DNA from: an uncultured Thermoleophilia bacterium
Lineage (GTDB): Bacteria > Actinomycetota > Thermoleophilia > Gaiellales > Gaiellaceae
DNA: 64,000 nucleotides
Direction: 5' to 3'
NCBI GenBank assembly: GCA_963722035.1
Contig: CAVRLG010000001.1
Span: 8,703-72,702, forward strand
Shown: one piece after another, positions 1 through 64,000 of the stretch
Layout: each line of letters opens with the position of its first letter
Position numbering within the stretch: position 1 is the first letter of the stretch
Program-made: the position numbers and the translations under genes
Notes under the pieces: generated by a model
Told to the model about the DNA's origin: nothing
Database searches by the model: none
What the model saw: only the letters and a program-made list of their open reading frames with translations

Positions 1-2
1 TG

Positions 3-843
3 CGCAACGAGGATCGGTTCGTACGGCAGGCGCTGCTGAACGTAGCGAGCTTCTGCGATCGGATCCTCGTCGCCGACCACATGTCCACCGATCGGACACC
101 CGAGATCCTTCGCGAGCTCTCGCGTGACCTCGACCACCTCGAGGTGCGGAGGATTGCGCACTCGGCTGAGTCCCACGCGATGATCGAGGGGTTCGCGGGC
201 ACCGACACTTGGATCCTCTCCGTCGACGGTGATGAGCTCTACGACCCCGACGCGCCTCGTCCGGTTTCGCCGTGACCTCGAGGACGGTGCGCACCAGGAC
301 GTCTTTCGGGTCCGTCCCGCCGGGCTCCACTGCGTGGAGCTCGACGAGTCGCAGGCCTTGGCGTCCGGGTACCTTTCGCCCCCGAGTCGTCCGCTCGTCG
401 GGTTGCTCAACTTCGCCGCGATCGAGTCGTGGTCCGGGGTCCGCGCCGAACGTCTCCACGGTGGCGACATCATGTTCCGGCGCGGGTTCGAGATGGACAG
501 TTGGCGCCATCTGGGGATGGAGCTCGGGTGGGACAAGAGCCCATTCTGCGATCTCCACGTTTGCTTCCTTCGGCGCTCGAGCTCCGATCCCGATGTCGTC
601 CCATCATTCGGACGCCCGAATCTGGCCGAGATGGGTACCTACCGGCACGGCCCGCTCGGGTTTCTCGAGCGTCTTGCCCGCCGGACGCTGCGCCGGGGGC
701 ATGTCGAGCGGCGAGAGGCTTCGGAATGGAAGGCGCACAAGTACCGGCGGGGGGAGCGCGTGACCGTCGATGCGTCTCCATTCCTAAGCAGGAGTGAACG
801 TGCCGGCACGCGTCGACCTCGGCATAGTTGTCGCGACGTATGA
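3..843 (+). pseudogene. GT2-like glycosyltransferase, 5' end outside window, one frameshift near nt 250 (or a sequencing indel)
   Basis: Frame 3 from nt 3 reads NEDRFVRQALLNVASFCDRILVADHMSTDRTPEILREL...ILSVDGDELYDP and stops at 275. The sense continues in frame 1 (ORF 229..843, RLVRFRRDLEDG...). Family call rests only on the DxD-type VDGDE region. Confidence 0.5.
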
Positions 844-1687
844 GTGGCCGGACGCGCTCGACGTAGTGCTTGAGGGCTCTGTTCGAGCAGTCGGACGGTC
901 GCTTCGAGGTGGTCGTGGCCGACGACGGCTCCGGATCGGCGACCCACGATGTGGTGCGAAGCTGGCGGTCCAGGTTCGGTGAGCAGACTCGTCCACTCGT
1001 GGCAACCCGATATCGGCTACCGACGCGCCCGCTCTTTGAATCTCGGAGCCCTCAGCTGCGACGGCGAGCTACCTCGTATTCCTCGACGGCGACTGCCTGC
1101 CGCGACGCCGCTTCGTCGAAGCGATTCGCCGAGCCGCGCTTCCCGGATGGTTCCTTGCGAGCAAGCGCCTGAACATGAGCGCGAGGCTCTCGCGGCGTGT
1201 CCTGGAGGAGCAGGTGCGGGTCTGGCGCTGGTCTGCGGTGCGGTGGCTGGTGACCGCACCACGTGAGGTATTCACCGCACCGCGCGAGATCGGACGTCCG
1301 GGCCTGCTTCTTCCTGTCCGCGACCGTCGGCGCCCGTGGCGACCCGGACAGCCTGAGTTCGTGCCCCCCTTCGACGGATACGGGTTCTGCTTCGGCGTTG
1401 GTCGCGATGACCTCGAACGGGTGAACGGGTTCGACATGCGGTTCACAGGCTGGGGAGGCGAGGATGTCGACCTTGCTATGCGTCTCCGGCGGACGGGTCT
1501 GAAGTGCGGCTGGCCTGGCGCGAAGTCGACAATGCTCCACCTGTGGCATCCCGAGAGGAAGGGCGGGACGAAGTCGAACGCGGCGCTCGTCCAAGAGACG
1601 GCCGCGAGTGCACGTGTCAGGGCGGTAGAGGGGCTGCACGAGCTTGCCCGAGAGCTCGAAGCGGAAAGGTCTCAAGCGGGCTCATAG
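794..1687 (+). pseudogene. GT2 glycosyltransferase with galactosyltransferase-C-like tail, three +1 frameshifts (about 872, 985, 1068)
   Basis: ORF pieces 794..982, 870..1172, 949..1266 and 1175..1687 (frames 2>0>1>2) join as VDLGIVVATYEWPDALDVVL / RALFEQSDGRFEVVVADDGSG / LVHSWQPDIGYRRARSLNLGAL / YLVFLDGDCLPRRRF...FTGWGGEDVDLAMRL. This is colinear with the paralog at 1707..2601. Confidence 0.65.
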
Positions 1688-1706
1688 TGAGTCCGTTGCG
1701 AGCGTC

Positions 1707-2601
1707 GTGAGCACCAGAGATGCGTCCTTCACGGTTGTGCTCGCGACCTACGAGCGGGCGGACGCCCTCGAGCTCGTCCTCCGGGCGCTTGCCGAGCAAG
1801 GCGAAGAGCCATTCGAGGTGGTCGTAGCCGACGACGGGTCCGGCGAGGAGGTCGCGACCGTCGTCGAGAGGTGGCGCGAGCGCATCGACCTCCGCCACGT
1901 GTGGCAACCGAACGAAGGTTTCCGGAAGGCTCGTGTGCTCAACCTGGCAGCGCTCGCGGCCCGCGGTGACTACCTCGTCTTCCTCGATGCGGACTGCGTG
2001 CCGCGCCGCGGTTTCATGCGAGCGATCCGGAAGGGTGCTATCCCGGGCTGGTTCCTCTCGACCAAACGAATCATGCTCCGAGAGAGCTTCTCGGGTCACG
2101 TCTTCGTAAGAGGCTCTGATCTGGCGATGGTCGGCCCTCGGGTGGTTCATCCGAGCACCCCGAGAGGTCGGCAGGCCCGGGTATCTCCTATCCGCACGCG
2201 ATCGTCGGCGACCCTGGCGCGCAGGCCAGACGGAGTTCGCGCCGCCGGGTCTTGCGTACTCGCTCGTGGGCGTCTTCCGTGCGGATTTCGAGAGGGTCAA
2301 CGGATACGACGCTCGCTGCCAGCGAGTCGACGATGGTGAGGATCAGGATCTTGCGATACGGCTACGCAGAAGCGGGCTTCGCTGCGGATGGCCCGGGCCG
2401 GCATCGACCGTGCTCCATCTTTGGCATTCGCCCCGCTCGTACAACACGGGCAGTCGTCTCCCACTCTTCCGCAGGACCGCGATTGATGACCGCGTCCAAG
2501 CGGTCGTCGGGCTGCGCGAGCTCGAAGCCGAGCTCGCGGCTCAGGTGAGCGCGAACCGCGTGGGCGGGTCGAGCTCCTCGAGCGATCCCGTGAAGAGGTA
2601 G
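1707..2601 (+). pseudogene. GT2 glycosyltransferase, tandem paralog of 794..1687, one +1 frameshift near 2120
   Basis: Frame 0 reads SFTVVLATYERADALELVLRAL..FEVVVADDGSG..YLVFLDADCVPRR. After about 2120 the sense continues in frame 1 (WRWSALGWFIRAPREVGRPGYLL...FRADFERVNGYDA...LHLWH, ORF 2266..2601). GTG 1707 is the first start after the upstream TAG at 1685-1687. Confidence 0.65.
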
Positions 2602-3479
2602 CTGCGCTCCGAAAGCGCTGCCAGCGACGCGGGTGACGAGTAGGTCGCCGTCGCCAACACGCGTGGAGCCGTCGTCGCAAATCCTCCCCGGTGAAAGCCC
2701 GCGGTATTGCAGAAGAGCAGCGTGCCCTTCGGCCCGGTGAACGTCTTGACAGCCTCTCCGGGGATACGGCTCTCGAGATCGTCCTCGGGCGGATAGTTGT
2801 CGCCGAGGGGTCGCCACGGCCAGGCATTGCCGTAGCGACCACCAGGGGCGCTCCCCGGCACGTACTGGAAGGGTCCGACGCCTTCATCGACGTCTACGAG
2901 GTAGAGAAATGCCTTCAGGAGGTGCTTGTCGTTGAAGTCGCGGTGCCAGCGCTGGGATGCGATCCGCGCTGCCTCCTCGGGCTGCGGCACGGAGTACCAC
3001 ATGTCCACGTACTCGAGCTTCGACCACAGCCCGAGGTAGGTATTGGCCAGGTCGAGCATCCGTCTGGAAGCACAAGCCCGAAACCACGGGTCGCCGAGAC
3101 CCAGTTCCACGCCGTAACTGTGCAGCCGAACGACGAACTCCTTGCCCGCCCGCACACGCAGCCCTTCGCGGTCGCCGGCGAGGGCGGCTTCCGTCTCGGC
3201 AACGAACTGGCTGCACTGCGCCTCGATGTCGCGCCATGCGTCACCCTCGGGGAACAGGTCTTCGAAGGTCAGCAGCGAGTAACCGTCGGCGTCGAGCTCG
3301 GTGACAATCCGCTGCTGGACGTCGTCGAGCTCAGGGCGGGCGCCGGTGAAGTACCGGCGGCTGCTTCGGTTCGAGAGAACGCGATCGTGCAGCGTGTACG
3401 TCGCTCGAATCCCACGCCGTTCGAGCGCTGTCGCGACGTGGTTGACCCGCGCTGCGAATCGTGTCTTCGTCCTGTGCAC
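2541..3479 (-). CDS. Fe(II)/2-oxoglutarate dioxygenase, PhyH-like
   Basis: Intact 312-aa ORF. HxD motif in QRWHRDFND and a distal His in NTAGFHRGG, with spacing typical of the PhyH/2OG oxygenase fold. Motif-level call only. Confidence 0.7.
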   Translation of the reverse strand: MHRTKTRFAARVNHVATALERRGIRATYTLHDRVLSNRSSRRYFTGARPELDDVQQRIVTELDADGYSLLTFEDLFPEGDAWRDIEAQCSQFVAETEAALAGDREGLRVRAGKEFVVRLHSYGVELGLGDPWFRACASRRMLDLANTYLGLWSKLEYVDMWYSVPQPEEAARIASQRWHRDFNDKHLLKAFLYLVDVDEGVGPFQYVPGSAPGGRYGNAWPWRPLGDNYPPEDDLESRIPGEAVKTFTGPKGTLLFCNTAGFHRGGFATTAPRVLATATYSSPASLAALSERSYLFTGSLEELDPPTRFALT

Positions 3480-3534
3480 CGCATCCCTACGCTACCCCAC
3501 GTGAACGTCGACCGTCCCGACCCAGGCGCGGAGG

Positions 3535-4644
3535 GTGTTCGTCCTCTACCGCGAGTCGCGCCTCCGCCGTGATGCGCTCGCGGCGCCCGTCGGCGCAGGC
3601 GCGCGGTACAGCCTGTACGGCTTGGACGAGCTTGCTGCGAGCGGGTTCGCGGTCGCGCACAACCTCGCTCCTGGCAGTGCTCCTGGCGCTGCTGCTCGTG
3701 CGGCCGGTGCCGTCCTCGACCGAGCCGTACGTGCCGTTGGCGGCTACTCGGGGGACTTCGCGTCCGTGCTTGCGTGCCGTCGGCAGCTGAATGACGCCGA
3801 TGCCGTGTTCTCGACGGTGGACACCCTCGGGATTCCGCTCACGCTACTCGCCCGCCGAGGGCTGATTCGCACCCCTATCGTCTACGCCGCGATCGGGCTT
3901 CCCGAGCGGTTGGCACAGCTTCGCACCACGCGCGCCCGGCGGATGTTCCTCGACGCGTACCGGCGCCTCAGCGCGATCGTCACGTACGGATGGGGCGAGG
4001 CCGAGGCCCTTCGAGAGTGGCTCGGTGGCGCCGGACCGCCGGTCCTGTTCGTGCCGTTCGGCGTCGACACGACCTACTTTGCTCCCCAAGCCGGTGTGTC
4101 AGCCGAGACGGACGTCGTCTCCATCGGCGCAGATCCGCGCCGGGACAACGCGCTCCTGCTCGCGCTCGCGCGGGCGCATCCGGAGTGGTCGTTTCGGCTT
4201 GTTCTGGCTAACGACGGTGCACGATCGCTCGGAACCCTTCCGGCAAACGTCTCCGTCGAGGTCGACATCCCGTTCGACCACATCCGCGATCGCCTCGCGC
4301 GTGCTCGGACAGTTGTTCTCCCTGTGCGGGACAACAGCTACTCCGGCGCCACGACTGTCCTGCTGCAGGCAATGGCTTGCGGAAAGCCCGTCGCCGTCAG
4401 CCGCACTGCTGCGATCACGACCGGGTATCACCTCGAGGACGGTGTCAACTGCCGGCTCGTCGCGCCCGGGAGCCTCGACGAGCTCGAAGCGGCCGCTCGC
4501 GAGCTACTCGCGGACGAGGCTCGTGCCGCGGCTCTCGGCGCTCGGGCACGCGAAACGGTCGAGCGACAGCTGACCTGGGCTCGCTTCACCGACTCGATCG
4601 CGGATCTGCTTCTCGCTGCCGCCGAGTCGAGGGTCGACCGGTGA
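3535..4644 (+). CDS. Glycosyltransferase family 4 (GT-B)
   Basis: Intact 369-aa ORF. C-terminal GT4-type region SYSGATTVLLQAMACGKPVAVSRTAAITTGYHLEDGVNCRLV. Confidence 0.85.
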   Translation: MFVLYRESRLRRDALAAPVGAGARYSLYGLDELAASGFAVAHNLAPGSAPGAAARAAGAVLDRAVRAVGGYSGDFASVLACRRQLNDADAVFSTVDTLGIPLTLLARRGLIRTPIVYAAIGLPERLAQLRTTRARRMFLDAYRRLSAIVTYGWGEAEALREWLGGAGPPVLFVPFGVDTTYFAPQAGVSAETDVVSIGADPRRDNALLLALARAHPEWSFRLVLANDGARSLGTLPANVSVEVDIPFDHIRDRLARARTVVLPVRDNSYSGATTVLLQAMACGKPVAVSRTAAITTGYHLEDGVNCRLVAPGSLDELEAAARELLADEARAAALGARARETVERQLTWARFTDSIADLLLAAAESRVDR

Positions 4645-5655
4645 CGCTCCGCCGGATCGGCGCGCAGCGCCCTCTTTCGCATCCGGCGAGCCGGACGAAG
4701 AGCAGGCGGGATCGCCGCGACCGAGGCTGATCGCATCCGGCGCAGGAAGTGCCGCGCCGACGTCGCGCTCTTCCACGAGTTCGCACCGCCGCCGTATGGC
4801 GGTGGAAACCAGTTCTTGCTCGCATTGAAGGATGAGTTCGAGCGCCGTGGGCTCGAGGTGGAGGTGAATCGGATATCCGGGGCGACCCCCGCCTGCCTCG
4901 TCAACTCGTTCAACTTCGATTTCCGGCGCCTCCGGCGCTTCAACCGGCCGGACTGTCGGCTCGTACATCGGGTGGATGGGCCGATCGGCGTGTACCGAGG
5001 GTTCGACGACGGCACCGATGCCCGGATCGCAGCCATCAACGCAGAGCTCGCAGCTGCGACTATCGCCCAGTCGAGGTTCAGCCTCGAGGCGCATCGGAGC
5101 CTGGGAATCGAGCTTGTCGACCCCGTCGTCGTTCACAACGCGGTCGATCCGGCGATCTTCTACCCACCCGAGCGTCGTGAGGCGCTCTCGGCGCGCAAGG
5201 TGCGTCTCATCGCGACTAGCTGGTCGGACAACCCGAACAAGGGTGGGGAGACTCTCGCCTGGCTCGACCGCAACCTCGATCGGAGCCGTTTCGAGCTCAC
5301 GCTCCTTGGACGTTTTCCGGTCGCGTTCGAGCATGCGCGCGTGCTCGAACCGCTCCCGTCCGAGGCGGTCGCGAGCGAGCTTCGGCGACACGACCTCTAC
5401 ATCGCGGCAAGCCGCAACGATCCGTGTTCGAACGCGCTTCTCGAGGCGCTCGCCTGTGGCCTTCCCGCGGCGTATCTCGACAGCGGCGGGCATCCTGAGC
5501 TCGTCGGCGAGGCGGGACTCCCGTTCGCGGACGACGAGGAGCTTCCGGACGTGCTCGCCCGGCTCGTCGACGAGATCGAGCAGCGTCGATCCGCAATCCG
5601 GGTCTCGTCCCTCGCGGACGTCGCAGATCGGTACCTCGAGGTCTTGCGCGGGTGA
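4641..5655 (+). CDS. Glycosyltransferase family 4; probable frameshift in the first ~15 codons
   Basis: ORF 4816..5655 carries NDPCSNALLEALACGLPAAYLDSGGHPELV. The GT-like N-terminus VALFHEFAPPPYGGGNQFLLALK continues upstream in frame 1 to the stop at 4644, with no ATG/GTG/TTG in that frame. The only upstream start is GTG 4641 in frame 0 (GTGA overlap with the previous gene). Confidence 0.7.
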
Positions 5656-6791
5656 ACCTCGGAACTACCGCACGCAGGATCGTTGTCCCACCAGCCAGAA
5701 TCGCCGCTCGAGCGGTGGTCCGAGGGCGCACTTCGGGGTGGGCCGATCACAGTCGTCTCTTCACGCTTGGAGATCGGGGCAGCTGGTCTGTGGAGGAGGA
5801 CGCAGAGCACCTCGCCGCGACCGCGCGCCGACTGGGTTTCGAGGTCGCCCCGGCGCGCTGGGCTCCGTTCGCCGAGCGACAGGCCGTCTTCCACGCAAGC
5901 CACTTCGAGGCACTGGCTGCGCGGTGGCTCGAGTCGTCTCATCGTCTCGGTGCGGCCTACCTGCACGGGAGACCGGGCACCCCGGGCTACCCGGAGTTCG
6001 ACGCGAGCTTCGAGACGCTTCGCCGTCACCCCGACCGGCTCGCGCGTGTCCAGGTGACCCATGCGGAGATGCACGAGCTCGTCCTCTCCGCGGGAGTCGA
6101 TCCTGGGCGGGTTTTCCGCATCCCGATCGGGATCGACCTCGAGAACTTCCCACGAGTCGACGCTGAGCGGCGCGCCGAGGCCCGGCGAGCGCTCGATTTG
6201 GGCGAGTCGGCGTTCGTCCTCGGCTCGTTCCAGAAGGATGGAGTCGGCTGGGGTGACGGCCTCGAGCCAAAGCTGATCAAGGGTCCCGACGTTCTGATCG
6301 CGTCGCTCCAGGCGGTGCAAGCAGACGTCCCGGAGCTCGTCGTGCTGCTCACCGGGCCCGCCCGCGGCTACGTGCTGAAGGCTCTCGACGGGCTCGGCAT
6401 TCCACACCGGCATCTGCTCGCGCGCTCGCGAGGGGAGCTCGCGCGCGCCTATCGCGCTCTCGATGTGTACGTCGTCCCGTCGCGCCAGGAGGGCGGGCCC
6501 AAGGGCGTTCTCGAGGCGATGGCAACCGGTGTGCCGCTGGTGACGACGCGAGTGGGGCAGGCCTCCGACCTCGTCGAGGACCGGCGCAACGGCTTTCTCG
6601 TCGACGTCGAGGACGTCGATGCGATCGCGGAGGCCGTTCTGCGAGTTCATGGCGATCGAGAGCTCGCCGACGGGATGACCAGTGGTGGTAGGGCGACGGC
6701 CGAGCAGTGCGCGTATGAGCATCTAGATCGCGACTGGGAGCAGCTGCTGGACGGGTTCGTCGTCAGGGAAGGTCGGCATGAGTCGCATTGA
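5652..6791 (+). CDS. Glycosyltransferase family 4
   Basis: Intact 379-aa ORF with GTGA overlap with the upstream gene. Motif VVPSRQEGGPKGVLEAMATGVPLVTTRVGQASDLV. Confidence 0.88.
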   Translation: MNLGTTARRIVVPPARIAARAVVRGRTSGWADHSRLFTLGDRGSWSVEEDAEHLAATARRLGFEVAPARWAPFAERQAVFHASHFEALAARWLESSHRLGAAYLHGRPGTPGYPEFDASFETLRRHPDRLARVQVTHAEMHELVLSAGVDPGRVFRIPIGIDLENFPRVDAERRAEARRALDLGESAFVLGSFQKDGVGWGDGLEPKLIKGPDVLIASLQAVQADVPELVVLLTGPARGYVLKALDGLGIPHRHLLARSRGELARAYRALDVYVVPSRQEGGPKGVLEAMATGVPLVTTRVGQASDLVEDRRNGFLVDVEDVDAIAEAVLRVHGDRELADGMTSGGRATAEQCAYEHLDRDWEQLLDGFVVREGRHESH

Positions 6792-7854
6792 CGTTGCTCG
6801 CGGAGGACGCTATGCGCGGGCCGGCGCGCGCTGGGCGCGCCTGCTCGCGGCGCGCAAGGGAACGCCCGGTACTCGCGTCTTCTACGGTCACGATCGCGTT
6901 CCCGCGCCGGGGGAGCGCGTAGCCGGTGGCACTGCCAAGGCGCAGAAACTCAACGAGCACTTCCCGAACAGTCCGACCGACTTCTCTCTGCTGTATCTCG
7001 GGTCGACGTGGCTTCCGCGCGATCTGAGGCCGTTGGCGTCGCTCGCTCGACGCCGAGGTGCTTCGATCGTGGTCAACCAGGACGGCGTCGCCTACCCCGG
7101 CTGGGCCGGAGCGAGAACGGACGAGCTGAACCGACCACTGAGGCAGGCGCTGCTCGCCGCCGATCACGTGCTCTATCAGAGCGACTTCTCGAAGCACTCC
7201 GCCGATCTGTTCCTCGGTGAGCCGAACGGAACGTGGGAGGTCCTGTACAACGCCGTCGATGTCGATCGGTTCACGCCGGCAGAACGGCCGCCGACAGGAG
7301 GCCCGATCCTGCTCCTCGGCGGCGACCAGACACAGGCATACAGGGTCGAGCTTGCGCTCCGCGTGCTGGCCGAGCTCGTCCCGAGTCACCCCGACGCACA
7401 GCTCCTCGTCACCGGGCGCCTCGTGGCTTCTCCGGACATGCTCGTCGAGGAGCTCGGGCTCGGCGGCCGCATTCACTTGCTCGGCGAGTACGCCCAGCGT
7501 GATGCGCCGGGGATCTTCCGGCGCGCGCAACTCCTCCTGCACACCAAGGTGAACGATCCGTGCCCGACGCTTGTCGTCGAGGCGATGGCCTGCGGGTTGC
7601 CGGTCGTCCATCCTGCGAGCGGAGGCACGGTCGAGCTCGTCGGCGACGTAGGCGGAATCGGCGTACCGCACCCCGACGGCTGGGAACTGGATGAGCCACC
7701 TACGCCGGACGCGCTCGCTGCCGCGGTCGAGCTCGTGCTCGACGATCTGCCAACGTACTCAGCCGCCGCCCGTGCAAGAGCCGTCGAGAGCTTTTCGCTC
7801 GACCGCTGGCTCGACCGTCACCGGGAGCTCTTCGAGCGACTCGTCCGGCGATAG
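6778..7854 (+). CDS. Glycosyltransferase family 4
   Basis: Intact 358-aa ORF. Motif LLLHTKVNDPCPTLVVEAMACGLPVVHPASGGTVELV. Confidence 0.88.
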   Translation: MSRIDVARGGRYARAGARWARLLAARKGTPGTRVFYGHDRVPAPGERVAGGTAKAQKLNEHFPNSPTDFSLLYLGSTWLPRDLRPLASLARRRGASIVVNQDGVAYPGWAGARTDELNRPLRQALLAADHVLYQSDFSKHSADLFLGEPNGTWEVLYNAVDVDRFTPAERPPTGGPILLLGGDQTQAYRVELALRVLAELVPSHPDAQLLVTGRLVASPDMLVEELGLGGRIHLLGEYAQRDAPGIFRRAQLLLHTKVNDPCPTLVVEAMACGLPVVHPASGGTVELVGDVGGIGVPHPDGWELDEPPTPDALAAAVELVLDDLPTYSAAARARAVESFSLDRWLDRHRELFERLVRR

Positions 7855-8694
7855 CCGTGAACGCGCCCCCGAAACGTCGCCGCGTGGTAGCGACGCCCGT
7901 GTCCGGTCGCGCTGGGCGAGCGAGACGACCGCGCCTCCCAGCGGCCGTACGAGCATTCGCGCGACCGTTCGCAGCGGATAGTGGTGCTTGCGAAGTAGGT
8001 AGCCGATGCTTGCCCCGTCGCGTAGCCCGATCTCGGCGTCGTCGACTCGCACGTCGTGCCGTACGACGAGGCTCGTGTCGTACTCGATCCTCCCGCCGCC
8101 TCGAACAGCGCGGATCAGGTAGTCGATCTCCTCGCCGGAGGACCACGCCTCGGAGGATCCCAGCCCAAGCCGTTCGTCGAACGTACCGACGCGCTCGACG
8201 ACGCTGCGGCGGAGGAAGATCGTGAATGAGATCGCCCGGTTCCAGAGGTTGTCATCCGTCAGCGTGGCCGACTGCGTGCTCCACGATGCCGACGATCGCC
8301 CCGAGGCGTCTTCGGTCCGTCCCGTCAGGCCGTCGAGACCGGGATCGCTGACGAACCGCTCTGCGACCCGCGTCAGCAAGCCGGACGGATACATGCAGTC
8401 GTCGTCGGGCAAGGCGATGAGATCGGCGGCGGCATGTTCGAGGGCGATATTTCGCGAACTCGACAAGCCCGGCGCCGATCGCAGATGAAGCACGTCCACG
8501 CTACCGGCCGCGAGAACGGGATCGAGCCGTTCGTCGTCGTTCTGATCGACCACGATTACTCGCAGCGACGGGTACTGCTGCGCCTCCAGCGAATCCAGCA
8601 GGCGACTGAGCTCCTCGACTCGGCCAACCGTCGCGACGATCAAGTCGAACGACGGTAGCTCGTGAGGCACGGGTCGTAGGCTACGGGACGCCAA
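7759..8694 (-). CDS. Glycosyltransferase family 2
   Basis: 311-aa ORF. FDLIVATVGRVEELSRLLDSLEAQ, VIVVDQND, ALPDDDCMYP (DxD). Its 3' end overlaps the convergent gene by about 96 nt, so the last residues are uncertain. Confidence 0.8.
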   Translation of the reverse strand: MASRSLRPVPHELPSFDLIVATVGRVEELSRLLDSLEAQQYPSLRVIVVDQNDDERLDPVLAAGSVDVLHLRSAPGLSSSRNIALEHAAADLIALPDDDCMYPSGLLTRVAERFVSDPGLDGLTGRTEDASGRSSASWSTQSATLTDDNLWNRAISFTIFLRRSVVERVGTFDERLGLGSSEAWSSGEEIDYLIRAVRGGGRIEYDTSLVVRHDVRVDDAEIGLRDGASIGYLLRKHHYPLRTVARMLVRPLGGAVVSLAQRDRTRASLPRGDVSGARSRLSPDESLEELPVTVEPAVERKALDGSCTGGG

Positions 8695-10898
8695 TGCCGA
8701 CCGCGCCGCTCGTCTCCGTGCTTCTGGCCGTCCACAACGGTGAGCCGTACCTGCGAACGGCTATTGAAAGCGTGCTCCGGCAGACGGTGACCGACCTCGA
8801 ACTCCTCGTCGTCGACGATGCTTCGACCGACGCCACGCCTGCCGTTCTCACAGGGATCCGCGACGGACGGCTACGAGTGCTGCGAACGGACGAGCGGCAG
8901 GGTCTCGCGCGCTCTTTGAACCGAGGGCTCGACGAAGCCCGGGGACGATTCGTCGCTCGCCTGGATGCGGACGATGTGGCTCTGCCGGCTCGGATCGAAG
9001 AGCAGCTGCGTCGGGTTCGATCCCGTCCGACCGTGGCCATCGTCGGCTCGGCCGTGATGGAGCTCGACGACGCCGGGCGGCTAGGGCCCTCCCATGCGAT
9101 GCCTACCGGGCCGGCTGCGGTGCGCTGGGCGACGCTCTTCAGCTCTCCCTTCTTCCATCCGACGGTTCTCGTCGAGCGGCGCGTGCTCGAAACTCACGGC
9201 CTGCGGTACGACGTCGACTTCGAGGAGAGCGAGGACTACGAGCTGTGGGCGCGTCTGCTCGAGGTGGCCGATGGAGACAACCTTCCCAGGCCCCTCGTTC
9301 TCTACCGTGTGCACGCGAGCCAAGCCTCGCAGCGCCGCCGCGAGCTCCAACGCGCGTTCCAGCTCCGCGTCGCCCGTCGTCAGATCGCAGACCTCGCTCC
9401 GACGCTCTCGCCAGCCGAAGTCGAGCTTGCGTGGCAGATCGGTGTTGCCGAGAAGGTCGACCCAGCCGAGGCCGATGCTGCCGCCACTGCGTACGTCGAG
9501 CTCGCACGCAACTTCGAGCGAGCATGGGGAGGCGCGGCTCGCTCCCGGGCGGCCCGAGACCTGGCGCGACTGGCGGCTCGAACGTCCGGAGCCACCCGCG
9601 CTCGGATTCTCGGACACGCGCTGCGTCTCGATCCCGCATTTGCGGTGCAGGTCGTGCGGGCACCACGTCGTCGACGGGAGCTCGTCGCACGGGTTCGACC
9701 CGAAGCCGAGGCGTGGCTGGCGAGGCTTGCAGCGCCTGGTTCTCCGTCGCCGATCCGTGTTGCGGCCGTGTTTCCCGAGCCGACGCCGTACCGCGCCCCA
9801 CTGCTCGATCGAATCGCGGCGCTTCCCGATATCGACCTCACCGTCGTCTACGCCGCCGACACTGTGGCTCGGCGCACGTGGCGAGTCGAGCCCAAGCATC
9901 GCGCCGTGTTTCTTCGCGGTCTGCGCGTCCCCGGAGCGCAGAAGATCCTGCACCATGACTACCCGCTCACGCCCGGCATCGTTCGTGCACTCACCGACGC
10001 GAGACCGGCGGTTGTGGTCGTGTCCGGCTGGAGCACCTTTGCTGCCCAGGCCGCAATCACGTGGTGCGGGCTCACGGGCGTGCCGTACGTGCTCGTCGTG
10101 GAGAGTCATGACGAAGGGCCGAGAGCAGCCTGGCGTCGGGGGATCAAGGGGACGGTGATCCCGTCTGTCGTGCGGCGCGCGTCGGGCATCCTCGTCACCG
10201 GGACGCTCGCGCGCAACTCGATGATCTCGCGAGGCGCTGCGCCCGAGCATGTGCGCGTCTTTGCGAACACGATCGATGTCGAGGGGTTCGGAGAGCGGGT
10301 CGACCGACTCGAAGCGAGGCGTTCTGAGCTTCGCGGCAACGTCGGCGCGGCCGACGACGACGTCGTCGTCCTCTCGGTAGCGCGGCTCGCGCCGGAGAAG
10401 CGGCTCGATGTCCTCGTCCAGGCGGTTGCCGCGGCGACTGACTCTCGTCTGCTCCTCCTTCTAGCAGGAGACGGGCCGGAGCGCACACGGCTCGAAAGGC
10501 TCGCGCAAGAGCTCGATGTACGCGTGGTGTTCGCAGGGGACACGGATTGGGAGAAGATCGTCGAGCACTATGCGGCCGCCGACATCTTCGCGCTCCTGTC
10601 CGAGAGAGAGCCGTGGGCGGTCGTCGTCAACGAGGCGGCGGCGTGCGGGCTTCCGCTCGTTCTCTCGGATCGCATCGGGGCAGCTCACGATCTCCTTCGC
10701 GATGGCGAGAACGGCGTTCTCGTGCGTGCTGGTGACGTGGATGCGGCGGCGAGGGCACTCCGTGACCTCGCCGCCGATCCCGAGCTGCGTCGAGCCCAGG
10801 GCGCTCGTTCGCGGGAGCTCGCCCGAGACTGGGGCTACGGACCGAGCGTCGAGGGATTCCTGGCCGCGGTTCGCGAAGCCGTCGATCATCTAGCCTGA
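8694..10898 (+). CDS. Two-domain glycosyltransferase: N-terminal GT2 fused to C-terminal GT4
   Basis: Intact 734-aa ORF. The N-terminus has VSVLLAVHNGEPYLRTAIESVLRQT, LLVVDDASTD and ARLDADD. The C-terminus has LLLAGDGPERTRLERLA and SEREPWAVVVNEAAACGLPLVLSDRIGAAHDLL. Confidence 0.85.
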   Translation: MPTAPLVSVLLAVHNGEPYLRTAIESVLRQTVTDLELLVVDDASTDATPAVLTGIRDGRLRVLRTDERQGLARSLNRGLDEARGRFVARLDADDVALPARIEEQLRRVRSRPTVAIVGSAVMELDDAGRLGPSHAMPTGPAAVRWATLFSSPFFHPTVLVERRVLETHGLRYDVDFEESEDYELWARLLEVADGDNLPRPLVLYRVHASQASQRRRELQRAFQLRVARRQIADLAPTLSPAEVELAWQIGVAEKVDPAEADAAATAYVELARNFERAWGGAARSRAARDLARLAARTSGATRARILGHALRLDPAFAVQVVRAPRRRRELVARVRPEAEAWLARLAAPGSPSPIRVAAVFPEPTPYRAPLLDRIAALPDIDLTVVYAADTVARRTWRVEPKHRAVFLRGLRVPGAQKILHHDYPLTPGIVRALTDARPAVVVVSGWSTFAAQAAITWCGLTGVPYVLVVESHDEGPRAAWRRGIKGTVIPSVVRRASGILVTGTLARNSMISRGAAPEHVRVFANTIDVEGFGERVDRLEARRSELRGNVGAADDDVVVLSVARLAPEKRLDVLVQAVAAATDSRLLLLLAGDGPERTRLERLAQELDVRVVFAGDTDWEKIVEHYAAADIFALLSEREPWAVVVNEAAACGLPLVLSDRIGAAHDLLRDGENGVLVRAGDVDAAARALRDLAADPELRRAQGARSRELARDWGYGPSVEGFLAAVREAVDHLA

Positions 10899-10902
10899 TT
10901 CG

Positions 10903-12123
10903 ATGGCCCAAGGCAGTGCGCGTCCGCGAATCCTCGTCCTGAACCAGTACTACTGGCCCGGTGTCGAGGCCACCGCCCACCTGCTCACCGAGCTGTGTGA
11001 GGCTCTCGCGGAGGATTACGACGTCGAAGTCGTGACGGGCGTTCTTCACGGCCATGAGGACGAGCCGCACGAGATCGAGCACAACGGCGTCCGCATCACT
11101 CGAGTCGCCTCGACGTCCTACGAGCGCTCCGCTTTGGGCAGGCGCGCGGTGAACTACCTCTCGTACCTCGGATCGGCTCTCAGCCACGCATTGAGCAGCC
11201 CCCCGCCGGACCTCGTCCTGTGCATGACCGATCCACCGATCATCGGCGACCTCGGAGTCATCGTCGGGCGAAGGGTCGGAGCGCCGGTCCTCGTCATCAG
11301 CCAGGACGTCTTCCCGGAGATCGCGACCGAGCTCCACCGACTCCGGAACCCCGCGGTGATCGGCGTACTGGGGGCGCTCGTCGGCGCGTATCTCCGTCGC
11401 GCGGACCGAATCGTCGCGATCGGCGAGACCATGCGCGAGCGCCTGGAGGCCAAGGGGGCGCCGCCGGAGCGCCTGCGCGTCATCCCGAACTGGGTCGACA
11501 CCCGGGCGATCACGCCGCAGCCTCGCGACAACATGTGGGCGAAGCAGCACGAGCTCACCTCCAGCTTCGTCGTCATGCACTCGGGCAACGTCGGGCACGC
11601 TCAGGATCTCGACAGCCTCGTACGGGCTGCGACGTTCCTCCGAGACCGGAACGACCTCCGGATCGTGATCGCGGGATTCGGTGCCCGCCACACCGAGATG
11701 GTCGCCCTGGCGGCACGGCTCGAGGTCGAGGAGACGGTGCGCTTCCTCCCGTACCAGAAGCGTGAGCGGCTGCCACTGTCGCTCTCGAGCGCCGACATTC
11801 ACGTGGTCGGTCTGGCGAAGGGACTTGCCGGTTACGTCGTCCCGAGTCGTCTCTATGGGATCCTCTCCGCGGGACGTCCTGTGATCGTCGCGGCCGAGCA
11901 CGAGAGCGAGACCGCTCGACTCGTCGCCGAGATCGGGTGCGGCGTAGTCATTCCGCCGGCTCGACCCGAACTGCTCGCCCGCACCATCCGAGAGGCTGCG
12001 GATGGAGCTTTCGACCTCGACGAGATGGGTCGCCGGGGTCGGGAGTACGTCGAGGACGAAGCCGACCGCGTGGTCGCGATGGAGCGCTATCGGGCCCTAG
12101 TACGCGAGATGCTCGCCGCGTGA
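10903..12123 (+). CDS. Glycosyltransferase family 4, WcaI-like
   Basis: Intact 406-aa ORF with the N-terminus RILVLNQYYWPGVEATAHLLTELCEAL, typical of WcaI-type GT4 enzymes. Confidence 0.85.
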   Translation: MAQGSARPRILVLNQYYWPGVEATAHLLTELCEALAEDYDVEVVTGVLHGHEDEPHEIEHNGVRITRVASTSYERSALGRRAVNYLSYLGSALSHALSSPPPDLVLCMTDPPIIGDLGVIVGRRVGAPVLVISQDVFPEIATELHRLRNPAVIGVLGALVGAYLRRADRIVAIGETMRERLEAKGAPPERLRVIPNWVDTRAITPQPRDNMWAKQHELTSSFVVMHSGNVGHAQDLDSLVRAATFLRDRNDLRIVIAGFGARHTEMVALAARLEVEETVRFLPYQKRERLPLSLSSADIHVVGLAKGLAGYVVPSRLYGILSAGRPVIVAAEHESETARLVAEIGCGVVIPPARPELLARTIREAADGAFDLDEMGRRGREYVEDEADRVVAMERYRALVREMLAA

Positions 12124-13247
12124 TCGCCAAGGCGGTGTTCTGGGGCTCGCTCAAAGCCCTCGCCTGGACACACGCGGGTTACCCGGCGGCAATGGGAGTG
12201 CTCGCGCGCCTCCGGCCGAGACCGGTGAGCAAGGCGGAGATTACCCCGACCGTTGCGCTCATCGTCTCCGCGCACGACGAGGAGGCGGTGATCAGGCGGC
12301 GTGTCGAAAACTTGCTCGAGCTCGACTATCCGCCGGAGCGGCTCGAGATCGTCGTCGCCTCCGACGGTTCGACGGATCGGACAGATGCGATCGTCAACGA
12401 GATCGCAGCACGCGAGCCACGTGTTCGGCTACTCGAGTGCCCGCGCGAGGGAAAGGTGGCCGCCCAACATCGCTCCGTTCGCGAGACCTCGAGCGACGTC
12501 CTCGCTTTCACGGACGCAAACACGGAGTGGAAGCCCGACGCCCTCCGGATGCTCGTTCGGAACTTGGCAGACCCCGAGGTCGGCTACGTGTGCGGGCAGC
12601 TCCGGCTCGAGAGCCCTGACGGCGCGAACATGGAGGGCAGCTACTGGCGCTACGAGATGTGGGTTCGCGCGCAGGAATCCGAGTGCAGCTCGATCACGGC
12701 GGGCAACGGCGCGATCTATGCGGTGCGGCGGGACGCATACGTGGAGGACGACCCGAAGTTCGGCCACGACTTCGGCTTTCCGTACCTGATGGAGCAGGCG
12801 GGTCTTCGGGCCGTGTACGAGCCCGAAGCAGTCGCTGTAGAGAAGCCGGCCGCAGAGCCCGAGGACGAGTACGGTCGCAAGGTCCGCACGATCGCACGGG
12901 CTCTCGGGCACATCCTCACCGGCCGGATCTTCCGACGCACGCGGCCGCTGTACATGGCCGAGCTGATCTCCCACCGCGTGCTGCGCTACTCGACGGGCCT
13001 CCTGCACATCGCGCTGTTCGTCTCGAACGTCGCTCTCCTTCGCCGTGCGCCTTTCTACCGGCTCTTCTTCGCGCTCCAGCTCGGCGGGCTCGGTCTGGCA
13101 GCTGCCGGACGAGCGCGCCTCCCGATCCCCGGAGCTGGGCTTGCCTACTACTACTACGTCGTGACGAAGGCGACGGTCGCCGCGCTCGTTGGGTACCTGC
13201 GCTCGGGCACGCCGCAGATGTGGGACAAGGCCAAGGGGACGCGCTGA
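12120..13247 (+). CDS. Membrane-anchored GT2 glycosyltransferase (synthase-like)
   Basis: GTG 12120 overlaps the upstream stop (GTGA). ALIVSAHDEEAVIRRRVENLLELDYP, LEIVVASDGSTDRT, FTDANTEW. C-terminal hydrophobic helices (LLHIALFVSNVALL, FFALQLGGLGLAAAG). Confidence 0.8.
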   Translation: MIAKAVFWGSLKALAWTHAGYPAAMGVLARLRPRPVSKAEITPTVALIVSAHDEEAVIRRRVENLLELDYPPERLEIVVASDGSTDRTDAIVNEIAAREPRVRLLECPREGKVAAQHRSVRETSSDVLAFTDANTEWKPDALRMLVRNLADPEVGYVCGQLRLESPDGANMEGSYWRYEMWVRAQESECSSITAGNGAIYAVRRDAYVEDDPKFGHDFGFPYLMEQAGLRAVYEPEAVAVEKPAAEPEDEYGRKVRTIARALGHILTGRIFRRTRPLYMAELISHRVLRYSTGLLHIALFVSNVALLRRAPFYRLFFALQLGGLGLAAAGRARLPIPGAGLAYYYYVVTKATVAALVGYLRSGTPQMWDKAKGTR

Positions 13248-13828
13248 ACCGCGTAGCCGACGTCGTCGTTGCCGCAACCGGCCTCGTTCTGACGAGCCCG
13301 ATCCTCGGAGCCGCTGCGCTGGCGACCAAGCTCGACGGCGGCGGGCCGGTTTTCTATCGCCAGACGCGTGTCGGCAAGAACGGCGAGGACTTCGAAGTCC
13401 TGAAGCTGCGCTCGATGGTCGTGGGAGCGGAACGCCTTGGCGCCGGGTTTGCGGTCGACCAGGGCGACGCTCGAATCACGCGCGTCGGCCGGTTGCTCCG
13501 GAGAACCTCGATCGACGAGCTTCCCCAGCTTTGGAACATCCTTCGAGGCGACATGAGCGTGATCGGGCCGCGGCCGACGCTTCGGTATCAGGTCGAGCAG
13601 TACGACGAGAGCCAGCGCCGCCGGCTCGACGTCAGGCCGGGGCTCACGGGTTGGGCGCAGGTTCACGGACGCGCATCTCTCCCGTGGGCCGAGCGAATCG
13701 AGCTCGACGTCTGGTACGTCGACCATCGTTCGCCGCGCATCGATCTGGAGATCCTGCTCAGAACGCCGCTGGCTCTCTTCCGTGGGACGTATCGCGGTGC
13801 GACGGGGGGCTGGCACCGAGAGGGCTAG
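13220..13828 (+). CDS. Small phosphoglycosyl transferase (bacterial sugar transferase, PglC-like)
   Basis: FYRQTRVGKNGEDFEVLKLRSM, IDELPQLWNILRGDMSVIGPRP, PGLTGWAQV. Start is uncertain; GTG 13220 is the nearest in-frame start before the N-terminal helix ADVVVAATGLVLTSPILG. Confidence 0.85.
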   Translation: MGQGQGDALNRVADVVVAATGLVLTSPILGAAALATKLDGGGPVFYRQTRVGKNGEDFEVLKLRSMVVGAERLGAGFAVDQGDARITRVGRLLRRTSIDELPQLWNILRGDMSVIGPRPTLRYQVEQYDESQRRRLDVRPGLTGWAQVHGRASLPWAERIELDVWYVDHRSPRIDLEILLRTPLALFRGTYRGATGGWHREG

Positions 13829-13839
13829 GGGAGACCCTG

Positions 13840-14004
13840 AGAACTCCGTTCAGAATGAGCGACCATGTCGCGATGCGGCGCTGGACGCCGTGATGCGGCG
13901 TCCTCAGTCGCGCCAATATTCAAGAATATTGGCGCTCCCTGCGTCCTTGCCTCACGGCGTCCATCATCCGCCTCGCGACGGGCGATCATCCTCAACGAAG
14001 TTCT
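13840..14004. repeat. Palindromic intergenic element, copy 1 of 3
   Basis: Core 13854..13991 (AATGAGCGACCATGTCGCGA...CTCGCGACGGGCGATCATCC) aligns along its length with 31070..31209 and 40089..40224. Outer arms AGAACTCCGTTCAG / CTCAACGAAGTTCT pair with each other. Apical hairpin GCGCCAATATT-CAAG-AATATTGGCGC. Confidence 0.85.
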
Positions 14005-15182
14005 TTGCCGCGAGCAGCGACCGGTAGAGCCGATCCACGTCGTCCACGAGGCGCGAGACCGCGTAACGCTCGAACATATGCGAGCGTCCGGACTCGCCGA
14101 ATCGAGCCCTGAGCTCCGGGTCTTCGGCGAGCTGCGCGAGGCGGTCAGCGGCGCCCTCGGTGTCACCGGCCTCGACGAGGAAGCCGTCGACGCCGTCTCG
14201 CACGACATCGGGAACGCCCCCGACCCGGTTTGCGACGACTGGCGTGCCTGACGCGAGTGCCTCGATGGCACTCACCGGCGTTCCCTCGTTCACCGACGGG
14301 AGGACGAACGCGTCGAACAGGCGGTAGTAGCCGGCGACGTCGGACTGGTAGCCGACGAAGTAGCAGGCGCGTGCGATGCCGAGGTCGTGCGCGAGCTGCT
14401 CCAGCCGCTCGCGGTCGGGTCCGTCTCCGACCATGCAGAGGACGGCGTCGACTGCCGCGCTCGCGCGTCGCGCGCACGATCTCGAGCACGGCGCCGGTGT
14501 CCTTGACGCCCGTCATTCGCCCGACCCAGCCGATGACGAACGCTTCGAGCGGAATGCCGTAGAACCGGCGGTAATCGTGGTCGGCGGTCGGGTCGCCGAG
14601 GCGATCCTCGAGAGGGATGCCGAGGCGGATCACGGCGAACTTGTCTCGAGGGGCGACGCCGTGCTCGACGAGCTCGTCTCGCACCTCCGGGCTGACGGCG
14701 ATGAGCACATCCGAGCTGCGGGCGAGGCTTCGCTCGACCTGCCGGAAGAACGCAGTCCTGCCGGGCCCGAAGTAGCCCTTGAGGACATGTCCGTGGAAGG
14801 TGTGGACGACGATGGGAGGCCGCGCACTTCCAGCGAGAAGTGCCGCAGCCCGTGCGATCGCCCCGGCCTTCGCTGTGTGCGTGTGCAGGATGTGCGGGCG
14901 CTCACGGCGGATCAGTGCGGTCATATGTCGAACCGACCTGGCGTCGTGTAGCACCGAGACCTCACGTTGAAGCTCCGGGATGCTCACGACGTCGACTCCG
15001 AGCCGCTCGGCGAGGAAATCCATCGAATCCTCCCCTCGTGCGAGGCTGCCCGCGACGAGCGTCGTGTGGTAACCGCGCGTCTCCAGCCCGGCGGCGAGGT
15101 TGGCGACGTGGATCGCCGGGCCGCCCATGTTCAACCGGGCGATGACACGAAGGATGCGGATCGGCTCGGCGGTCGCGGGCAC
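13964..15182 (-). pseudogene. Glycosyltransferase family 4, one +1 frameshift near 14455
   Basis: ORF 14163..15182 is GT4-like up to GVKDTGAVLEIVRA. The sense resumes in ORF 13964..14434 (VDAVLCMVGDGPDRERLEQLA...LPSVNEGTPVSAIEALASGTPVVANRVGGVPDVV). The last about 9 codons and the stop lie inside repeat copy 1. Confidence 0.7.
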
Positions 15183-15236
15183 GGCGTCTCACGTTAGCGG
15201 GGTCGCTCCAGAGTCCTCCGAGTACCCTCTTCGCTC

Positions 15237-16208
15237 GTGATGGTCTTGTTCACCTGCGCGGGCCAGCGCGTCGACATCGTCAAGGCGTTTCAGGCTGCCG
15301 GAGCGGTCGCGCTCGGCGCTGACGCGGATCCGCTCGCTCCGGCCCTGTACCACGCGGATCGTCGGGCGATCGTCCCTCGAATCGCCGATCCCGGCTACGT
15401 CAGGGCTGTCGCGGAGCTCGTGCGGGAGCACGACGTTCGCCTCATCGTTCCGCTGAACGACCTCGACCATCCCGTGCTCTCCCGCGCGCGTAGTGAACTG
15501 ACGCCGGCCCTGCTCCTCCTTCCCGATGCCGACGTCTGTGCCCGCATGTCGGACAAGCTCGAGGCACACCGCTTCTTCGTCGAGAACGGCGTTCCGTCAC
15601 CGCGGAGCTGGCAGCCGGAGGATGCGCCCGCCGATGCGCGATACCCAGTGCTCGTCAAGGCCCGCGAGGGATTCGGATCGCGCCACATCTATCGCGCAGA
15701 CGACGCCGAGCAGCTCGACTTCTTCCTGCGCTATACGACCGCTCGTTCGTTCGTCCAGGAGCAGTGCCTCGGCGAGGAGTTCTCGATCGACGTGTTCAGC
15801 GACATGGAAGGGCGCTGTCTCAACGCGATTCCACGGACGATGCTGCTCTCGAAGGGTGGGGAGTCGATCAAGGGAGCATCCCTCCAGGACGAGGAGCTGA
15901 TCGCACACGGCGCACGCGTCGCCGAGATCGTCGGAATCAAGGGCCCTGCAAACGTGCAGTGCTTCCGCGAGCCTGACGGGAGCCTTCCGGTGACCGACGT
16001 GAACACGCGCTTCGGCGGCGGCTTTCCGCTTCCGCTGGCAGCGGGGAGCAGGTATCCAGAGCTTGCCCTCGCGCTCGCCCGCGGCGAGCGCCCAGAACCC
16101 CGGCTCGGGGAGTTCGAGGAGGGTGTCTTCATGACGCGCTTCTTCTCCGAGGTCTGTCTCGAGCCAGACGGCGACGGGTCGCTCCGGCCCTTCCTGCCTC
16201 TCCCCTAG
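15237..16208 (+). CDS. ATP-grasp domain enzyme
   Basis: Intact 323-aa ORF. YPVLVKAREGFGSRHIY, EEFSIDVFSD, ANVQCFREPDGSLPVTDVNTRFGGG. Layout resembles carbamoyl-phosphate-synthase-L-type ATP-grasp ligases. Confidence 0.8.
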   Translation: MMVLFTCAGQRVDIVKAFQAAGAVALGADADPLAPALYHADRRAIVPRIADPGYVRAVAELVREHDVRLIVPLNDLDHPVLSRARSELTPALLLLPDADVCARMSDKLEAHRFFVENGVPSPRSWQPEDAPADARYPVLVKAREGFGSRHIYRADDAEQLDFFLRYTTARSFVQEQCLGEEFSIDVFSDMEGRCLNAIPRTMLLSKGGESIKGASLQDEELIAHGARVAEIVGIKGPANVQCFREPDGSLPVTDVNTRFGGGFPLPLAAGSRYPELALALARGERPEPRLGEFEEGVFMTRFFSEVCLEPDGDGSLRPFLPLP

Positions 16209-16220
16209 CATTCCCGAGCT

Positions 16221-17138
16221 ATGCGCTACGTCGTCACCGGTGCTGCCGGGTTCATCGGCTCGCAGCTTCTACGCACGCTTCTAGAGCGAGGGCACGACGC
16301 GACGGGCTGGGATGCGTACACCGATTACTACGATCCGGCTCTGAAGGAAGAGAACGCGCGCGGCTTGCCCGTCGCGAGGATCGATATCGGCGAAGGCCCG
16401 CTCGATCTTGACGGTGTCGACGGTGTCTTCCACCTCGCCGGCCAGCCCGGTGTGAAGAGCTTCGGGAGCGTCTTCCCCGTCTACGTTCGACACAACGTGC
16501 TCGCGAGCCAGCGGTTGTTCGAGGCCGCGGTCGAAGCGCGCGCGCGCACGGTTTTCGCGTCTTCGTCGTCGGTGTACGGCGACGCTGCGTCGTACCCGAC
16601 GCCGGAGGACACAACGCCGCGGCCGCTCTCTCCGTACGGGATCACGAAGCTCGCAACCGAGCATCTCGCCGAGGCGTACCGGCAGGAGTTCGGGCTCGAC
16701 GTCGTCACGCTTCGCTACTTCACGATCTACGGGCCTCGGCAGCGGCCTGACATGGCTTTCGCGCGGATGGTCTCCCGTCTCACGGAGAGTCGCCCGTTCG
16801 AGCTCTTCGGCGACGGGACGCAGTCCAGAAGCTTCACGTACGTCGACGATGCGGTCGAAGCGACGATCGGCGCGATGGAGGGTGCGAGCGCGGGATCGAC
16901 CCTCAATGTCGGCGGGGGCTCGGAGGTGTCCATGCTCCAGGCGATCGAGGCGCTCGGCTCGATCGCAGGGCGTCGTCTCGAGCTCGTCCGGTCGCCGCGC
17001 CGCGAGGGGGATGCAACGCGCACGGCTGCCGATACCTCCCGAATTCGGGACGAGATCGGCTGGACGGCGCGAACTTCGTTCGAGGAAGGACTTGCCGCTC
17101 AATGGCGTTGGGCCGCTGATAGGGTCGCGGCCGCATGA
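16221..17138 (+). CDS. NAD-dependent NDP-sugar epimerase/dehydratase (extended SDR, GalE/UDP-GlcA 4-epimerase-like)
   Basis: VVTGAAGFIGSQL, SSSSVYGD, YGITKLATE (YxxxK), RYFTIYGPRQRPDMA. Confidence 0.88.
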   Translation: MRYVVTGAAGFIGSQLLRTLLERGHDATGWDAYTDYYDPALKEENARGLPVARIDIGEGPLDLDGVDGVFHLAGQPGVKSFGSVFPVYVRHNVLASQRLFEAAVEARARTVFASSSSVYGDAASYPTPEDTTPRPLSPYGITKLATEHLAEAYRQEFGLDVVTLRYFTIYGPRQRPDMAFARMVSRLTESRPFELFGDGTQSRSFTYVDDAVEATIGAMEGASAGSTLNVGGGSEVSMLQAIEALGSIAGRRLELVRSPRREGDATRTAADTSRIRDEIGWTARTSFEEGLAAQWRWAADRVAAA

Positions 17139-18037
17139 CGGACGTCCATACGGCTTCGGAGCTGGAGGACGAGCAGGAAGTCGATCTCTCGTCCGCCTGG
17201 CGGCGCCTCAAGCTGCGGTGGTGGCTGCCGATCGGCGGTCTCCTCGTCGGCGCCGTCATCGGGCTCGCGCTGGCGCTGTCGGGCGGATCGGTCTGGCGCG
17301 CACAGACGATCGTCTACCTCGGCCAGCCTTTCGCTCCGCTCGGCGGCGGGCAGATCCAGAGCCTCGCGACGAACCCTCGGACAGTGGGAGAGATCATCCG
17401 CTCCGAGTCCGCGCTCAAGGAGGTGTCGGACAAGACCGGAATCCCTGTGTCGCAGCTCCGGTCCTCGATCTCGACACGCGAGCTCCTCGCGGCGGGGCAG
17501 CTCCGAGGCATCAATCCGCTCATCGAGATCACCGTCAAGGGCTCGGGCAAGCGAAAGGTCGAGCTTGCCGCCGCCGAGCTCGCAGAGCGCGTCGCAGAGC
17601 GCGTTTCTGTCTATGTGACCGAGAAGGTCGAGCTCCTCGAGCGGCAGGTCGCCGTGAGCGAGGCGCAGCTCGCGGCGGTGGAGTCACGAATCGCGACTGC
17701 CCAGCGCCAGCAGGACGCCCTCATCACCGACACGTCGATCCCGCTCGACCAGCGACTCCTCCTGAGCGCGAACTTGAACTCCGTGATCACGACCGCTGAT
17801 GCCCGCAGAACGTCCCTTCAGGACGACCTCTTCGAGGCAGGCCAGCTGCTCAATCTTGCGGAGAGCGTCGAGTCGAGCCGCGTCGTCGAGCCTTCGGCCG
17901 CGAGCAAGACGACCGCGCGTTCGAGCCGGACCTCACTACTCGTCGGTGCGCTGATCGGTCTCCTGGTCGGTGCCATCGCTGCACTCGTCGCCGAGCCGAT
18001 CGCGGTTCGCCGGCGTGGTGCCTCGCCGTCGGCCTGA
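17135..18037 (+). CDS. Wzz-like polysaccharide chain-length determinant (no kinase domain)
   Basis: ATGA overlap with the upstream gene. TM helices near both ends (WWLPIGGLLVGAVIGLALAL; LLVGALIGLLVGAIAALVA) flank a coiled-coil-rich segment. Confidence 0.7.
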   Translation: MTDVHTASELEDEQEVDLSSAWRRLKLRWWLPIGGLLVGAVIGLALALSGGSVWRAQTIVYLGQPFAPLGGGQIQSLATNPRTVGEIIRSESALKEVSDKTGIPVSQLRSSISTRELLAAGQLRGINPLIEITVKGSGKRKVELAAAELAERVAERVSVYVTEKVELLERQVAVSEAQLAAVESRIATAQRQQDALITDTSIPLDQRLLLSANLNSVITTADARRTSLQDDLFEAGQLLNLAESVESSRVVEPSAASKTTARSSRTSLLVGALIGLLVGAIAALVAEPIAVRRRGASPSA

Positions 18038-18978
18038 TGCTCGAAGGCAAGCGGGTTGCGGTCGTCGTACCCGCGTTCGACGAGGAGCGCCTCGTCGGCG
18101 AGACGCTTCGGGGGATCCCGGACTTCGTCGACCGGATCTATCTCGTCGACGATGCCTCCCGCGACGACACGACCGCACAGGCCGTGGCAGTCGGCGATCC
18201 CCGTGTCGAGCCGTTGCGCCACGACTGGAACTCAGGTGTCGGTGCGGCAATCGCGACCGGGTATCGGCGCGCGCTCGAGGAAGAGATCGACGTGACGTCC
18301 GTGATGGCTGCGGACAACCAGATGGATCCGGCGGAGCTCGAGGCACTGGTCGAGCCGGTCGCGAGAGGTGAGGTCGAGTACGCGAAGGCAAACAGGCTCG
18401 TTTCGGGCGAGGCGTGGAAGGTGATTCCGCGGACGCGGTACCTCGGCAATGCCGTGCTCTCGCTCCTGACCAAGATCGCGTCGGGCTACTGGCACGTCGC
18501 CGACTCCCAGGCCGGATACACGGCCCTCTCCCTCGAGGCGCTGCGGCGGCTGGACCTCGACCGCCTCTACCCACGCTACGGCTTCCCGAACGACATGCTC
18601 GTGCACCTGAACGTGCAGAACGCGCGAGTACGAGATGTTCCTTCGCGGCCGATCTACGACGTCGGCGAGGAGTCGGGGATCAAGCTCCGGTCGGTCGTCC
18701 CGCGAATCTCGTGGCTTCTCTTCAAGGCATTCTGGTGGCGGATGGGGCAGAAGTACGTCATCCGCGACTTCCACCCGTTGGTCTTCTTCTACTCGTTCGG
18801 CGTGTTGATGCTTGGCGTCGGTTTCGTGCTGGGGCTGGTGGAGCTCGTTCTGCGCATTGCGGGGAACGCGATCACACCGGCGTCGATCGTCCTTGTTGCC
18901 GTGCTGCTCATCGCGGGCCTGCAGATGACGCTTTTTGCCATGTGGTTCGACATGGAGGCGAACAAGGACTTGCGCTGA
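18037..18978 (+). CDS. GT2 polyprenol-phosphate glycosyltransferase (DPM1/GtrB/ArnC-like)
   Basis: VAVVVPAFDEERLVGETL, IYLVDDASRDDT, MAADNQMDP. Two C-terminal TM helices (LVFFYSFGVLMLGVGFVLGLV; IVLVAVLLIAGLQMTLFAMWF). Confidence 0.85.
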   Translation: MLEGKRVAVVVPAFDEERLVGETLRGIPDFVDRIYLVDDASRDDTTAQAVAVGDPRVEPLRHDWNSGVGAAIATGYRRALEEEIDVTSVMAADNQMDPAELEALVEPVARGEVEYAKANRLVSGEAWKVIPRTRYLGNAVLSLLTKIASGYWHVADSQAGYTALSLEALRRLDLDRLYPRYGFPNDMLVHLNVQNARVRDVPSRPIYDVGEESGIKLRSVVPRISWLLFKAFWWRMGQKYVIRDFHPLVFFYSFGVLMLGVGFVLGLVELVLRIAGNAITPASIVLVAVLLIAGLQMTLFAMWFDMEANKDLR

Positions 18979-19237
18979 GACCGCCTTACGTGCACCGAAC
19001 GCCGAGATCGCGCAGGATGGCTGCTCGGCGCCCGCCGAAGAAATCCGGTCGACTGGTGCAGCCGACTCGTTGCTCGGCCGCGGCCGCGAGTACCGCGACC
19101 AGCGCAGAAACCGTTAGCAGGCGCATTGAGACGAGTCTAGGGCGATCGGTGGCGCCCCTCGTAGTCGGGAGGACCTCTCCCCGGACCGTCGTAAGAGACG
19201 TGGCCGGCGCAACAGCGCCCGGCTAGCATCGAAACCA

Positions 19238-20182
19238 ATGCCGACTTCTCTCGTCACCGGCGGCGCCGGCTTCCTCGGCTCCCACCTCTGCGAAGCGCTG
19301 CTGGAGCGCGGCGAGCGCGTCATCTGTGTCGACAATCTCGTCGTCTCCACGCTCGAGAACATCGACCATCTGCGCGACGAGTCGTTCACGTTCGTCAACC
19401 ACGACGTGATCGACCCGATCGCTGTCGACGAGCCCGTCGACTTCGTGTACCACCTCGCCGCTTTAGCGAGCCCGATCGACTACCTGCGAATGCCGTTGCA
19501 CTCGCTCAAGACCGGCTCATACGGAACACACCACTCGCTCGGGCTCGCGAAGCTCAAGCGCGCACGGTTTCTCCTCGCCTCGACCAGCGAGGTCTACGGA
19601 GACCCGCAGGTGCACCCGCAACCCGAGACGTACTGGGGTCACGTGAACCCGATCGGCCCCCGCGGCGTCTACGACGAGGCGAAGCGCTACGCCGAGGCCC
19701 TGGCCATGGCGTACCACCGCCAGCAGGGCGTGAACACCGCCATCGTCCGCATCTTCAACACCTACGGGCCGCGAATGAGGGCAAACGACGGGAGAGCGAT
19801 TCCGACCTTCCTCCGCCAGGCGATCGACGGAAAGCCTGTCACGGTCTTCGGCGACGGCTCGCAGACCCGGAGCTTCTGCTTCGTGGACGATCTGATTCGC
19901 GGGATCATGCTCCTCGTGGACTCGAGCGAGCACCTGCCGGTGAACCTCGGCAATCCCGACGAGAAGACCCTGCTCGAGCTTGCCGAGACGGTCATTCGGC
20001 TCACCGGCTCGTCGAGCGAGATCGTGTTCGAGGCGCTCCCCGTCGACGATCCTCAGGTGCGGCAGCCGGACATCACGCGCGCCAAGCAGATTCTCGGATG
20101 GAGTCCGGAGATCGTGCTCGAGGACGGGCTGCGGAAGACGATCGCCTCGCTCGGGCACGAGGCCGCCGTCGGCTCCGCGTGA
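19238..20182 (+). CDS. uxs: UDP-glucuronate decarboxylase (UDP-xylose synthase)
   Basis: [75 protein letters not shown]. These are signature blocks of UXS-type SDRs. Confidence 0.9.
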
Positions 20183-20790
20183 GCGATCTCGGCGAGCGCT
20201 ACGAAGAGCATCACCGGGAGCGACGCGACGAGGGCGAGTTCGTCTTCGTTCCGGAGCGCATTCCCCTCTTCCAGGCGGCGATCGGACGCGGGAAGCGGGT
20301 GCTCGATCTCGGCTGCCGCGCAGGAGCGCTGACCCGCCACTTCCTCGACGGGAACGAAGTCATCGGCCTGGATGTCGATCGCGCGGCGCTTGCCAAGGCA
20401 GAGGCGTTGGGAATCGAGCCCGTCCATGCGAATGTCGAGGAGCCGCTTCCGTTCGAGGACACGAGCTTCGATGCTGTCGTCGCGGGGGAGCTCTTCGAGC
20501 ACCTCCAGTTCCCCGACGCGCTGATTGCGGAGGTTCAGCGCGTTCTCAAGCCTGGGGGAGCGTTCGTCGGCTCCGTCCCGAACGCGTACCGGGTGCAGGG
20601 CCGACTGCGGTTCTTGCTCGGCCGCGCACCCGAGGACGATCCCACGCACCTCCACATGTTCTCGCCGGCCGCGTTGCGCGAGCTTCTCGCCGATTTCGAC
20701 GACGTGCGGCTGTCCTTCGTGGGTGGTCGCTATCGCCGTCTGCATGGACGGCTCTTCGCGCGCGACCTTGTGTTCAGCGCTCTGCGCTAG
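20179..20790 (+). CDS. Class I SAM-dependent methyltransferase
   Basis: GTG 20179 overlaps the uxs stop (GTGA). [15 protein letters not shown] (motif I), [22 protein letters not shown]. Confidence 0.85.
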
Positions 20791-21175
20791 ATCCGAAGCC
20801 TGCACGCCGCGCGATATCGGCCTCGTCGACCATGTGCCCGTCCCGCTCGACATAGCCGCCCTTGCCGCCGACGACGAGCATGACGAGGTCCTCGCTCTCG
20901 CTCGCGTTCGATACGCGCCGCGGCGTCGTCGACTCGGCATGGAAGAGCCCGCCCGGACCGAGGACGCGGTCTTCTCCTTCGACCTCGACACGGGCCGAGC
21001 CCGAGTGGATGAAGTAGAGCTCGTCCTGGGTGTCGTGGAAGTGATGGAAGCCCAGGTATCCCGGTGGCATGACGATCGCGTTCACGCCGAACGCGGTCAC
21101 ACCGAGCTCACGCCGCACCTTGCGGAAGCCGTAGCCCTCCCCGAGCTCATCGATCGACCCGAAGCTGTGTGGCAT
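20774..21175 (-). CDS. Cupin domain protein
   Basis: ATG 21175 is preceded by GAAAGGAGTAAACGAGGG, a clear Shine-Dalgarno. GFHHFHDTQDELYFIHSGSARVEVEG is a cupin motif. The part of the listed ORF upstream to 21379 overlaps the next gene and is not needed. Confidence 0.8.
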   Translation of the reverse strand: MPHSFGSIDELGEGYGFRKVRRELGVTAFGVNAIVMPPGYLGFHHFHDTQDELYFIHSGSARVEVEGEDRVLGPGGLFHAESTTPRRVSNASESEDLVMLVVGGKGGYVERDGHMVDEADIARRAGFGSSAER

Positions 21176-21182
21176 CCCTCGT

Positions 21183-22118
21183 TTACTCCTTTCTGTCGAG
21201 TAGGTGATCGGCTGTCCGTTGCAGGCCTTCCTCGAACGCGATCCGTGGCTCGTAGCCGAGAACGCGCTTCGCCTCGCCGAGGTCCGCCCACGACGCGCGG
21301 ACGTCGGCCGTACGCGCGGCCTCGAAGATCTTCTCCACCGGACGGCCGAGCATCGTCCCGATCGCGTCCGCGAGGGCATTCACGGTGATCGACCCGCCGG
21401 TCGCGACGTTGACGATCTCGCCCTTCATGCCTGCCGCATCGGCGGCGAGCAGATTGGCGCTCACGACGTTGTCGACGTACGTGAAGTCACGAGACTGCTC
21501 CCCGTCACCGTAGATGGTCACCGGCTCGTCGCTTGCGACTGCCCGGATGAACCGCGGCACGACGGCGGCGTACTGCGACGCCGGATCCTGTCGAGGGCCG
21601 AAGACGTTGAAGTAGCGCAGCGACACGATCTCCATCGCATACACCCGGCTGAAGCTCGTACAGAACCGCTCGGCCGCCATCTTCGCGACCGCGTACGGCG
21701 AGATCGGGTCCGGAGACTGCGACTCGACCTTCGGAAGGTCGCCCGCGTTGCCGTAGACCGAGGACGACGATGCGTTGACGATCCGGCGCACGCTCTCGTC
21801 TCGTGCTGCGAGGAGGACGTTGAGAGTCCCCTCGATGTTGACGGCGGTCGTCGTCAGCGGATCCTGAACCGAGCGCGGCACGGACGGGAGCGCGCCCTCG
21901 TGGAACACGACCTCGGTACCACGCACGGCGGCGTGGACACGCTCGTACGAGCGGAGGTCTCCCTCGACGAGATCGACGTCCTGCTCGAGCCCGGAGAGGT
22001 TGGCGCGGCTCCCGGTCGAGAAGTTGTCGAGAACACGCACGTCATCCCCGCGGGCGAGGAGCGCTCGGACGATGTTCGATCCGATGAACCCGGCCCCGCC
22101 TGTGACCAGAACCTTCAC
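21183..22118 (-). CDS. NAD-dependent NDP-sugar 4-epimerase (WbpP/TviC-like)
   Basis: GTG 22118 overlaps the upstream stop (GTGA). [59 protein letters not shown]. Confidence 0.88.
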   Translation of the reverse strand: MKVLVTGGAGFIGSNIVRALLARGDDVRVLDNFSTGSRANLSGLEQDVDLVEGDLRSYERVHAAVRGTEVVFHEGALPSVPRSVQDPLTTTAVNIEGTLNVLLAARDESVRRIVNASSSSVYGNAGDLPKVESQSPDPISPYAVAKMAAERFCTSFSRVYAMEIVSLRYFNVFGPRQDPASQYAAVVPRFIRAVASDEPVTIYGDGEQSRDFTYVDNVVSANLLAADAAGMKGEIVNVATGGSITVNALADAIGTMLGRPVEKIFEAARTADVRASWADLGEAKRVLGYEPRIAFEEGLQRTADHLLDRKE

Positions 22119-22816
22119 CGAGGCACCTCGGCCACGACATGGAAATTCGCGAAGAGCGTTCCGTGACCTGGAGTGCGGAGGCGCGAAGAATGGGCGTCGA
22201 TCGTCTCCGCGGTCATGTTCAGCGCAGCGACGAGAGGATGCGCGAGCGCACCCAGACGCGCGCGGCGAAGAGTGAGGCTGACGTTGAGCGAGATGATCAT
22301 CGCGATACAGGCGGTCGTGCCAGAAGCGGGTGTCACCGTAACGAAGGCGCCTGCCGCGTTCCCCACGAACAGCTTCTCCAGGCCGGCGTGAGTCCACCGC
22401 CAGTAGTCGGTGGGGGAAGGGTGGTATGGCATTACACCATGTGTCGAAGCCAGCACGCGGCCCCCTGCGGCGGTTACGCGTATGAGCTCGCGGATTGCCT
22501 GTGCAGGGTCGTCGCAGTGCTCCAGCACCTGATTACAGAGGACGATGTCGAAGCTTCCATCCTCGACCGGCAGCGCCTCGACGGAGCCTCGCAGCTCGGC
22601 GTGTGGGTTCGCGACGGGGTCAACGCCGACGTACGACGCGGAGTACCGTGCGAAGAGTGGCTGGTACGGCTTCAATCCGCAGCCGACGTCCAGCACGCGG
22701 TAGCGCCCGAGCGCGCGGTGCGCTTCCTCGGCCTGTTCGCGAAGCCAGCGGACGAGTGGCGCCCGCACTGCGTATGTCGGCATCGAGCGGGGCGGGTCGA
22801 GGTACGCGTCAGCCAC
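22115..22816 (-). CDS. Class I SAM-dependent methyltransferase
   Basis: YRVLDVGCGLKPYQPLF, FDIVLCNQVLEHCDDP, AAGGRVLAST. Confidence 0.85.
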   Translation of the reverse strand: MADAYLDPPRSMPTYAVRAPLVRWLREQAEEAHRALGRYRVLDVGCGLKPYQPLFARYSASYVGVDPVANPHAELRGSVEALPVEDGSFDIVLCNQVLEHCDDPAQAIRELIRVTAAGGRVLASTHGVMPYHPSPTDYWRWTHAGLEKLFVGNAAGAFVTVTPASGTTACIAMIISLNVSLTLRRARLGALAHPLVAALNMTAETIDAHSSRLRTPGHGTLFANFHVVAEVPR

Positions 22817-24194
22817 CGGTCTCCTCTTCGACGATCGCTGCCCCGGCTGCTGCGAGGCCGAGCAACAAGCAAGTCGCCGCTTGTAACGGGATACCGGCGA
22901 CGATCCCGAGCGAGGCCCACTCTCCCGCCAGTGTCAGGAGCGCACACAACACCGTGAGGCCTGCGCCTGCGGCCCAGGGGTTCGCCGCGTAGATCACCGT
23001 GCGCCACGCGAGGATCAGCCCCGCCGCGCCGACTGCGAGCAACAGCAGCAGCCCGATCACACCGGCGTCGGCAAGCATCTGGATGTAGAGGTTCTGGACG
23101 CCCCACTCGCGACCTTCCGCCGGGAAGGCGAGGTCGACGACGTCCGGGAAGCGCTCGCGCGCGTCGGCGATGTAGGGCTCGAAGACCTCCGGCCGGGAGG
23201 ATCGTTGCCAGCCCACGCCCACGATCGGGTCGTCCTGCCAGATCCGCAGCCCGATATATGCGAGCACCGTGCGCTGGGAGTACGTCTCGACGCCAACGGG
23301 GGGCTCGTCGCCACGGACGCCCACGAAGCGCAAGAAGTCCTCGAGTGCGTCGCCCCGAACTGCCGCCACCCCGCCGCCGACCACCGCGACGACCACCGCG
23401 AGCGCGAGCACGCGGCGCCCCGAAGGAGAGAAGCGACCGCGTGCGGCGAGCCAGAGAACTGCCGCCCCAAGCGCGAGTCCCGCGGCAGCCGCCAGGGAGC
23501 CGGCAAGAATGAGGCCGAGCACCCCGGCCAAGAGCGCAATCGTGAAGAGCGTGCTCGCGGGAATCCGTCGTCTTCCCGCCATGATCCCTGCCGCACCCAG
23601 CGAGACCCCGATCGCGGCCAGCGCCGCGAGGTCATGGTGACCGAGGAACGACGGTTGGCGCCAGCCCGCGTTCCAGGCCCCGAAGATGTCCAGGCCGAAG
23701 AACTGGAGCAGCGCGACGCCCACTGCGACGGCAGCCCAGAGGACGAGGCCACCGAGGAGGATCGTCAGATCTTCGGCGCGGCGTACTAGGAGCGGCACGA
23801 CAAGGGCAAGGAGCGCGTACTCCCCGAGCTTGAGGAAGCTCACCAGGTGGTCGTCGAAGAGGGCGTCGTCCTGCGACGCCGGCCGAAATGTCGCAAACGC
23901 GAGCCATAGGAGCAGCGCAATCCCTGGGAACCAGAGGAGTCGAGCCGGCTGGAGGCGGGCGAGCCCGAGCCGCGCTGCCGCGACCGCTGCGGCAACGACG
24001 ACAACGAGAACGGCCGCATCCGAGAGCCTGACGTCGACCGAAGTGGAGCCCACGTCGACCGCGAGCTCGGGCTGATAGCGCTCGTGGGAGAACAGGAACG
24101 GCAGCGATGCCGTGAGTACGAGCGCTCCTAGGGCGTCGCGGTCGATGAGGTGGCGGACCCGGGGTCGCATGAACGAGCTTTCGCCGGTTGCCAC
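22809..24194 (-). CDS. O-antigen ligase/polymerase-like polytopic membrane protein (Wzy_C-type)
   Basis: About 10 or more hydrophobic helices with a large loop, RTVLAYIGLRIWQDDPIVGVGWQRS, resembling the O-antigen ligase family signature. The start may be the internal M at 24170. Confidence 0.72.
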   Translation of the reverse strand: MATGESSFMRPRVRHLIDRDALGALVLTASLPFLFSHERYQPELAVDVGSTSVDVRLSDAAVLVVVVAAAVAAARLGLARLQPARLLWFPGIALLLWLAFATFRPASQDDALFDDHLVSFLKLGEYALLALVVPLLVRRAEDLTILLGGLVLWAAVAVGVALLQFFGLDIFGAWNAGWRQPSFLGHHDLAALAAIGVSLGAAGIMAGRRRIPASTLFTIALLAGVLGLILAGSLAAAAGLALGAAVLWLAARGRFSPSGRRVLALAVVVAVVGGGVAAVRGDALEDFLRFVGVRGDEPPVGVETYSQRTVLAYIGLRIWQDDPIVGVGWQRSSRPEVFEPYIADARERFPDVVDLAFPAEGREWGVQNLYIQMLADAGVIGLLLLLAVGAAGLILAWRTVIYAANPWAAGAGLTVLCALLTLAGEWASLGIVAGIPLQAATCLLLGLAAAGAAIVEEETGG

Positions 24195-24264
24195 CGCGCC
24201 ACTATAGAAGCGACGATCGCGGGCAGATCACTCCGAAGGGTGCGCTCCCTACACTGACCAGCCG

Positions 24265-25563
24265 ATGGCTCCCCGCCTCCTACGCCGCCGGTCTGCGACG
24301 GCCGCGTGGATCTACGCTTCGGTCGCGTGCGGGATCGTCGGGACGATCGTCGCGGCGCGTGTCCTCGGGCTCGACGAGTTCGGCGTCTTTGCCACGGCGC
24401 TTGCGGCTGTCGGCTTCTTCCAGGTGCTTCTCGACCTCACTGTCGAGGAATCGCTCACGAAGTACGGCTTCAGGTACGTCGCGGCGGAGGACTGGGGGCG
24501 ACTGCGACGGCTCTTCCGGCAGATGCTCTTGCTCAAGATCGTCGGCGGCGCCCTCGCGACCGTCATCGTCGTCGCTCTCGCACCGTACGCTGACTCGCTC
24601 TTCGACGCCGATGGGCTCGAGCAGGCACTTCTCGCCGCCGCTCTCCTGCCGCTCGTCCAATCCACCGAGAACGTCGGCGCGACTGTCCTCCTGCTTCACA
24701 GTCGATACGACCTGCGCGGCGTCTATCAGGCCGGCTCGGCCGGGCTGAGGCTGCTCGCGATAGTGATCGCCGCTCCGCTTGGCGTCACTGTAGCCCTCGT
24801 CGCGATCGTCGTCGCGCAGGCAATCTCCACTGTCGCGATCTCGGTGGTCGGTGTCGTCGCGCTTCGGCGTTTTCCGTCCGCGCCTGCCCGAAGGCTCGGC
24901 GAAGACGTCCCAGGCATTCGCTCGTTCGTCATCCAGTCGAGCTTGGCGACGGGTGTTATCTCGCTCCGGACGACGCTCGTCCCACTCGTGCTCGGCATCG
25001 TCGCCGGCCCGACGCAGGTCGGTCTTCTCCGGGTCGGCCAGACTCCGCAAACCGGGTTTGCGGCCGCGAGCTCGCCGGCGCGACTCATGCTCATGACCGA
25101 GCAGACCCGCGACTGGGAGAGAGGCGAGCGGACGCGCATTCTCGCGGGTGTACGGAGCTATACGAAGTGGGCCGGCGCCGTCATGGTCGTTGCGGTGCCG
25201 ATCTTCTTCGTTGCCATGCCCTGGCTCGTCGAGACAGTCTTTGGCTCGGAGTACGGCGGTGCGGTTGACGCTGCGAGAGTCATCCTCCTTGCGGCCGCGA
25301 TCCATTTCGCGCTCGGGTGGACGAAGACGCTGCCTGTGACCATCGGGCGACCACGCTTGCGGATCGTCACGCATGGACTCGAGACGCTGGTTGCCATCCC
25401 GCTCGTCGCGGTGCTCGGTGCCGAATGGGGTGCGACCGGCGCCGCGGTGGCGGTGCTCGCATCCACGATTGTGTTTGCCGCGGCCTGGCTGGTCGTCATC
25501 GTTCGATTGCGCGCCGAGGTCGCCGCAGCCGAGCGCTCGGGCGAAGCGGCGTTCCAGCAGTGA
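24265..25563 (+). CDS. wzx: Wzx-type (MOP/PST family) oligosaccharide flippase
   Basis: Intact 432-aa multi-TM ORF. N-terminal pattern LGLDEFGVFATALAAVGFFQVLLDLTVEESLTKYGF and 12-TM-like hydrophobicity. Confidence 0.78.
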   Translation: MAPRLLRRRSATAAWIYASVACGIVGTIVAARVLGLDEFGVFATALAAVGFFQVLLDLTVEESLTKYGFRYVAAEDWGRLRRLFRQMLLLKIVGGALATVIVVALAPYADSLFDADGLEQALLAAALLPLVQSTENVGATVLLLHSRYDLRGVYQAGSAGLRLLAIVIAAPLGVTVALVAIVVAQAISTVAISVVGVVALRRFPSAPARRLGEDVPGIRSFVIQSSLATGVISLRTTLVPLVLGIVAGPTQVGLLRVGQTPQTGFAAASSPARLMLMTEQTRDWERGERTRILAGVRSYTKWAGAVMVVAVPIFFVAMPWLVETVFGSEYGGAVDAARVILLAAAIHFALGWTKTLPVTIGRPRLRIVTHGLETLVAIPLVAVLGAEWGATGAAVAVLASTIVFAAAWLVVIVRLRAEVAAAERSGEAAFQQ

Positions 25564-26684
25564 AGGTCGTCGTCGTCTCGGGGATCTGGCCACCCGATCC
25601 GGGCGGGCCGGCGAGTCATGCTCCGGCACTCGCCGAGTTCCTCCACCGGCGCGGGCACATGGTCGAGGTGGTGACGACCGCTGCTTCCGCGCCGGAGCCG
25701 CGCGCGTATCCCGTGCACTGGGTATCGCGGGGATCAGGGACTCGCCATCTTCGCTCCGCGCTCCTCGTCCGCAGGTGTGCGAGAGGAGCTGACGTTGTCT
25801 ACGCCACGAGCATGATCAGGCGGGCTACGCTGGGCGCTCGGCTTGCGCGCACGCCGCTCGTGGCCAAGCTCGTCTCCGACGAGGTCTTCGAGCGCGCGAC
25901 ACGAAGCGGCCGGTACGTCGGCACCCTCGATGAGTTTCAGCAGGTCGGCGGTGCGCGAGCGCGATTCCTGCGAACGACGCGCAACGCGGCTCTGCGGAGC
26001 GCGCGGCACGTGCTCTGTCCCAGCGCGTACCTCCGCGACATCGCGCTTCAGTGGGGGCTCGACCCGACGCGTGTGTCGGTGCTGCCGAACCCGGCTCCCG
26101 AGCTGCCCGCGCTCCCCTCGCGCGATGCCCTGCGAGCCGAGCTGGGCCTCGGCGGAGCCGTCCTCGCGTTCGCAGGCCGGCTCGGGCCGCAGAAGGCGCT
26201 AGGACTCGCGCTCGAGGCCATCGCAGCGGTGCCCGGCGTCACGCTGGTCGCCGCCGGTGACGGTCCCGATCGTCGGACCCTCGAAAATCGAGCAAAAGAG
26301 CTCGCGCTCGAGGGAAGGGTGCGCTTTGTGGGGAGCGTGTCGCGCGAGCAAGTCCTCCGCTTGTTCCGCGCGGCCGACGCATCGATCCTCTCGTCGGCGT
26401 GGGAGAACTTCCCGCATACGGTCGTCGAAGCGCTTGCGGTCGGATGCCCCGTCATCGCGACCGAAGTGGGAGGCATTCCGGAAGTGGTTCGCGACGGTGC
26501 AAACGGTCTCCTCGTTCCGCCCGGCGACGCGTCAGCGCTCGCCAAGGTGATCCGACGATTCTTCGGCGACGAGGAGCTTCGGCGGCGTCTGGCCGAGGCT
26601 GCGCCTGGATCCGTAGCCGGTTACACCGAAGAAGCGGTGTTTACGCGCATCGAGGACGAGCTCATGAGAGCGGCGAGGACATGA
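25560..26684 (+). CDS. Glycosyltransferase family 4
   Basis: GTG 25560 overlaps the wzx stop. KVVVVSGIWPPDPGGPASH; SSAWENFPHTVVEALAVGCPVIATEVGGIPEVV. Confidence 0.88.
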   Translation: MKVVVVSGIWPPDPGGPASHAPALAEFLHRRGHMVEVVTTAASAPEPRAYPVHWVSRGSGTRHLRSALLVRRCARGADVVYATSMIRRATLGARLARTPLVAKLVSDEVFERATRSGRYVGTLDEFQQVGGARARFLRTTRNAALRSARHVLCPSAYLRDIALQWGLDPTRVSVLPNPAPELPALPSRDALRAELGLGGAVLAFAGRLGPQKALGLALEAIAAVPGVTLVAAGDGPDRRTLENRAKELALEGRVRFVGSVSREQVLRLFRAADASILSSAWENFPHTVVEALAVGCPVIATEVGGIPEVVRDGANGLLVPPGDASALAKVIRRFFGDEELRRRLAEAAPGSVAGYTEEAVFTRIEDELMRAART

Positions 26685-27802
26685 AGCGGAAGCTCCTCAT
26701 GGTGGGCCGCACGCGTTATGCGCTTCCGCTCTCGCCGTCGCTCGAGCAGAAGTTCGACGCGCTCTCCGCCGTGCTCGACGTGCGAGTGCTCGCAACCGCT
26801 TCGGGCGGGTGCTCGGGCGACGGGCCGTTTCGACTGGTGCGGCAGATCCGCCCGCGTGCGCTCGACGGCGCAAGCTTCTACGCGCTGCTTCCGTTCCGCG
26901 TCTCGCGCGAGCTTCGCGACTTCCGGCCGGACGCCGTTCTCGCGCAGGGGGCTCAGGAGGCGGCACTCGTGCTTCTCGGGCGAAAGCTCGCGCGAGTTCC
27001 CACGAAGGTGATCGCTGACATCCACGGCGACCCGACGGCTCCCACGCGGCTCTACGGCTCCCGGGCGCGAAAGGTTCTCGCGCCCCTGGCCGACGGCCTG
27101 GCGCGGTATGGGCTTCGCCGGGCAGACGGTGTTCGGACGATCTCGGCGTACACGTCGAGTCTCGTGCGAGCTGCCGGGGTCGAGCCGACCGCGACGTTCG
27201 CGGCATTCATGGATCTCGAGCCGTTCCTCGAGACCGCTCCTCGGCCGCTCCCCGAGCGCCCGACTGCGCTCTTCGTCGGCGTGCTCGAGCGCTACAAGGC
27301 TGTCGATGTTCTCGCCGAGGCCTGGCGACTCGCGGCACCAACGGTTCCCGACACGACGCTTCACATCGTGGGGCGCGGCGCGCTGAACGAGGTAGTGAAG
27401 CGACTCGTCGATGATCTGCCGGCACAGACGCGTTGGACGGAATCGCTGCCGACACCCGAAGTCGCGCAGGCCCTGGACGAGTCGACGGTGCTCGTGCTCC
27501 CTTCGCGCTCGGAGGGCCTTGGACGAGTCGTGGTCGAGGCGTTCTGCCGTAGCCGTGGCGTCGTGGCGAGCCATGTCGGCGGTATTCCTGACATCGTCGA
27601 CGACAGGGAGACGGGGCTCCTGGTGCCGCCCGGCGACGCAGACGCCCTCGCGAGTGCCCTCGTGTTGACGCTGTCAGACCGCACGCTCGCCGAGCGTCTC
27701 GGCTCGGCCGGACGTGTCGCGGTCGAGCCCTGGCTCGCGACACCCGAAGAGTACGCGCGGCAGATTCACGACCTCGTCGAGAATGTCGTCGCGCCTTCGT
27801 AG
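26681..27802 (+). CDS. Glycosyltransferase family 4
   Basis: ATG 26681 with ATGA overlap. LPSRSEGLGRVVVEAFCRSRGVVASHVGGIPDIV. Confidence 0.88.
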   Translation: MKRKLLMVGRTRYALPLSPSLEQKFDALSAVLDVRVLATASGGCSGDGPFRLVRQIRPRALDGASFYALLPFRVSRELRDFRPDAVLAQGAQEAALVLLGRKLARVPTKVIADIHGDPTAPTRLYGSRARKVLAPLADGLARYGLRRADGVRTISAYTSSLVRAAGVEPTATFAAFMDLEPFLETAPRPLPERPTALFVGVLERYKAVDVLAEAWRLAAPTVPDTTLHIVGRGALNEVVKRLVDDLPAQTRWTESLPTPEVAQALDESTVLVLPSRSEGLGRVVVEAFCRSRGVVASHVGGIPDIVDDRETGLLVPPGDADALASALVLTLSDRTLAERLGSAGRVAVEPWLATPEEYARQIHDLVENVVAPS

Positions 27803-27817
27803 GTCCCGACGTCGCTC

Positions 27818-28020
27818 CTACGCTTCTCGCTTCCGGTACGACTCGCGAGGGCCGCGGTACTCGTCCGGCAGCGGGATGCCGAACCGTCGGTCAGCGCCCA
27901 GACGTCGTCGTAGGAGCCGAGATGGGGCGGGTAGCCCGTGTGACAGAGCATCTGCGCCTCGGGCGTCAGGCAGCGCACACGTCGGCCGAGCACGAGACCG
28001 ACGACGTCCTCAGCGGTCAT
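27818..28020 (-). pseudogene. Possible small gene remnant with one frameshift (unknown function)
   Basis: ORF 27766..28113 reads MTAEDVVGLVLGRRVRCLTPEAQMLCHTGYPPHLGSYDDVWALTD. A 1-nt shift near 27885 gives a more protein-like tail, RRFGIPLPDEYRGPRESYRKREA, with a stop at 27818-27820. No family recognised. Confidence 0.25.
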
Positions 28021-28117
28021 CTCGCGGCGTGGGTCGCGCCGAGGTCCGGCGCATGCGCCGATCGTGTCAGAGAGGGATTGAGGTGTCTGATCTGGCCGCG
28101 CACCTACACTCACGCCG

Positions 28118-29011
28118 ATGCGCGCGCTCCGGGCAATGCAGCTCCTGAAGAACGGCGCCTACAGAGCGCTCGGAGAGGCTGTGGCCGGCATCGACGCGTA
28201 CCCCGGTGAAGCCGATCGCACCCTGCGCGTGCTCATGTACCACAAGGTCAACGACCTCTGGCCGAACCCGATCACGGTTCCGACCGAGGTCTTTGCAGAG
28301 CAGATGTCGCTGCTTGCAGAGCTCGGCTACACGCCCGTGTCGCTCGACGCAGTGCGCGACCACTACCTTCTCCGAACGCCGCTTCCACCTAGGGCGGTAC
28401 TCATCACGTTCGACGACGGCTACCGCGACAACCTCGAGCACGCGCTCCCGATTCTGCGTCGCCACGGATATCCGGCAGTCGTCTTCGTCCCGATCGGGTT
28501 CCTGGATGACGCGTACCCGCTGCCACACGAGGAATCGCTCTACGCCCTGGGTGTCCGCAACCCGACACTCGACTGGGACGAGCTCTCGGAGCTCGAAGCC
28601 GGGGGCGTCCGAATCGAGTCGCACGGGATCGGACACCGACAGCTCTCCCTCCTAGAGCCCGCCGAGGCAGTCCGCGAGATCGCACTCTCGAAGCTTCGTC
28701 TCGAGCAGCGGCTGGGGCGGGAGGTCGAGGCGTTCGCCTTCGTCAAGGGATCGAAGGCCGACTACCGCGTAGAGCACGCCAGCCTCGTCCAGCAGGCCGG
28801 CTACAAGCTTGGCTTCAGCGCTGTCTCCGGAGCCAATGGACCTGGGAGCGACCGCTTCCAGCTTCGTCGATACAACGTCGAACCGTATCCCGCGCGAACT
28901 TTCGAGCTCGTCCTCGGCGGAGCCTGCGACCTGATCTCCGTCAAGGACACCGTGCTCGGCACACGTGCGCGGCGAGCTCTCATGTCCGCGGTCGGAACAG
29001 CGTCGCGGTGA
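28118..29011 (+). CDS. Polysaccharide deacetylase (CE4, NodB homology domain)
   Basis: Intact 297-aa ORF. LITFDDGYRDNLEHALPILRRHGYPAVVFV and ESHGIGHRQL. Confidence 0.88.
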   Translation: MRALRAMQLLKNGAYRALGEAVAGIDAYPGEADRTLRVLMYHKVNDLWPNPITVPTEVFAEQMSLLAELGYTPVSLDAVRDHYLLRTPLPPRAVLITFDDGYRDNLEHALPILRRHGYPAVVFVPIGFLDDAYPLPHEESLYALGVRNPTLDWDELSELEAGGVRIESHGIGHRQLSLLEPAEAVREIALSKLRLEQRLGREVEAFAFVKGSKADYRVEHASLVQQAGYKLGFSAVSGANGPGSDRFQLRRYNVEPYPARTFELVLGGACDLISVKDTVLGTRARRALMSAVGTASR

Positions 29012-30026
29012 GCTTCCAGGTTGTGCCGTACTCGCCCGACCAGCGTGCGGCGCTCGTCGCGCTGCTCGCGCGCGTCGGCACGACGCAGCTCTCCGACGAG
29101 GAGTTCGCGTGGTGGTTCGACCGGAACCCGGCCGGCGAAGGGATCGTCTCGCTCGCGGTCGACGGCAGGGAGGTCGTCGGCGTCGCCGCGATGAGCTTTT
29201 TCCGCACCGTGCTGAACGGAGTCGAGACCCGGCTTGCCATCCCCGTTAACGTGGCGACCGATCCGCGCTATCGGGGCCAGGGCGTTTTCTCGACCCTCGA
29301 GCGCGAGAATGAGGCCGCTGCTGCGTCGGCCGGCTCGCCGCTCACGGTGACCTTCCCCAACGGGGCTTCCTACCCGATCTTCATGAGCCGCCTCGGCTGG
29401 ATCGACCTGCCGAGGCTTCGTCTCTGGGCGCGGCCGCTCCGGGCCGGTGCGGTGGTTCGGTACGCGCTCGGAAGGCCGGGCGAACGGGGTGGGCTGAAGG
29501 CGCCGGATTTGACGCCCACGACCATCCGCGGCCTCGAGGTTCGGCTCGTCGAGCGCTTCGGCACCGAGATGGACGAGCTGGGTCGGCGCGCGGCCACGGG
29601 CTACGGAAGCCACTTCGTCCGCGACGCCGAGTACTTCAACTGGCGGTACCTCGACTCGCCTCGCGACTACCGGTGTTTCGGCGCGTATCGGGACCGCGAG
29701 CTCGTCGGGGCCGCCGTCGTCGGGCACACGTTCAAGCACGGGGTCTCGGCGGGGTTTCTCGCCGATCTCGTCACCGCGCCCGGCGGGAAGTCGGGAAGCG
29801 CGATGCTCTGCTCTCACGCGCCGTCGCCGAGGTGCGGGGAGGCGCGGACGCGCTCGTGCTCCTCCCGCCTCGCTCTCGGGCGGAGCGGCGCACGTTGCTC
29901 CGGGCAGGCTTCGCTCCTACGAACAAGAAGCTTCGCTTCATCGGCAAGACGCTCCACGAGGGTGCCCACGTGGACGAGCGTGCAGACGCGTGGCACTTCT
30001 CCCTGGGCGACTTCGACTTCTTTTGA
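29008..30026 (+). pseudogene. GNAT-like acetyltransferase, one -1 frameshift near 29781
   Basis: Frame 1 is GNAT-like (IPVNVATDPRYRGQGVFSTLE) up to GFLADLVTAPG. The natural C-terminus is in frame 0 (REVGKRDALLSRAVAEVRGGADALVLLPP...WHFSLGDFDFF, stop 30024-30026; ORF 29673..30026). Confidence 0.65.
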
Positions 30027-31074
30027 TGACCAAGCTCGTCTTCATCACCCAGCAGGTCGACCCGGACACCCCGCTCTCGCCGCGACGGTCCCCAAGATTC
30101 GCGCTCTGGCCGACCTCGTCGACGAGGTCGTCGTGCTCGCCGACGGAGCTGCCGATGGAGTCCTGCCCCCCAATTGCCGCGTGCGTGTGTTCCGTGCACG
30201 CCACAAGATCGCCCGCGGCGTACGCTTCGAAGCGGCGCTGTCTCAAGAGTTGAGCGGGCTTCGCGGAGGGGCAGTCGTCGCTCACATGTGCCCGATCTAC
30301 GCAGTCCTCGCTGCACCGCTCGTGCGGCCACTTCACATCCCGCTCGTCCTCTGGTTCACGCACTGGCGGGCGAGCCGGCTCTTGCAGGCGGCAGAGCGTG
30401 CCTCGACCGCGGTCACGTCGGTCGACACGCGCTCGTTCCCTCTCCGCTCGAGAAAGCTGCGGGCGATCGGGCACGGCATCGACATCTCCGAGTTCCAGTG
30501 CTCCACAGCCCGCGATGGCGATGGTCTGCGACTCCTCGCCCTCGGCCGCTACTCGCGTGCGAAGGGCCTCGACGTTGTGTTGCGTGCCGTCGCCGAGGCA
30601 GGAGCGGATGTCGGGCTCGACTTCTACGGGCCGTCGCTCTCCGACGAAGAGCGCGTGCATCGCGGGGAGCTCGAGCGGCTGGCCGTCGAGCTCGGCCTCG
30701 AAGGGCGCGTGGCCTTGGGCGACGCGGTCCCTAGAGCCGAGATCCCGCATCTTTTCGCCACACACGATGCTCTCGTCAACAACATGCGTGCGGGAGCCCC
30801 CGACAAGGTGGTCTACGAGGCAGCCGCTGGATGCTTGCCCGTGCTCGCGTCCAACCCCGTATTCGACTCGCTGCTCGACGAGGAACAGCGCTTCAGCCGC
30901 GAGGATGCCGGGGCTCTTGCGGAACGGATCCGAGCGCTGGCGGAGATGAGCCCGGCAGGTCGCGCCGTGATCGGGCGTCGTCTTCGCCAGCGCGTCGAGG
31001 CCGGGCACTCGGTGCAGTCGTGGGCCCGTGGCATCCTCGACGCGGCAGGTGTCACGGAGCTCGATTCCGAATGA
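30026..31074 (+). pseudogene. Glycosyltransferase family 4, one -1 frameshift near 30067
   Basis: ATG 30026 (TGATG overlap) opens MTKLVFITQQVDPD in frame 2. The rest is in frame 1 (HPALAATVPKIRALADL...VNNMRAGAPDKVVYEAAAGCLPVLASNPVFDSLL). Frame 1 is stop-free from 29008, which produces the 688-aa ORF in the track. Confidence 0.65.
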
Positions 31075-31222
31075 GCGACCATGTCGCGAGGCCGCGCTGG
31101 ACGCCACGATGCGGCGTCCTCAGTCGCGCCCGTATCTACTTCGATGTGGACGCTCCCTGCGTCCTTGCCTCGCGCCATCCATCATCGGCCTCGCGACGGG
31201 CGATCATCCGGAACCGAACTCC
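31056..31222. repeat. Palindromic intergenic element, copy 2 of 3
   Basis: Core 31070..31209. Outer arms GGAGCTCGATTCCG / CGGAACCGAACTCC. Perfect 12-bp stem GTCGCGAGGCCG / CGGCCTCGCGAC. Apical hairpin GCGCCCGTATC-TACTTC-GATGTGGACGC. Confidence 0.85.
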
Positions 31223-32329
31223 ATGACCGGCGACGGCGTCGTACTCCACACCCAGAAGGTCGCCGGCATCTCCGGCTCGGAGGCACATCTGCTCCAGCTC
31301 CTTCCCGATCTTCGAGCCCGGGGGTGGGACGTCCGATTTCTCATGCTGCACGAGGACGAGCCGGGGGCGTGGGAGTTCGCTGACGAGATCCGCGCCCGCG
31401 GTGTGCCACTCGACGATGTCAGGCTTCGAGCGGACGTCGACCCGATGGCATTCGGGGAGGTCGTCGCCCATCTCTCGCGCGTGCGGCCCCGCATCCTGCA
31501 CACACATCTCGTGCACGCCGATGTCTACGGCCAGCTCGCCGGCTCGCTGACTCGGGTGCCACTCCGACTCTCGACGAAGCATGGTTTCAACGAGTTTCGA
31601 GAAGGGCGCTGGTTCGGGCTCGCAGACCGCTCCGTCGGCTCGTTGGCGCACGTTCACATCGCCATCTCTCGAGGTCTGGCCGAGTACCTGGCCGAGACCG
31701 AGGGGTTCGACGCGGAGGACTTCGAAGTCGTCCACTACGGGATCGCATCGTCCGGCACTGCGGCGTCGTACGAAGGCGATGAGCCGCGCCTCGCGTGCAT
31801 CGGCCGCCTGATTCCGATCAAAGGTCATCTCGTCCTGCTGCGCGCGCTTGCGCAGGCGAGGGCTCGCGTACCAGATGTGGTTCTCGACATCGCGGGGCGG
31901 GGGCCGCTCGAGCCAGCGCTCAAGGCTTACGCCCGCGAGCTGGGGCTCGCAGATGCAGTGCGCTTCCTCGGCTTCGTCTCTCCGGTTCAGAGAGCGATCG
32001 AGGACTCGGCGATCGTCGTGGTTCCTTCGCTCGGAGAAGGCTTCGGCATGGTCGCGCTCGAAGCGATGGAGCGAGCGCGCCCGGTGATTGCCAGCGCGGT
32101 CGGGGGCCTGCCCGAGATAGTCGCCGACGACCAGACGGGGCTCGTCGTTCCTTCGGCCGACGCCGACGCGCTCGCTGACGCGATCGTCGCGCTCGCGGGG
32201 AATCTCCCTCGTGCAGCGGCGATGGGGAACGCCGGGCGCGAGCGAGCGCTCGCCCAATTCAGTCCGGAGCAATGCGTGGCGCGGATCGAGAAGCTCTATA
32301 GCGCGGCGCTCGAGCGGGCTGCCGCATAG
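31223..32329 (+). CDS. Glycosyltransferase family 4
   Basis: ATG 31223 is the first base after repeat copy 2. VVLHTQKVAGISGSEAHLL; VPSLGEGFGMVALEAMERARPVIASAVGGLPEIV. Confidence 0.85.
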   Translation: MTGDGVVLHTQKVAGISGSEAHLLQLLPDLRARGWDVRFLMLHEDEPGAWEFADEIRARGVPLDDVRLRADVDPMAFGEVVAHLSRVRPRILHTHLVHADVYGQLAGSLTRVPLRLSTKHGFNEFREGRWFGLADRSVGSLAHVHIAISRGLAEYLAETEGFDAEDFEVVHYGIASSGTAASYEGDEPRLACIGRLIPIKGHLVLLRALAQARARVPDVVLDIAGRGPLEPALKAYARELGLADAVRFLGFVSPVQRAIEDSAIVVVPSLGEGFGMVALEAMERARPVIASAVGGLPEIVADDQTGLVVPSADADALADAIVALAGNLPRAAAMGNAGRERALAQFSPEQCVARIEKLYSAALERAAA

Positions 32330-33573
32330 CCTCGTCTCTGCTGGACGCGCCGCCAGATCTCGGCGAGCGCGAACGCGGCGAGCAGCGCAAGCAGGAAGTC
32401 CCACGGAGCGCGGTACCGAGCCGTGCCCGCAAAAACCATTGCCGCGAGCGTGTTGTAGGTCAGCAGGAGCAGCGCGAGCGCGACGAAGTGCCGGGGCGCG
32501 AAGAAGAGGCCCACGATTGCCAGGGCATAGAGACCGAGCATGAACGCCGGCTCCACTGTCCGCCGCGCCAGACGCGCCCCACCACTGCCACTCGAATCGG
32601 ACTCGGATGGCACCGGGTTCCAGAGCATCTGCGTCGCCTGAACGGCAAGCCGGACCTTCTCGCCCGGATGCTCGCGCCAGAACTCGAGCACCTCTTCGCG
32701 GTAGAGACGCATCTGCGCGCACTCGTCGACGGTCGTCGGTCGACCGGAGAGAGTCCGATCTGCCGCGAGCTCGGGCCAGGGAGGGGCACCCGGGAGCTCG
32801 GGAACGTCGTCGATCCAGCCGCCTCGGTCGAGAACGCCGCGCGTGTTCAGGTTGTTCGCCTTCCATAGCGCTCGCGCGTCGGTTGTGATCGCGTAGCACC
32901 CGACCTCTACCTTGTTCCTCGCCACCCAGGGTGCCACCGCGAGTGCCGCCGCTGCGACGACGACCAACACAGCGGCCAACGTGCGGACTCCCGGTCCGCG
33001 TTGCCACGCGACGTAGATGCCAATTGCAATCGGCAGGAGCACGAGCCGCGCGTTACCGAGGATCGCGAGGCCCGCTACGCCGCCGGTCACCGCGGCCATC
33101 GGCAGCGTGCGGTCCTCGTACGCGACGAGCGCGCAGAGAACGAGCAGCGCGAGAACGAGCCCGTCCAGCACCTCGCGGTTCGCGTGGACGTCGTGCCACA
33201 CGACGTAGGGGTGCAGGGTTGTCAGCACCGCAGCGACGAGGCCGAGCCCCGGAGAACGCAGGAGCGTCCCGATCGCGAGGACGACGAGTGCGGTGGCGAC
33301 GGCGACGACGATCTGCGCGAGCCCGACAGCGAGCCACGATCGGCCGAACGGAAGGTAGAGGCCTGCGAGGAACCAGCCGTACAGCGGCTGTGTGTACGCC
33401 GACGGCACTCCTGGGAGGAAGCCGAACGTGCCGTGGTCGACCAGCGTCACGGCGAACCGGTCGCTCTTGTCGACGAACTCCTCGAGGATCGTCTCGCGCT
33501 CGCGGGCCAGCACGACGAGCCGAGGAACTGCCGCTACGACGACGACGATGAGAGCTGCCGTCGAGCGCCGCAT
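32296..33573 (-). CDS. GT-C-type polytopic glycosyltransferase (ArnT/PMT_2-like)
   Basis: Multi-TM protein. N-terminal pattern LIVVVVAAVPRLVVLA...FVDKSDRFAVTLVDHGTFGF...PSAYTQPLYGWFLAGLY, as in family-39/83-like enzymes. Start taken at ATG 33573; the ORF stays open to 33786 (Arg/Pro/Gly-rich, lower GC3). Confidence 0.72.
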   Translation of the reverse strand: MRRSTAALIVVVVAAVPRLVVLARERETILEEFVDKSDRFAVTLVDHGTFGFLPGVPSAYTQPLYGWFLAGLYLPFGRSWLAVGLAQIVVAVATALVVLAIGTLLRSPGLGLVAAVLTTLHPYVVWHDVHANREVLDGLVLALLVLCALVAYEDRTLPMAAVTGGVAGLAILGNARLVLLPIAIGIYVAWQRGPGVRTLAAVLVVVAAAALAVAPWVARNKVEVGCYAITTDARALWKANNLNTRGVLDRGGWIDDVPELPGAPPWPELAADRTLSGRPTTVDECAQMRLYREEVLEFWREHPGEKVRLAVQATQMLWNPVPSESDSSGSGGARLARRTVEPAFMLGLYALAIVGLFFAPRHFVALALLLLTYNTLAAMVFAGTARYRAPWDFLLALLAAFALAEIWRRVQQRRGYAAARSSAAL

Positions 33574-33789
33574 TAGATGCTTGATGCCACGATCTCGCGC
33601 GTCCGGATGCGCGATCGGCGCGTCGGGGCCGCTTCCGCCCGGCGGAGGCCGCAGCGGCCTCGCGCCGGGCGTGCGCTTCACGACGGGAGAGCGCACCGAG
33701 GCGTCCAGCCTCGCCGCCGCTCTCCCGTCGCGCCCCCGAGCGGCCAGCTCACGCCCCGGAGATGGCGATCTCGTGGCATCAAGCATCTA
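33574..33789. repeat. Perfect 19-bp inverted repeat (TAGATGCTTGATGCCACGA / TCGTGGCATCAAGCATCTA) bracketing a 178-bp GC-rich spacer
   Basis: Arms at 33574..33592 and 33771..33789 are exact reverse complements. They lie in the divergent region between the genes starting at 33573 (-) and 33815 (+). Confidence 0.9.
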
Positions 33790-33814
33790 GCGAGCAGAGG
33801 ATACTTCGACGACG

Positions 33815-34567
33815 ATGCGCGCCACGTCGCGGGAACGGTACGCGGTCGTCTCCTGCCACGTGGAGCGGCCGCTCGACGACGCGGTCTGGGCGCGCTTCTC
33901 CGCACTGCAGGAGAAGCGCCCGGGCGGCTTCTCCGTCGCTGCGCTGATGCGTCCCGCTGACGTCTCAGCGGGTGAGGACGAGTCGCGCTGGCTCGATCGG
34001 GCCCGGGAGGCGGCCAATCGCGGGCCGCTCGGTCACCACACGCATTGGACCGCTCCAGACCATGCAAGGCCGACGGGCGACGGTACGGGCGAGCGTGTGC
34101 GGGCCGAGGGCGCGCGACTGCGAGAGGCGGGTCTGAAGCCGACACTCTTCTGCGGCGGCGGCTGGTATACGGATGTCGACGTCGCCGAGGCGTGCGCCGA
34201 GCTCGGATACGTGGACTGCACGCCTCGGGCGGTACGGCCTCGTTACCTTGCCAGCGGAGAGCGGTGGGCTTCGCTCGAGACACCCTCGCGCGTTCGACTG
34301 CCCTCGGGCCTGTCTCTGGATGCGATTCCCACGACGCACTCGCTGGGTGACCTGGGGCGAGCGCTCGTCCGCCGCCGACCTCTGCCCGCCTTTGTGCACG
34401 TCTATCTCCACGACACGGATCTCCTCGATCTGCGCCGTCGGACGACGATCGGCGTGCTGTTTCCGCTGCTTGCGCGCCGCGTGAAGCCGACCGATCTGGA
34501 CACGCTCGCAGGCGCAACGCTCGAAGCCGCATCCAATTTGGCGTGGGACGACGTGGCGCGGCTCTAA
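33815..34567 (+). CDS. Hypothetical protein (possibly a divergent deacetylase-like fold)
   Basis: Intact 250-aa ORF with high GC3. AGAGGA lies about 14 nt upstream of the ATG. His-rich GHHTHW segment. No confident family assignment. Confidence 0.6.
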   Translation: MRATSRERYAVVSCHVERPLDDAVWARFSALQEKRPGGFSVAALMRPADVSAGEDESRWLDRAREAANRGPLGHHTHWTAPDHARPTGDGTGERVRAEGARLREAGLKPTLFCGGGWYTDVDVAEACAELGYVDCTPRAVRPRYLASGERWASLETPSRVRLPSGLSLDAIPTTHSLGDLGRALVRRRPLPAFVHVYLHDTDLLDLRRRTTIGVLFPLLARRVKPTDLDTLAGATLEAASNLAWDDVARL

Positions 34568-34577
34568 GCTTCAGGGC

Positions 34578-36089
34578 GTGTCCAAGGCCGCACCGCCGGC
34601 GGAGACCCCACGTCCTGCGCCGGTTCAGTCTCTTGCGGGCCGGGACGTTCGAGCGTCCAGGCTCTACCTGCTCTCGCGTGGGCCGATCGTGTCGCTCGTT
34701 CGGAGGACGCTCTCCGTCGCGGCGCTCGTGATCCTCGATGTCGTGGCGCTCGCCCTTGGCATCTATCTCGCGCTCGTCATCCGCCAACTGGTGGCGGGCG
34801 ACGGAGACATCCTCTGGGGCCTGCTCTGGCGCGAGGGCCCGGCCGAGTGGCTGAAGTTCGCCGCTCCGATCACGGTCCTCGTCTTCGCGCAGTCAGGGCT
34901 CTATAGAGAGCGGGAGCGGCGTCCGGGAGCCGGGCGCATCCTCGCCTGTCTCATCGTGGTCGCGTTGATCGTGCTGGCGTTCGGGATCGGTACGGGTTAC
35001 GACTTCACGACCTCCGGGCTCATTCCGACCTCGGTCGTTGTTTCGGCGCTCACCATCGGCCTGTTCAGAGCCGCCTATGAATCCGCGTCGCTGGAGGTCA
35101 TGCGCGCCATGGGCATTCGCCGGCGGGTCGTGCTCGTCGGCGAGGGCGAGAGCCTCAGCCGGCTGAGGCAGTCGTTGGCTGCGGCTCGAGGCGGTCTCAG
35201 CTATGAGTTCGTCGGCGCCGTTGCTCCCGAGCCCGTGCCCGGCATTCGCCTCCTCGGCTCGCGTGCAGAGCTAGCGATCGTCCTCGAGCAGGTGCGGCCC
35301 GACGAGGTGATCCTCGCCGAAGCCGATTTCGACGAGCGCACCGTTCTCGAGGTGGTGGAACAGGCTCATCGCCAGGGAATCAAGGTGCGGCTCGCGCCCG
35401 ATACGACGGAGCTCCTCGTCCAGCGTGGCGAGTACGTCCCGGGCCATGGTGCTCCGCTCTTCGAATTGAGACCGCCGGTCCTCACCGGCGCGGAATGGGC
35501 GGTGAAGAGGGCCTTCGACATCGTGGTCAGCGCGCTCGTCCTGCTTCTTGCGCTGCCGCTCTGGGCTCTGATCGCCCTGGCCGTCAAGCTGGACTCGCGT
35601 GGACCGATCTTCTTCGTCGACAGGCGTATCGGCGTCGGCGAGCGCGAGTTCGGGATGCTCAAGTTCCGCACGATGGTGGCCGAGGCAGCGGCGCTCCAGC
35701 CCGAGCTCGAGGAAGCGAACGAGGCGGAAGGAGCGCTCTTCAAGATCCGCGAAGACCCGCGGGTGACGCGCGTCGGCCGATTCCTCCGCAGATTCTCGCT
35801 CGACGAGATTCCGCAGATCATGAACGTGTTGAAGGGAGAGATGAGCCTCGTGGGGCCGCGACCTCTCCCGCTCCGCGACTACCGGCTCCTCGAGGACTGG
35901 CACCGGGCGCGATATGCCGTTCTCCCCGGGATGACAGGGCTCTGGCAGATCTCGGGCAGGTCCGGCCTGACCTTCGACGATCTCGTCCGGCTCGACTTCA
36001 CGTACCTCGAGAACTGGTCGATCTGGCTCGACATCACCATCATCGCCCGGACGATCCCCGCGGTGATCAGCCGACGGGGGGCGTACTGA
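34578..36089 (+). CDS. Large polyprenyl glycosylphosphotransferase (WbaP-like: TM region + Rossmann-like domain + sugar transferase domain)
   Basis: Intact 503-aa ORF. RRVVLVGEGESLSRL, FFVDRRIGVGEREFGMLKFRTM, LDEIPQIMNVLKGEMSLVGPRP, PGMTGLWQISGRS. Confidence 0.9.
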   Translation: MSKAAPPAETPRPAPVQSLAGRDVRASRLYLLSRGPIVSLVRRTLSVAALVILDVVALALGIYLALVIRQLVAGDGDILWGLLWREGPAEWLKFAAPITVLVFAQSGLYRERERRPGAGRILACLIVVALIVLAFGIGTGYDFTTSGLIPTSVVVSALTIGLFRAAYESASLEVMRAMGIRRRVVLVGEGESLSRLRQSLAAARGGLSYEFVGAVAPEPVPGIRLLGSRAELAIVLEQVRPDEVILAEADFDERTVLEVVEQAHRQGIKVRLAPDTTELLVQRGEYVPGHGAPLFELRPPVLTGAEWAVKRAFDIVVSALVLLLALPLWALIALAVKLDSRGPIFFVDRRIGVGEREFGMLKFRTMVAEAAALQPELEEANEAEGALFKIREDPRVTRVGRFLRRFSLDEIPQIMNVLKGEMSLVGPRPLPLRDYRLLEDWHRARYAVLPGMTGLWQISGRSGLTFDDLVRLDFTYLENWSIWLDITIIARTIPAVISRRGAY

Positions 36090-37331
36090 TGAGGGCGAGG
36101 CATCGCCTGGCCCCTACTGGGCCTATGAAGACGCCGAAGATCCTCGCCGTCGCTTCCGCCATCGACCTCGACTTCCGTTACGGCTGCACGCCGGCCTGGT
36201 GGCAGCTCTGGAAGGGGATGTACGAGGCCGGCGTAGATCTCGTCGTGACGCCGTATCGCGGGCGCCCGGTCGAGTCGCCCTGGTGGCGCGTGGCGCCGAA
36301 CCCGACCTACCGCGAGGGCGAGTCGTACCAGGCCGTCCGGGACGTGCTCGCGCGGGTCAAGGGCGACCGCTACCTCCGGCGTGCTGAGTCACATCCTGAG
36401 GAGTCGGGGCTCGATCGGCTCACGCGCGAGACGATCCAGCGCTGGGTCACGCCGCGCTGGAGGCGCCATCTCGAGCGCCTGATCGAGCGCGAACGACCCG
36501 ACGCTGTGGTGGTCTTCACGGTTCCCATGGCGCACCTGCGAGGCGTCCCCGACGCGCTTCGTTCCCGGTTCGGAATCCCGATCGTCTTCTACGACGGCGA
36601 CGTCCCGATGAGCCTGCCCGAGTACGGGGGGATGGACACCGGGTTCAACCCGTACCACGGCGCGGACCCGTGGGAGTACGACCTCGTGCTGTCGAACTCC
36701 GAGGGCGGGATACCGCGTCTGCTCGAGCTCGGTGCGCGCAGGGCCGACGTGCTCTACTGGGGCGCCGATCCCGAGTTCTTCTCGCCTCAACCGGTCGAGA
36801 AGGAGGTGGACGTCTTCTTCTACGGCTACGGGGACAAGTTCCGCCGGGACTGGATGAAGACGATGGTCGGCGAGCCGTCGAGGGTCGCTTCCGAGCTCGA
36901 TTTCGGGCTCGGTGGGCTCGACTTCCAAGGGGACACGGGCGCAGGCGCGCATGCTCGGCGACGTCCCGTTCAACGTCTTTGCCCGAGCGATCTCCGGCGC
37001 CCGGGTCAACCTCAACATGACGCGCCGGCCGCACGCGACGGTTCCCGGATCGTCGACCGCACGTCCTTTCGAGCTCGCCTCCTCAGGTGCGGCGATCGTC
37101 TCGAATCCGCACGAGGGTATCGAGCGCTGGTTCGAGCCGGGTCGCGAGCTCGTCGTCGTCGAGAGTGTGGAGGAGGCCATCGGCGCGTACCGTGAGCTGA
37201 TCGCGGATCCCGGGCAGGCGGAGGAGATGGGCCGGCGCGCGCGGGAGCGCGTCCTCGACGAGCACACGTATGCGCATCGGGCGCGCCGGCTGCTGGAGCT
37301 CGTGGGGCTCGGGGCCGGGGTTACGGTATGA
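36089..37331 (+). pseudogene. CgeB-like glycosyltransferase (DUF3880 / Glyco_trans_1_2-type), one +1 frameshift near 36940
   Basis: Frame 2 (MKTPKILAVASAIDLDFRYGCTPAWWQLWKG...DVFFYGYGDKFRRDWM...LDFQGDTG) continues in frame 0 (ORF 36912..37331: RMLGDVPFNVFARAISGARVNLNMTRRPHA...STARPFELASSGAAIVSNPH). Start is ATG 36089 or 36125. Confidence 0.65.
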
Positions 37332-38418
37332 AGGAACGCCGCCTTCGTCGCGATCGTGCCGGCGTGGAACGAATCGGGCGCGATCGGAAGGGTCGTCGGC
37401 GAGATACGAGCATTCGATTCCGCGATCGACGTCGTCGTCATCGACGATGCCTCGACCGACGACACCGCGAAGGTCGCGGAGTCGCACGGCGCGACTGTGC
37501 TCAGCCTTCCGTTCAACGTCGGCATCGGCGGTGCGGTGCAGACAGGGTTCCGATACGCGCTGGAGCACGGATACGAGCTCGCCGTCCGTCTCGACGGCGA
37601 TGGACAGCACGACGCATCCGAGATCCCGAAGATCCTCGAGCCGATCGAGGCCGGTGAGGCGGATCTCGTCATCGGCTCGCGTTTCGTCGGCCCCGACGGC
37701 ACCTATCGACCACCATTCGCTCGTCGTGTCGGCATCCGCATCTTCGCTCGTCTCGTGTCGGTTCTCGGCGGCCAGCGCGTGACCGACACGACTTCGGGCT
37801 TCGTCGCGCTCGATCGAGCGGGGAATCGAGCTCTTCGCCGCGCAGTTCCCCCACGACTACCCCGAGGTCGAGGCCACGCTCGTCGCGTTGCGGAGCGGAT
37901 TGCGTGTGGCTCAGGTGCAGGTAGCCATGCGAGAGCGAACGACCGGTACCTCCTCGATTACGTTCGTCCGGTCGCTCTACTACATCGTCAAGGTCATGCT
38001 TGCGTTGCTCGTGGCCAGCCTGCGGCGATATCCGCGTCTCGAAGGGGCACGACGAGTGACTCCGGTTCGAGTCTCGATCGTCGGCGTCGTCGCATCGGTC
38101 CTGCTCATCCTGGTCGTCCTCGAGCTGGTGCGAGGGCGGCGGCTCAAAGAACGTTATGCACTGCTCTGGCTGGCAACCGGGATCGTGCTGCTCGTCCTCT
38201 CGGCTTGGCGCGAGGGTCTGAACACCATTGCGGGCTGGGTCGGTGTGACGAGCTATCCACCTGCCGTGCTCTTCGCTGTCGCAACGCTCTTCATCCTCCT
38301 CGTGCTCCTCCACTACTCGACCGTGCTCTCGAAGCTCACGGACGAGAACGTCGACCTCGCCCAGCGGATCGCCCTGCTCGAGGAGCGCGTCAGCCGCTTG
38401 CGGATACCGGCGGACTGA
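37328..38418 (+). pseudogene. GT2 glycosyltransferase continuous with a DUF2304-like small membrane module; two +1 frameshifts (about 37343 and 37828)
   Basis: ATG 37328 (frame 2) gives MKERR. Frame 0 gives AFVAIVPAWNESGAIGRVV..VVVIDDASTDDT..RLDGDGQHD..SGFVALDRA. Frame 1 gives GIELFAAQFPHDYPEVEATLVALRSGLRVAQVQVAMRERTTGTSSI, followed by LKERYALLWLATGIVLLVLS...LLHYSTVLSKL (DUF2304-like). An internal GTG at 38056 could start a separate DUF2304 gene. Confidence 0.65.
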
Positions 38419-40101
38419 AAGCGAATACGTCACCCTCGTCCGGGTCGTCGACCCAGTTCGTCCCGACGCCGATCCGGTAGGTCGCGCTCGGCGAGGGCGA
38501 TGGGTCGACGAAGGTGGTGTCGCGGGTCGTGCCGATCGCGCGTGCCGGTTACGTAGCAGTACCAGGCCACGTCTCCGGAGAGGTAGCAGGCGGTGTCGGG
38601 CCCCGGCCCCTCGTGGCGGTAGATGCGGTAGAAGACATCCGCTCGCCAGTCGGTCTCGTCGGTCCATGCGAGGCGCGCGGACGCGTCCGCCGGACTCGAC
38701 CCGCAGTCCGATCCCCTCGTCGACGGGCGCGAGAATGTCGCTTCCGAGCCCTCCCGGTGCGCCCTGGAACACGGCCGGCGTCGGGGGCTCGATCGGCGTC
38801 GAGGCGGCGAGCGCCGCGGCCGGGAGCGCCACTGTCAGGATCGCAGCCAGAATGATCCACCGAGGAGCGATCGCAACGCTTCGAGCTGGCTCGAGCCGCT
38901 CCCCGAGCCGACGAGCGAACGTCGGGATCAGCAGCGGAATCGAGGCGAAGAGGAGCAGATACGCAGGCCAGGCGGGCATGAGCAGCCGCCAGAACGTGTT
39001 GGACTGGATGTCTGCGCGAGGTGAGAAGCCTTTGACGACGAGGAACGCGGCGAGCCATCCGCCGAGCAGTGCCGCGATCGCGCCTCGGCGTACGCGGAGG
39101 ACCGCGATGAGTCCGGCTACCGGTGCCCACTGCGCAAGACGCGCGCTCCAGAAGAACTCGCGCAGTTGATCCATCTGCGTTCGCCAGTGGTCGAAGTCGA
39201 GCTCGAAGTAGCGATCGAGGTTGAAGTCGACCGCAAGCAGGCCCGAGCCCATGGCCAGCCGCGCTTGCTCGAGCGCAAAGACGGGGACCTCCCCGAGTCC
39301 GCGGTACTTCCACGCGACCAGGACGAGGAGCGCGGGCACGATCGCGACGGCGCACGCGAGCCCCTCTCGCCACCTGCGCGCGACGACGTAGGCGAGCCCG
39401 ACGCCGAACACAACGAGCAGGTTCGGCGGTTTGAGAGCTCCTGCTGCGCCGAGCAGGACGCCGGCGAACACGGCATCCGTCATGTGGCCGGGCGAGAGTG
39501 AGCGCACGACGTAGAGCACGGCGGCGAGAACGAGCACCGTGGAGGGGAAGTCGGGCATAGCGGTCAGGCCGAGCGCCTGCGGGAGGAACTGCTCGGCCCA
39601 GCGCTCCTGATAGCGGTCGACGAACAGCGGGATCGAGGCAAACGGCGCGGCGACCCAGAGGAACGACGCCCAGTACCCGAGCAGCCGTCCGCCTACTCTC
39701 GTCGCGATCCCGTAGACGCAGAGGAGTGCGATCGGTCCGAGAACGAGCACCTGGAGGAGCACGAGCGGGGGCAGCGCCTGCACGTACGTCGGTCCCGTGA
39801 CCCACATGATCGGTGTCAACAGGTACGAGCCGAGGTAGCCGAGCTCGGTCGGAGCCAGCTCGAGCTGACCGAGCAGCCAGCCCTGTGTCGCGAGCCAGAT
39901 CTGGTCTCCGCCCTGGAAGTAGACCCAGCCGTTGTGCGTCACCGACAACGCCAGCACGACTGTCGCTGCGATCTGCGCGCCGATCAGAGTGCCGAGAACC
40001 GCGCGAGGCCGTTCGAGCAGGCGGTCGATCGTGCGGCCCGTGCCGCGCGCGGCTGTTGCCGCCGCGCTAGCCAAGGAGCCCCGTTCTGGACGAGCGACCA
40101 T
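38390..40101 (-). pseudogene. Large polytopic membrane protein, GT-C-like, with an extracytoplasmic C-terminal beta-rich domain; two +1 frameshifts (about 38685 and 38540)
   Basis: The N-terminal about 470 aa of ORF 37669..40200 is multi-TM (LGTLIGAQIAATVVLALSV...). After VDEGIGLRVESG the sense moves to a second frame (DASARLAWTDETDWRADVFYRIYRHEGPGPDTACYLSGDVAWYCYVTGT). It then moves to a third (AIGTTRDTTFVDPSPSPSATYRIGVGTNWVDDPDEGDVFAFSPPVSASG, stop 38390-38392). Candidate starts 40101, 40152 and 40200 all lie inside repeat copy 3. Confidence 0.6.
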
Positions 40102-40237
40102 GTCGCCAGGCGGCGCTCGGCGTCCCGATGCTTCGTCCTCAGTCGCGCCCATATTCCGATATGGGCACTCCCTGCGTCCTTGCCTCGTGACGCCGAGCAT
40201 CCGCCTTGCGACGGGCGATCATCCCGAACGGGGCTCC
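40075..40237. repeat. Palindromic intergenic element, copy 3 of 3
   Basis: Core 40089..40224. Outer arms GGAGCCCCGTTCTGG / CCGAACGGGGCTCC. Apical hairpin GCGCCCATAT-TCCG-ATATGGGCAC. Confidence 0.85.
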
Positions 40238-41153
40238 ACGACACCGGCTACTGCGGAGCGGTACCAGGCTACGGTGTGCTCGATCCCCTCTCGCAGCGGT
40301 GTTTTCGCCTCGAACCCGAACAGCTCGCGTGCGCGCGTGGCGTCGACGCTTCGGCGTGGCTGCCCACCAGGCTTCTCGGCATCCCACACGATGCTCCCCG
40401 AGAAACCCGTGGCGGCGGCGATCAGCTCGGCCAGCTCGCGGATGGAGATCTCCTTCCCCGCTCCGAGGTTCACCGGCTCGGGAGCGTCGTAACGCTCCGC
40501 GGCCAGGACGAGGCCCTCGACGCAGTCGTCGACGTAGAGGAACTCGCGCGTCGGCGAGCCGTCACCCCAGAGGATCACCTCGTCTCTCGGTCTCGATCAT
40601 CTTCCGGATCAGGGCAGGGATGACGTGCGACGTCTCGAGGTCGAAGTTGTCCCTCGGGCCGTAGAGGTTGGTCGGGAGGAGGAAGATGCTGTTCAGCCCG
40701 TACTGGTCGCGATACGCTTGGGCGCCGACGAGGACCGCCTTCTTCGCGACGCCATAGGGCGCATTGGTCTCCTCCGGGTAGCCGTCCCAGAGGTCGTCCT
40801 CGTTGAACGGAACCTTGGCGAACTTCGGGTATGCGCAGACCGTCCCGGCGATGACGAGCTTTCGGCGTCGAATGCAGCCGTGCCTGCTCGAGCACATGCG
40901 CGCCCATCGTCAGGTTCGCGTACCAGTAGCGGCCGGGATTTGCCCGGTTGGCGCCGATTCCGCCGACCTCCGCGGCGAGGTGGAAGACGAGCTCGGCGTC
41001 GGCGTCCTCGAACATGCGGGCCGCGTCCTCCATGGAGGTGAGGTCGTAGTCCAATCTGCGCGCGACGACGACCTCGTGGCCGTCGCTCTCGAGCCGCTCG
41101 ACCAGATGCGAGCCGAGGAATCCACCACCGCCGGTGACGAGCACGCGGCTCAC
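40219..41153 (-). pseudogene. fcl: GDP-L-fucose synthase (GDP-4-keto-6-deoxymannose 3,5-epimerase/4-reductase), two +1 frameshifts (about 40867 and 40587)
   Basis: Three ORF pieces: 40575..41186 (VLVTGGGGFLGSHL...[35 protein letters not shown]), 40562..40897 ([42 protein letters not shown]...[28 protein letters not shown]) and 40219..40578 ([17 protein letters not shown]...). GTG 41153 overlaps the upstream stop. The stop codon lies in repeat copy 3. Confidence 0.75.
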
Positions 41154-42292
41154 GACGTTGCGAGCGGTGAGCCGGTCGGCAGCCAATCGACGCGTCCCAT
41201 CCAGCGGTCGCGGTTATCGGCGTACCAGCGAATCGTCTGCAGGATGCCGTCCTCCCACGACACCTTCGGCATCCAGCCCGTCTCCTCGGTGAGCTTCTCA
41301 TGGCCAACGCGGAGCGCCATCACCTCGCTGGCCCCCGGCCGATAGCGGGCCGGAGTCGAGACGACCTCGCGGCTGGGCCAGAAGCCGTTCTCCTCGCCGA
41401 TTCGAAGAATGAGATCGACCCAGTGCCGCATCGAGATGTTTGCGCCCTGGCCGTAGACGTAGACATCGCCCGGCGTGCCTTGTGCCGCGACTGTGAGATG
41501 GCCGCGCACGCCGTCCGTGCAGTAGCAGAAGTCCCGCATCGGCTCCAGTTGCCCGAGCTCGATCGTCTCACGCCCGAGCGCTTGGGTGATGATCGTCCCA
41601 GTGACGTAGCGCGGGTTCTGGCGCGGCCCGTAGTTGTTGAACATGCGCGTGACGACACCCGGAACGCCAAACGCGTCGTGGTAGTTCATCGTGAGGAAGT
41701 CGGCTGCCACCTTCGACGTTGCGTAGATCGACTTCGGGTTGATCGGCGAGCGCTCGTGGAGGATCAGCCCGCCCGCGTCGTCGAAGTCGTGGTGATCGGA
41801 GACCGACTCGCGCACGTTGCCGTACTCCTCCGACGTGCCTGCGGTGTCGAACTTCTCGACCTCGAGTCCCTGATCGATCACCGACTGCAGGAGATTGAGC
41901 GTGCCGACTGTATTTGCCATCACGGTCTCGTACGGTCGGTGCCAGGACTCGCCGACGTGTGCCTGCGCGCCGAGATGGAACACGTAGGGCCGGTCGGGCG
42001 CGGTGTCTCTCAGCTCCCGGATCAGATAATCGACCGAGGTCTTGTCGGTCAGATCTGCGAAGTGCACCTTGAGGCGGTTGCGGAGGTGCGCGATGTTGTT
42101 GAGCGCTCCGCTCGAGGTCGCTCGCACGAAGACGTGAACCGTGGCGCCGAGCTCGACGAGCGCCTCGGTGAGATGGGAGCCCATGAAGCCGTCGGCGCCT
42201 GTGACGAGCGCGGTGCGACCTTCGTAGACGTCCCCGAACTCGTGGCGGAGATCGTCCAGCGCGCCGCCTGTCCAGAGAGTGTCGTTCGGCAT
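41150..42292 (-). CDS. SDR-family NDP-sugar 4,6-dehydratase/epimerase (Gmd/RfbB-like), translationally coupled to fcl
   Basis: Intact 380-aa ORF. ALVTGADGFMGSHL, TAGTSEEYGN, YATSKVAADFL (YxxxK), RMFNNYGPRQNPRYV. Confidence 0.8.
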   Translation of the reverse strand: MPNDTLWTGGALDDLRHEFGDVYEGRTALVTGADGFMGSHLTEALVELGATVHVFVRATSSGALNNIAHLRNRLKVHFADLTDKTSVDYLIRELRDTAPDRPYVFHLGAQAHVGESWHRPYETVMANTVGTLNLLQSVIDQGLEVEKFDTAGTSEEYGNVRESVSDHHDFDDAGGLILHERSPINPKSIYATSKVAADFLTMNYHDAFGVPGVVTRMFNNYGPRQNPRYVTGTIITQALGRETIELGQLEPMRDFCYCTDGVRGHLTVAAQGTPGDVYVYGQGANISMRHWVDLILRIGEENGFWPSREVVSTPARYRPGASEVMALRVGHEKLTEETGWMPKVSWEDGILQTIRWYADNRDRWMGRVDWLPTGSPLATS

Positions 42293-42313
42293 GGTGCGTA
42301 CGCTTTCGCGTCG

Positions 42314-43807
42314 GTGGCCAAGCGTACAGACTCGCCCGGCTTGGGCTCGTTGGCGAGTGCTGCGCTGACGGCGGCGTCGACCCTCGTCGTCTCAGCCTTC
42401 GCGGCGATCATCGGGGTCATCATCGCGCGCGAGTTCGGGCGCACCGACGAGACCGACGGGTTCTTCGCCGCGTATGGCCTCTTCATCGTGATCGCCCTCG
42501 CGGCCCAGTCCATCCGCATCGCAGTGCTTCCGGCCCTCAGCCGCGCACGCGACGAACGGCGTCTGGCCGGGAACATCGCGGGCTTTGCGACCGCTCTTGC
42601 GGTCGTCGCGATTCCGCTGTTGCTCGTAGCGGAGTTCGTCGCGGATCCGCTGGCCGGACTTCTCACTGGCAACGGCTCTGACGCCGCGCAGGACGCTTGT
42701 GCAGACGCTCTGCGCTGGATCGTCCCCGCTGCAGTGGCGCATCTCTTTGCCGGACTCGCGGCAAGCGGTCTCGCGGCGCTCGACGACTACGTTACTGCGG
42801 CGTTCGGGTACGCAGCGGGGAGTGCGGCCGGGCTCGTCCTGATCCTCCAGCGCGTCGACGCTGACGGGATCGTGGCCGTGGCCTGGGGCATGGCGCTCAA
42901 TGGCGCGATCGCACTTGTCGTTCCTGTCGCCGTGCTGGCCTGGCGCGCACTGCGATCGAGCATGCCTACGACGGCCGTTCGTCCGGCCGGGCTTCCGCTT
43001 TCGTCTCGGCTCGGCGTATTTGCGGCCGCCGCGGCGCTGCCTATAGCGCTGCAGCTGCTCTATGTCGTGTGTCTGCCGTTCGCAGGTCGTCTGGGGCCCG
43101 GCGCGGTCACGAGCTTCGGTTATGCGTACCTCGCGGCGGCGAGCCTCGTCACCGTGACGGCGTTCTCGATCGGCCTCGTATCGTCCGTCCCGTTGACGCG
43201 CCGAGGGCTCGCGCCAGGGGTCGCGGCTGTCCACGTCGTCTCCGCAGCATGGGTGGCACTCACCGTGATCGGAGCCGCGGTCGGAGCGTTCGCACTCGCC
43301 GGCGGGGGTATCGTCGAGGGCGTTTTGGGCGACGCGTACTCGGGAGACGTCGGCCGTGACGTCGCGCGACTCGTAGTGCTCTTGAGCCCCTGGATGATTG
43401 CCTCGGTCGGCGTGAACGTTGCATTTCCGCTCGCCTTCGTGGCAGAGCGCGTGCGGGCGCTGCCGTGGATCGGTGCGGCCGCACTCGCTCTGCAAGTGGC
43501 TTTCGCGTGGGCTTTCGCGGAGCTCTTCGAGCTCGACGGCCTCGCCATCGCGCTCACCCTCTCGACGTACGTCGTCTTGGTGGCCCTGCTGAGAGAGCTC
43601 GGGGCTCTGTCCGACGGCATACGCGGGATTGCCATAGCAGCCGCAACCATCGCGATCTTCACCGTCGTCGCGTTCCTCCCGGCAGGCATCCTGCTGGGGT
43701 CGCTTGCCGCGGCGAGCGCTGGCCTTGGGGCCTATGTGGCTCTCGTCGTAGTCATGCGCCCGAGGGGCCTCAGAGCATCGTGGTCGTACCTGCGGGCGCT
43801 TCAGTAG
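42314..43807 (+). CDS. MurJ/MviN-family (MOP superfamily) flippase-like membrane protein
   Basis: GTG 42314 is the first in-frame start after the divergent gene. IIAREFGRTDETDGFFAAYGLFIVIALAAQSIRIAVLPALS resembles the MviN N-terminal pattern. About 12-14 TM helices. Confidence 0.72.
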   Translation: MAKRTDSPGLGSLASAALTAASTLVVSAFAAIIGVIIAREFGRTDETDGFFAAYGLFIVIALAAQSIRIAVLPALSRARDERRLAGNIAGFATALAVVAIPLLLVAEFVADPLAGLLTGNGSDAAQDACADALRWIVPAAVAHLFAGLAASGLAALDDYVTAAFGYAAGSAAGLVLILQRVDADGIVAVAWGMALNGAIALVVPVAVLAWRALRSSMPTTAVRPAGLPLSSRLGVFAAAAALPIALQLLYVVCLPFAGRLGPGAVTSFGYAYLAAASLVTVTAFSIGLVSSVPLTRRGLAPGVAAVHVVSAAWVALTVIGAAVGAFALAGGGIVEGVLGDAYSGDVGRDVARLVVLLSPWMIASVGVNVAFPLAFVAERVRALPWIGAAALALQVAFAWAFAELFELDGLAIALTLSTYVVLVALLRELGALSDGIRGIAIAAATIAIFTVVAFLPAGILLGSLAAASAGLGAYVALVVVMRPRGLRASWSYLRALQ

Positions 43808-44862
43808 CGGCCGCCGCGTAGACGGCCTCGTGCTGCCGTGCCGTCTCGTCCCACGTGAACCCGGCTGCGTGCACGAGCCCGCGCTCCGAGAGCTCCTCTC
43901 GTCTCTCGTCGGCCTGGAGGATTCCCGCCGCAATCGCATCGACGTCAGTGGGGTCGAAGAGCACAGCGGCGTCGCCGCACACCTCAGGTATCGCTCCAGC
44001 GTCCGCCGCGGCGACAGGGCAGCCCGAGGCCATGGCTTCCAGCGGAGGCATGCCGAAGCCTTCGTAGAGGCTGGGGTAGACGAGACACGCCGCTCGTCGG
44101 TAGAGCGACGCGAGCTCGGTCGGCGACACGACGCCCAATCGCTCGACTGCCTCAGGCAGTGGGTCTAGACGCTCGAGCCCGCCGCCGGTGAGCAAGAGGC
44201 GAAGCCTCGGCCGTGTCTCGTGGAGTGCAGCAAACGCCTCGAACAGGCGCGTGTGATTCTTGTGGGGCCACGGGCGCGCCGGATAGAGGAGAAATGACTC
44301 GCGCTCCTCGTCGCCGGGCTTGAAGAGCGTGTGATCGATCGCGAGGGGGATCACGTGGACGCGATCGGGCCCAAGCTCGAGCAGCTCGATCGGCGCGCTG
44401 ACGTACGAACTCGCTCGTGACGATGACGGCCGTTGCTGCACGTGCCGCGCGGTCGTAGGCGATTCGGCGAAAAGAGCGTCGCGCGGGACCGAAGAAGTCG
44501 GGCAGATCGCGATGCTGGATGTCGTGCAGCGTGACGACCGTCGGCGCCTTCGTTCGTGGAATGGGAACCGTCAGGGCGTAGTGGACGACGTCGAGGTCGG
44601 CGAGCTTGGCGCTGACTTCACGGGTGCGACGCGCCCGGAACGCCATCGCCGGGATGCGAGACGGACCACGCCGGGCGACGGGTGAGTCCTTGACCTCGAT
44701 GGCCGGCAGGCCTTCCGCAGCGTCCTTCGCATGCGCGGGCACAAAGACGGAGTACTCGAGGGTTCCGATTCGCGTGAGTGCGCGGACGAGCTGGCGCGCG
44801 TATGTCTCGGAGCCACCGAGGTCGTTCGGCGCAAGCGTGAGCAAAGAGATTCCGACGCGCAC
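43770..44862 (-). pseudogene. Glycosyltransferase family 4, one +1 frameshift near 44400
   Basis: ORF 44152..44862 (MRVGISLLTLAPNDLGGSETYARQLV...VVTLHDIQHRD...AVIVTSEFVR) continues in ORF 43770..44441 (SAPIELLELGPDRVHVIPL...YPSLYEGFGMPPLEAMASGCPVAAADAGAIPEV). Confidence 0.72.
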
Positions 44863-44912
44863 CTGTCTCGATCCTACTGGGCGGGTCCTGACGGCCCGGC
44901 TAGAATGCCGCG

Positions 44913-45309
44913 ATGCCCGCTGATGGAGCCGAAAATAGCGAATCTGCAGGGGTTTCGGTCGACGTAGACGAGCTCTTCCGACGGCTCCGCGAGGAGGTTC
45001 GGCGTTCTGGGGCGGACCCGGGTGCCGCGAAGTGGGAGCCAGGAGGAGCGCCGTGCCGTTCGCGCGGAGGCCGAACGCCTGTGGCCGGTGTCCGCTGATC
45101 GCTCACTTCGCCTCCGACCAGGCGTTCGCGGCGGGCTCGGTACTCCCGTCAAGGCAGTTCTTCGGAAGCTGATGCGGTGGTACGTGGAGCCGCTCGCCTA
45201 CGACCAGCGCTCGTTCAACGCGGCGTCACTTCGGTTGGTCGACGATCTCTCCGAGCAGGTCGAACGTCTCCAGGCAGAGGTCGAGGCACTTCGAGCCGAG
45301 CGGTCGTGA
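44913..45309 (+). pseudogene. Small coiled-coil protein of unknown function, one +1 frameshift near 45040
   Basis: ORF 44913..45098 (VDVDELFRRLREEVRRSG...) and ORF 45022..45309 (AVRAEAERLWPVSADRS...LRKLMRWYVEPLAYDQRSFNAASLRLVDDLSEQVERLQAEVEAL) read as one protein if one base is skipped. The downstream gene starts with a GTGA overlap. Confidence 0.5.
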
Positions 45310-46331
45310 ACATCGCCGTCCTGCGGCCGCAGGTGCCCTTTGCGCGGGGCGGAGCGGAGATCTTCACCGACCGGCTCGTCGACGAGTTGCGGGCACGGGG
45401 ACACGAGGCGGATCTCGTCAGCGTTCCATTCAAGTGGTATCCCGGCACGCGTGTGCTCACGCAGGCATTTCTCTGGAGGATGCTCGACCTCGACGAGGCC
45501 GACGGAAAGCGCATCGAAGTCGTCGTCGCCACGAAGTTCCCGTCATACCTCGTGCGGCATCCCGACAAGCGGGTCTGGCTCGTCCACCAGTTCCGTCAGG
45601 CGTACGAGCTCGACGGCACCGAGCTCGGGCAGTTCGGCGACTCACCAGAGGACCGGGCATTGCGTCGGAAGATCCAGGCGCTCGACCGGGTTGCGCTCGG
45701 CGAGGCCACGCGGCTGTTCGCGATCTCGCAGAATGTTGCCAGACGGCTCGAGGCGTCGACCGGACTGCGGGCCGAGGTTCTTCCGCACCCGCCGCAGGCG
45801 CTCCAGTTCCACTGCGACGGATACGGCGACTTCGTCCTCTCGGTGAACCGGCTCGACCGCGCGAAGCGGATAGATCTCCTGCTCGAGGCGGCTGCGCTCG
45901 ACCCGGGGCTCGAGGTCGTCGTCGCCGGCGACGGGCCTGACCGCGAGCGGCTCGAGCGGATCGCTCGCGATCGCGGGCTCGACGGCCGCGCTCGGTTCGC
46001 AGGGCGTGTCTCGGAGGAGGAGCTCGCGGATCTCTACGCCCGCTGCCTGGCCGTCTACTACGCGCCGGTGGACGAGGACTACGGGATGGTGCCGCTCGAG
46101 GCGTTCCTCTCCGAGAAGCCGGTGCTCACGACGACGGATGCAGGCGGCCCGCTCGAGGTCGTCAGCGACGGCAAGACAGGGCTCGTGGTCTCCCCAGAAG
46201 CCGGCGAGCTCGCCCGCGCGACCGGCTGGCTCCGCGAGCACCGCGACGACGCTGCCTCCTTCGGCCGAGCGGGCTACGCGATCGCTGCCGGTGTCACCTG
46301 GGACCGTGCGATCGCCAGGCTTCTCTCGTGA
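45306..46331 (+). CDS. Glycosyltransferase family 4
   Basis: GTG 45306. VVAGDGPDRERLERIA; YYAPVDEDYGMVPLEAFLSEKPVLTTTDAGGPLEVV. Confidence 0.88.
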   Translation: MNIAVLRPQVPFARGGAEIFTDRLVDELRARGHEADLVSVPFKWYPGTRVLTQAFLWRMLDLDEADGKRIEVVVATKFPSYLVRHPDKRVWLVHQFRQAYELDGTELGQFGDSPEDRALRRKIQALDRVALGEATRLFAISQNVARRLEASTGLRAEVLPHPPQALQFHCDGYGDFVLSVNRLDRAKRIDLLLEAAALDPGLEVVVAGDGPDRERLERIARDRGLDGRARFAGRVSEEELADLYARCLAVYYAPVDEDYGMVPLEAFLSEKPVLTTTDAGGPLEVVSDGKTGLVVSPEAGELARATGWLREHRDDAASFGRAGYAIAAGVTWDRAIARLLS

Positions 46332-47563
46332 GGGTTGCCTACTTCAGTCCGATGCCGCCTGAGCAAAGCGGCATCGCCGACTACAGCGCGCTTCTTCTCC
46401 CGGCCCTCGGCGAGCGGCTCGACGTCACAGTCGTGAGGCGTGGGCGCCGGAGGGCTCCCCGGGGAACGGACGTGTCGCTCTACCACGTCGGTAACAACCC
46501 GGATGCACACGCCTGGATCGTCGATGCGCTTCGCAGAGATCCCGGTGTCGTCGTCCTCCACGACTTCGTGCTTCACCACCTCGTCGCGGGGATGACTGTG
46601 GGCCGGCGCGACGGACACGCCTACCTCGACGCGATGGAGCACGAGTACGGTGTCGTCGGCCGCCTGCTCGCGCACGGCGTCCTGGACAAGCGGATACCCC
46701 CTCTCTGGGAATCGCGTCCTGCCGACTTTCCGCTCACGTCCTTCGTCCTCGAGCATGCGACGGGTCTCATCGTCCACTCGCGCACCGTGTTCGACCTCGT
46801 GCGCGCCTCCGGCTTCACAGGGCCAGTGTGGCGAGTGCCGCATCCCGCCTGGCCGGTGCGGCAGGTAGAGCCTGAGCGGGTTGCAGCAGGCCCGGTCATC
46901 GGCTGCTTCGGGGTCGTGAACGCGAGCAAGCGCATTCCCGAGGTCCTGCAGGCTACGGCGGCGGTGCGTGCGGAGCATCCGGACGTGACGCTCCTGCTCG
47001 TGGGACCGACGTCGCCAGGCTTCGACCTCGAGCGCCGGTTGCAGCGGGTCGGGTTGTCGGAAGCGGGCCTCGTGCACGAGGGGTGGGTGGACGAGGCGCG
47101 ACTCTGGGCGCTCATGGCCGGGGCGGACATCACCGTGAACCTGAGGCATCCGACAATGGGCGAGACTTCGGGCAGCGTGATTCGCGCTCTCTCGCTCGGC
47201 AAGCCGCTCGTAGTAAGCGATGTGGGGTGGTTCTCGGAGCTTCCGGACGAGGTAGCGGTCAAGGTTCCGACTGACGGCGACGAGCTGGCAGTTCTGACCG
47301 CGGCTCTCGAGCTGCTCGTGACGCGACCGGACGTGCGGGCGGCCATGGGTGCGGCCGGCGTCGAGCTCGTACGCCGTCAGCACGAGCTGGGCCGCGTCGC
47401 GGAGCTCTACGCGGCTGCTCTCGAAGAGGCCGCGGGTGGCGCCGCCGTCGCCGACGCGGTGCTACGCGATGTGAGCGAAGCAGCGGCGGACGTCGGGATC
47501 TCGGGGGACGCGGCCGAGGCGAGAGAGATCGCCCGCCGCCTCGCCGAGGTCGAGCTTGGATAA
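46328..47563 (+). CDS. Glycosyltransferase family 4
   Basis: Intact 411-aa ORF. MRVAYFSPMPPEQSGIADYS; LRHPTMGETSGSVIRALSLGKPLVVSDVGWFSELP. Confidence 0.85.
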   Translation: MRVAYFSPMPPEQSGIADYSALLLPALGERLDVTVVRRGRRRAPRGTDVSLYHVGNNPDAHAWIVDALRRDPGVVVLHDFVLHHLVAGMTVGRRDGHAYLDAMEHEYGVVGRLLAHGVLDKRIPPLWESRPADFPLTSFVLEHATGLIVHSRTVFDLVRASGFTGPVWRVPHPAWPVRQVEPERVAAGPVIGCFGVVNASKRIPEVLQATAAVRAEHPDVTLLLVGPTSPGFDLERRLQRVGLSEAGLVHEGWVDEARLWALMAGADITVNLRHPTMGETSGSVIRALSLGKPLVVSDVGWFSELPDEVAVKVPTDGDELAVLTAALELLVTRPDVRAAMGAAGVELVRRQHELGRVAELYAAALEEAAGGAAVADAVLRDVSEAAADVGISGDAAEAREIARRLAEVELG

Positions 47564-49649
47564 CGCCATTCGTCGAGTCCCGGCTTGGGCCTGGCTCGTC
47601 GCCATCGTCGTCGGCTCTGCGGTGTTTCGCGCAATCCTCGGTCGCGGGATCGTCGCCCCTTTCATCATGGTCGACGAGATCATCTGGTCCGAGGTCGCAC
47701 GCGGCCTTGCGGACGCGGGCGAGCCGCTCCTGCGAGATCGGCCGGATCCCGGCTACAGCATCGTGTACCCCCTCCTGATCAGCCCTGTCTACGCCCTCTT
47801 CGAGAGCCTGCCCGACGCCTACGCGGCCCTGAAGGTGCTGAACGCGGTGCTGATGTCGCTTGCCGCGGTGCCTGCGTACTTCCTCGCCCGGCGGGTCGTG
47901 CGCGACGGGCTCGCTCTCCTTGCGGCGCTCCTCGCGGTGGCGCTTCCATCTCTCGCCTACACGGGAACGGTCATGACGGAGAACGTCTTCTACCCGCTCT
48001 TCCTCGTGGTCACGCTCGTGCTCGTGCTCGTCCTGGAACGGCCGACGACGACGCGGATCGTCTTCCTCTTCGCGCTCCTCGGGCTCGCTTTCGCGACTCG
48101 CGTACAGGCGGTTGCCTTGCTTCCCGCGATCCTCGTTGCGCCATTCGTGCTCTCGATCTTCGAGCGTCGCGGACTCGGCTCGACGATCTCGCGCTTCCGC
48201 TCCCTGTACGGAATCACGGCAGGTTTCGTCGTAGCTGCCCTGGCGATCCAACTCGTCGGCGGGCGCTCGCCTCAGGAGTTGCTCGGGGCCTACTCGCCCG
48301 TCGACGAGACGAGCTACGACCTCGGCGAGGTCCTCCAGTACCTCGGGTGGCACGTCGCCGAGCTGTCTCTTTACGTGCTCGTGATTCCTCTCGCTGCGAC
48401 GATCGTCCTCGTGGGGAGCGCGCGCTCGCTCGACCAGCGCCTGCAAGCATTCCTCGCGGCGACGGTCTCGTTGACGGTCTGCCTCGTTCCTGTCGTGGCC
48501 GCGTTTGCCTCGCGATTCTCCGACCGAATCGAGGAGCGGAACCTGTTCTACGTGGCGCCTCTCCTCTGCATCGGACTGCTCGCCTGGGTTGAGCGCGGGG
48601 CAGCGCGCCCTCGAGTGCTCACAACGGCCGCAGCGGTCGTCTCCGCGCTACTCGTCGTCGCCATCCCCTTCGATCGTTTCCTGACGACCTCCGCGATCAC
48701 GGACACGTTGATGCTGCTGCCGCTGTGGTCGCTCCAGGACCGGATCGGAGACGACTGGATCACTCTCGCCGCAGCCGCGCTCGCTGCGAGCCTCGCGGCC
48801 GCGTTCCTCTTCGTCCCGCGGCGCTACGCGCTTGCGCTCCCTCTGCTCGTGCTGGGCCTCTGGATATTCGCCATTCGCCCCATCTGGTGGGGAACCCACG
48901 GCTTCGAGCGGTTCTCTCGTGGAGCGCTCTTCCAGGGGATCCGCACGGCCGAGCGCGACTGGGTAGACCGCGCGTTGCCTTCTGACGCTCGCGCGGCTTT
49001 CCTCTGGACCGGACGCACCGACCGGCTGACTGTGAACGAAACCGAGTTCTTCAACCGAAGTGTCGGGCCTGTGTACTACATCACCGATCCGACACCCGGC
49101 GGACTTCCGGAGACGCGCGTGAGAATCCACCCGAGAACGGGTCGAGTGACGCTCGCAAACGGTGCTCCGGTGCGGGATCGGTTCCTGCTCGCGGACTCGT
49201 CGTTCGAGCCGGACGGCGAAGCACTCGCGCGAGACAAGGGGTGGGGCGTGACGCTCTGGCGCGTGAATGCGCCGCTCGTGTCTGCAGTTCGGATCGACGG
49301 GCTGTACCCGAACGACACCTGGTCCGGAAAGACGGTCACGTATGTGCGCCGTCGGTGCGTTCCCGGACGCCTCGCGGTGTCGCTGTCCAGCGACCCGAGT
49401 CTCTTCCTCGAACCGCAGACAGTGGTTGCACGCTCGAATGGAGCCGTCGTAGGACGCGTCCGACTTCGACCCGAGGGACGAGCTGTGTTGAACGTTCCCG
49501 TCGCTCCGCTCCCTGGTACGAGCGACTGCCGAGTCGTCTACACGGTCATGCCGACGGCCGTGCCGGCCGACGTGATCGGCGGCGAGAACACGGATCCCCG
49601 AGAGCTCGGAGCGCACTTCAATCGCTTCGTCTACGAGCCGGGGCCATGA
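47556..49649 (+). CDS. GT-C-type polytopic membrane glycosyltransferase with a large C-terminal soluble domain
   Basis: Intact 697-aa ORF. First-loop acidic motif FIMVDEIIWSEVARGLADAGEP. About 11 or more TM helices, then a beta-rich tail of about 220 aa. Paralogous in layout to 54538..56718. Confidence 0.78.
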   Translation: MDNAIRRVPAWAWLVAIVVGSAVFRAILGRGIVAPFIMVDEIIWSEVARGLADAGEPLLRDRPDPGYSIVYPLLISPVYALFESLPDAYAALKVLNAVLMSLAAVPAYFLARRVVRDGLALLAALLAVALPSLAYTGTVMTENVFYPLFLVVTLVLVLVLERPTTTRIVFLFALLGLAFATRVQAVALLPAILVAPFVLSIFERRGLGSTISRFRSLYGITAGFVVAALAIQLVGGRSPQELLGAYSPVDETSYDLGEVLQYLGWHVAELSLYVLVIPLAATIVLVGSARSLDQRLQAFLAATVSLTVCLVPVVAAFASRFSDRIEERNLFYVAPLLCIGLLAWVERGAARPRVLTTAAAVVSALLVVAIPFDRFLTTSAITDTLMLLPLWSLQDRIGDDWITLAAAALAASLAAAFLFVPRRYALALPLLVLGLWIFAIRPIWWGTHGFERFSRGALFQGIRTAERDWVDRALPSDARAAFLWTGRTDRLTVNETEFFNRSVGPVYYITDPTPGGLPETRVRIHPRTGRVTLANGAPVRDRFLLADSSFEPDGEALARDKGWGVTLWRVNAPLVSAVRIDGLYPNDTWSGKTVTYVRRRCVPGRLAVSLSSDPSLFLEPQTVVARSNGAVVGRVRLRPEGRAVLNVPVAPLPGTSDCRVVYTVMPTAVPADVIGGENTDPRELGAHFNRFVYEPGP

Positions 49650-50724
49650 GAGTCGCCTTTGACGTGAGCCCGCTGTCCCACCCGTTGCTGGGGATCGGAA
49701 ACTACATTCAAGGGTCCCTTGCCGGTCTCGCCGAAGCGTCAGCGGGCAAGCACGAGATCGTGGCGTTCGCGCCGACGAGCATCCGCGGCCCGCAGCGCAT
49801 TCGCGACGCCCTCACGCGAATCGACGTAGAGCTGCGGACCTGGCCGCTCCCGTTCTCGCATGCGCTGAGAACGGGCTGGAGCGTCGTTCGGCCACCCTTC
49901 TGCGGAACGGCTGATCGGCCGGTTCGACGTCCTTCACTTCAGCGACTGGATGTATCCCCCGCAGCGAGCTGGAGTCCGGGCGACGACGATCCACGATCTG
50001 GTACCGCTGCATCACCCCGAGTGGACGACCGCCAGGACGCGCTCGATGCACGGCCGCAAGTACAAGAACGCCGCCGAGACCTGTGACGTGGTGTTCGTGA
50101 ACTCGGAGTACACGGGCCGTGACGTGATCGAGTCGCTCGGAGTCTCGGCGGATCGAGTCAGGGTCGCCCGTCCCGCCGCGAAGGACGTGTTCCGCGCGGA
50201 CGGGCCGGCGGCCCGAGCTCGACGGTCCGTACATCCTCACCGTCGCGACGCTCGAGCCGCGCAAGAACCTACAGACGCTCGTCGAAGCCCACCGCCTGCT
50301 CGGCGGTGACCTTCTCCTCGCGGTCGTCGGTGCAGAAGGCTGGGGCGAACAGCCGCTGCTCGACAACCCGCGGGTTCGGCGGCTCGGGTACGTCCCGGAC
50401 GAGGAGTTGGCGCGGCTCTACCGAGGTGCTGCCGTTGTTGTCTACCCCTCCCGCTTCGAGGGGTTCGGAATACCGGTGATCGAGGCCATGGCCTGCGGCG
50501 TCCCCGTGGTCGCGTCGTCGCACGCGTCGCTCGACGAGGCGAGCGGAGATGCAGCCGTGCGCGCGAATCCCGACGATCCTTCGGCGATCGCCGGTGCAAT
50601 CGAGCGCGCGCTGGCCGAGCGTGAGCGGCTCGTGGTCGCCGGGCTCGAGCACGTGCGGAGCTTCTCGTGGCGCGCCGTCGGCGAGACCCTCTTGCGCGGC
50701 TACGAGGACGCGACAGTTCGATGA
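49646..50724 (+). pseudogene. Glycosyltransferase family 4, two +1 frameshifts (about 49895 and 50210)
   Basis: Frame 2 gives MRVAFDVSPLSHPLLGIGNYIQG...ALRTGWS. Frame 0 gives ERLIGRFDVLHFSDWMYPPQ...TIHDLVPLHHPEW...VFVNSEYTGRDV...FRADGPAA. Frame 1 gives ELDGPYILTVATLEPRKNL...YPSRFEGFGIPVIEAMACGVPVVASS. Confidence 0.72.
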
Positions 50725-51155
50725 GGAGAGGCACCGAGGTCGTGGTCGTCGTCCAGCGCGAAGGCGAGTACCTGGTACTTCGCAGAGCTCCCGAGCGGCT
50801 TGGGTACTGGAGTCTCGTGGCTGGTGAGGTCGAGCCCGATGAGACGCCGGCCGTCGCTGCACGACGCGAGCTTTGGGAGGAGGCGCGTCTCGACGCCGAG
50901 GTCGTCGAGCTCCCTGCAGCGCTCTCGTACTCGCTCCTCGACGACCCGCCCGCGGTCCGCGCGCGGTATGCACCGGGGGTCGAGACCGTGACGGTTCATC
51001 CGTTCCGAGCCGAGGCGGCGCCCGGATGGGAGCCGGTCCTCGACGCCGAGCACGACATCTACCGATGGTGTAATGCGGAGGACGCGGTGCAGCTCCTGGG
51101 CTACGAGACGCTCAGGGACGCCGTCAGCGCTGCAGAACGGGCGGTCGCCTCGTGA
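50721..51155 (+). CDS. Nudix hydrolase (possibly a Gmm/WcaH-like NDP-sugar hydrolase)
   Basis: ATG 50721 with ATGA overlap. Nudix box GEVEPDETPAVAARRELWEEARL. Confidence 0.85.
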   Translation: MRRGTEVVVVVQREGEYLVLRRAPERLGYWSLVAGEVEPDETPAVAARRELWEEARLDAEVVELPAALSYSLLDDPPAVRARYAPGVETVTVHPFRAEAAPGWEPVLDAEHDIYRWCNAEDAVQLLGYETLRDAVSAAERAVAS

Positions 51156-52120
51156 GGGTCGGAGTCGACACGTCGCCACTGATCCAGACGCGAGCCGGCA
51201 CGGCTCGTCACGTCCGCGGGCTGCTCGGCGCGCTTCGCGGACGCCCCGATCTCGACCTCGAGCTCCTCTCGTTCGGAGGCCCCGGTCGCGCTTCGAGCGT
51301 CGTTCGTGACGCGCTCTGGTATCCGGTCGGCCTGTCGCGGCGTGCTCGAACGCTAGACGTTCTCCACTGCGCGACGTTTAGAGGGCCACGCGGTGCCCGC
51401 GTTCCGACCGTGCTTACCGTCCACGACCTGGCCATCCTGCGCTTTCCCGAGGCGTTTCCTCGCTGGCACCGTCTCTACGGGAGAGCCGGGCTTGCGCGCG
51501 TGCTCCGCGCTGCGGACGCGATCGTCGCTGTATCCGAGTTTACGAAGCAGGAGACGATCGAACTCGTCGGCGTCCCGGACGAGCGAATCCGTGTGATCCC
51601 GAACGGTGTCGACTCGGTCTTCGGCGTCGACGGCCCGCAGGCGGACGGAGAGTATGTGCTCGCGGTTGCGACGCTCGAGCCACGGAAGAACCTCGCCAAT
51701 GCGGTCGAGGCAGTACGCCTGGCCGGGGTCGAGCTGCGCGTGGTCGGCGCCCGCGGCTGGGGTCGCGTGGACGTTCCGGGCTGGGTAGGAGAGATCCCGG
51801 ACCCCGCGCTTGCGGCTCTCTACCGCGGCGCGCGCTGCGTGCTCTACCCCTCGATGTACGAGGGCTTCGGGCTTCCGGTGCTCGAGGCGATGGCGTGCGG
51901 CACGCCGGTCGTGACCTCGCTCGGAGCCGCCATGGAGGAGATCGCCGGCGGAGCCGCCGTCCTAGTCGACCCGCTCGACCCGTCCTCTATCGCAAACGGG
52001 ATCACAAAGGCCGAGGCGAGCCGCGACAAGCTCGTCGCGATGGGTCTGACCCGTGCGCATGGGTTCACGTGGAAGCGGACCGCCGACGCCGTAGTGGAGC
52101 TGTGGAGGGAGCTCGCGTGA
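51152..52120 (+). CDS. Glycosyltransferase family 4
   Basis: Intact 322-aa ORF. TVHDLAILRFPE; LYPSMYEGFGLPVLEAMACGTPVVTS. Confidence 0.9.
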   Translation: MRVGVDTSPLIQTRAGTARHVRGLLGALRGRPDLDLELLSFGGPGRASSVVRDALWYPVGLSRRARTLDVLHCATFRGPRGARVPTVLTVHDLAILRFPEAFPRWHRLYGRAGLARVLRAADAIVAVSEFTKQETIELVGVPDERIRVIPNGVDSVFGVDGPQADGEYVLAVATLEPRKNLANAVEAVRLAGVELRVVGARGWGRVDVPGWVGEIPDPALAALYRGARCVLYPSMYEGFGLPVLEAMACGTPVVTSLGAAMEEIAGGAAVLVDPLDPSSIANGITKAEASRDKLVAMGLTRAHGFTWKRTADAVVELWRELA

Positions 52121-53160
52121 AGGTCGTGGCACTCGACGCCGACGTCCTTGGCCGACAGCGAACGGGCGACGAGACCTACGTCCTCAACCTGCTCCGCGAG
52201 CTCGGGCCGCTCGCGCCTGAAGCCGGGATCAGGCTCGTCGCCCTCACGCGTCGGCCGGATCTCGTGCCCCCTGGTACTGAAGCCCTGGAGCTCCGGGCTC
52301 GTTCACAGGAGCTTCGCATGGCCTGGTTGCTGCCACGTGCGCTTCGACGCCTCGATGCTGACCTCTGTCACACGCAGTACGCGGTACCGCTTCGTGCGCC
52401 GTGCCCGTGCGTCGTAACCGTCCACGACCTTTCGTTCGAGCGTAATCCGGAACTGATGAGTCGGAAGGACAGGCTTGTGTTCCGAAGGATCGTGCCAGTA
52501 TCCGTGCGCAAGGCGGAGCGCGTCTTCACCGTCTCCGACCGCACGAAGATCGACCTCGTGGAGCTTTACGGCACGCCGGCGGACAAGATCGTCGTGACCC
52601 CGAACGGCGTCGATCCGATTTTCCGGCCCCTCGCTTCGGGCGAGGAGCCGCCGCGTGACAAAGTTTCACCCGGCTCGTTTGTCCTCGCAGTCGGGGCGAT
52701 CCAGCGGCGCAAGAACCAACTCGCGGCACTGGAAGCCGCCACGGCCGTCGGCCTGCCTCTCGTCGTTGCGGGACCGGAGAAAGAGCCTGACGTTGCCGCC
52801 GAGCTCCGGCGGCGCGGTGCGCGACTCGACGGCTACGTCACCACCGCGCGCCTCGCCGAGCTCTACCGCGGCGCAGTCTGCCTCGTGCAGTCATCTCGAT
52901 ATGAGGGGTTCGGGCTCCCGGTGCTCGAGGCGATGGCGTCGGGAACGCCCGTCGTGGCCGTTCCCGATCCCGCTCTACGTGAAGTTGCCGGCGATGCAGC
53001 GGTGTTCGTGGACGAGGGCGGTCTCGCGGACGGAATCCGGCAGGCGGTGGAGGACCGCGACCGTCTCGTCGAGGCCGGTCTCGAGCGTGCGCGTGCGTTC
53101 ACCTGGCGCGCCGCCGCCGAACGAACGCTCGCCGTCTATCGCGAGGTGCTCGACGCATGA
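52117..53160 (+). CDS. Glycosyltransferase family 4
   Basis: GTG 52117 with GTGA overlap. VTVHDLSFERNPE; VQSSRYEGFGLPVLEAMASGTPVVAV. Confidence 0.9.
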   Translation: MKVVALDADVLGRQRTGDETYVLNLLRELGPLAPEAGIRLVALTRRPDLVPPGTEALELRARSQELRMAWLLPRALRRLDADLCHTQYAVPLRAPCPCVVTVHDLSFERNPELMSRKDRLVFRRIVPVSVRKAERVFTVSDRTKIDLVELYGTPADKIVVTPNGVDPIFRPLASGEEPPRDKVSPGSFVLAVGAIQRRKNQLAALEAATAVGLPLVVAGPEKEPDVAAELRRRGARLDGYVTTARLAELYRGAVCLVQSSRYEGFGLPVLEAMASGTPVVAVPDPALREVAGDAAVFVDEGGLADGIRQAVEDRDRLVEAGLERARAFTWRAAAERTLAVYREVLDA

Positions 53161-53918
53161 AGGTCTCCGCGGTCGTCGTCTCGCACGGGCACGGCGTGGA
53201 GCTCCAGGGCTCGTTGCCCGCGCTCGTCCCGCAGGTCGACGAGATCGTGGTGATCGCGAACGTGCCGGGCTCCGTCGGGCAGGTGGTGCCCGACGGCGTA
53301 AGCGTGCTCGAGAACCCGCGCCCGCTGACACTCGCCGCGAACGTCAATCTCGGAATCGCAGCGACCTCCGGTGACTACGTGCTGAACGCGAACCCCGACG
53401 CGATAGCCGAGGCCGGTGCCGTGGCCGCGCTCGTCGCCTTTGCGGACTCCCACCCGCGTTGCGGCATTGCGGGGCCGCAGATGCGCTGGCCGGACGGGAG
53501 CTGGCAGCCGTCGCGTCGTCGTTTTCCGACCGTCCGCGGCACCGTGATGCGCCGGACGCCCCTGAGGCGGTTCCGGCCCCCGTATGAGGCGCAGCGCGAG
53601 CATTACTCCCTCGACGACCGGCCGACCGAGCCGGCACCGGCAGACTGGATGCTTGGTGCGTTCTTGCTCATGCGGCGCTCGATGCTCGACGAGATCGGCG
53701 GGTGGGATGCCGGTTTCCGGCACTACTGCGAGGACATCGATGTCTGCTATCGCGCCATGCAGGCCGGCTGGGAACGTTGGTACGTCCCCGACGCGATCGT
53801 CAAGCACGACTACGCAGCCGTCATCGACCGACACTTCTTCTCTCGCCACACGCTCTGGCATGCGCGCGGGATGGCGCGCTTCGTCCGCAAGCATCCGGAA
53901 CGCCTCCTCGCTCTATGA
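53157..53918 (+). CDS. Glycosyltransferase family 2
   Basis: Intact 253-aa ORF. VSAVVVSHGHGVELQGSLPAL, YVLNANPDA, GAFLLMRRSMLDEIGGWDAGFRHYCEDIDVCYR. Confidence 0.85.
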   Translation: MKVSAVVVSHGHGVELQGSLPALVPQVDEIVVIANVPGSVGQVVPDGVSVLENPRPLTLAANVNLGIAATSGDYVLNANPDAIAEAGAVAALVAFADSHPRCGIAGPQMRWPDGSWQPSRRRFPTVRGTVMRRTPLRRFRPPYEAQREHYSLDDRPTEPAPADWMLGAFLLMRRSMLDEIGGWDAGFRHYCEDIDVCYRAMQAGWERWYVPDAIVKHDYAAVIDRHFFSRHTLWHARGMARFVRKHPERLLAL

Positions 53919-54541
53919 GCGCGAAGGAAGATAAGTACGCTCGGCAGGCCGACGCCTGGACCGAGCGAGCGTATGCGAATGCGGCGGCCTATCTCGCTCA
54001 CAGGGCGGACCTGATCACGACGCTCGGACCGCCGCTCGAGCCGGGTGACGAGGTGCTCGATCTCGCGTGCGGCGACGGCGGCCTCGGCAAGCTCTTGCTC
54101 GCGCGCGAGCTTCGCTATCGCGGCGTCGACTCGACTCCGGAGATGGTCGCCGAGGCGCGTCGACGCCTTGGCGCGCGAGCGCTGGTGGAACTCGGCGACC
54201 TCAACGCGTACACCCCGCCAAGCCCGGTCGCCGCGACGACGATCTTCCGCGCCATCTACTACGCCATGGACCGCCGCGCCTTCTTCGAGCACGTCGCCGC
54301 GTACACCGAGAAGAAGCTCGTCTTCGACCTGAATCCGCGGCAATACCGCCCGGACGATGTCGTGGACGACCTCCGTGCCGCAGGTTTCGGCCAAGTCACT
54401 CTGCGGCCGTTCTTCATCCCGCAGACGGTCGCGCTCCCAGACATGCTGGCCTCGGCCGCAAAAGCGCTCGAGCGCTCGGGTCCGCTCGCGCGGCTCGTGC
54501 TTCGAGCACGCTTTACGTACGTCGTCACGGCGTCGCGTTAG
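53915..54541 (+). CDS. Class I SAM-dependent methyltransferase
   Basis: ATG 53915 with ATGA overlap. EVLDLACGDGGLGKLL (motif I). Confidence 0.8.
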   Translation: MSAKEDKYARQADAWTERAYANAAAYLAHRADLITTLGPPLEPGDEVLDLACGDGGLGKLLLARELRYRGVDSTPEMVAEARRRLGARALVELGDLNAYTPPSPVAATTIFRAIYYAMDRRAFFEHVAAYTEKKLVFDLNPRQYRPDDVVDDLRAAGFGQVTLRPFFIPQTVALPDMLASAAKALERSGPLARLVLRARFTYVVTASR

Positions 54542-56718
54542 CGGAAGAGCGGCTGGAAGTGGATGTCGAGCACGCCTCCAAGTTGACGGCGATCGCTCTT
54601 CGAGGGGTCGATCTCGTTTGGCGAGAACGTAGGTGCCATCGTTACTTCGACGCGCCACGGGACGTTCGGAGCGTTGAGGAGAACGCCGTTGGTCTCGCAG
54701 TCCTTCACCACGAACGTCCGCGTTTCGGTGGCCGCCCCGATCGCCGGCTGCTTGTCCGGGCCGATCGCGACCGGGCCGATACGAACGATTGCAGTGCCTG
54801 CTCCTCGGCGTCCCGGGTCCGGGCACCAGCCGAGCCGCGAGAGCTTGACAACGGCGAACCCAGGCCCGTCGCCCGAAACGTCATATCGCGTGTACGAGGC
54901 CCTGGCGACGTGCTCCCCGTTCATGCCGATGATCCACCCGTCCGACTCACGGCCGATCAACGCCTCGTTGAGCTTGGCCGGGCGGCCGTCGAGGCGATAG
55001 AGAATGGCGTTTTCGCGCCGTGCGACGATTGGGGCCTGGAGCGTGACGCCGTTCACGGCGAGCGCGTAGTCCGTTCCGGGAGATGGTGTCAGGGTTCCGT
55101 CCGTGGCGTCCAGGTCCGGTGTGAGGATCGGAGCGCCCACCCTGATCGCCGTGCCGTCGAGGCTCCACATCTTCCGGACCGCCGGATTGAAGAACTCGGT
55201 CAGCCAGATGTTCGTGGGGTCCGAGATCTGCTGCCCGAGGACGACGACCGAGCCACCACCGATCGCTTGCTCGACCCAGTCGTAAGGCTTCGGGAGATTC
55301 TGTGCGACCTGCCTCGAGAGGATCCGCTCGCCTTCCGCGGCGTACACCTGTGTCGTCATGCTCCAGCTGACGACGGCGATCGCAGCCGTACCCGCCAGAA
55401 CGCCGAATGCGAGCGACCCGCGCCGTACGAGCCGCAACGCGACAGCAATCCCGAGCGCTACGAGCGAGACGAGGACGAGGGCGTCGCCGATCGTATCCTC
55501 GGACCAGCCGAGCTCTCTGTTCGCGAAGGCAAGGATTGCGAGGCCGTGGGCCTCGTAGTACGGGTACTGGAGCACGATCGGGACGGCGTTGACGACGTAG
55601 AGCGTCGCGACTGCGGCAACGGCGATCGCCCAAGCTCTCCCCACGCCACGCGTGAGCGCCAGTGCCGTCGCGGCGAAGAGGACCGGAGCAAGGTAGATGA
55701 CGTTACGTTCGTAGACATAGGTCGCGAACACCGTGGAGACGTACGCGCCCTTGATGCCCGCGTACCAGACGAAGGCGCCGAGGGCGGCCGCGCTCGTGAC
55801 TACGAAGGCGCGCGTTTCACGATCGCGCGGCTCCCCCTTCGGCCGGGCGAGCGCTGCCACCCCGACGATCAGCGGGAGAACGCCGATCCCGATCGCGAGT
55901 GCGCCGATGGCCCACGCGGCGTGCTCGAAGATCCGGTCTTTGTAGATGAATGTCGTCTCCCGCCAGCTCGTCGACAGATGGCCCATCAGCGCCGAGAACG
56001 CGAGGACGGCGCCAAAGGCGAGAGTGATTGCGCCTGCCCAGTCCCATCGCGACCAACTGGCCCGCCAGCGGCGGCCGGGCTCGGACTCCCAGGCGAGCCA
56101 GAGCAGCCCCAGTGCCAGGACGGCGAAGAGGACCGCGAGCTGCGTTCGCGTCCACGCGGCCGCCGCGCACACCGCCACTGCTGCAGCGAGGCGTCCCCAG
56201 CTCGGGCACGCGAGCACCCGCGCGATCAACCAGAGCGCGACGGTCGCGAGCGGATAGGCGAGCGGCTCTTCGACGAGGATCGAGGAGTACGCGAGCGCGG
56301 GGACGACCGTCGCGGCGCCTGCCGCTGCCAGAGCGGGCCAGCGAGACACCACCATCCGCGCCAGGCCGTAGGCGGGAAACACGGTTGCCGTCATCGCGAG
56401 GACGAGCACGACCTTCGCCGTGGCATACGAGGCCGTTGCCGAGCCGAGCCACCACACCGGCGCCAGCACGTAGGCGACGAGAGTGGCGAGGCCGTATGGC
56501 TCTCCGCGCCGGGCGGGCTCCCCGGTCTCCGCGATCGCGCGCGACAGCTGCGTCAGCTCGAGCTCGTCGGTGAAGATCGTCGGCACCGGGTGTCGTGAGG
56601 CCTGCCACGCGTACAGCGCGGCGAGCCCGAAGTACACGACGAGCAGCGGGACGGCGGACTGGAGGCGAGCGAGCAGATCCGGGCGGGAGGTTCCGCCGGC
56701 GTTCGACGAGGACGTCAC
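54538..56718 (-). CDS. GT-C-type polytopic membrane glycosyltransferase with a C-terminal soluble domain (paralog-like to 47556..49649)
   Basis: GTG 56718 overlaps the stop of the upstream gene (GTGA). PTIFTDELELTQLSRAIAETGEPARRGEP first-loop motif, many TM helices, and a beta-rich tail of about 250 aa. The rest of the 1261-aa track ORF is an alternate frame of the upstream gene. Confidence 0.8.
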   Translation of the reverse strand: MTSSSNAGGTSRPDLLARLQSAVPLLVVYFGLAALYAWQASRHPVPTIFTDELELTQLSRAIAETGEPARRGEPYGLATLVAYVLAPVWWLGSATASYATAKVVLVLAMTATVFPAYGLARMVVSRWPALAAAGAATVVPALAYSSILVEEPLAYPLATVALWLIARVLACPSWGRLAAAVAVCAAAAWTRTQLAVLFAVLALGLLWLAWESEPGRRWRASWSRWDWAGAITLAFGAVLAFSALMGHLSTSWRETTFIYKDRIFEHAAWAIGALAIGIGVLPLIVGVAALARPKGEPRDRETRAFVVTSAAALGAFVWYAGIKGAYVSTVFATYVYERNVIYLAPVLFAATALALTRGVGRAWAIAVAAVATLYVVNAVPIVLQYPYYEAHGLAILAFANRELGWSEDTIGDALVLVSLVALGIAVALRLVRRGSLAFGVLAGTAAIAVVSWSMTTQVYAAEGERILSRQVAQNLPKPYDWVEQAIGGGSVVVLGQQISDPTNIWLTEFFNPAVRKMWSLDGTAIRVGAPILTPDLDATDGTLTPSPGTDYALAVNGVTLQAPIVARRENAILYRLDGRPAKLNEALIGRESDGWIIGMNGEHVARASYTRYDVSGDGPGFAVVKLSRLGWCPDPGRRGAGTAIVRIGPVAIGPDKQPAIGAATETRTFVVKDCETNGVLLNAPNVPWRVEVTMAPTFSPNEIDPSKSDRRQLGGVLDIHFQPLFR

Positions 56719-58553
56719 GGCCTTGCGGCCTCGACCGGCTCGGGGCTCGAGAACTCGACGTGCCGACGGACGATTCGGCACGGGACGCCGGCGGCCTCGG
56801 ATGCGTGTACGACCGCATCGAGGCGATCCTGTGCGGCCGCCGGGATAGTCACGAGCACCTCGTCGGCCCGAGTGCTCGCAATCGCGCGATCCGCTTCGTC
56901 CAGGCTGCCGACGACGCTGATCCCGAGGATGCGCCGCCTGCGCACGCGTGGGTTGTCGTCCAGGAAGCCGACTACTCTCGCCTCTCGGCCCTCGCGCAGC
57001 TCCCGCGCCAGTCCGCGTCCTGCGCGACCCGCGCCGGCGATGAGTACCCGGCGTCGATCTCCGCGGTGACCTCGCGCCTCGGGGAGGAGACGAAGCGTCA
57101 AGCGCGAGCCCCCGACGAGCAGCGTGCACAGGATCGCATCGACGACGAAGATCTCCACTGCCGGGAATGACCCGATCGGGCGAAGTGCGATGAGGACGAC
57201 GTAGGCGACAAGCGAAGATCCGATGCACCCGACGGCGATGGGGAGGACATCTCGTGCGGTCGCGAAGCGCCACACCCGCCGGTAGACGCCAAGAGCGACG
57301 AAGAACACGTACCGCGAGGCGAGAAGGATCGGCAGTGCGGAGAGGTAGACCGAGCGCTCGAAGTCCGTTCCGGTTCCCTCTACTGCAAGCAGATACGCAG
57401 CGAGGAACGAGCTGCAGATGAGCACGAAGTCGACGAACACCTCGAGCAGCCGACGGGGCTCGAACACGAGCGCTCGCCATAGCGACGGCTCCGGACCCTC
57501 GGCGCCGCGGCGGGAACGCTCCTCGAGATCGCTCAGAAAGCTGCCGAACTGGACGAGCAGGACGAACGTCACGAGCACTCCGATCGCGGTCAGGCGACCG
57601 TTGTCGAGGACGTTGTACGCGAGCGCGGTTGCGCCGATGGCCGACGACACGATGGCAAGCAGAAGCACGGCTTTCGTCTCGGAGAGCCCGTAGTACACGA
57701 GGCGGTGTGACGTGTGATCGCGTCCTCCCTGTGTCACGGGCCGTTTCTCCACCAGCCGCGCGATCGTCACGAGCGTCGTGTCGAGGATCGGGATTGCGAG
57801 TACGAGCAGCGGGAGGAGGATCGTCGCGACCGTGGTTCCGGCCACGGTCCAGCTCGCCGCGAGTGCAAGCGAGGCGAGACCGAAGCCGAGCACCTGGGCG
57901 CCGGAGTCGCCCATGAACACCACTGCTCCGCGACGAGGCCGCAGGTTGAAAGGGAGGAACCCTCCACATGCGAGCCCGAGCGCCAGCGCGAGCACCAGGA
58001 TCGTCTCGTTCTCGTGCTCGGTGAGCGCGTCGATCGCGAAGTAGCCGCAAGAGACGATCGCGAGCGTCGCCGCGAGGCCGTCCATGTTGTCGAGGAGGTT
58101 GAACGCGTTCGTGATCCCGACGAGCCAGAGGAGACCGATTGCCCAGGCAAGGATGTCGTTGCCGACGATCTCGACGTTCAACCCGCTTGCGAGCACGATG
58201 ACCGCAGCCGCGGTCTGGGCAAAGAGCTTCGCGATCGGGCTCAGGTGGCGGAGGTCGTCGACGAGTCCGACGACGAAAACGAGCGTGACGCCGGCGAGGA
58301 TCCCGCCGAGCTCGCCGCTCCACTCGACCGCGCCGATCGCGAGCGCGAGCAGGATCCCTCCGACGAAGCCGGCGAAGATGCCGACGCCGCCGAAGGTCGG
58401 GGTCGGCTGCTCGTGCCAGCGCTCGTCCGTCGGAACAGCGACGAGCCGCCCGCCGGCCGGCGAGCGGAGGAGGAGCCAGAGAACCGCGACCGTAAGAGGG
58501 AACGCGGCGACCGCGACGATCGCATCCACAGCTTGAGAAGGGTAGTCGAGCAT
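56715..58553 (-). CDS. WecA/MraY-family polyprenyl-phosphate HexNAc-1-phosphate transferase fused to a C-terminal TM + Rossmann-like (CoA_binding_3/CapD-N-like) module
   Basis: Intact 612-aa ORF. VVGLVDDLRHL, ITNAFNLLDNMDGLA and VFMGDSGAQVLGF are PNPT motifs. After about residue 340 come four more helices, then RRVLIAGAGRAGRGLARELREGREARVVGFLDDNP...ADEVLVTIP. Confidence 0.85.
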   Translation of the reverse strand: MLDYPSQAVDAIVAVAAFPLTVAVLWLLLRSPAGGRLVAVPTDERWHEQPTPTFGGVGIFAGFVGGILLALAIGAVEWSGELGGILAGVTLVFVVGLVDDLRHLSPIAKLFAQTAAAVIVLASGLNVEIVGNDILAWAIGLLWLVGITNAFNLLDNMDGLAATLAIVSCGYFAIDALTEHENETILVLALALGLACGGFLPFNLRPRRGAVVFMGDSGAQVLGFGLASLALAASWTVAGTTVATILLPLLVLAIPILDTTLVTIARLVEKRPVTQGGRDHTSHRLVYYGLSETKAVLLLAIVSSAIGATALAYNVLDNGRLTAIGVLVTFVLLVQFGSFLSDLEERSRRGAEGPEPSLWRALVFEPRRLLEVFVDFVLICSSFLAAYLLAVEGTGTDFERSVYLSALPILLASRYVFFVALGVYRRVWRFATARDVLPIAVGCIGSSLVAYVVLIALRPIGSFPAVEIFVVDAILCTLLVGGSRLTLRLLPEARGHRGDRRRVLIAGAGRAGRGLARELREGREARVVGFLDDNPRVRRRRILGISVVGSLDEADRAIASTRADEVLVTIPAAAQDRLDAVVHASEAAGVPCRIVRRHVEFSSPEPVEAARP

Positions 58554-58576
58554 CCCGTCGACTTAGACTCTTCGCG

Positions 58577-59377
58577 ATGTCCGTTTACGCCGACGTAATC
58601 CGCTACCGCGAGCTTTTCGGCAGCCTGTTCCGGCGCGACATCCGGGCGAAGTACCGAGGCTCGTTCCTCGGGCTCGGCTGGTCGCTTCTCCACCCGCTCG
58701 TGCTCATGCTCGTCTACCTGCTCGTTTTCTCCGTGCTCTGGCGGGTTGCGGAGGTCGGAAGCGACGACTACTGGCTCTTCCTCCTCTGCGGGCTTCCCGC
58801 CTGGGTCTTCTTCGCTACCGCCGCGCAGGCCTCGTCGCGGAGCCTGCTCGAGAACGCGAATCTCATCCGCAAGGTGCGCTTCCCACGTCAACTCGTGCCG
58901 CTCTCGATCGTCGGCACGAACCTCGTCTCGTTTGGCGTGATGCTCGGCGTCGTCGTCGTGCTGAGCCTCTGGCAGGTTCCCGAGGCGCGCGCGACAGTCT
59001 GGCTAGCGTTCCCGCTCGGGGCCCTCTTCGCATGCATCGTCGCCGGGTTCGCACTCACGGTCGCCTCCTTGAACGCCCTCTACCGTGACGTCGAGCACCT
59101 GCTGCAAGCCCTCCTTCTGCCGTGGTTCTTTCTGACGCCGATCCTGTACAGCCTCGAACAGCTTCCCGGGGTGGACGACTATCCGGTCGCGGAGTTCGCT
59201 CTCCATTGGGTGAACTTCTTGACTCCTCCGATCGAGGCAATGCGCGCGGTGTTGTTCTACGGCGATGCCCCTGGTACCGCGGACACGATCTACACTGCCG
59301 CCGCCGCCGCTGTCGCCCTCGCCGTGGGCGCGTACGTCTTCAGCCGCTCTGACGACCGGATCGCGACCGAAGTCTGA
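58577..59377 (+). CDS. wzm: ABC-2 type polysaccharide export permease (Wzm)
   Basis: Intact 266-aa ORF. YRELFGSLFRRDIRAKYRGSFLGLGWSLLHPLVLMLVY, LENANLIRKVRFPRQLVPLS, six TM-like segments. Confidence 0.9.
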   Translation: MSVYADVIRYRELFGSLFRRDIRAKYRGSFLGLGWSLLHPLVLMLVYLLVFSVLWRVAEVGSDDYWLFLLCGLPAWVFFATAAQASSRSLLENANLIRKVRFPRQLVPLSIVGTNLVSFGVMLGVVVVLSLWQVPEARATVWLAFPLGALFACIVAGFALTVASLNALYRDVEHLLQALLLPWFFLTPILYSLEQLPGVDDYPVAEFALHWVNFLTPPIEAMRAVLFYGDAPGTADTIYTAAAAAVALAVGAYVFSRSDDRIATEV

Positions 59378-60164
59378 CGACGACGCGGCCCTCGAAGAGC
59401 CCATCGTTCCCGACGTAGGCAGGGAGGCCCTCGTGAGTCTCCGGCTCGAGCCCGTCGAGCAGAGACGGGAGGAGCAGCGGGCTTCCGAAGCGTGGGTTCC
59501 GTCCACCTCCAGGCGCCCAGGGCGCAAATCGCCGCCGGTCGCCGCGTGATTCCGCAGCGATTGCTCCGCCGACGGCGGCGTACCCCTCCTCGTGCGCGTC
59601 GAGCAGTCGGCGTGACCAGTCGGAGGAAGGAGTCGCTCCAGCAACCAGGTGCGCGACCGCCACCGCTTCATCGTTGACGATCGGCTCTTCCTGCCCGGCG
59701 AGTGCCGCGGCTGTCTGGGGATCAGGCCCGTGGTGAACCTCGACGCCGAGCCGGCGCTCGGAGATGCGCGGCTTCACCTCGACCGGGAGATCCAGCGGCT
59801 TCGATCCGACCTCCTCGAACCAGAAACGCAGTTCCTCGACGAGGTCGAACGCGAGTCGGTAGCTCCCGTACGGTCGGGGCGCGACGACCGTGGACTCGAG
59901 CTCGACCGTCTCGCCCGGCTCGACGACGAGGGGGAACGGCGTGCGCGGGCCGTCCCACACGATCGCGTTGCCGAGCGGGTCGAGCCAGTGGTACGAGAGC
60001 TGCACACCTTCTCGGCCGCGCGAGCGCCACGGCGCGGAGCCCGCGTTCTCGAGGCGTACAAGGGCCTTGCCGGCAACTCCCGCGCGAGGCTCGTCGAGCT
60101 TGTACGCCAGCCAGCGAACCGCGAGCGGCCCGACAGGTACCGGGTGCTCGCCGACGCGCTCCAT
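59340..60164 (-). CDS. Hypothetical protein with an N-terminal Ig-like/beta-sandwich-looking segment
   Basis: ATG 60164. ALVRLENAGSAPWRSRGREGVQLSYHWLDPLGNAIVWDGPRTPFPLVVEPGETVELESTVVAPRPYGSYRLAFDLV. The upstream part of the 649-aa track ORF is antisense to wzt. Confidence 0.6.
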   Translation of the reverse strand: MERVGEHPVPVGPLAVRWLAYKLDEPRAGVAGKALVRLENAGSAPWRSRGREGVQLSYHWLDPLGNAIVWDGPRTPFPLVVEPGETVELESTVVAPRPYGSYRLAFDLVEELRFWFEEVGSKPLDLPVEVKPRISERRLGVEVHHGPDPQTAAALAGQEEPIVNDEAVAVAHLVAGATPSSDWSRRLLDAHEEGYAAVGGAIAAESRGDRRRFAPWAPGGGRNPRFGSPLLLPSLLDGLEPETHEGLPAYVGNDGLFEGRVVVRLRSRSGRQSG

Positions 60165-60188
60165 CGCGAGGGCTAGTGTAGGCCTGCG

Positions 60189-61397
60189 ATGGACCCAGGC
60201 GAGATCAGCGTCGAAGGTGTCTCGCGCCGCTTTCGCATCCACGCTCGCGAGGCCCGGACGCTGAAGGACCTGTTCATCCAGCGCGGGCGCACGCAGGCAA
60301 CCGATGTCTGGGCGCTTCACGACGTCTCCCTCGCTGTGAAGCGTGGAGAGGCGGTCGGGCTCATCGGGCGGAACGGCTCGGGCAAGACGACGCTGCTTCG
60401 ACTCGTCGCCGGGATCATCAAGCCGACCGCCGGGCAGGTGCGAGCCGAGGGCCGGATCGGATCGCTGCTCGAGCTCGGCGCCGGGTTTCACCTCGACTTC
60501 ACCGGGCGCGAGAACGTCTTCCTGAACGGCGCGATCCAGGGCCTCCGCCGGGCCGACATCAGGCAGAGATTCGACGAGATCGTCGCGTTCGCGGAGCTCG
60601 AGCATGCGATCGATCGGCCCGTGCGGACGTACTCGTCGGGGATGACGATGCGGCTCGGCTTCGCGATCGCCGCATTCCTCGACGCGGACATCCTGCTCCT
60701 CGACGAAGTGTTCGCCGTGGGCGACGAGGCGTTCCAGCGCAAGTGCTTCGGTCGCATCTTCGCGTTCAAGCAGGCCGGCGGCACCATTGTCTTCGTCTCG
60801 CACGACGCGTCCGCGGTCGAGCGTCTTTGCGAGCGGTCGGTGTTCCTCGACGTCGGTCGCGTTGCCTTCGACGGCCCCACCCGGGAAGCTGTCACGCGCT
60901 ACAGGCGAGCGCTCGCGGATGACGCGAACCCGGCCGAGCGCGGGGTCGGCCTGCGTGAATGGGGCTCCGGTGAGGCCACCATCGAGTCCGCTGTGCTTGT
61001 CGGAAAAGAGGGCGCAGACCGTCTCCAATTTCTCTCCGGGGAGCCGTTCGTCCTCCAAATCGGTGTCGCCGCGCCGGACGGCGTCCCCCCGCCACGGCTT
61101 CAGCTCGAGCTGCGCGACGATGCCGGGTCGCTCGTCGCCGGCCAGGCGGTCGACCTCCGCGGTTTGGGCTGGGCGGGTGGAAACGGCCGGCGAAGCGTCC
61201 GCTTCGAGATCGGCGAGCTCCCGCTCGCGGACGGCCGGTTCCACCTTCGACTCGGCCTGACGGACGAGAGTGGTGAGCACGTCTACCACTGGCTCGACGA
61301 CGCACTGGTGTTCGTGGTCTATCCGGGGGGCGACGAACGCGGCGTCGTGCGCTTTGAAGGGAGGTGGATGCTGGAAGAGAACTCAGCCACGCGATGA
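60189..61397 (+). CDS. wzt: ABC polysaccharide export ATPase (Wzt) with a C-terminal carbohydrate-binding-type extension
   Basis: Intact 402-aa ORF. Walker A GRNGSGKTT, signature YSSGMTMRL, Walker B ILLLDEVFAVGD. A beta-rich C-terminal domain of about 150 aa. Confidence 0.9.
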   Translation: MDPGEISVEGVSRRFRIHAREARTLKDLFIQRGRTQATDVWALHDVSLAVKRGEAVGLIGRNGSGKTTLLRLVAGIIKPTAGQVRAEGRIGSLLELGAGFHLDFTGRENVFLNGAIQGLRRADIRQRFDEIVAFAELEHAIDRPVRTYSSGMTMRLGFAIAAFLDADILLLDEVFAVGDEAFQRKCFGRIFAFKQAGGTIVFVSHDASAVERLCERSVFLDVGRVAFDGPTREAVTRYRRALADDANPAERGVGLREWGSGEATIESAVLVGKEGADRLQFLSGEPFVLQIGVAAPDGVPPPRLQLELRDDAGSLVAGQAVDLRGLGWAGGNGRRSVRFEIGELPLADGRFHLRLGLTDESGEHVYHWLDDALVFVVYPGGDERGVVRFEGRWMLEENSATR

Positions 61398-61422
61398 GCA
61401 ACGCTCGCCTTCGGCTCGCGTT

Positions 61423-61449
61423 CACGGGGGAAACCATGTTTCCCCCGTG
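61423..61449 (+). terminator. Candidate intrinsic terminator after wzt
   Basis: Perfect 12-bp stem CACGGGGGAAAC / GTTTCCCCCGTG with loop CAT, followed by TGCCCCCTTCTTTCTGAG, 26 nt after the wzt stop. Confidence 0.55.
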
Positions 61450-61527
61450 TGCCCCCTTCTTTCTGAGAACATGGGGAACCTCCCGGTTCCCCACACCCCT
61501 CCACACTCATCGGCTCGAGAACAGCCG

Positions 61528-61812
61528 ATGAGTGCGCGCACCTGTCCGGACTGGCCGGAGCTCATGGAGCTCGCGCCCGACCTCCAGTTCAAGCACTACA
61601 CCGTGGCAGAGGCGCAACTTCCGGCCGATGCGCTCTCGCAGATCTCGCACGTTTCGCTCAGCGAAGTCGAGATCTGCTGCGATCTCGAGCATCACGTCTT
61701 CAACGCAGAGCACACCGATGCCCAGGTGTGCGAAGGCCTGCGCGCATCGCACTGGTACGACGTTCGCGAGTGGGCGACCTCGGGCCCCGGCACGTCCTCG
61801 AACGCCGCCTGA
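61528..61812 (+). CDS. Small hypothetical protein (94 aa, Cys/His-containing)
   Basis: ATG 61528. MSARTCPDWPELMELAPDLQFKHYTVAEAQLPADAL...EICCDLEHHVFNAEHTDAQVCEGL. GC3-rich codons. No family recognised and no obvious Shine-Dalgarno. Confidence 0.45.
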   Translation: MSARTCPDWPELMELAPDLQFKHYTVAEAQLPADALSQISHVSLSEVEICCDLEHHVFNAEHTDAQVCEGLRASHWYDVREWATSGPGTSSNAA

Positions 61813-61838
61813 CGGCGCAGGCCGCCACGCCAGGGAAG

Positions 61839-62399
61839 GTGAGTACGCTTCAGCGCGTGCCGACGATCGTGATCCCTTACCGCGGCGACGCGAAGCAGCG
61901 GCTGTCCTCTCCGATTCGCGCCGCAGCGGCCGTGGCCATGTTGGGGGACGTCGTGGCGGCAAGTCTCGAGGTCGGTCGCGTTCTCGTCGTGACCGACGAT
62001 CGCGCTGTTGTTCCCTCGGGCATCGAGGTCATCGACGATCCTGGAGACGGTCTCGGCCCCGCTGTGCAGGCGGGGCTAGCGGAGGCCGAGGGCCACGTGC
62101 TCGTCATCAACGCCGACCTCCCCTGTGCAACGCCTGCCGCGCTTCGCGAGCTCGCGTCGCACGGACTCGCTCTCGTCGAGGCCGACGATGGAACGACGAA
62201 TGCGCTCTCGCTTCCCGATCCGAGCGTTTTCGCCCCGCTCTACGGGCCCGGAAGCGCACAGCGGTTTCGTGCGCACGCGCCCTTCGTCACGGCCAGGATC
62301 CCGGAGCTCGAAGTCGACGTCGACACCGACGCCAATCTCGAACGCCTCCCTTCACTTGTGGGTCCTCGAACGCGCGCACTCCTCGCCGTTCCGGCGTGA
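61839..62399 (+). CDS. cofC: 2-phospho-L-lactate (or PEP) guanylyltransferase, F420 biosynthesis
   Basis: VPTIVIPYRGDAKQRLS, VLVVTDD, LVINADLPCATPAALREL, DGTTNALSL. Start is GTG 61839 or GTG 61857 (GGGAAGG upstream). Confidence 0.8.
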   Translation: MSTLQRVPTIVIPYRGDAKQRLSSPIRAAAAVAMLGDVVAASLEVGRVLVVTDDRAVVPSGIEVIDDPGDGLGPAVQAGLAEAEGHVLVINADLPCATPAALRELASHGLALVEADDGTTNALSLPDPSVFAPLYGPGSAQRFRAHAPFVTARIPELEVDVDTDANLERLPSLVGPRTRALLAVPA

Positions 62400-63310
62400 A
62401 GGTCGTCCTCCTCTCGGGAGGTGGCGGGGGCGCTCGCTTCGCACGCGGCCTCGACGACGCGCTCGAACCTGGTGAGCTCACGGTCGTCGGCAACGTCGGC
62501 GACGACCTGGAGATCCTCGGAGTCTCCGTCTCGCCCGATCTCGACAGCCTCCTCTACATGCTCGCCGGTCTGATCGACGAGGACCGCGGCTGGGGCCGTG
62601 CGGGAGAGACATGGAACGCGCTCGCTTCGGTCGACGCCTGGGGAGGGGAGAGCTGGTTTCGGCTCGGCGACCTCGATCTCGGGCTCCATCTCGTGCGCAC
62701 GTCGGCGCTGCGGGAAGGAGTCGCACTCTCGGAGATCACGGCGCAGCTCTCCTCTCGAGTCGGGCTCCAGAGTCGGATCGTTCCTGCGACCGACGGCAGG
62801 CTCAGAACGGACGTCGTGACTCCTGCAGGCACCTTCCCGTTCCAGGAGTGGTTCGTCGGCCGAGGCCACCGCGACGAGGTCGACGCGGTGGAGTACGAGG
62901 GTGCAGACGAGGCGGAAGCGGCGCCCGGCGTGCTCGAAGTGCTCGACGTTGCCGACGCGATCTTGCTCGCCCCCAGTAACCCGTATCTCTCGATCTGGCC
63001 GATCCTCGCCGTCGAGGCGATCCGGGAGGCGATCGAGCATCGCAAGACGCGCTGCGTCGCGGTCAGCCCGCTCGTCGGTGGAGCGGCGGTAACCGGACCG
63101 GCCGGCCGTATGCTCTCTCGAATGGCGGGAGGCACCAGTCCGCGCCATGTAGCGGACCGCTACGAAGGCCTCATAGATGCCCTCGTGATCGACGAAACCG
63201 ACGCGCCGGCCGAAGCCTCCGTTGAGCTGATGGTCACGCAAACCCTGATGGGGGACCGCGAATCGGCACGACGCCTCGCGGAGGACGTATTGGAGGCGGC
63301 GTGCGGGTAG
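62396..63310 (+). CDS. cofD: 2-phospho-L-lactate transferase, F420 biosynthesis
   Basis: GTG 62396 with GTGA overlap. KVVLLSGGGGGARFARGL, GNVGDDLEILGVSVSPDLDSLLYMLAG, WFRLGDLDLGLHLVRT, APSNPYLSIWPIL. Confidence 0.9.
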   Translation: MKVVLLSGGGGGARFARGLDDALEPGELTVVGNVGDDLEILGVSVSPDLDSLLYMLAGLIDEDRGWGRAGETWNALASVDAWGGESWFRLGDLDLGLHLVRTSALREGVALSEITAQLSSRVGLQSRIVPATDGRLRTDVVTPAGTFPFQEWFVGRGHRDEVDAVEYEGADEAEAAPGVLEVLDVADAILLAPSNPYLSIWPILAVEAIREAIEHRKTRCVAVSPLVGGAAVTGPAGRMLSRMAGGTSPRHVADRYEGLIDALVIDETDAPAEASVELMVTQTLMGDRESARRLAEDVLEAACG

Positions 63311-63921
63311 CCGTAGTCGGTGGAACAGGACCGTTCGGAACGGCACTGGCGATTCGGCTGCATGAGGCCGGCCTCGATGTCGTCATCGGCTCGCGCGACC
63401 GAGATCGAGCGGCCGCTGCCGCGGCCGATCTCGGCGTCGAAGGTGCCACGAACGACGACGCGGTTCGGGCAGCTGACCTCGTCGTTCTCGCCGTGAAAGC
63501 GGACGCCGCGCTCGAAACTGCCCGCGAGCTCCGTAGCGCGATCGGCAGGACGCCGGTCCTCTCCGTCGCTTCCGAAATTCGCTTCACGCCTCGAGGCGTG
63601 CTGCCATCCCCGGACGGAGCTTCGCTCGCCGAGAGGCTGCAGGAAGAGCTGGACGCGCCGGTACTTGCCGGCCTTCACTCGCTCGCGGCCGCAAGCCTGA
63701 GCGGAGAGGAGCCGCCGGACGAGGACGCCTTCGTCTGTGGAGACGACGCCCACGCCAAGACGCTCGCACTCGATCTTGCGAGCAGGGTGATCTCAGGACG
63801 TGCGCTCGACGCGGGGCCGCTCGCGAGCGCTCGTGCTCTCGAGGGGCTCACGGCGGTCATCGTCAACTTGAACAAGCGCTACCGAGCGCACGCCGGCATC
63901 CGGGTCACCGGGATCTCTTGA
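63301..63921 (+). CDS. npdG: NADPH-dependent F420 reductase
   Basis: MRVAVVGGTGPFGTALAIRL (Rossmann), VVLAVKADAALE, VCGDDAHAKTLALDLA, LTAVIVNLNKRY. Confidence 0.85.
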   Translation: MRVAVVGGTGPFGTALAIRLHEAGLDVVIGSRDRDRAAAAAADLGVEGATNDDAVRAADLVVLAVKADAALETARELRSAIGRTPVLSVASEIRFTPRGVLPSPDGASLAERLQEELDAPVLAGLHSLAAASLSGEEPPDEDAFVCGDDAHAKTLALDLASRVISGRALDAGPLASARALEGLTAVIVNLNKRYRAHAGIRVTGIS

Positions 63922-64000
63922 CGGCGGAGATTCGCGTCATCCCGCTCCTCGGCATCCCGGAGCTCGAAGAGGGCGACGATCTCCCGAGGCTGCTCGTCGA
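63918..64000 (+). CDS. cofE: F420-0:gamma-glutamyl ligase, N-terminal fragment (continues past the window)
   Basis: TTG 63918 overlaps the npdG stop (TTGA). LTAEIRVIPLLGIPELEEGDDLPRLLV resembles CofE/FbiB N-termini. Only 27 codons are visible. Confidence 0.5.
   Translation, partial: MTAEIRVIPLLGIPELEEGDDLPRLLV

Follow-up and report, generated by a model that had tools for sequence, protein, structure and literature searches.

The three palindromic repeats of about 165 nt found in the window (the whole stretch of 64,000 nt of DNA analysed here) are probably copies of a non-autonomous, REPIN/MITE-like mobile DNA element of ~164 bp, which has a new architecture and is specific to Gaiellales/Thermoleophilia; we put the probability of this reading at roughly 0.6. 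Gaiellales rank with the most abundant uncultured actinobacteria of soil, and to our knowledge nothing is known of their mobile DNA. No account of the element family was found in the literature on Gaiellales/Thermoleophilia repeats, and the family is previously undescribed. The copies, their parts and the adjoining gene ends are listed below; the plus orientation of copy 1 is that of the asymmetric core, and the best-pairing strand is the minus strand.

13840..14004, plus strand: copy 1, 165 nt, between convergent genes
13897..13948, plus strand: core of copy 1, read from the sequence
13897-13909, plus strand: 5' loop of the copy 1 core, GGCGTCCTCAGTC
13910-13935, plus strand: apical hairpin of copy 1
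13936-13948, plus strand: 3' loop of the copy 1 core, TCCCTGCGTCCTT
13826..13828, plus strand: TAG stop codon of the upstream sugar-transferase gene (12659-13828, Bac_transf), 11 nt before copy 1
13964..14005, minus strand: last 13 codons and TGA stop codon (13964-13966) of a glycosyltransferase, encoded by the 3' arm of copy 1
31056..31222, plus strand: copy 2, 167 nt, sense, between two co-directional plus-strand glycosyltransferase genes
31113..31166, plus strand: core of copy 2, with 5' loop (31113-31125), apical hairpin (31126-31153) and 3' loop (31154-31166)
31072..31074, plus strand: TGA stop codon of the upstream GNAT+GT1 gene (29008-31074), inside the conserved AATGAGCG of the copy 2 5' arm
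31223..31225, plus strand: putative ATG start codon of the downstream GT4 gene, immediately 3' of the last base of copy 2
40075..40237, plus strand: copy 3, 163 nt, between two minus-strand genes
40132..40181, plus strand: core of copy 3, with 5' loop TTCGTCCTCAGTC (40132-40144), apical hairpin (40145-40168) and 3' loop (40169-40181)
40219..40221, minus strand: TGA stop codon of an epimerase/dehydratase fragment (40219-40578), inside the conserved GGGCGATCATCC of the copy 3 3' arm
40072..40074, minus strand: putative TTG start codon of the next minus-strand gene, directly adjoining copy 3

Three polysaccharide-synthesis genes of the window receive their stop codon, and up to 13 C-terminal codons, from the element copies. 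The minus-strand glycosyltransferase at copy 1 ends in ...LYRSLLAA-KNFVEDDRPSRGG, its orthologue at locus L061, where the element is missing, in ...LYRALLSEAAGEKR. The ATG assigned to the GT4 gene is in frame with the ORF at 31028-32329 and was placed according to the N-terminal sequence MTGDGVVLHTQKVAGISGSEAHLL; the minus-strand frame starting at the putative TTG is stop-free, with a GC3 of 0.85. At copy 3 the strongly pairing strand is the transcribed one, as both neighbours are minus-strand genes.

The repeat itself is as originally predicted: three copies in the same orientation (mean column identity 86%), which are the only long non-coding repeat families in a repeat search of the window and the only three matches of the nhmmer family profile there (E 1e-29 to 1e-32). 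The 17-mer CTCCCTGCGTCCTTGCC occurs 3 times versus 0.36 expected. A single long hairpin is indeed the predicted fold of each copy (-83 to -101 kcal/mol, z -5.7 to -8.4), a stability matched by 0/200 shuffles; for copy 1 the minimum free energy is -87.7 kcal/mol on the plus strand and -102.5 on the minus strand. In the family consensus structure 22 of the 49 pairs differ among the window copies: 8 by double (compensatory) changes, 8 by one-sided changes that leave the pair intact, and 6 with an unpaired cell. The 12-bp stem with its G-C to C-G swap was recovered, as was the conserved apical base below a copy-specific, self-complementary top. Mirrored changes in the outer arms were likewise found, the pairing there being less than perfect (12/14, 12/14, and 14/14 plus a bulge); the inner arms do pair, at 8 of 10 positions.

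Searches for further copies revealed a large family, with hundreds of members outside the window. At least 120 loci were retrieved with a core pattern, often several per genome and almost all in Gaiellaceae/Gaiellales/Thermoleophilia/Actinomycetota genomes assembled from metagenomes; at least 120 further loci were retrieved from soil metagenomes with an arms-only pattern (at least 240 in total). The plasmid collection gave zero blastn matches; among 2.9 million viral contigs there was 1 match, so the element is not phage-borne. Like MITEs, it is short (median length 164 nt), non-coding and multi-copy (3 copies in the window, several per genome).

The whole element forms one long hairpin of ~75 bp per arm, in which the arms vary freely and stay complementary. 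Double compensatory changes are present at 40 of the 49 consensus pairs (118 copies); paired cells make up 93.2%, versus 74.5% in shuffles and ~40% with partners slid; the covariation score is 0.539 versus 0.198, a value reached by 0/500 shuffles. The covariation first noticed in three copies is thus strongly supported in 118. The 13x13-nt central loop, GGCGTCCTCRGTC / TCCCTGCGTCCTT, is nearly invariant, also in copies found by their arms alone (both loop motifs exact in 86/120, one exact in 28 more). The central module is asymmetric, consisting of GGCGTCCTCRGTC, a co-varying apical stem-loop and then TCCCTGCGTCCTT (core motif, GTCCTCRGTC...CTCCCTGCGTCC); the two halves of this conserved centre have no mutual complementarity, and on the minus strand the internal loop could contain a run of G.A pairs. 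The base of the apical stem co-varies, GCGCC/GGCGC being replaced by GCCCC/GGGGC or GTCCC/GGGAC; the core match ranges from 42 to 53 nt across the family, the apical loop changing in steps that are not multiples of three. The same arms were also observed around a second, different central module at L008, L096 and L141, a hint that the system may be modular, with several recognition modules.

Folded separately, the minus strand is the stabler in 117 of 119 copies (mean -113 vs -88 kcal/mol, an advantage of ~25 kcal/mol); these per-strand folds are free of the bias in the G.U count (542 cells on the minus strand vs 72 on the plus strand), which arises because the consensus structure was predicted on the minus strand. 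The minus:plus ratio of G.U cells is unchanged between contexts (sense, 194:31; antisense, 60:10; convergent, 115:14). Minus-strand pairing is therefore kept whatever the direction in which the neighbours are transcribed, an indication that the element itself takes a single-stranded form. The mixed wobble evidence reported from the window is superseded by the 118 copies, which clearly favour the minus strand.

Mobility follows from orthologous junctions at which some species carry the element (filled) and others do not (empty). At least 10 such junctions were found between species, an insertion polymorphism as in MITEs, and some lie inside ribosomal-protein operons: rplD-rplW (filled in L120; empty in L006 and L060), rplW-rplB (filled in L006 and L120; empty in L003 and L060) and rpsK-rpsD (filled in L008 and L049; empty in L038); the site of window copy 1 is empty in L061. 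Very short intergenic gaps are occupied, 0-20 nt between translationally coupled ribosomal-protein genes. The precise points of insertion are ambiguous, since every filled site is compared with an empty one in a different species. The outer arms are absent from the empty sites and so are not pre-existing host hairpins; they are subfamilies common to several loci, contrary to the suggestion that the element had inserted into hairpins already there. The other suggestion, a mobile palindrome of the REP/Correia/MITE kind, is supported by hundreds of copies in many species together with the filled and empty orthologous junctions.

Element boundaries were defined by the outer consensus helix; those drawn by RNAduplex or by lenient extension alignment extended too far into G+C-rich flanking sequence and were set aside. 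Stop codons (TA+G) directly adjoin the ends: the stop codon of the upstream gene starts 1-2 nt before the first paired base in 43/85 cases, and that of a convergent gene falls exactly at the last paired base in 27/57. Past the first 4 nt the terminal repeats are wholly different between subtypes. The subtype with CTAGGAGGG...CCCTCCTAG ends is found mainly between convergent genes; subtypes with a Shine-Dalgarno sequence abutting the start codon are always sense and inside operons, upstream of rplB, rplW, rpsM and rpsD among others, with the Shine-Dalgarno sequence paired within the outer stem. In these operon subtypes the element is intercistronic with overlapping stop and start codons, in the manner of MIRUs.

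According to the reading preferred here, the element would act as a folded single strand, most probably as minus-strand single-stranded DNA during its own transposition, as IS200/IS605 elements do, and as REP/REPIN sequences do under the action of RAYT transposases. An enzyme whose gene lies at another place in the genome would recognise the constant central module; with the central module alone recognised, the arms would be left free to evolve. Arm subtypes may then have diversified so that insertion is harmless in a compact genome: ends of the form TA/GGAG...CTCC/TA (slashes, element boundaries) would restore a TAG stop codon for the gene on either side, and the stem-paired Shine-Dalgarno sequence and adjoining start codon of the operon subtypes mean that downstream translation could stay coupled to the upstream gene.

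Searches for the mobilising enzyme covered the window and 1.57 Mb of element loci. As predicted, no transposase domain is present among the about 30 window ORFs. In the 1.57 Mb, tblastn with E. coli RayT and IS200 TnpA gave no match, and neither a partner arm at an IS-like distance nor a full-length IS with element ends was found; pairs of arms separated by 1-1.8 kb, considered as a possible autonomous IS, were chance arm-like words within genes. All-against-all clustering of 1,520 locus ORFs gave no recurrent neighbour protein family; it brought up only common ABC ATPases, whose distance from the element varied. Genes between inverted copies encode FAH-family, BolA-like and membrane proteins, none of them transposase-like. 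As no mobilising enzyme was found in the window or at the loci, the single-stranded-DNA step is proposed from the strand asymmetry.

The best-surviving alternative, though an unlikely one, is that the repeats are a MITE in the classical sense, mobilised in double-stranded form by a DDE transposase that targets TA (IS630/Tc1-mariner or IS5 kind) and has its gene at another locus; the GGAG...CTCC tips would then be the recognised inverted repeats and the flanking TA the target-site duplication. TA is found at or next to the left end in 76/118 copies and the right end in 63/118, against a background of 1.07%; this ~50-fold enrichment at both boundaries could equally well stem from target-site duplication by an IS630/Tc1-mariner-type enzyme, TA being, however, palindromic and also part of stop codons; most subtypes share the terminal consensus TA/RGAG...CTCY/TA; and between species, TAG stands on both sides of the filled site at L076 and once at the empty site at L057. 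The size, missing coding capacity and copy number also fit. However, the defining feature of MITEs is a pair of conserved terminal inverted repeats akin to those of a parent IS, and here the terminal repeats have only RGAG...CTCY in common, differing beyond these 4 nt around an invariant centre, which is the reverse of recognition by terminal inverted repeats. A double-stranded mechanism also leaves the 7.5-fold one-strand G.U excess in every context unexplained, the window copies and the GGCGACC-type operon copies have no flanking TA, and no parent IS is known. The ordinary MITE that the original prediction named as the deflating outcome therefore does not describe a repeat with a conserved centre and variable ends.

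Somewhat less probable still is a structured RNA or cis-acting mRNA element kept by the host, its spread by transposition being secondary; it might serve as an RNase III site, an intercistronic stabilising hairpin, a convergent terminator without a U-tract, or a coupling device in which the downstream Shine-Dalgarno sequence would be hidden until the upstream ribosome arrives. The strong covariation, the invariant internal loop and the possible G.A run on the minus strand are consistent with such a role, as are the operon subtypes whose stem-paired Shine-Dalgarno sequence abuts the start codon, and a gene reading into the plus strand precedes the element in 90/134 contexts. Correia elements are established substrates of RNase III, and the transcript hairpins of bacterial MITEs such as Correia/nemis and ERIC/IRU are acted on by RNase III or RNase E and can alter the expression of neighbouring genes (PMC10969869). 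The rplW-rplB copies of L006 and L120 are 91.5% identical versus 69-73% at third codon positions of the flanking genes, which suggests host-level constraint or gene conversion and is unpredicted for a purely selfish element. Against this, the strand with preserved pairing is mostly antisense to the mRNA (in co-directional contexts the element is sense in 52 cases vs 15) and the asymmetry is independent of context, so that the orientation of the element does not favour the structured RNA that had been offered as an alternative. Many essential-operon junctions are empty in sister species, and the element is accordingly dispensable there. No match was found in Rfam 15 at the gathering threshold over the whole window, in line with the absence of a recognisable RNA family noted at the outset; in E-value mode the three copies matched only plant microRNA-precursor hairpins far below threshold (e.g. 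43.8 bits vs a gathering score of 168). Among described ribozyme and RNA cores, none of the hammerhead, twister, K-turn, SRP and 6S kinds is known to fit the invariant loops, and Rfam gives no support for them. The copies do not resemble intrinsic terminators, having arms of ~75 bp, no T-run after them, and many positions inside operons before start codons.

A small protein, encoded by a ~55-codon frame that is open through some operon copies with MIRU-like stop/start overlaps at both ends (L045, L049 and L120; TGATG- or TAG-type overlaps; the frame reads, for example, MFATPSVTSRTLRVAATLRLAASSVAPVACDYERSLRPCDAGVSHPASTICAEGDR), is very improbable, and a protein-coding element was rejected: changes in apical length come in steps that are not multiples of three, the 5'-half frame consequently differs between subtypes (ASSVAP vs RVLSRA), substitutions track base-pairing and not codon position, and stop codons of neighbouring genes fall inside the window copies.

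Within the mobile-element reading, a bolder and tentative proposal is that the family is a new class of hairpin transposon, in which only the small central module would be recognised, on one strand of single-stranded DNA (or RNA), and cleavage would be set by the base of the long hairpin and not by terminal sequence. The arms would then be interchangeable adaptors, carrying a stop codon, a hidden Shine-Dalgarno sequence and a start codon, through which the element may be tolerated inside ribosomal-protein operons.

Among known systems, REPINs and the element are alike in being short, non-coding, multi-copy, extragenic and non-autonomous, and in persisting within one bacterial lineage. A long single-strand hairpin is predicted for REPINs, with compensatory changes common (PMC3116915); in both, the hairpin is predicted in single-stranded DNA or RNA, and the changes seen here preserve it in the same way. 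TnpA-REP works on folded single-stranded REP DNA (PMC8266576), which matches the strand-specific pairing of the element. REPINs consist of two conserved inverted REPs at the ends of a poorly conserved spacer; in the element the hairpin is present, the centre is conserved and its halves are non-complementary. Further differences are a palindrome without a directly adjoining GTAG or CGTC tag, the absence of a RAYT gene from the element loci searched, and the host, which is an actinobacterial order and not a member of the Proteobacteria or Cyanobacteria. PATEs and IS200/IS605 elements resemble the proposed behaviour in that one specific strand is moved as single-stranded DNA, a hairpin plus adjacent bases is recognised in place of terminal inverted repeats, and target duplication is absent or minimal. 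The ends of IS200/IS605 elements are, in contrast, two different small sub-terminal hairpins, whereas the element is all hairpin with one central module, and no TnpA or TnpB was found with it.

Correia/nemis (Neisseria) and ERIC/IRU (enterobacteria) sequences share with the element a size of 100-200 bp, inverted-repeat arms and a position between genes or at gene ends, which such MITEs, like the element, now and then extend or replace; Correia elements have TA flanks. Arms that vary past 4 nt, the invariant centre, the lack of a known parent IS and the single-strand wobble asymmetry set the element apart from MITEs. MIRUs, the mycobacterial interspersed repetitive units reportedly described by Supply et al. 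in 1997, likewise occur in Actinobacteria, in gaps between the cistrons of operons, with overlapping stop and start codons through which coupling can persist. MIRUs are direct tandem repeats of 46-101 bp, not long palindromes, and have no conserved hairpin core; the copies described here are single palindromic units, each a long palindrome with such a core.

For the biology of Gaiellales, the mobile-element reading means that a small selfish element colonises a genome that is compact and high in G+C, reaching even the 0-20 nt gaps of ribosomal operons, by bringing stop, Shine-Dalgarno and start signals with it as replacements, and that it rewrites the 3' ends of genes, as in the three polysaccharide genes of the window. 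Its architecture is the reverse of that of a normal MITE (constant centre, co-varying arms, pairing on one strand), and this provides a sequence handle for finding the mobilising enzyme, which may be a hairpin-recognising transposase of a new kind. The repeats can readily serve as a taxonomic marker of Gaiellales contigs, and they are likely to break assemblies and to cause gene ends to be miscalled in metagenome-assembled genomes.

All three copies of the element were recovered where the original prediction had placed them, in one shared orientation and with a mean column identity of 86%. The conserved 17-mer CTCCCTGCGTCCTTGCC occurs 3 times in the window (0.36 expected), the family profile (nhmmer) detects exactly three copies there (E 1e-29 to 1e-32), and a repeat search returned them as the sole long non-coding repeat families within the window.

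Copy 1, 13840-14004 (+), between convergent genes; Bac_transf stop at 13826-13828, glycosyltransferase stop at 13964-13966 within the element
Copy 2, 31056-31222 (+), between two plus-strand genes; TGA stop at 31072-31074 within the 5' arm, putative ATG of the downstream gene at 31223-31225 abutting the element
Copy 3, 40075-40237 (+), between two minus-strand genes; epimerase stop at 40219-40221 within the 3' arm, putative TTG start at 40074-40072

Their arms are of the type GGAGCTCCGTTC.GAATGAGCGACC.../...GGGCGATCATCC.GAACGGAGCTCC, also present in a Thermoleophilia genome (L067; L numbers denote element-bearing loci from genome, soil-metagenome or viral-contig collections). Each copy folds into one long hairpin, as had been proposed (-83 to -101 kcal/mol, z -5.7 to -8.4); for copy 1 the reverse strand gives a more stable fold than the forward (-102.5 kcal/mol, z -10). 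Among the three copies 22 of the 49 consensus-structure pairs vary: 8 are double changes, bearing out the compensatory changes described earlier, 8 are one-sided but still paired, and 6 include an unpaired cell.

The window (G+C ~67.5%) is one very large polysaccharide-synthesis region with many GT1/GT2/GT4 glycosyltransferases, several epimerases/dehydratases, a deacetylase and an ATP-grasp enzyme; zero transposase domains were found among ~30 window ORFs tested, in agreement with the earlier reading.

12659-13828 and 34578-36089, two Bac_transf priming transferases; 110 nt common to both (repeat D7)
22809-24194, Wzy-like ligase/polymerase
24265-25563, flippase
14163-15182, minus strand, ORF with the GT4 N-terminal domain of a split glycosyltransferase
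13964-14434, minus strand, ORF with the GT1 C-terminal domain of the same glycosyltransferase
40219-40578 and 40562-40897, minus strand, pieces of an epimerase/dehydratase with Epimerase/GDP_Man_Dehyd matches
40910-41128, minus strand, possible third piece of the epimerase/dehydratase

The glycosyltransferase adjoining copy 1 (13964-15182, minus strand) is divided over two frames, by either a frameshift mutation or an assembly indel error. The epimerase/dehydratase ending in copy 3 (40219-41128, minus strand) is broken into two or more ORFs that differ in frame, and the gene left of copy 3 has an apparent frame change near 39805; such recurrent frameshifts point to pseudogenes or to indel errors of long-read sequencing.

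The element forms a genuine multi-copy family that is lineage-specific. In a one-genome-per-species collection, at least 120 loci matched a pattern of the two conserved loop strands, frequently several per genome. Hosts of the listed matches are nearly all soil-metagenome-assembled genomes labelled Gaiellaceae, Gaiellales, Thermoleophilia or Actinomycetota/Actinomycetes; two listed loci are labelled otherwise, L003 (JBDTXY010000426.1) and L055 (CAWGCC010000021.1), from Acidobacteriota and beta-proteobacterium bins. L003 is likely mis-binned, judging by its Gaiellales-like ribosomal-protein operon, which aligns to that of L006 at 77-86%. The plasmid collection held no match to the element; 2.9 million viral contigs gave one match to the core (L241 603-649; IMGVR_UViG_3300026300_000009), possibly host sequence misclassified as viral or the edge of a prophage. 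In the 120 listed loci nhmmer found 15 copies besides those that had retrieved them (~1 extra per 60 kb); from this density and the three copies in 64 kb of the window, we infer ~50-150 copies per 3 Mb genome.

With the outermost consensus pairs taken as its limits, the element spans 155-171 nt (median 164). Its centre is an invariant, asymmetric module in which two loop strands, 5' GGCGTCCTC(A/G)GTC and 3' TCCCTGCGTCCTT, enclose an apical stem-loop; the latter has a base that is mostly GCGCC/GGCGC and a top that differs from copy to copy. Since the first pattern required part of the core, a second search used the outer arms of one subtype only; among the 120 metagenome matches listed, both loop motifs are exact in 86, one is exact in 28 (the other mostly one position off), and 6 have more diverged loops. 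In this arms-only sample the stem base co-varies freely (GCCCC/GGGGC, GGCC./.GGCC, GTCCC/GGGAC, GCTCC/GGAGC); the loop strands are thus constrained in sequence and the stems in pairing. Arms fall into subtypes: CTAGGAGGGYTTGGCG...CGCCAARCCCTCCTAG ends are carried by 50 of 119 copies, and several subtypes place GGAG/GGAGG in the 3' arm, a few bases ahead of a start codon (TAGTGCCCC.../...GGGGCACTRATG; GGCGACCCCCTCC.../...GGAGGTGATCGCTRATG). Read as minus strand, the invariant loop is GGACGCAGGGA / GACUGAGGACGCC; RNAalifold partly pairs it (two G-C pairs, and CAG with CUG), and the rest could form G.A pairs, its invariant columns leaving no covariation.

The hairpin is maintained by covariation. 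For 118 copies aligned as minus strand, the RNAalifold consensus has 49 pairs, 40 of them with double compensatory changes. Standard pairs fill 93.2% of cells (74.5% with partners shuffled, 36-45% with partners slid), double-change cells number 1,033 (317 in shuffles), and the covariation score is 0.539 (0.198); 0 of 500 shuffles reached the observed values, a generous control, as the copies share descent. Even so, three to five types of base pair occur at many of the paired positions, for example 16-215 (GC 49, UA 22, CG 20, UG 17) and 105-115 (GC 51, UA 38, CG 20).

Pairing is kept on one strand. Folded separately, the minus strand is the stabler in 117 of 119 copies (mean -113 vs -88 kcal/mol). 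Of the consensus-pair cells, 4,802 are Watson-Crick, 542 are G.U if read as minus and only 72 if read as plus; this count is biased by the minus-strand-predicted structure, a bias from which the per-strand folds are free. The wobble evidence, earlier called mixed, therefore favours the minus strand; this was the sole remark to fail on the larger sample, the description of the three copies being otherwise correct. The minus:plus G.U ratio is alike in three contexts: 194:31 with both neighbours sense, 60:10 with both antisense and 115:14 with convergent ones. A mutation bias linked to transcription, or selection on mRNA, would track gene direction, which the asymmetry does not; it is a property of the element itself.

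Insertion is polymorphic between species, as seen at orthologous junctions found by blasting the flanks of each copy against other loci.

rplD-rplW: element in L120; none in L006 (genes overlapping as CAGTGAGCC) or L060
rplW-rplB: element in L006 and L120; none in L003 or L060
rpsK-rpsD: element in L008 and L049; none in L038 (junction TAATG)
rpmJ-rpsM: element in L045; none in L038 or L049
rpsR-rplI: element in L083; none in L086 or L118
Further filled vs empty pairs: L076 vs L057; L095 vs L010
Copy 1 site: none in L061, where the orthologous glycosyltransferase lacks the element at its 3' end and terminates ...LYRALLSEAAGEKR*; in the window protein 13 element-encoded residues, KNFVEDDRPSRGG*, come after ...LYRSLLAA

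The suggestion that the element had entered pre-existing host hairpins was not upheld: empty sites lack the arms, which are therefore part of the insert. Unrelated inserts of 94-198 nt also occur at ribosomal-protein gene junctions (L003 ~2566-2765 and L120 ~1698-1793, both minus strand), that at rplD-rplW in L003 being a C-rich palindromic block of 198 nt; several intercistronic insert families appear to exist in Gaiellales.

Flanking gene strands of 134 copies, oriented by core
+,+: 52 copies
-,-: 15 copies
convergent: 28 copies
divergent: 7 copies
not clear-cut: remainder

The sense bias is due to the operon subtypes, whose flanking genes are +,+ without exception; by contrast, the CTAGGAGGG subtype lies mostly in convergent contexts (19 copies) and is unbiased in co-directional ones (7 vs 6). 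Stop and start codons of the neighbouring genes fall at the element ends: in 43 of 85 cases the first paired base comes 1-2 nt after the beginning of the upstream stop codon, in 27 of 57 the stop of a convergent gene coincides exactly with the last paired base, and in 15 of 53 a downstream start codon lies 2 nt past the element end. The end consensus is TA|RGAG...CTCY|TA, with TA at or beside the left end in 76 and the right end in 63 of 118 copies (background TA frequency 1.07%); together with the element's first G, this TA yields a TAG stop on either strand. It may be a TA target, possibly duplicated, or reflect selection restoring stops, or perhaps both; in a ~68% G+C genome, TA sites where insertion does no harm are few, and stop codons are among them. 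The main rival as to mechanism is a TA-duplicating DDE transposase, instead of a folded single strand.

As to meaning, the main rival is an RNA element used by the host; in Neisseria, transcript hairpins of such size are RNase III substrates (PMC10969869). Between L006 and L120 the orthologous copies at rplW-rplB share 91.5% identity, against 69% (rplW) and 73% (rplB) at flanking third codon positions, which suggests host-level constraint or gene conversion on some operon copies. Their differences are mostly 5'-arm T/C opposite A or G, preserving pairing on the minus strand only; other orthologous copies are less conserved (L008 vs L049, 79%).

Several variants point to processes at the DNA level, namely arm-templated repair, central deletion and module exchange. 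In the metagenome contig L213 the place of the 5' loop is taken by the 3' loop in exact reverse complement, giving a perfect palindrome GCAAGGACGCAGGGAGCGCC...GGCGCTCCCTGCGTCCTTGC that points to hairpin-templated repair or template switching. In L044 (7679-7728) the whole centre (~75 nt) is deleted and the 5' arm fused to the 3' arm, the central deletion expected for long palindromes. A sister family combines TAGTGCCCC...GGGGCACTA-type arms with a different centre: TCCACCCTCGCCCTTG, a stem-loop CCAAGGC..GCCTTGG, then CTGCGAACGACTGCGG.

L008 1690-1866, sister-family copy at rpmJ-rpsM, the junction that holds the standard element in L045
L096 ~7410-7580 (reverse complement, minus strand), sister-family copy
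L141 ~510-680 (reverse complement, minus strand), sister-family copy

In further metagenome contigs the 3' loop strand is replaced by CTCGTGAGGCGCGAAGCGCCGAGCGCCATT (L148, L202, L207) or the 5' loop strand by ...CCCTGGTGTCGCAGTC (L178, L201, L211); such recurrent variants may represent sub-lineages in which the recognition module has changed.

Among the listed loci no protein family recurs beside copies, no partner arm lies at IS-like spacing, and the genes enclosed by inverted copies are of ordinary kinds, metabolic or membrane-related; RayT and IS200 TnpA queries gave no match in 1.57 Mb of loci. The element is therefore non-autonomous, its enzyme, if any, being encoded elsewhere.

An Rfam search gave no match, in line with the view that this is no known RNA family; the best sub-threshold matches (L031 7403-7570) were MIR1437 (43.8 bits, gathering 168) and MIR1858 (29.1, gathering 137). 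Both are plant microRNA-precursor families and MITE-derived long hairpins, and the likeness is one of generic long hairpins, not homology. No description of the family was found in literature on Gaiellales/Thermoleophilia repeats, and a 2024 review of prokaryotic MITEs leaves Actinobacteria unmentioned.

The working likeness is closest to a REPIN, from which the element differs by definition: a REPIN conserves two inverted terminal REPs and goes with a RAYT, whereas here conservation is central and the loci yielded no RAYT. From the MITE definition it departs in its lack of conserved terminal repeats and in the parent IS, none having turned up in the loci; with MIRU it shares the intercistronic stop/start arrangement, although it is not a tandem repeat. 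The family belongs with the small non-autonomous palindromic mobile repeats. By analogy with the folded-single-strand systems REP/REPIN-RAYT and IS200/IS605 (PMC3116915, PMC8266576), the minus strand, folded single-stranded, would be the form in which the element transposes or is recognised; the central module would be the recognition site, and the arm subtypes would be adaptations that let an insertion be tolerated where genes lie close together or are coupled in translation.
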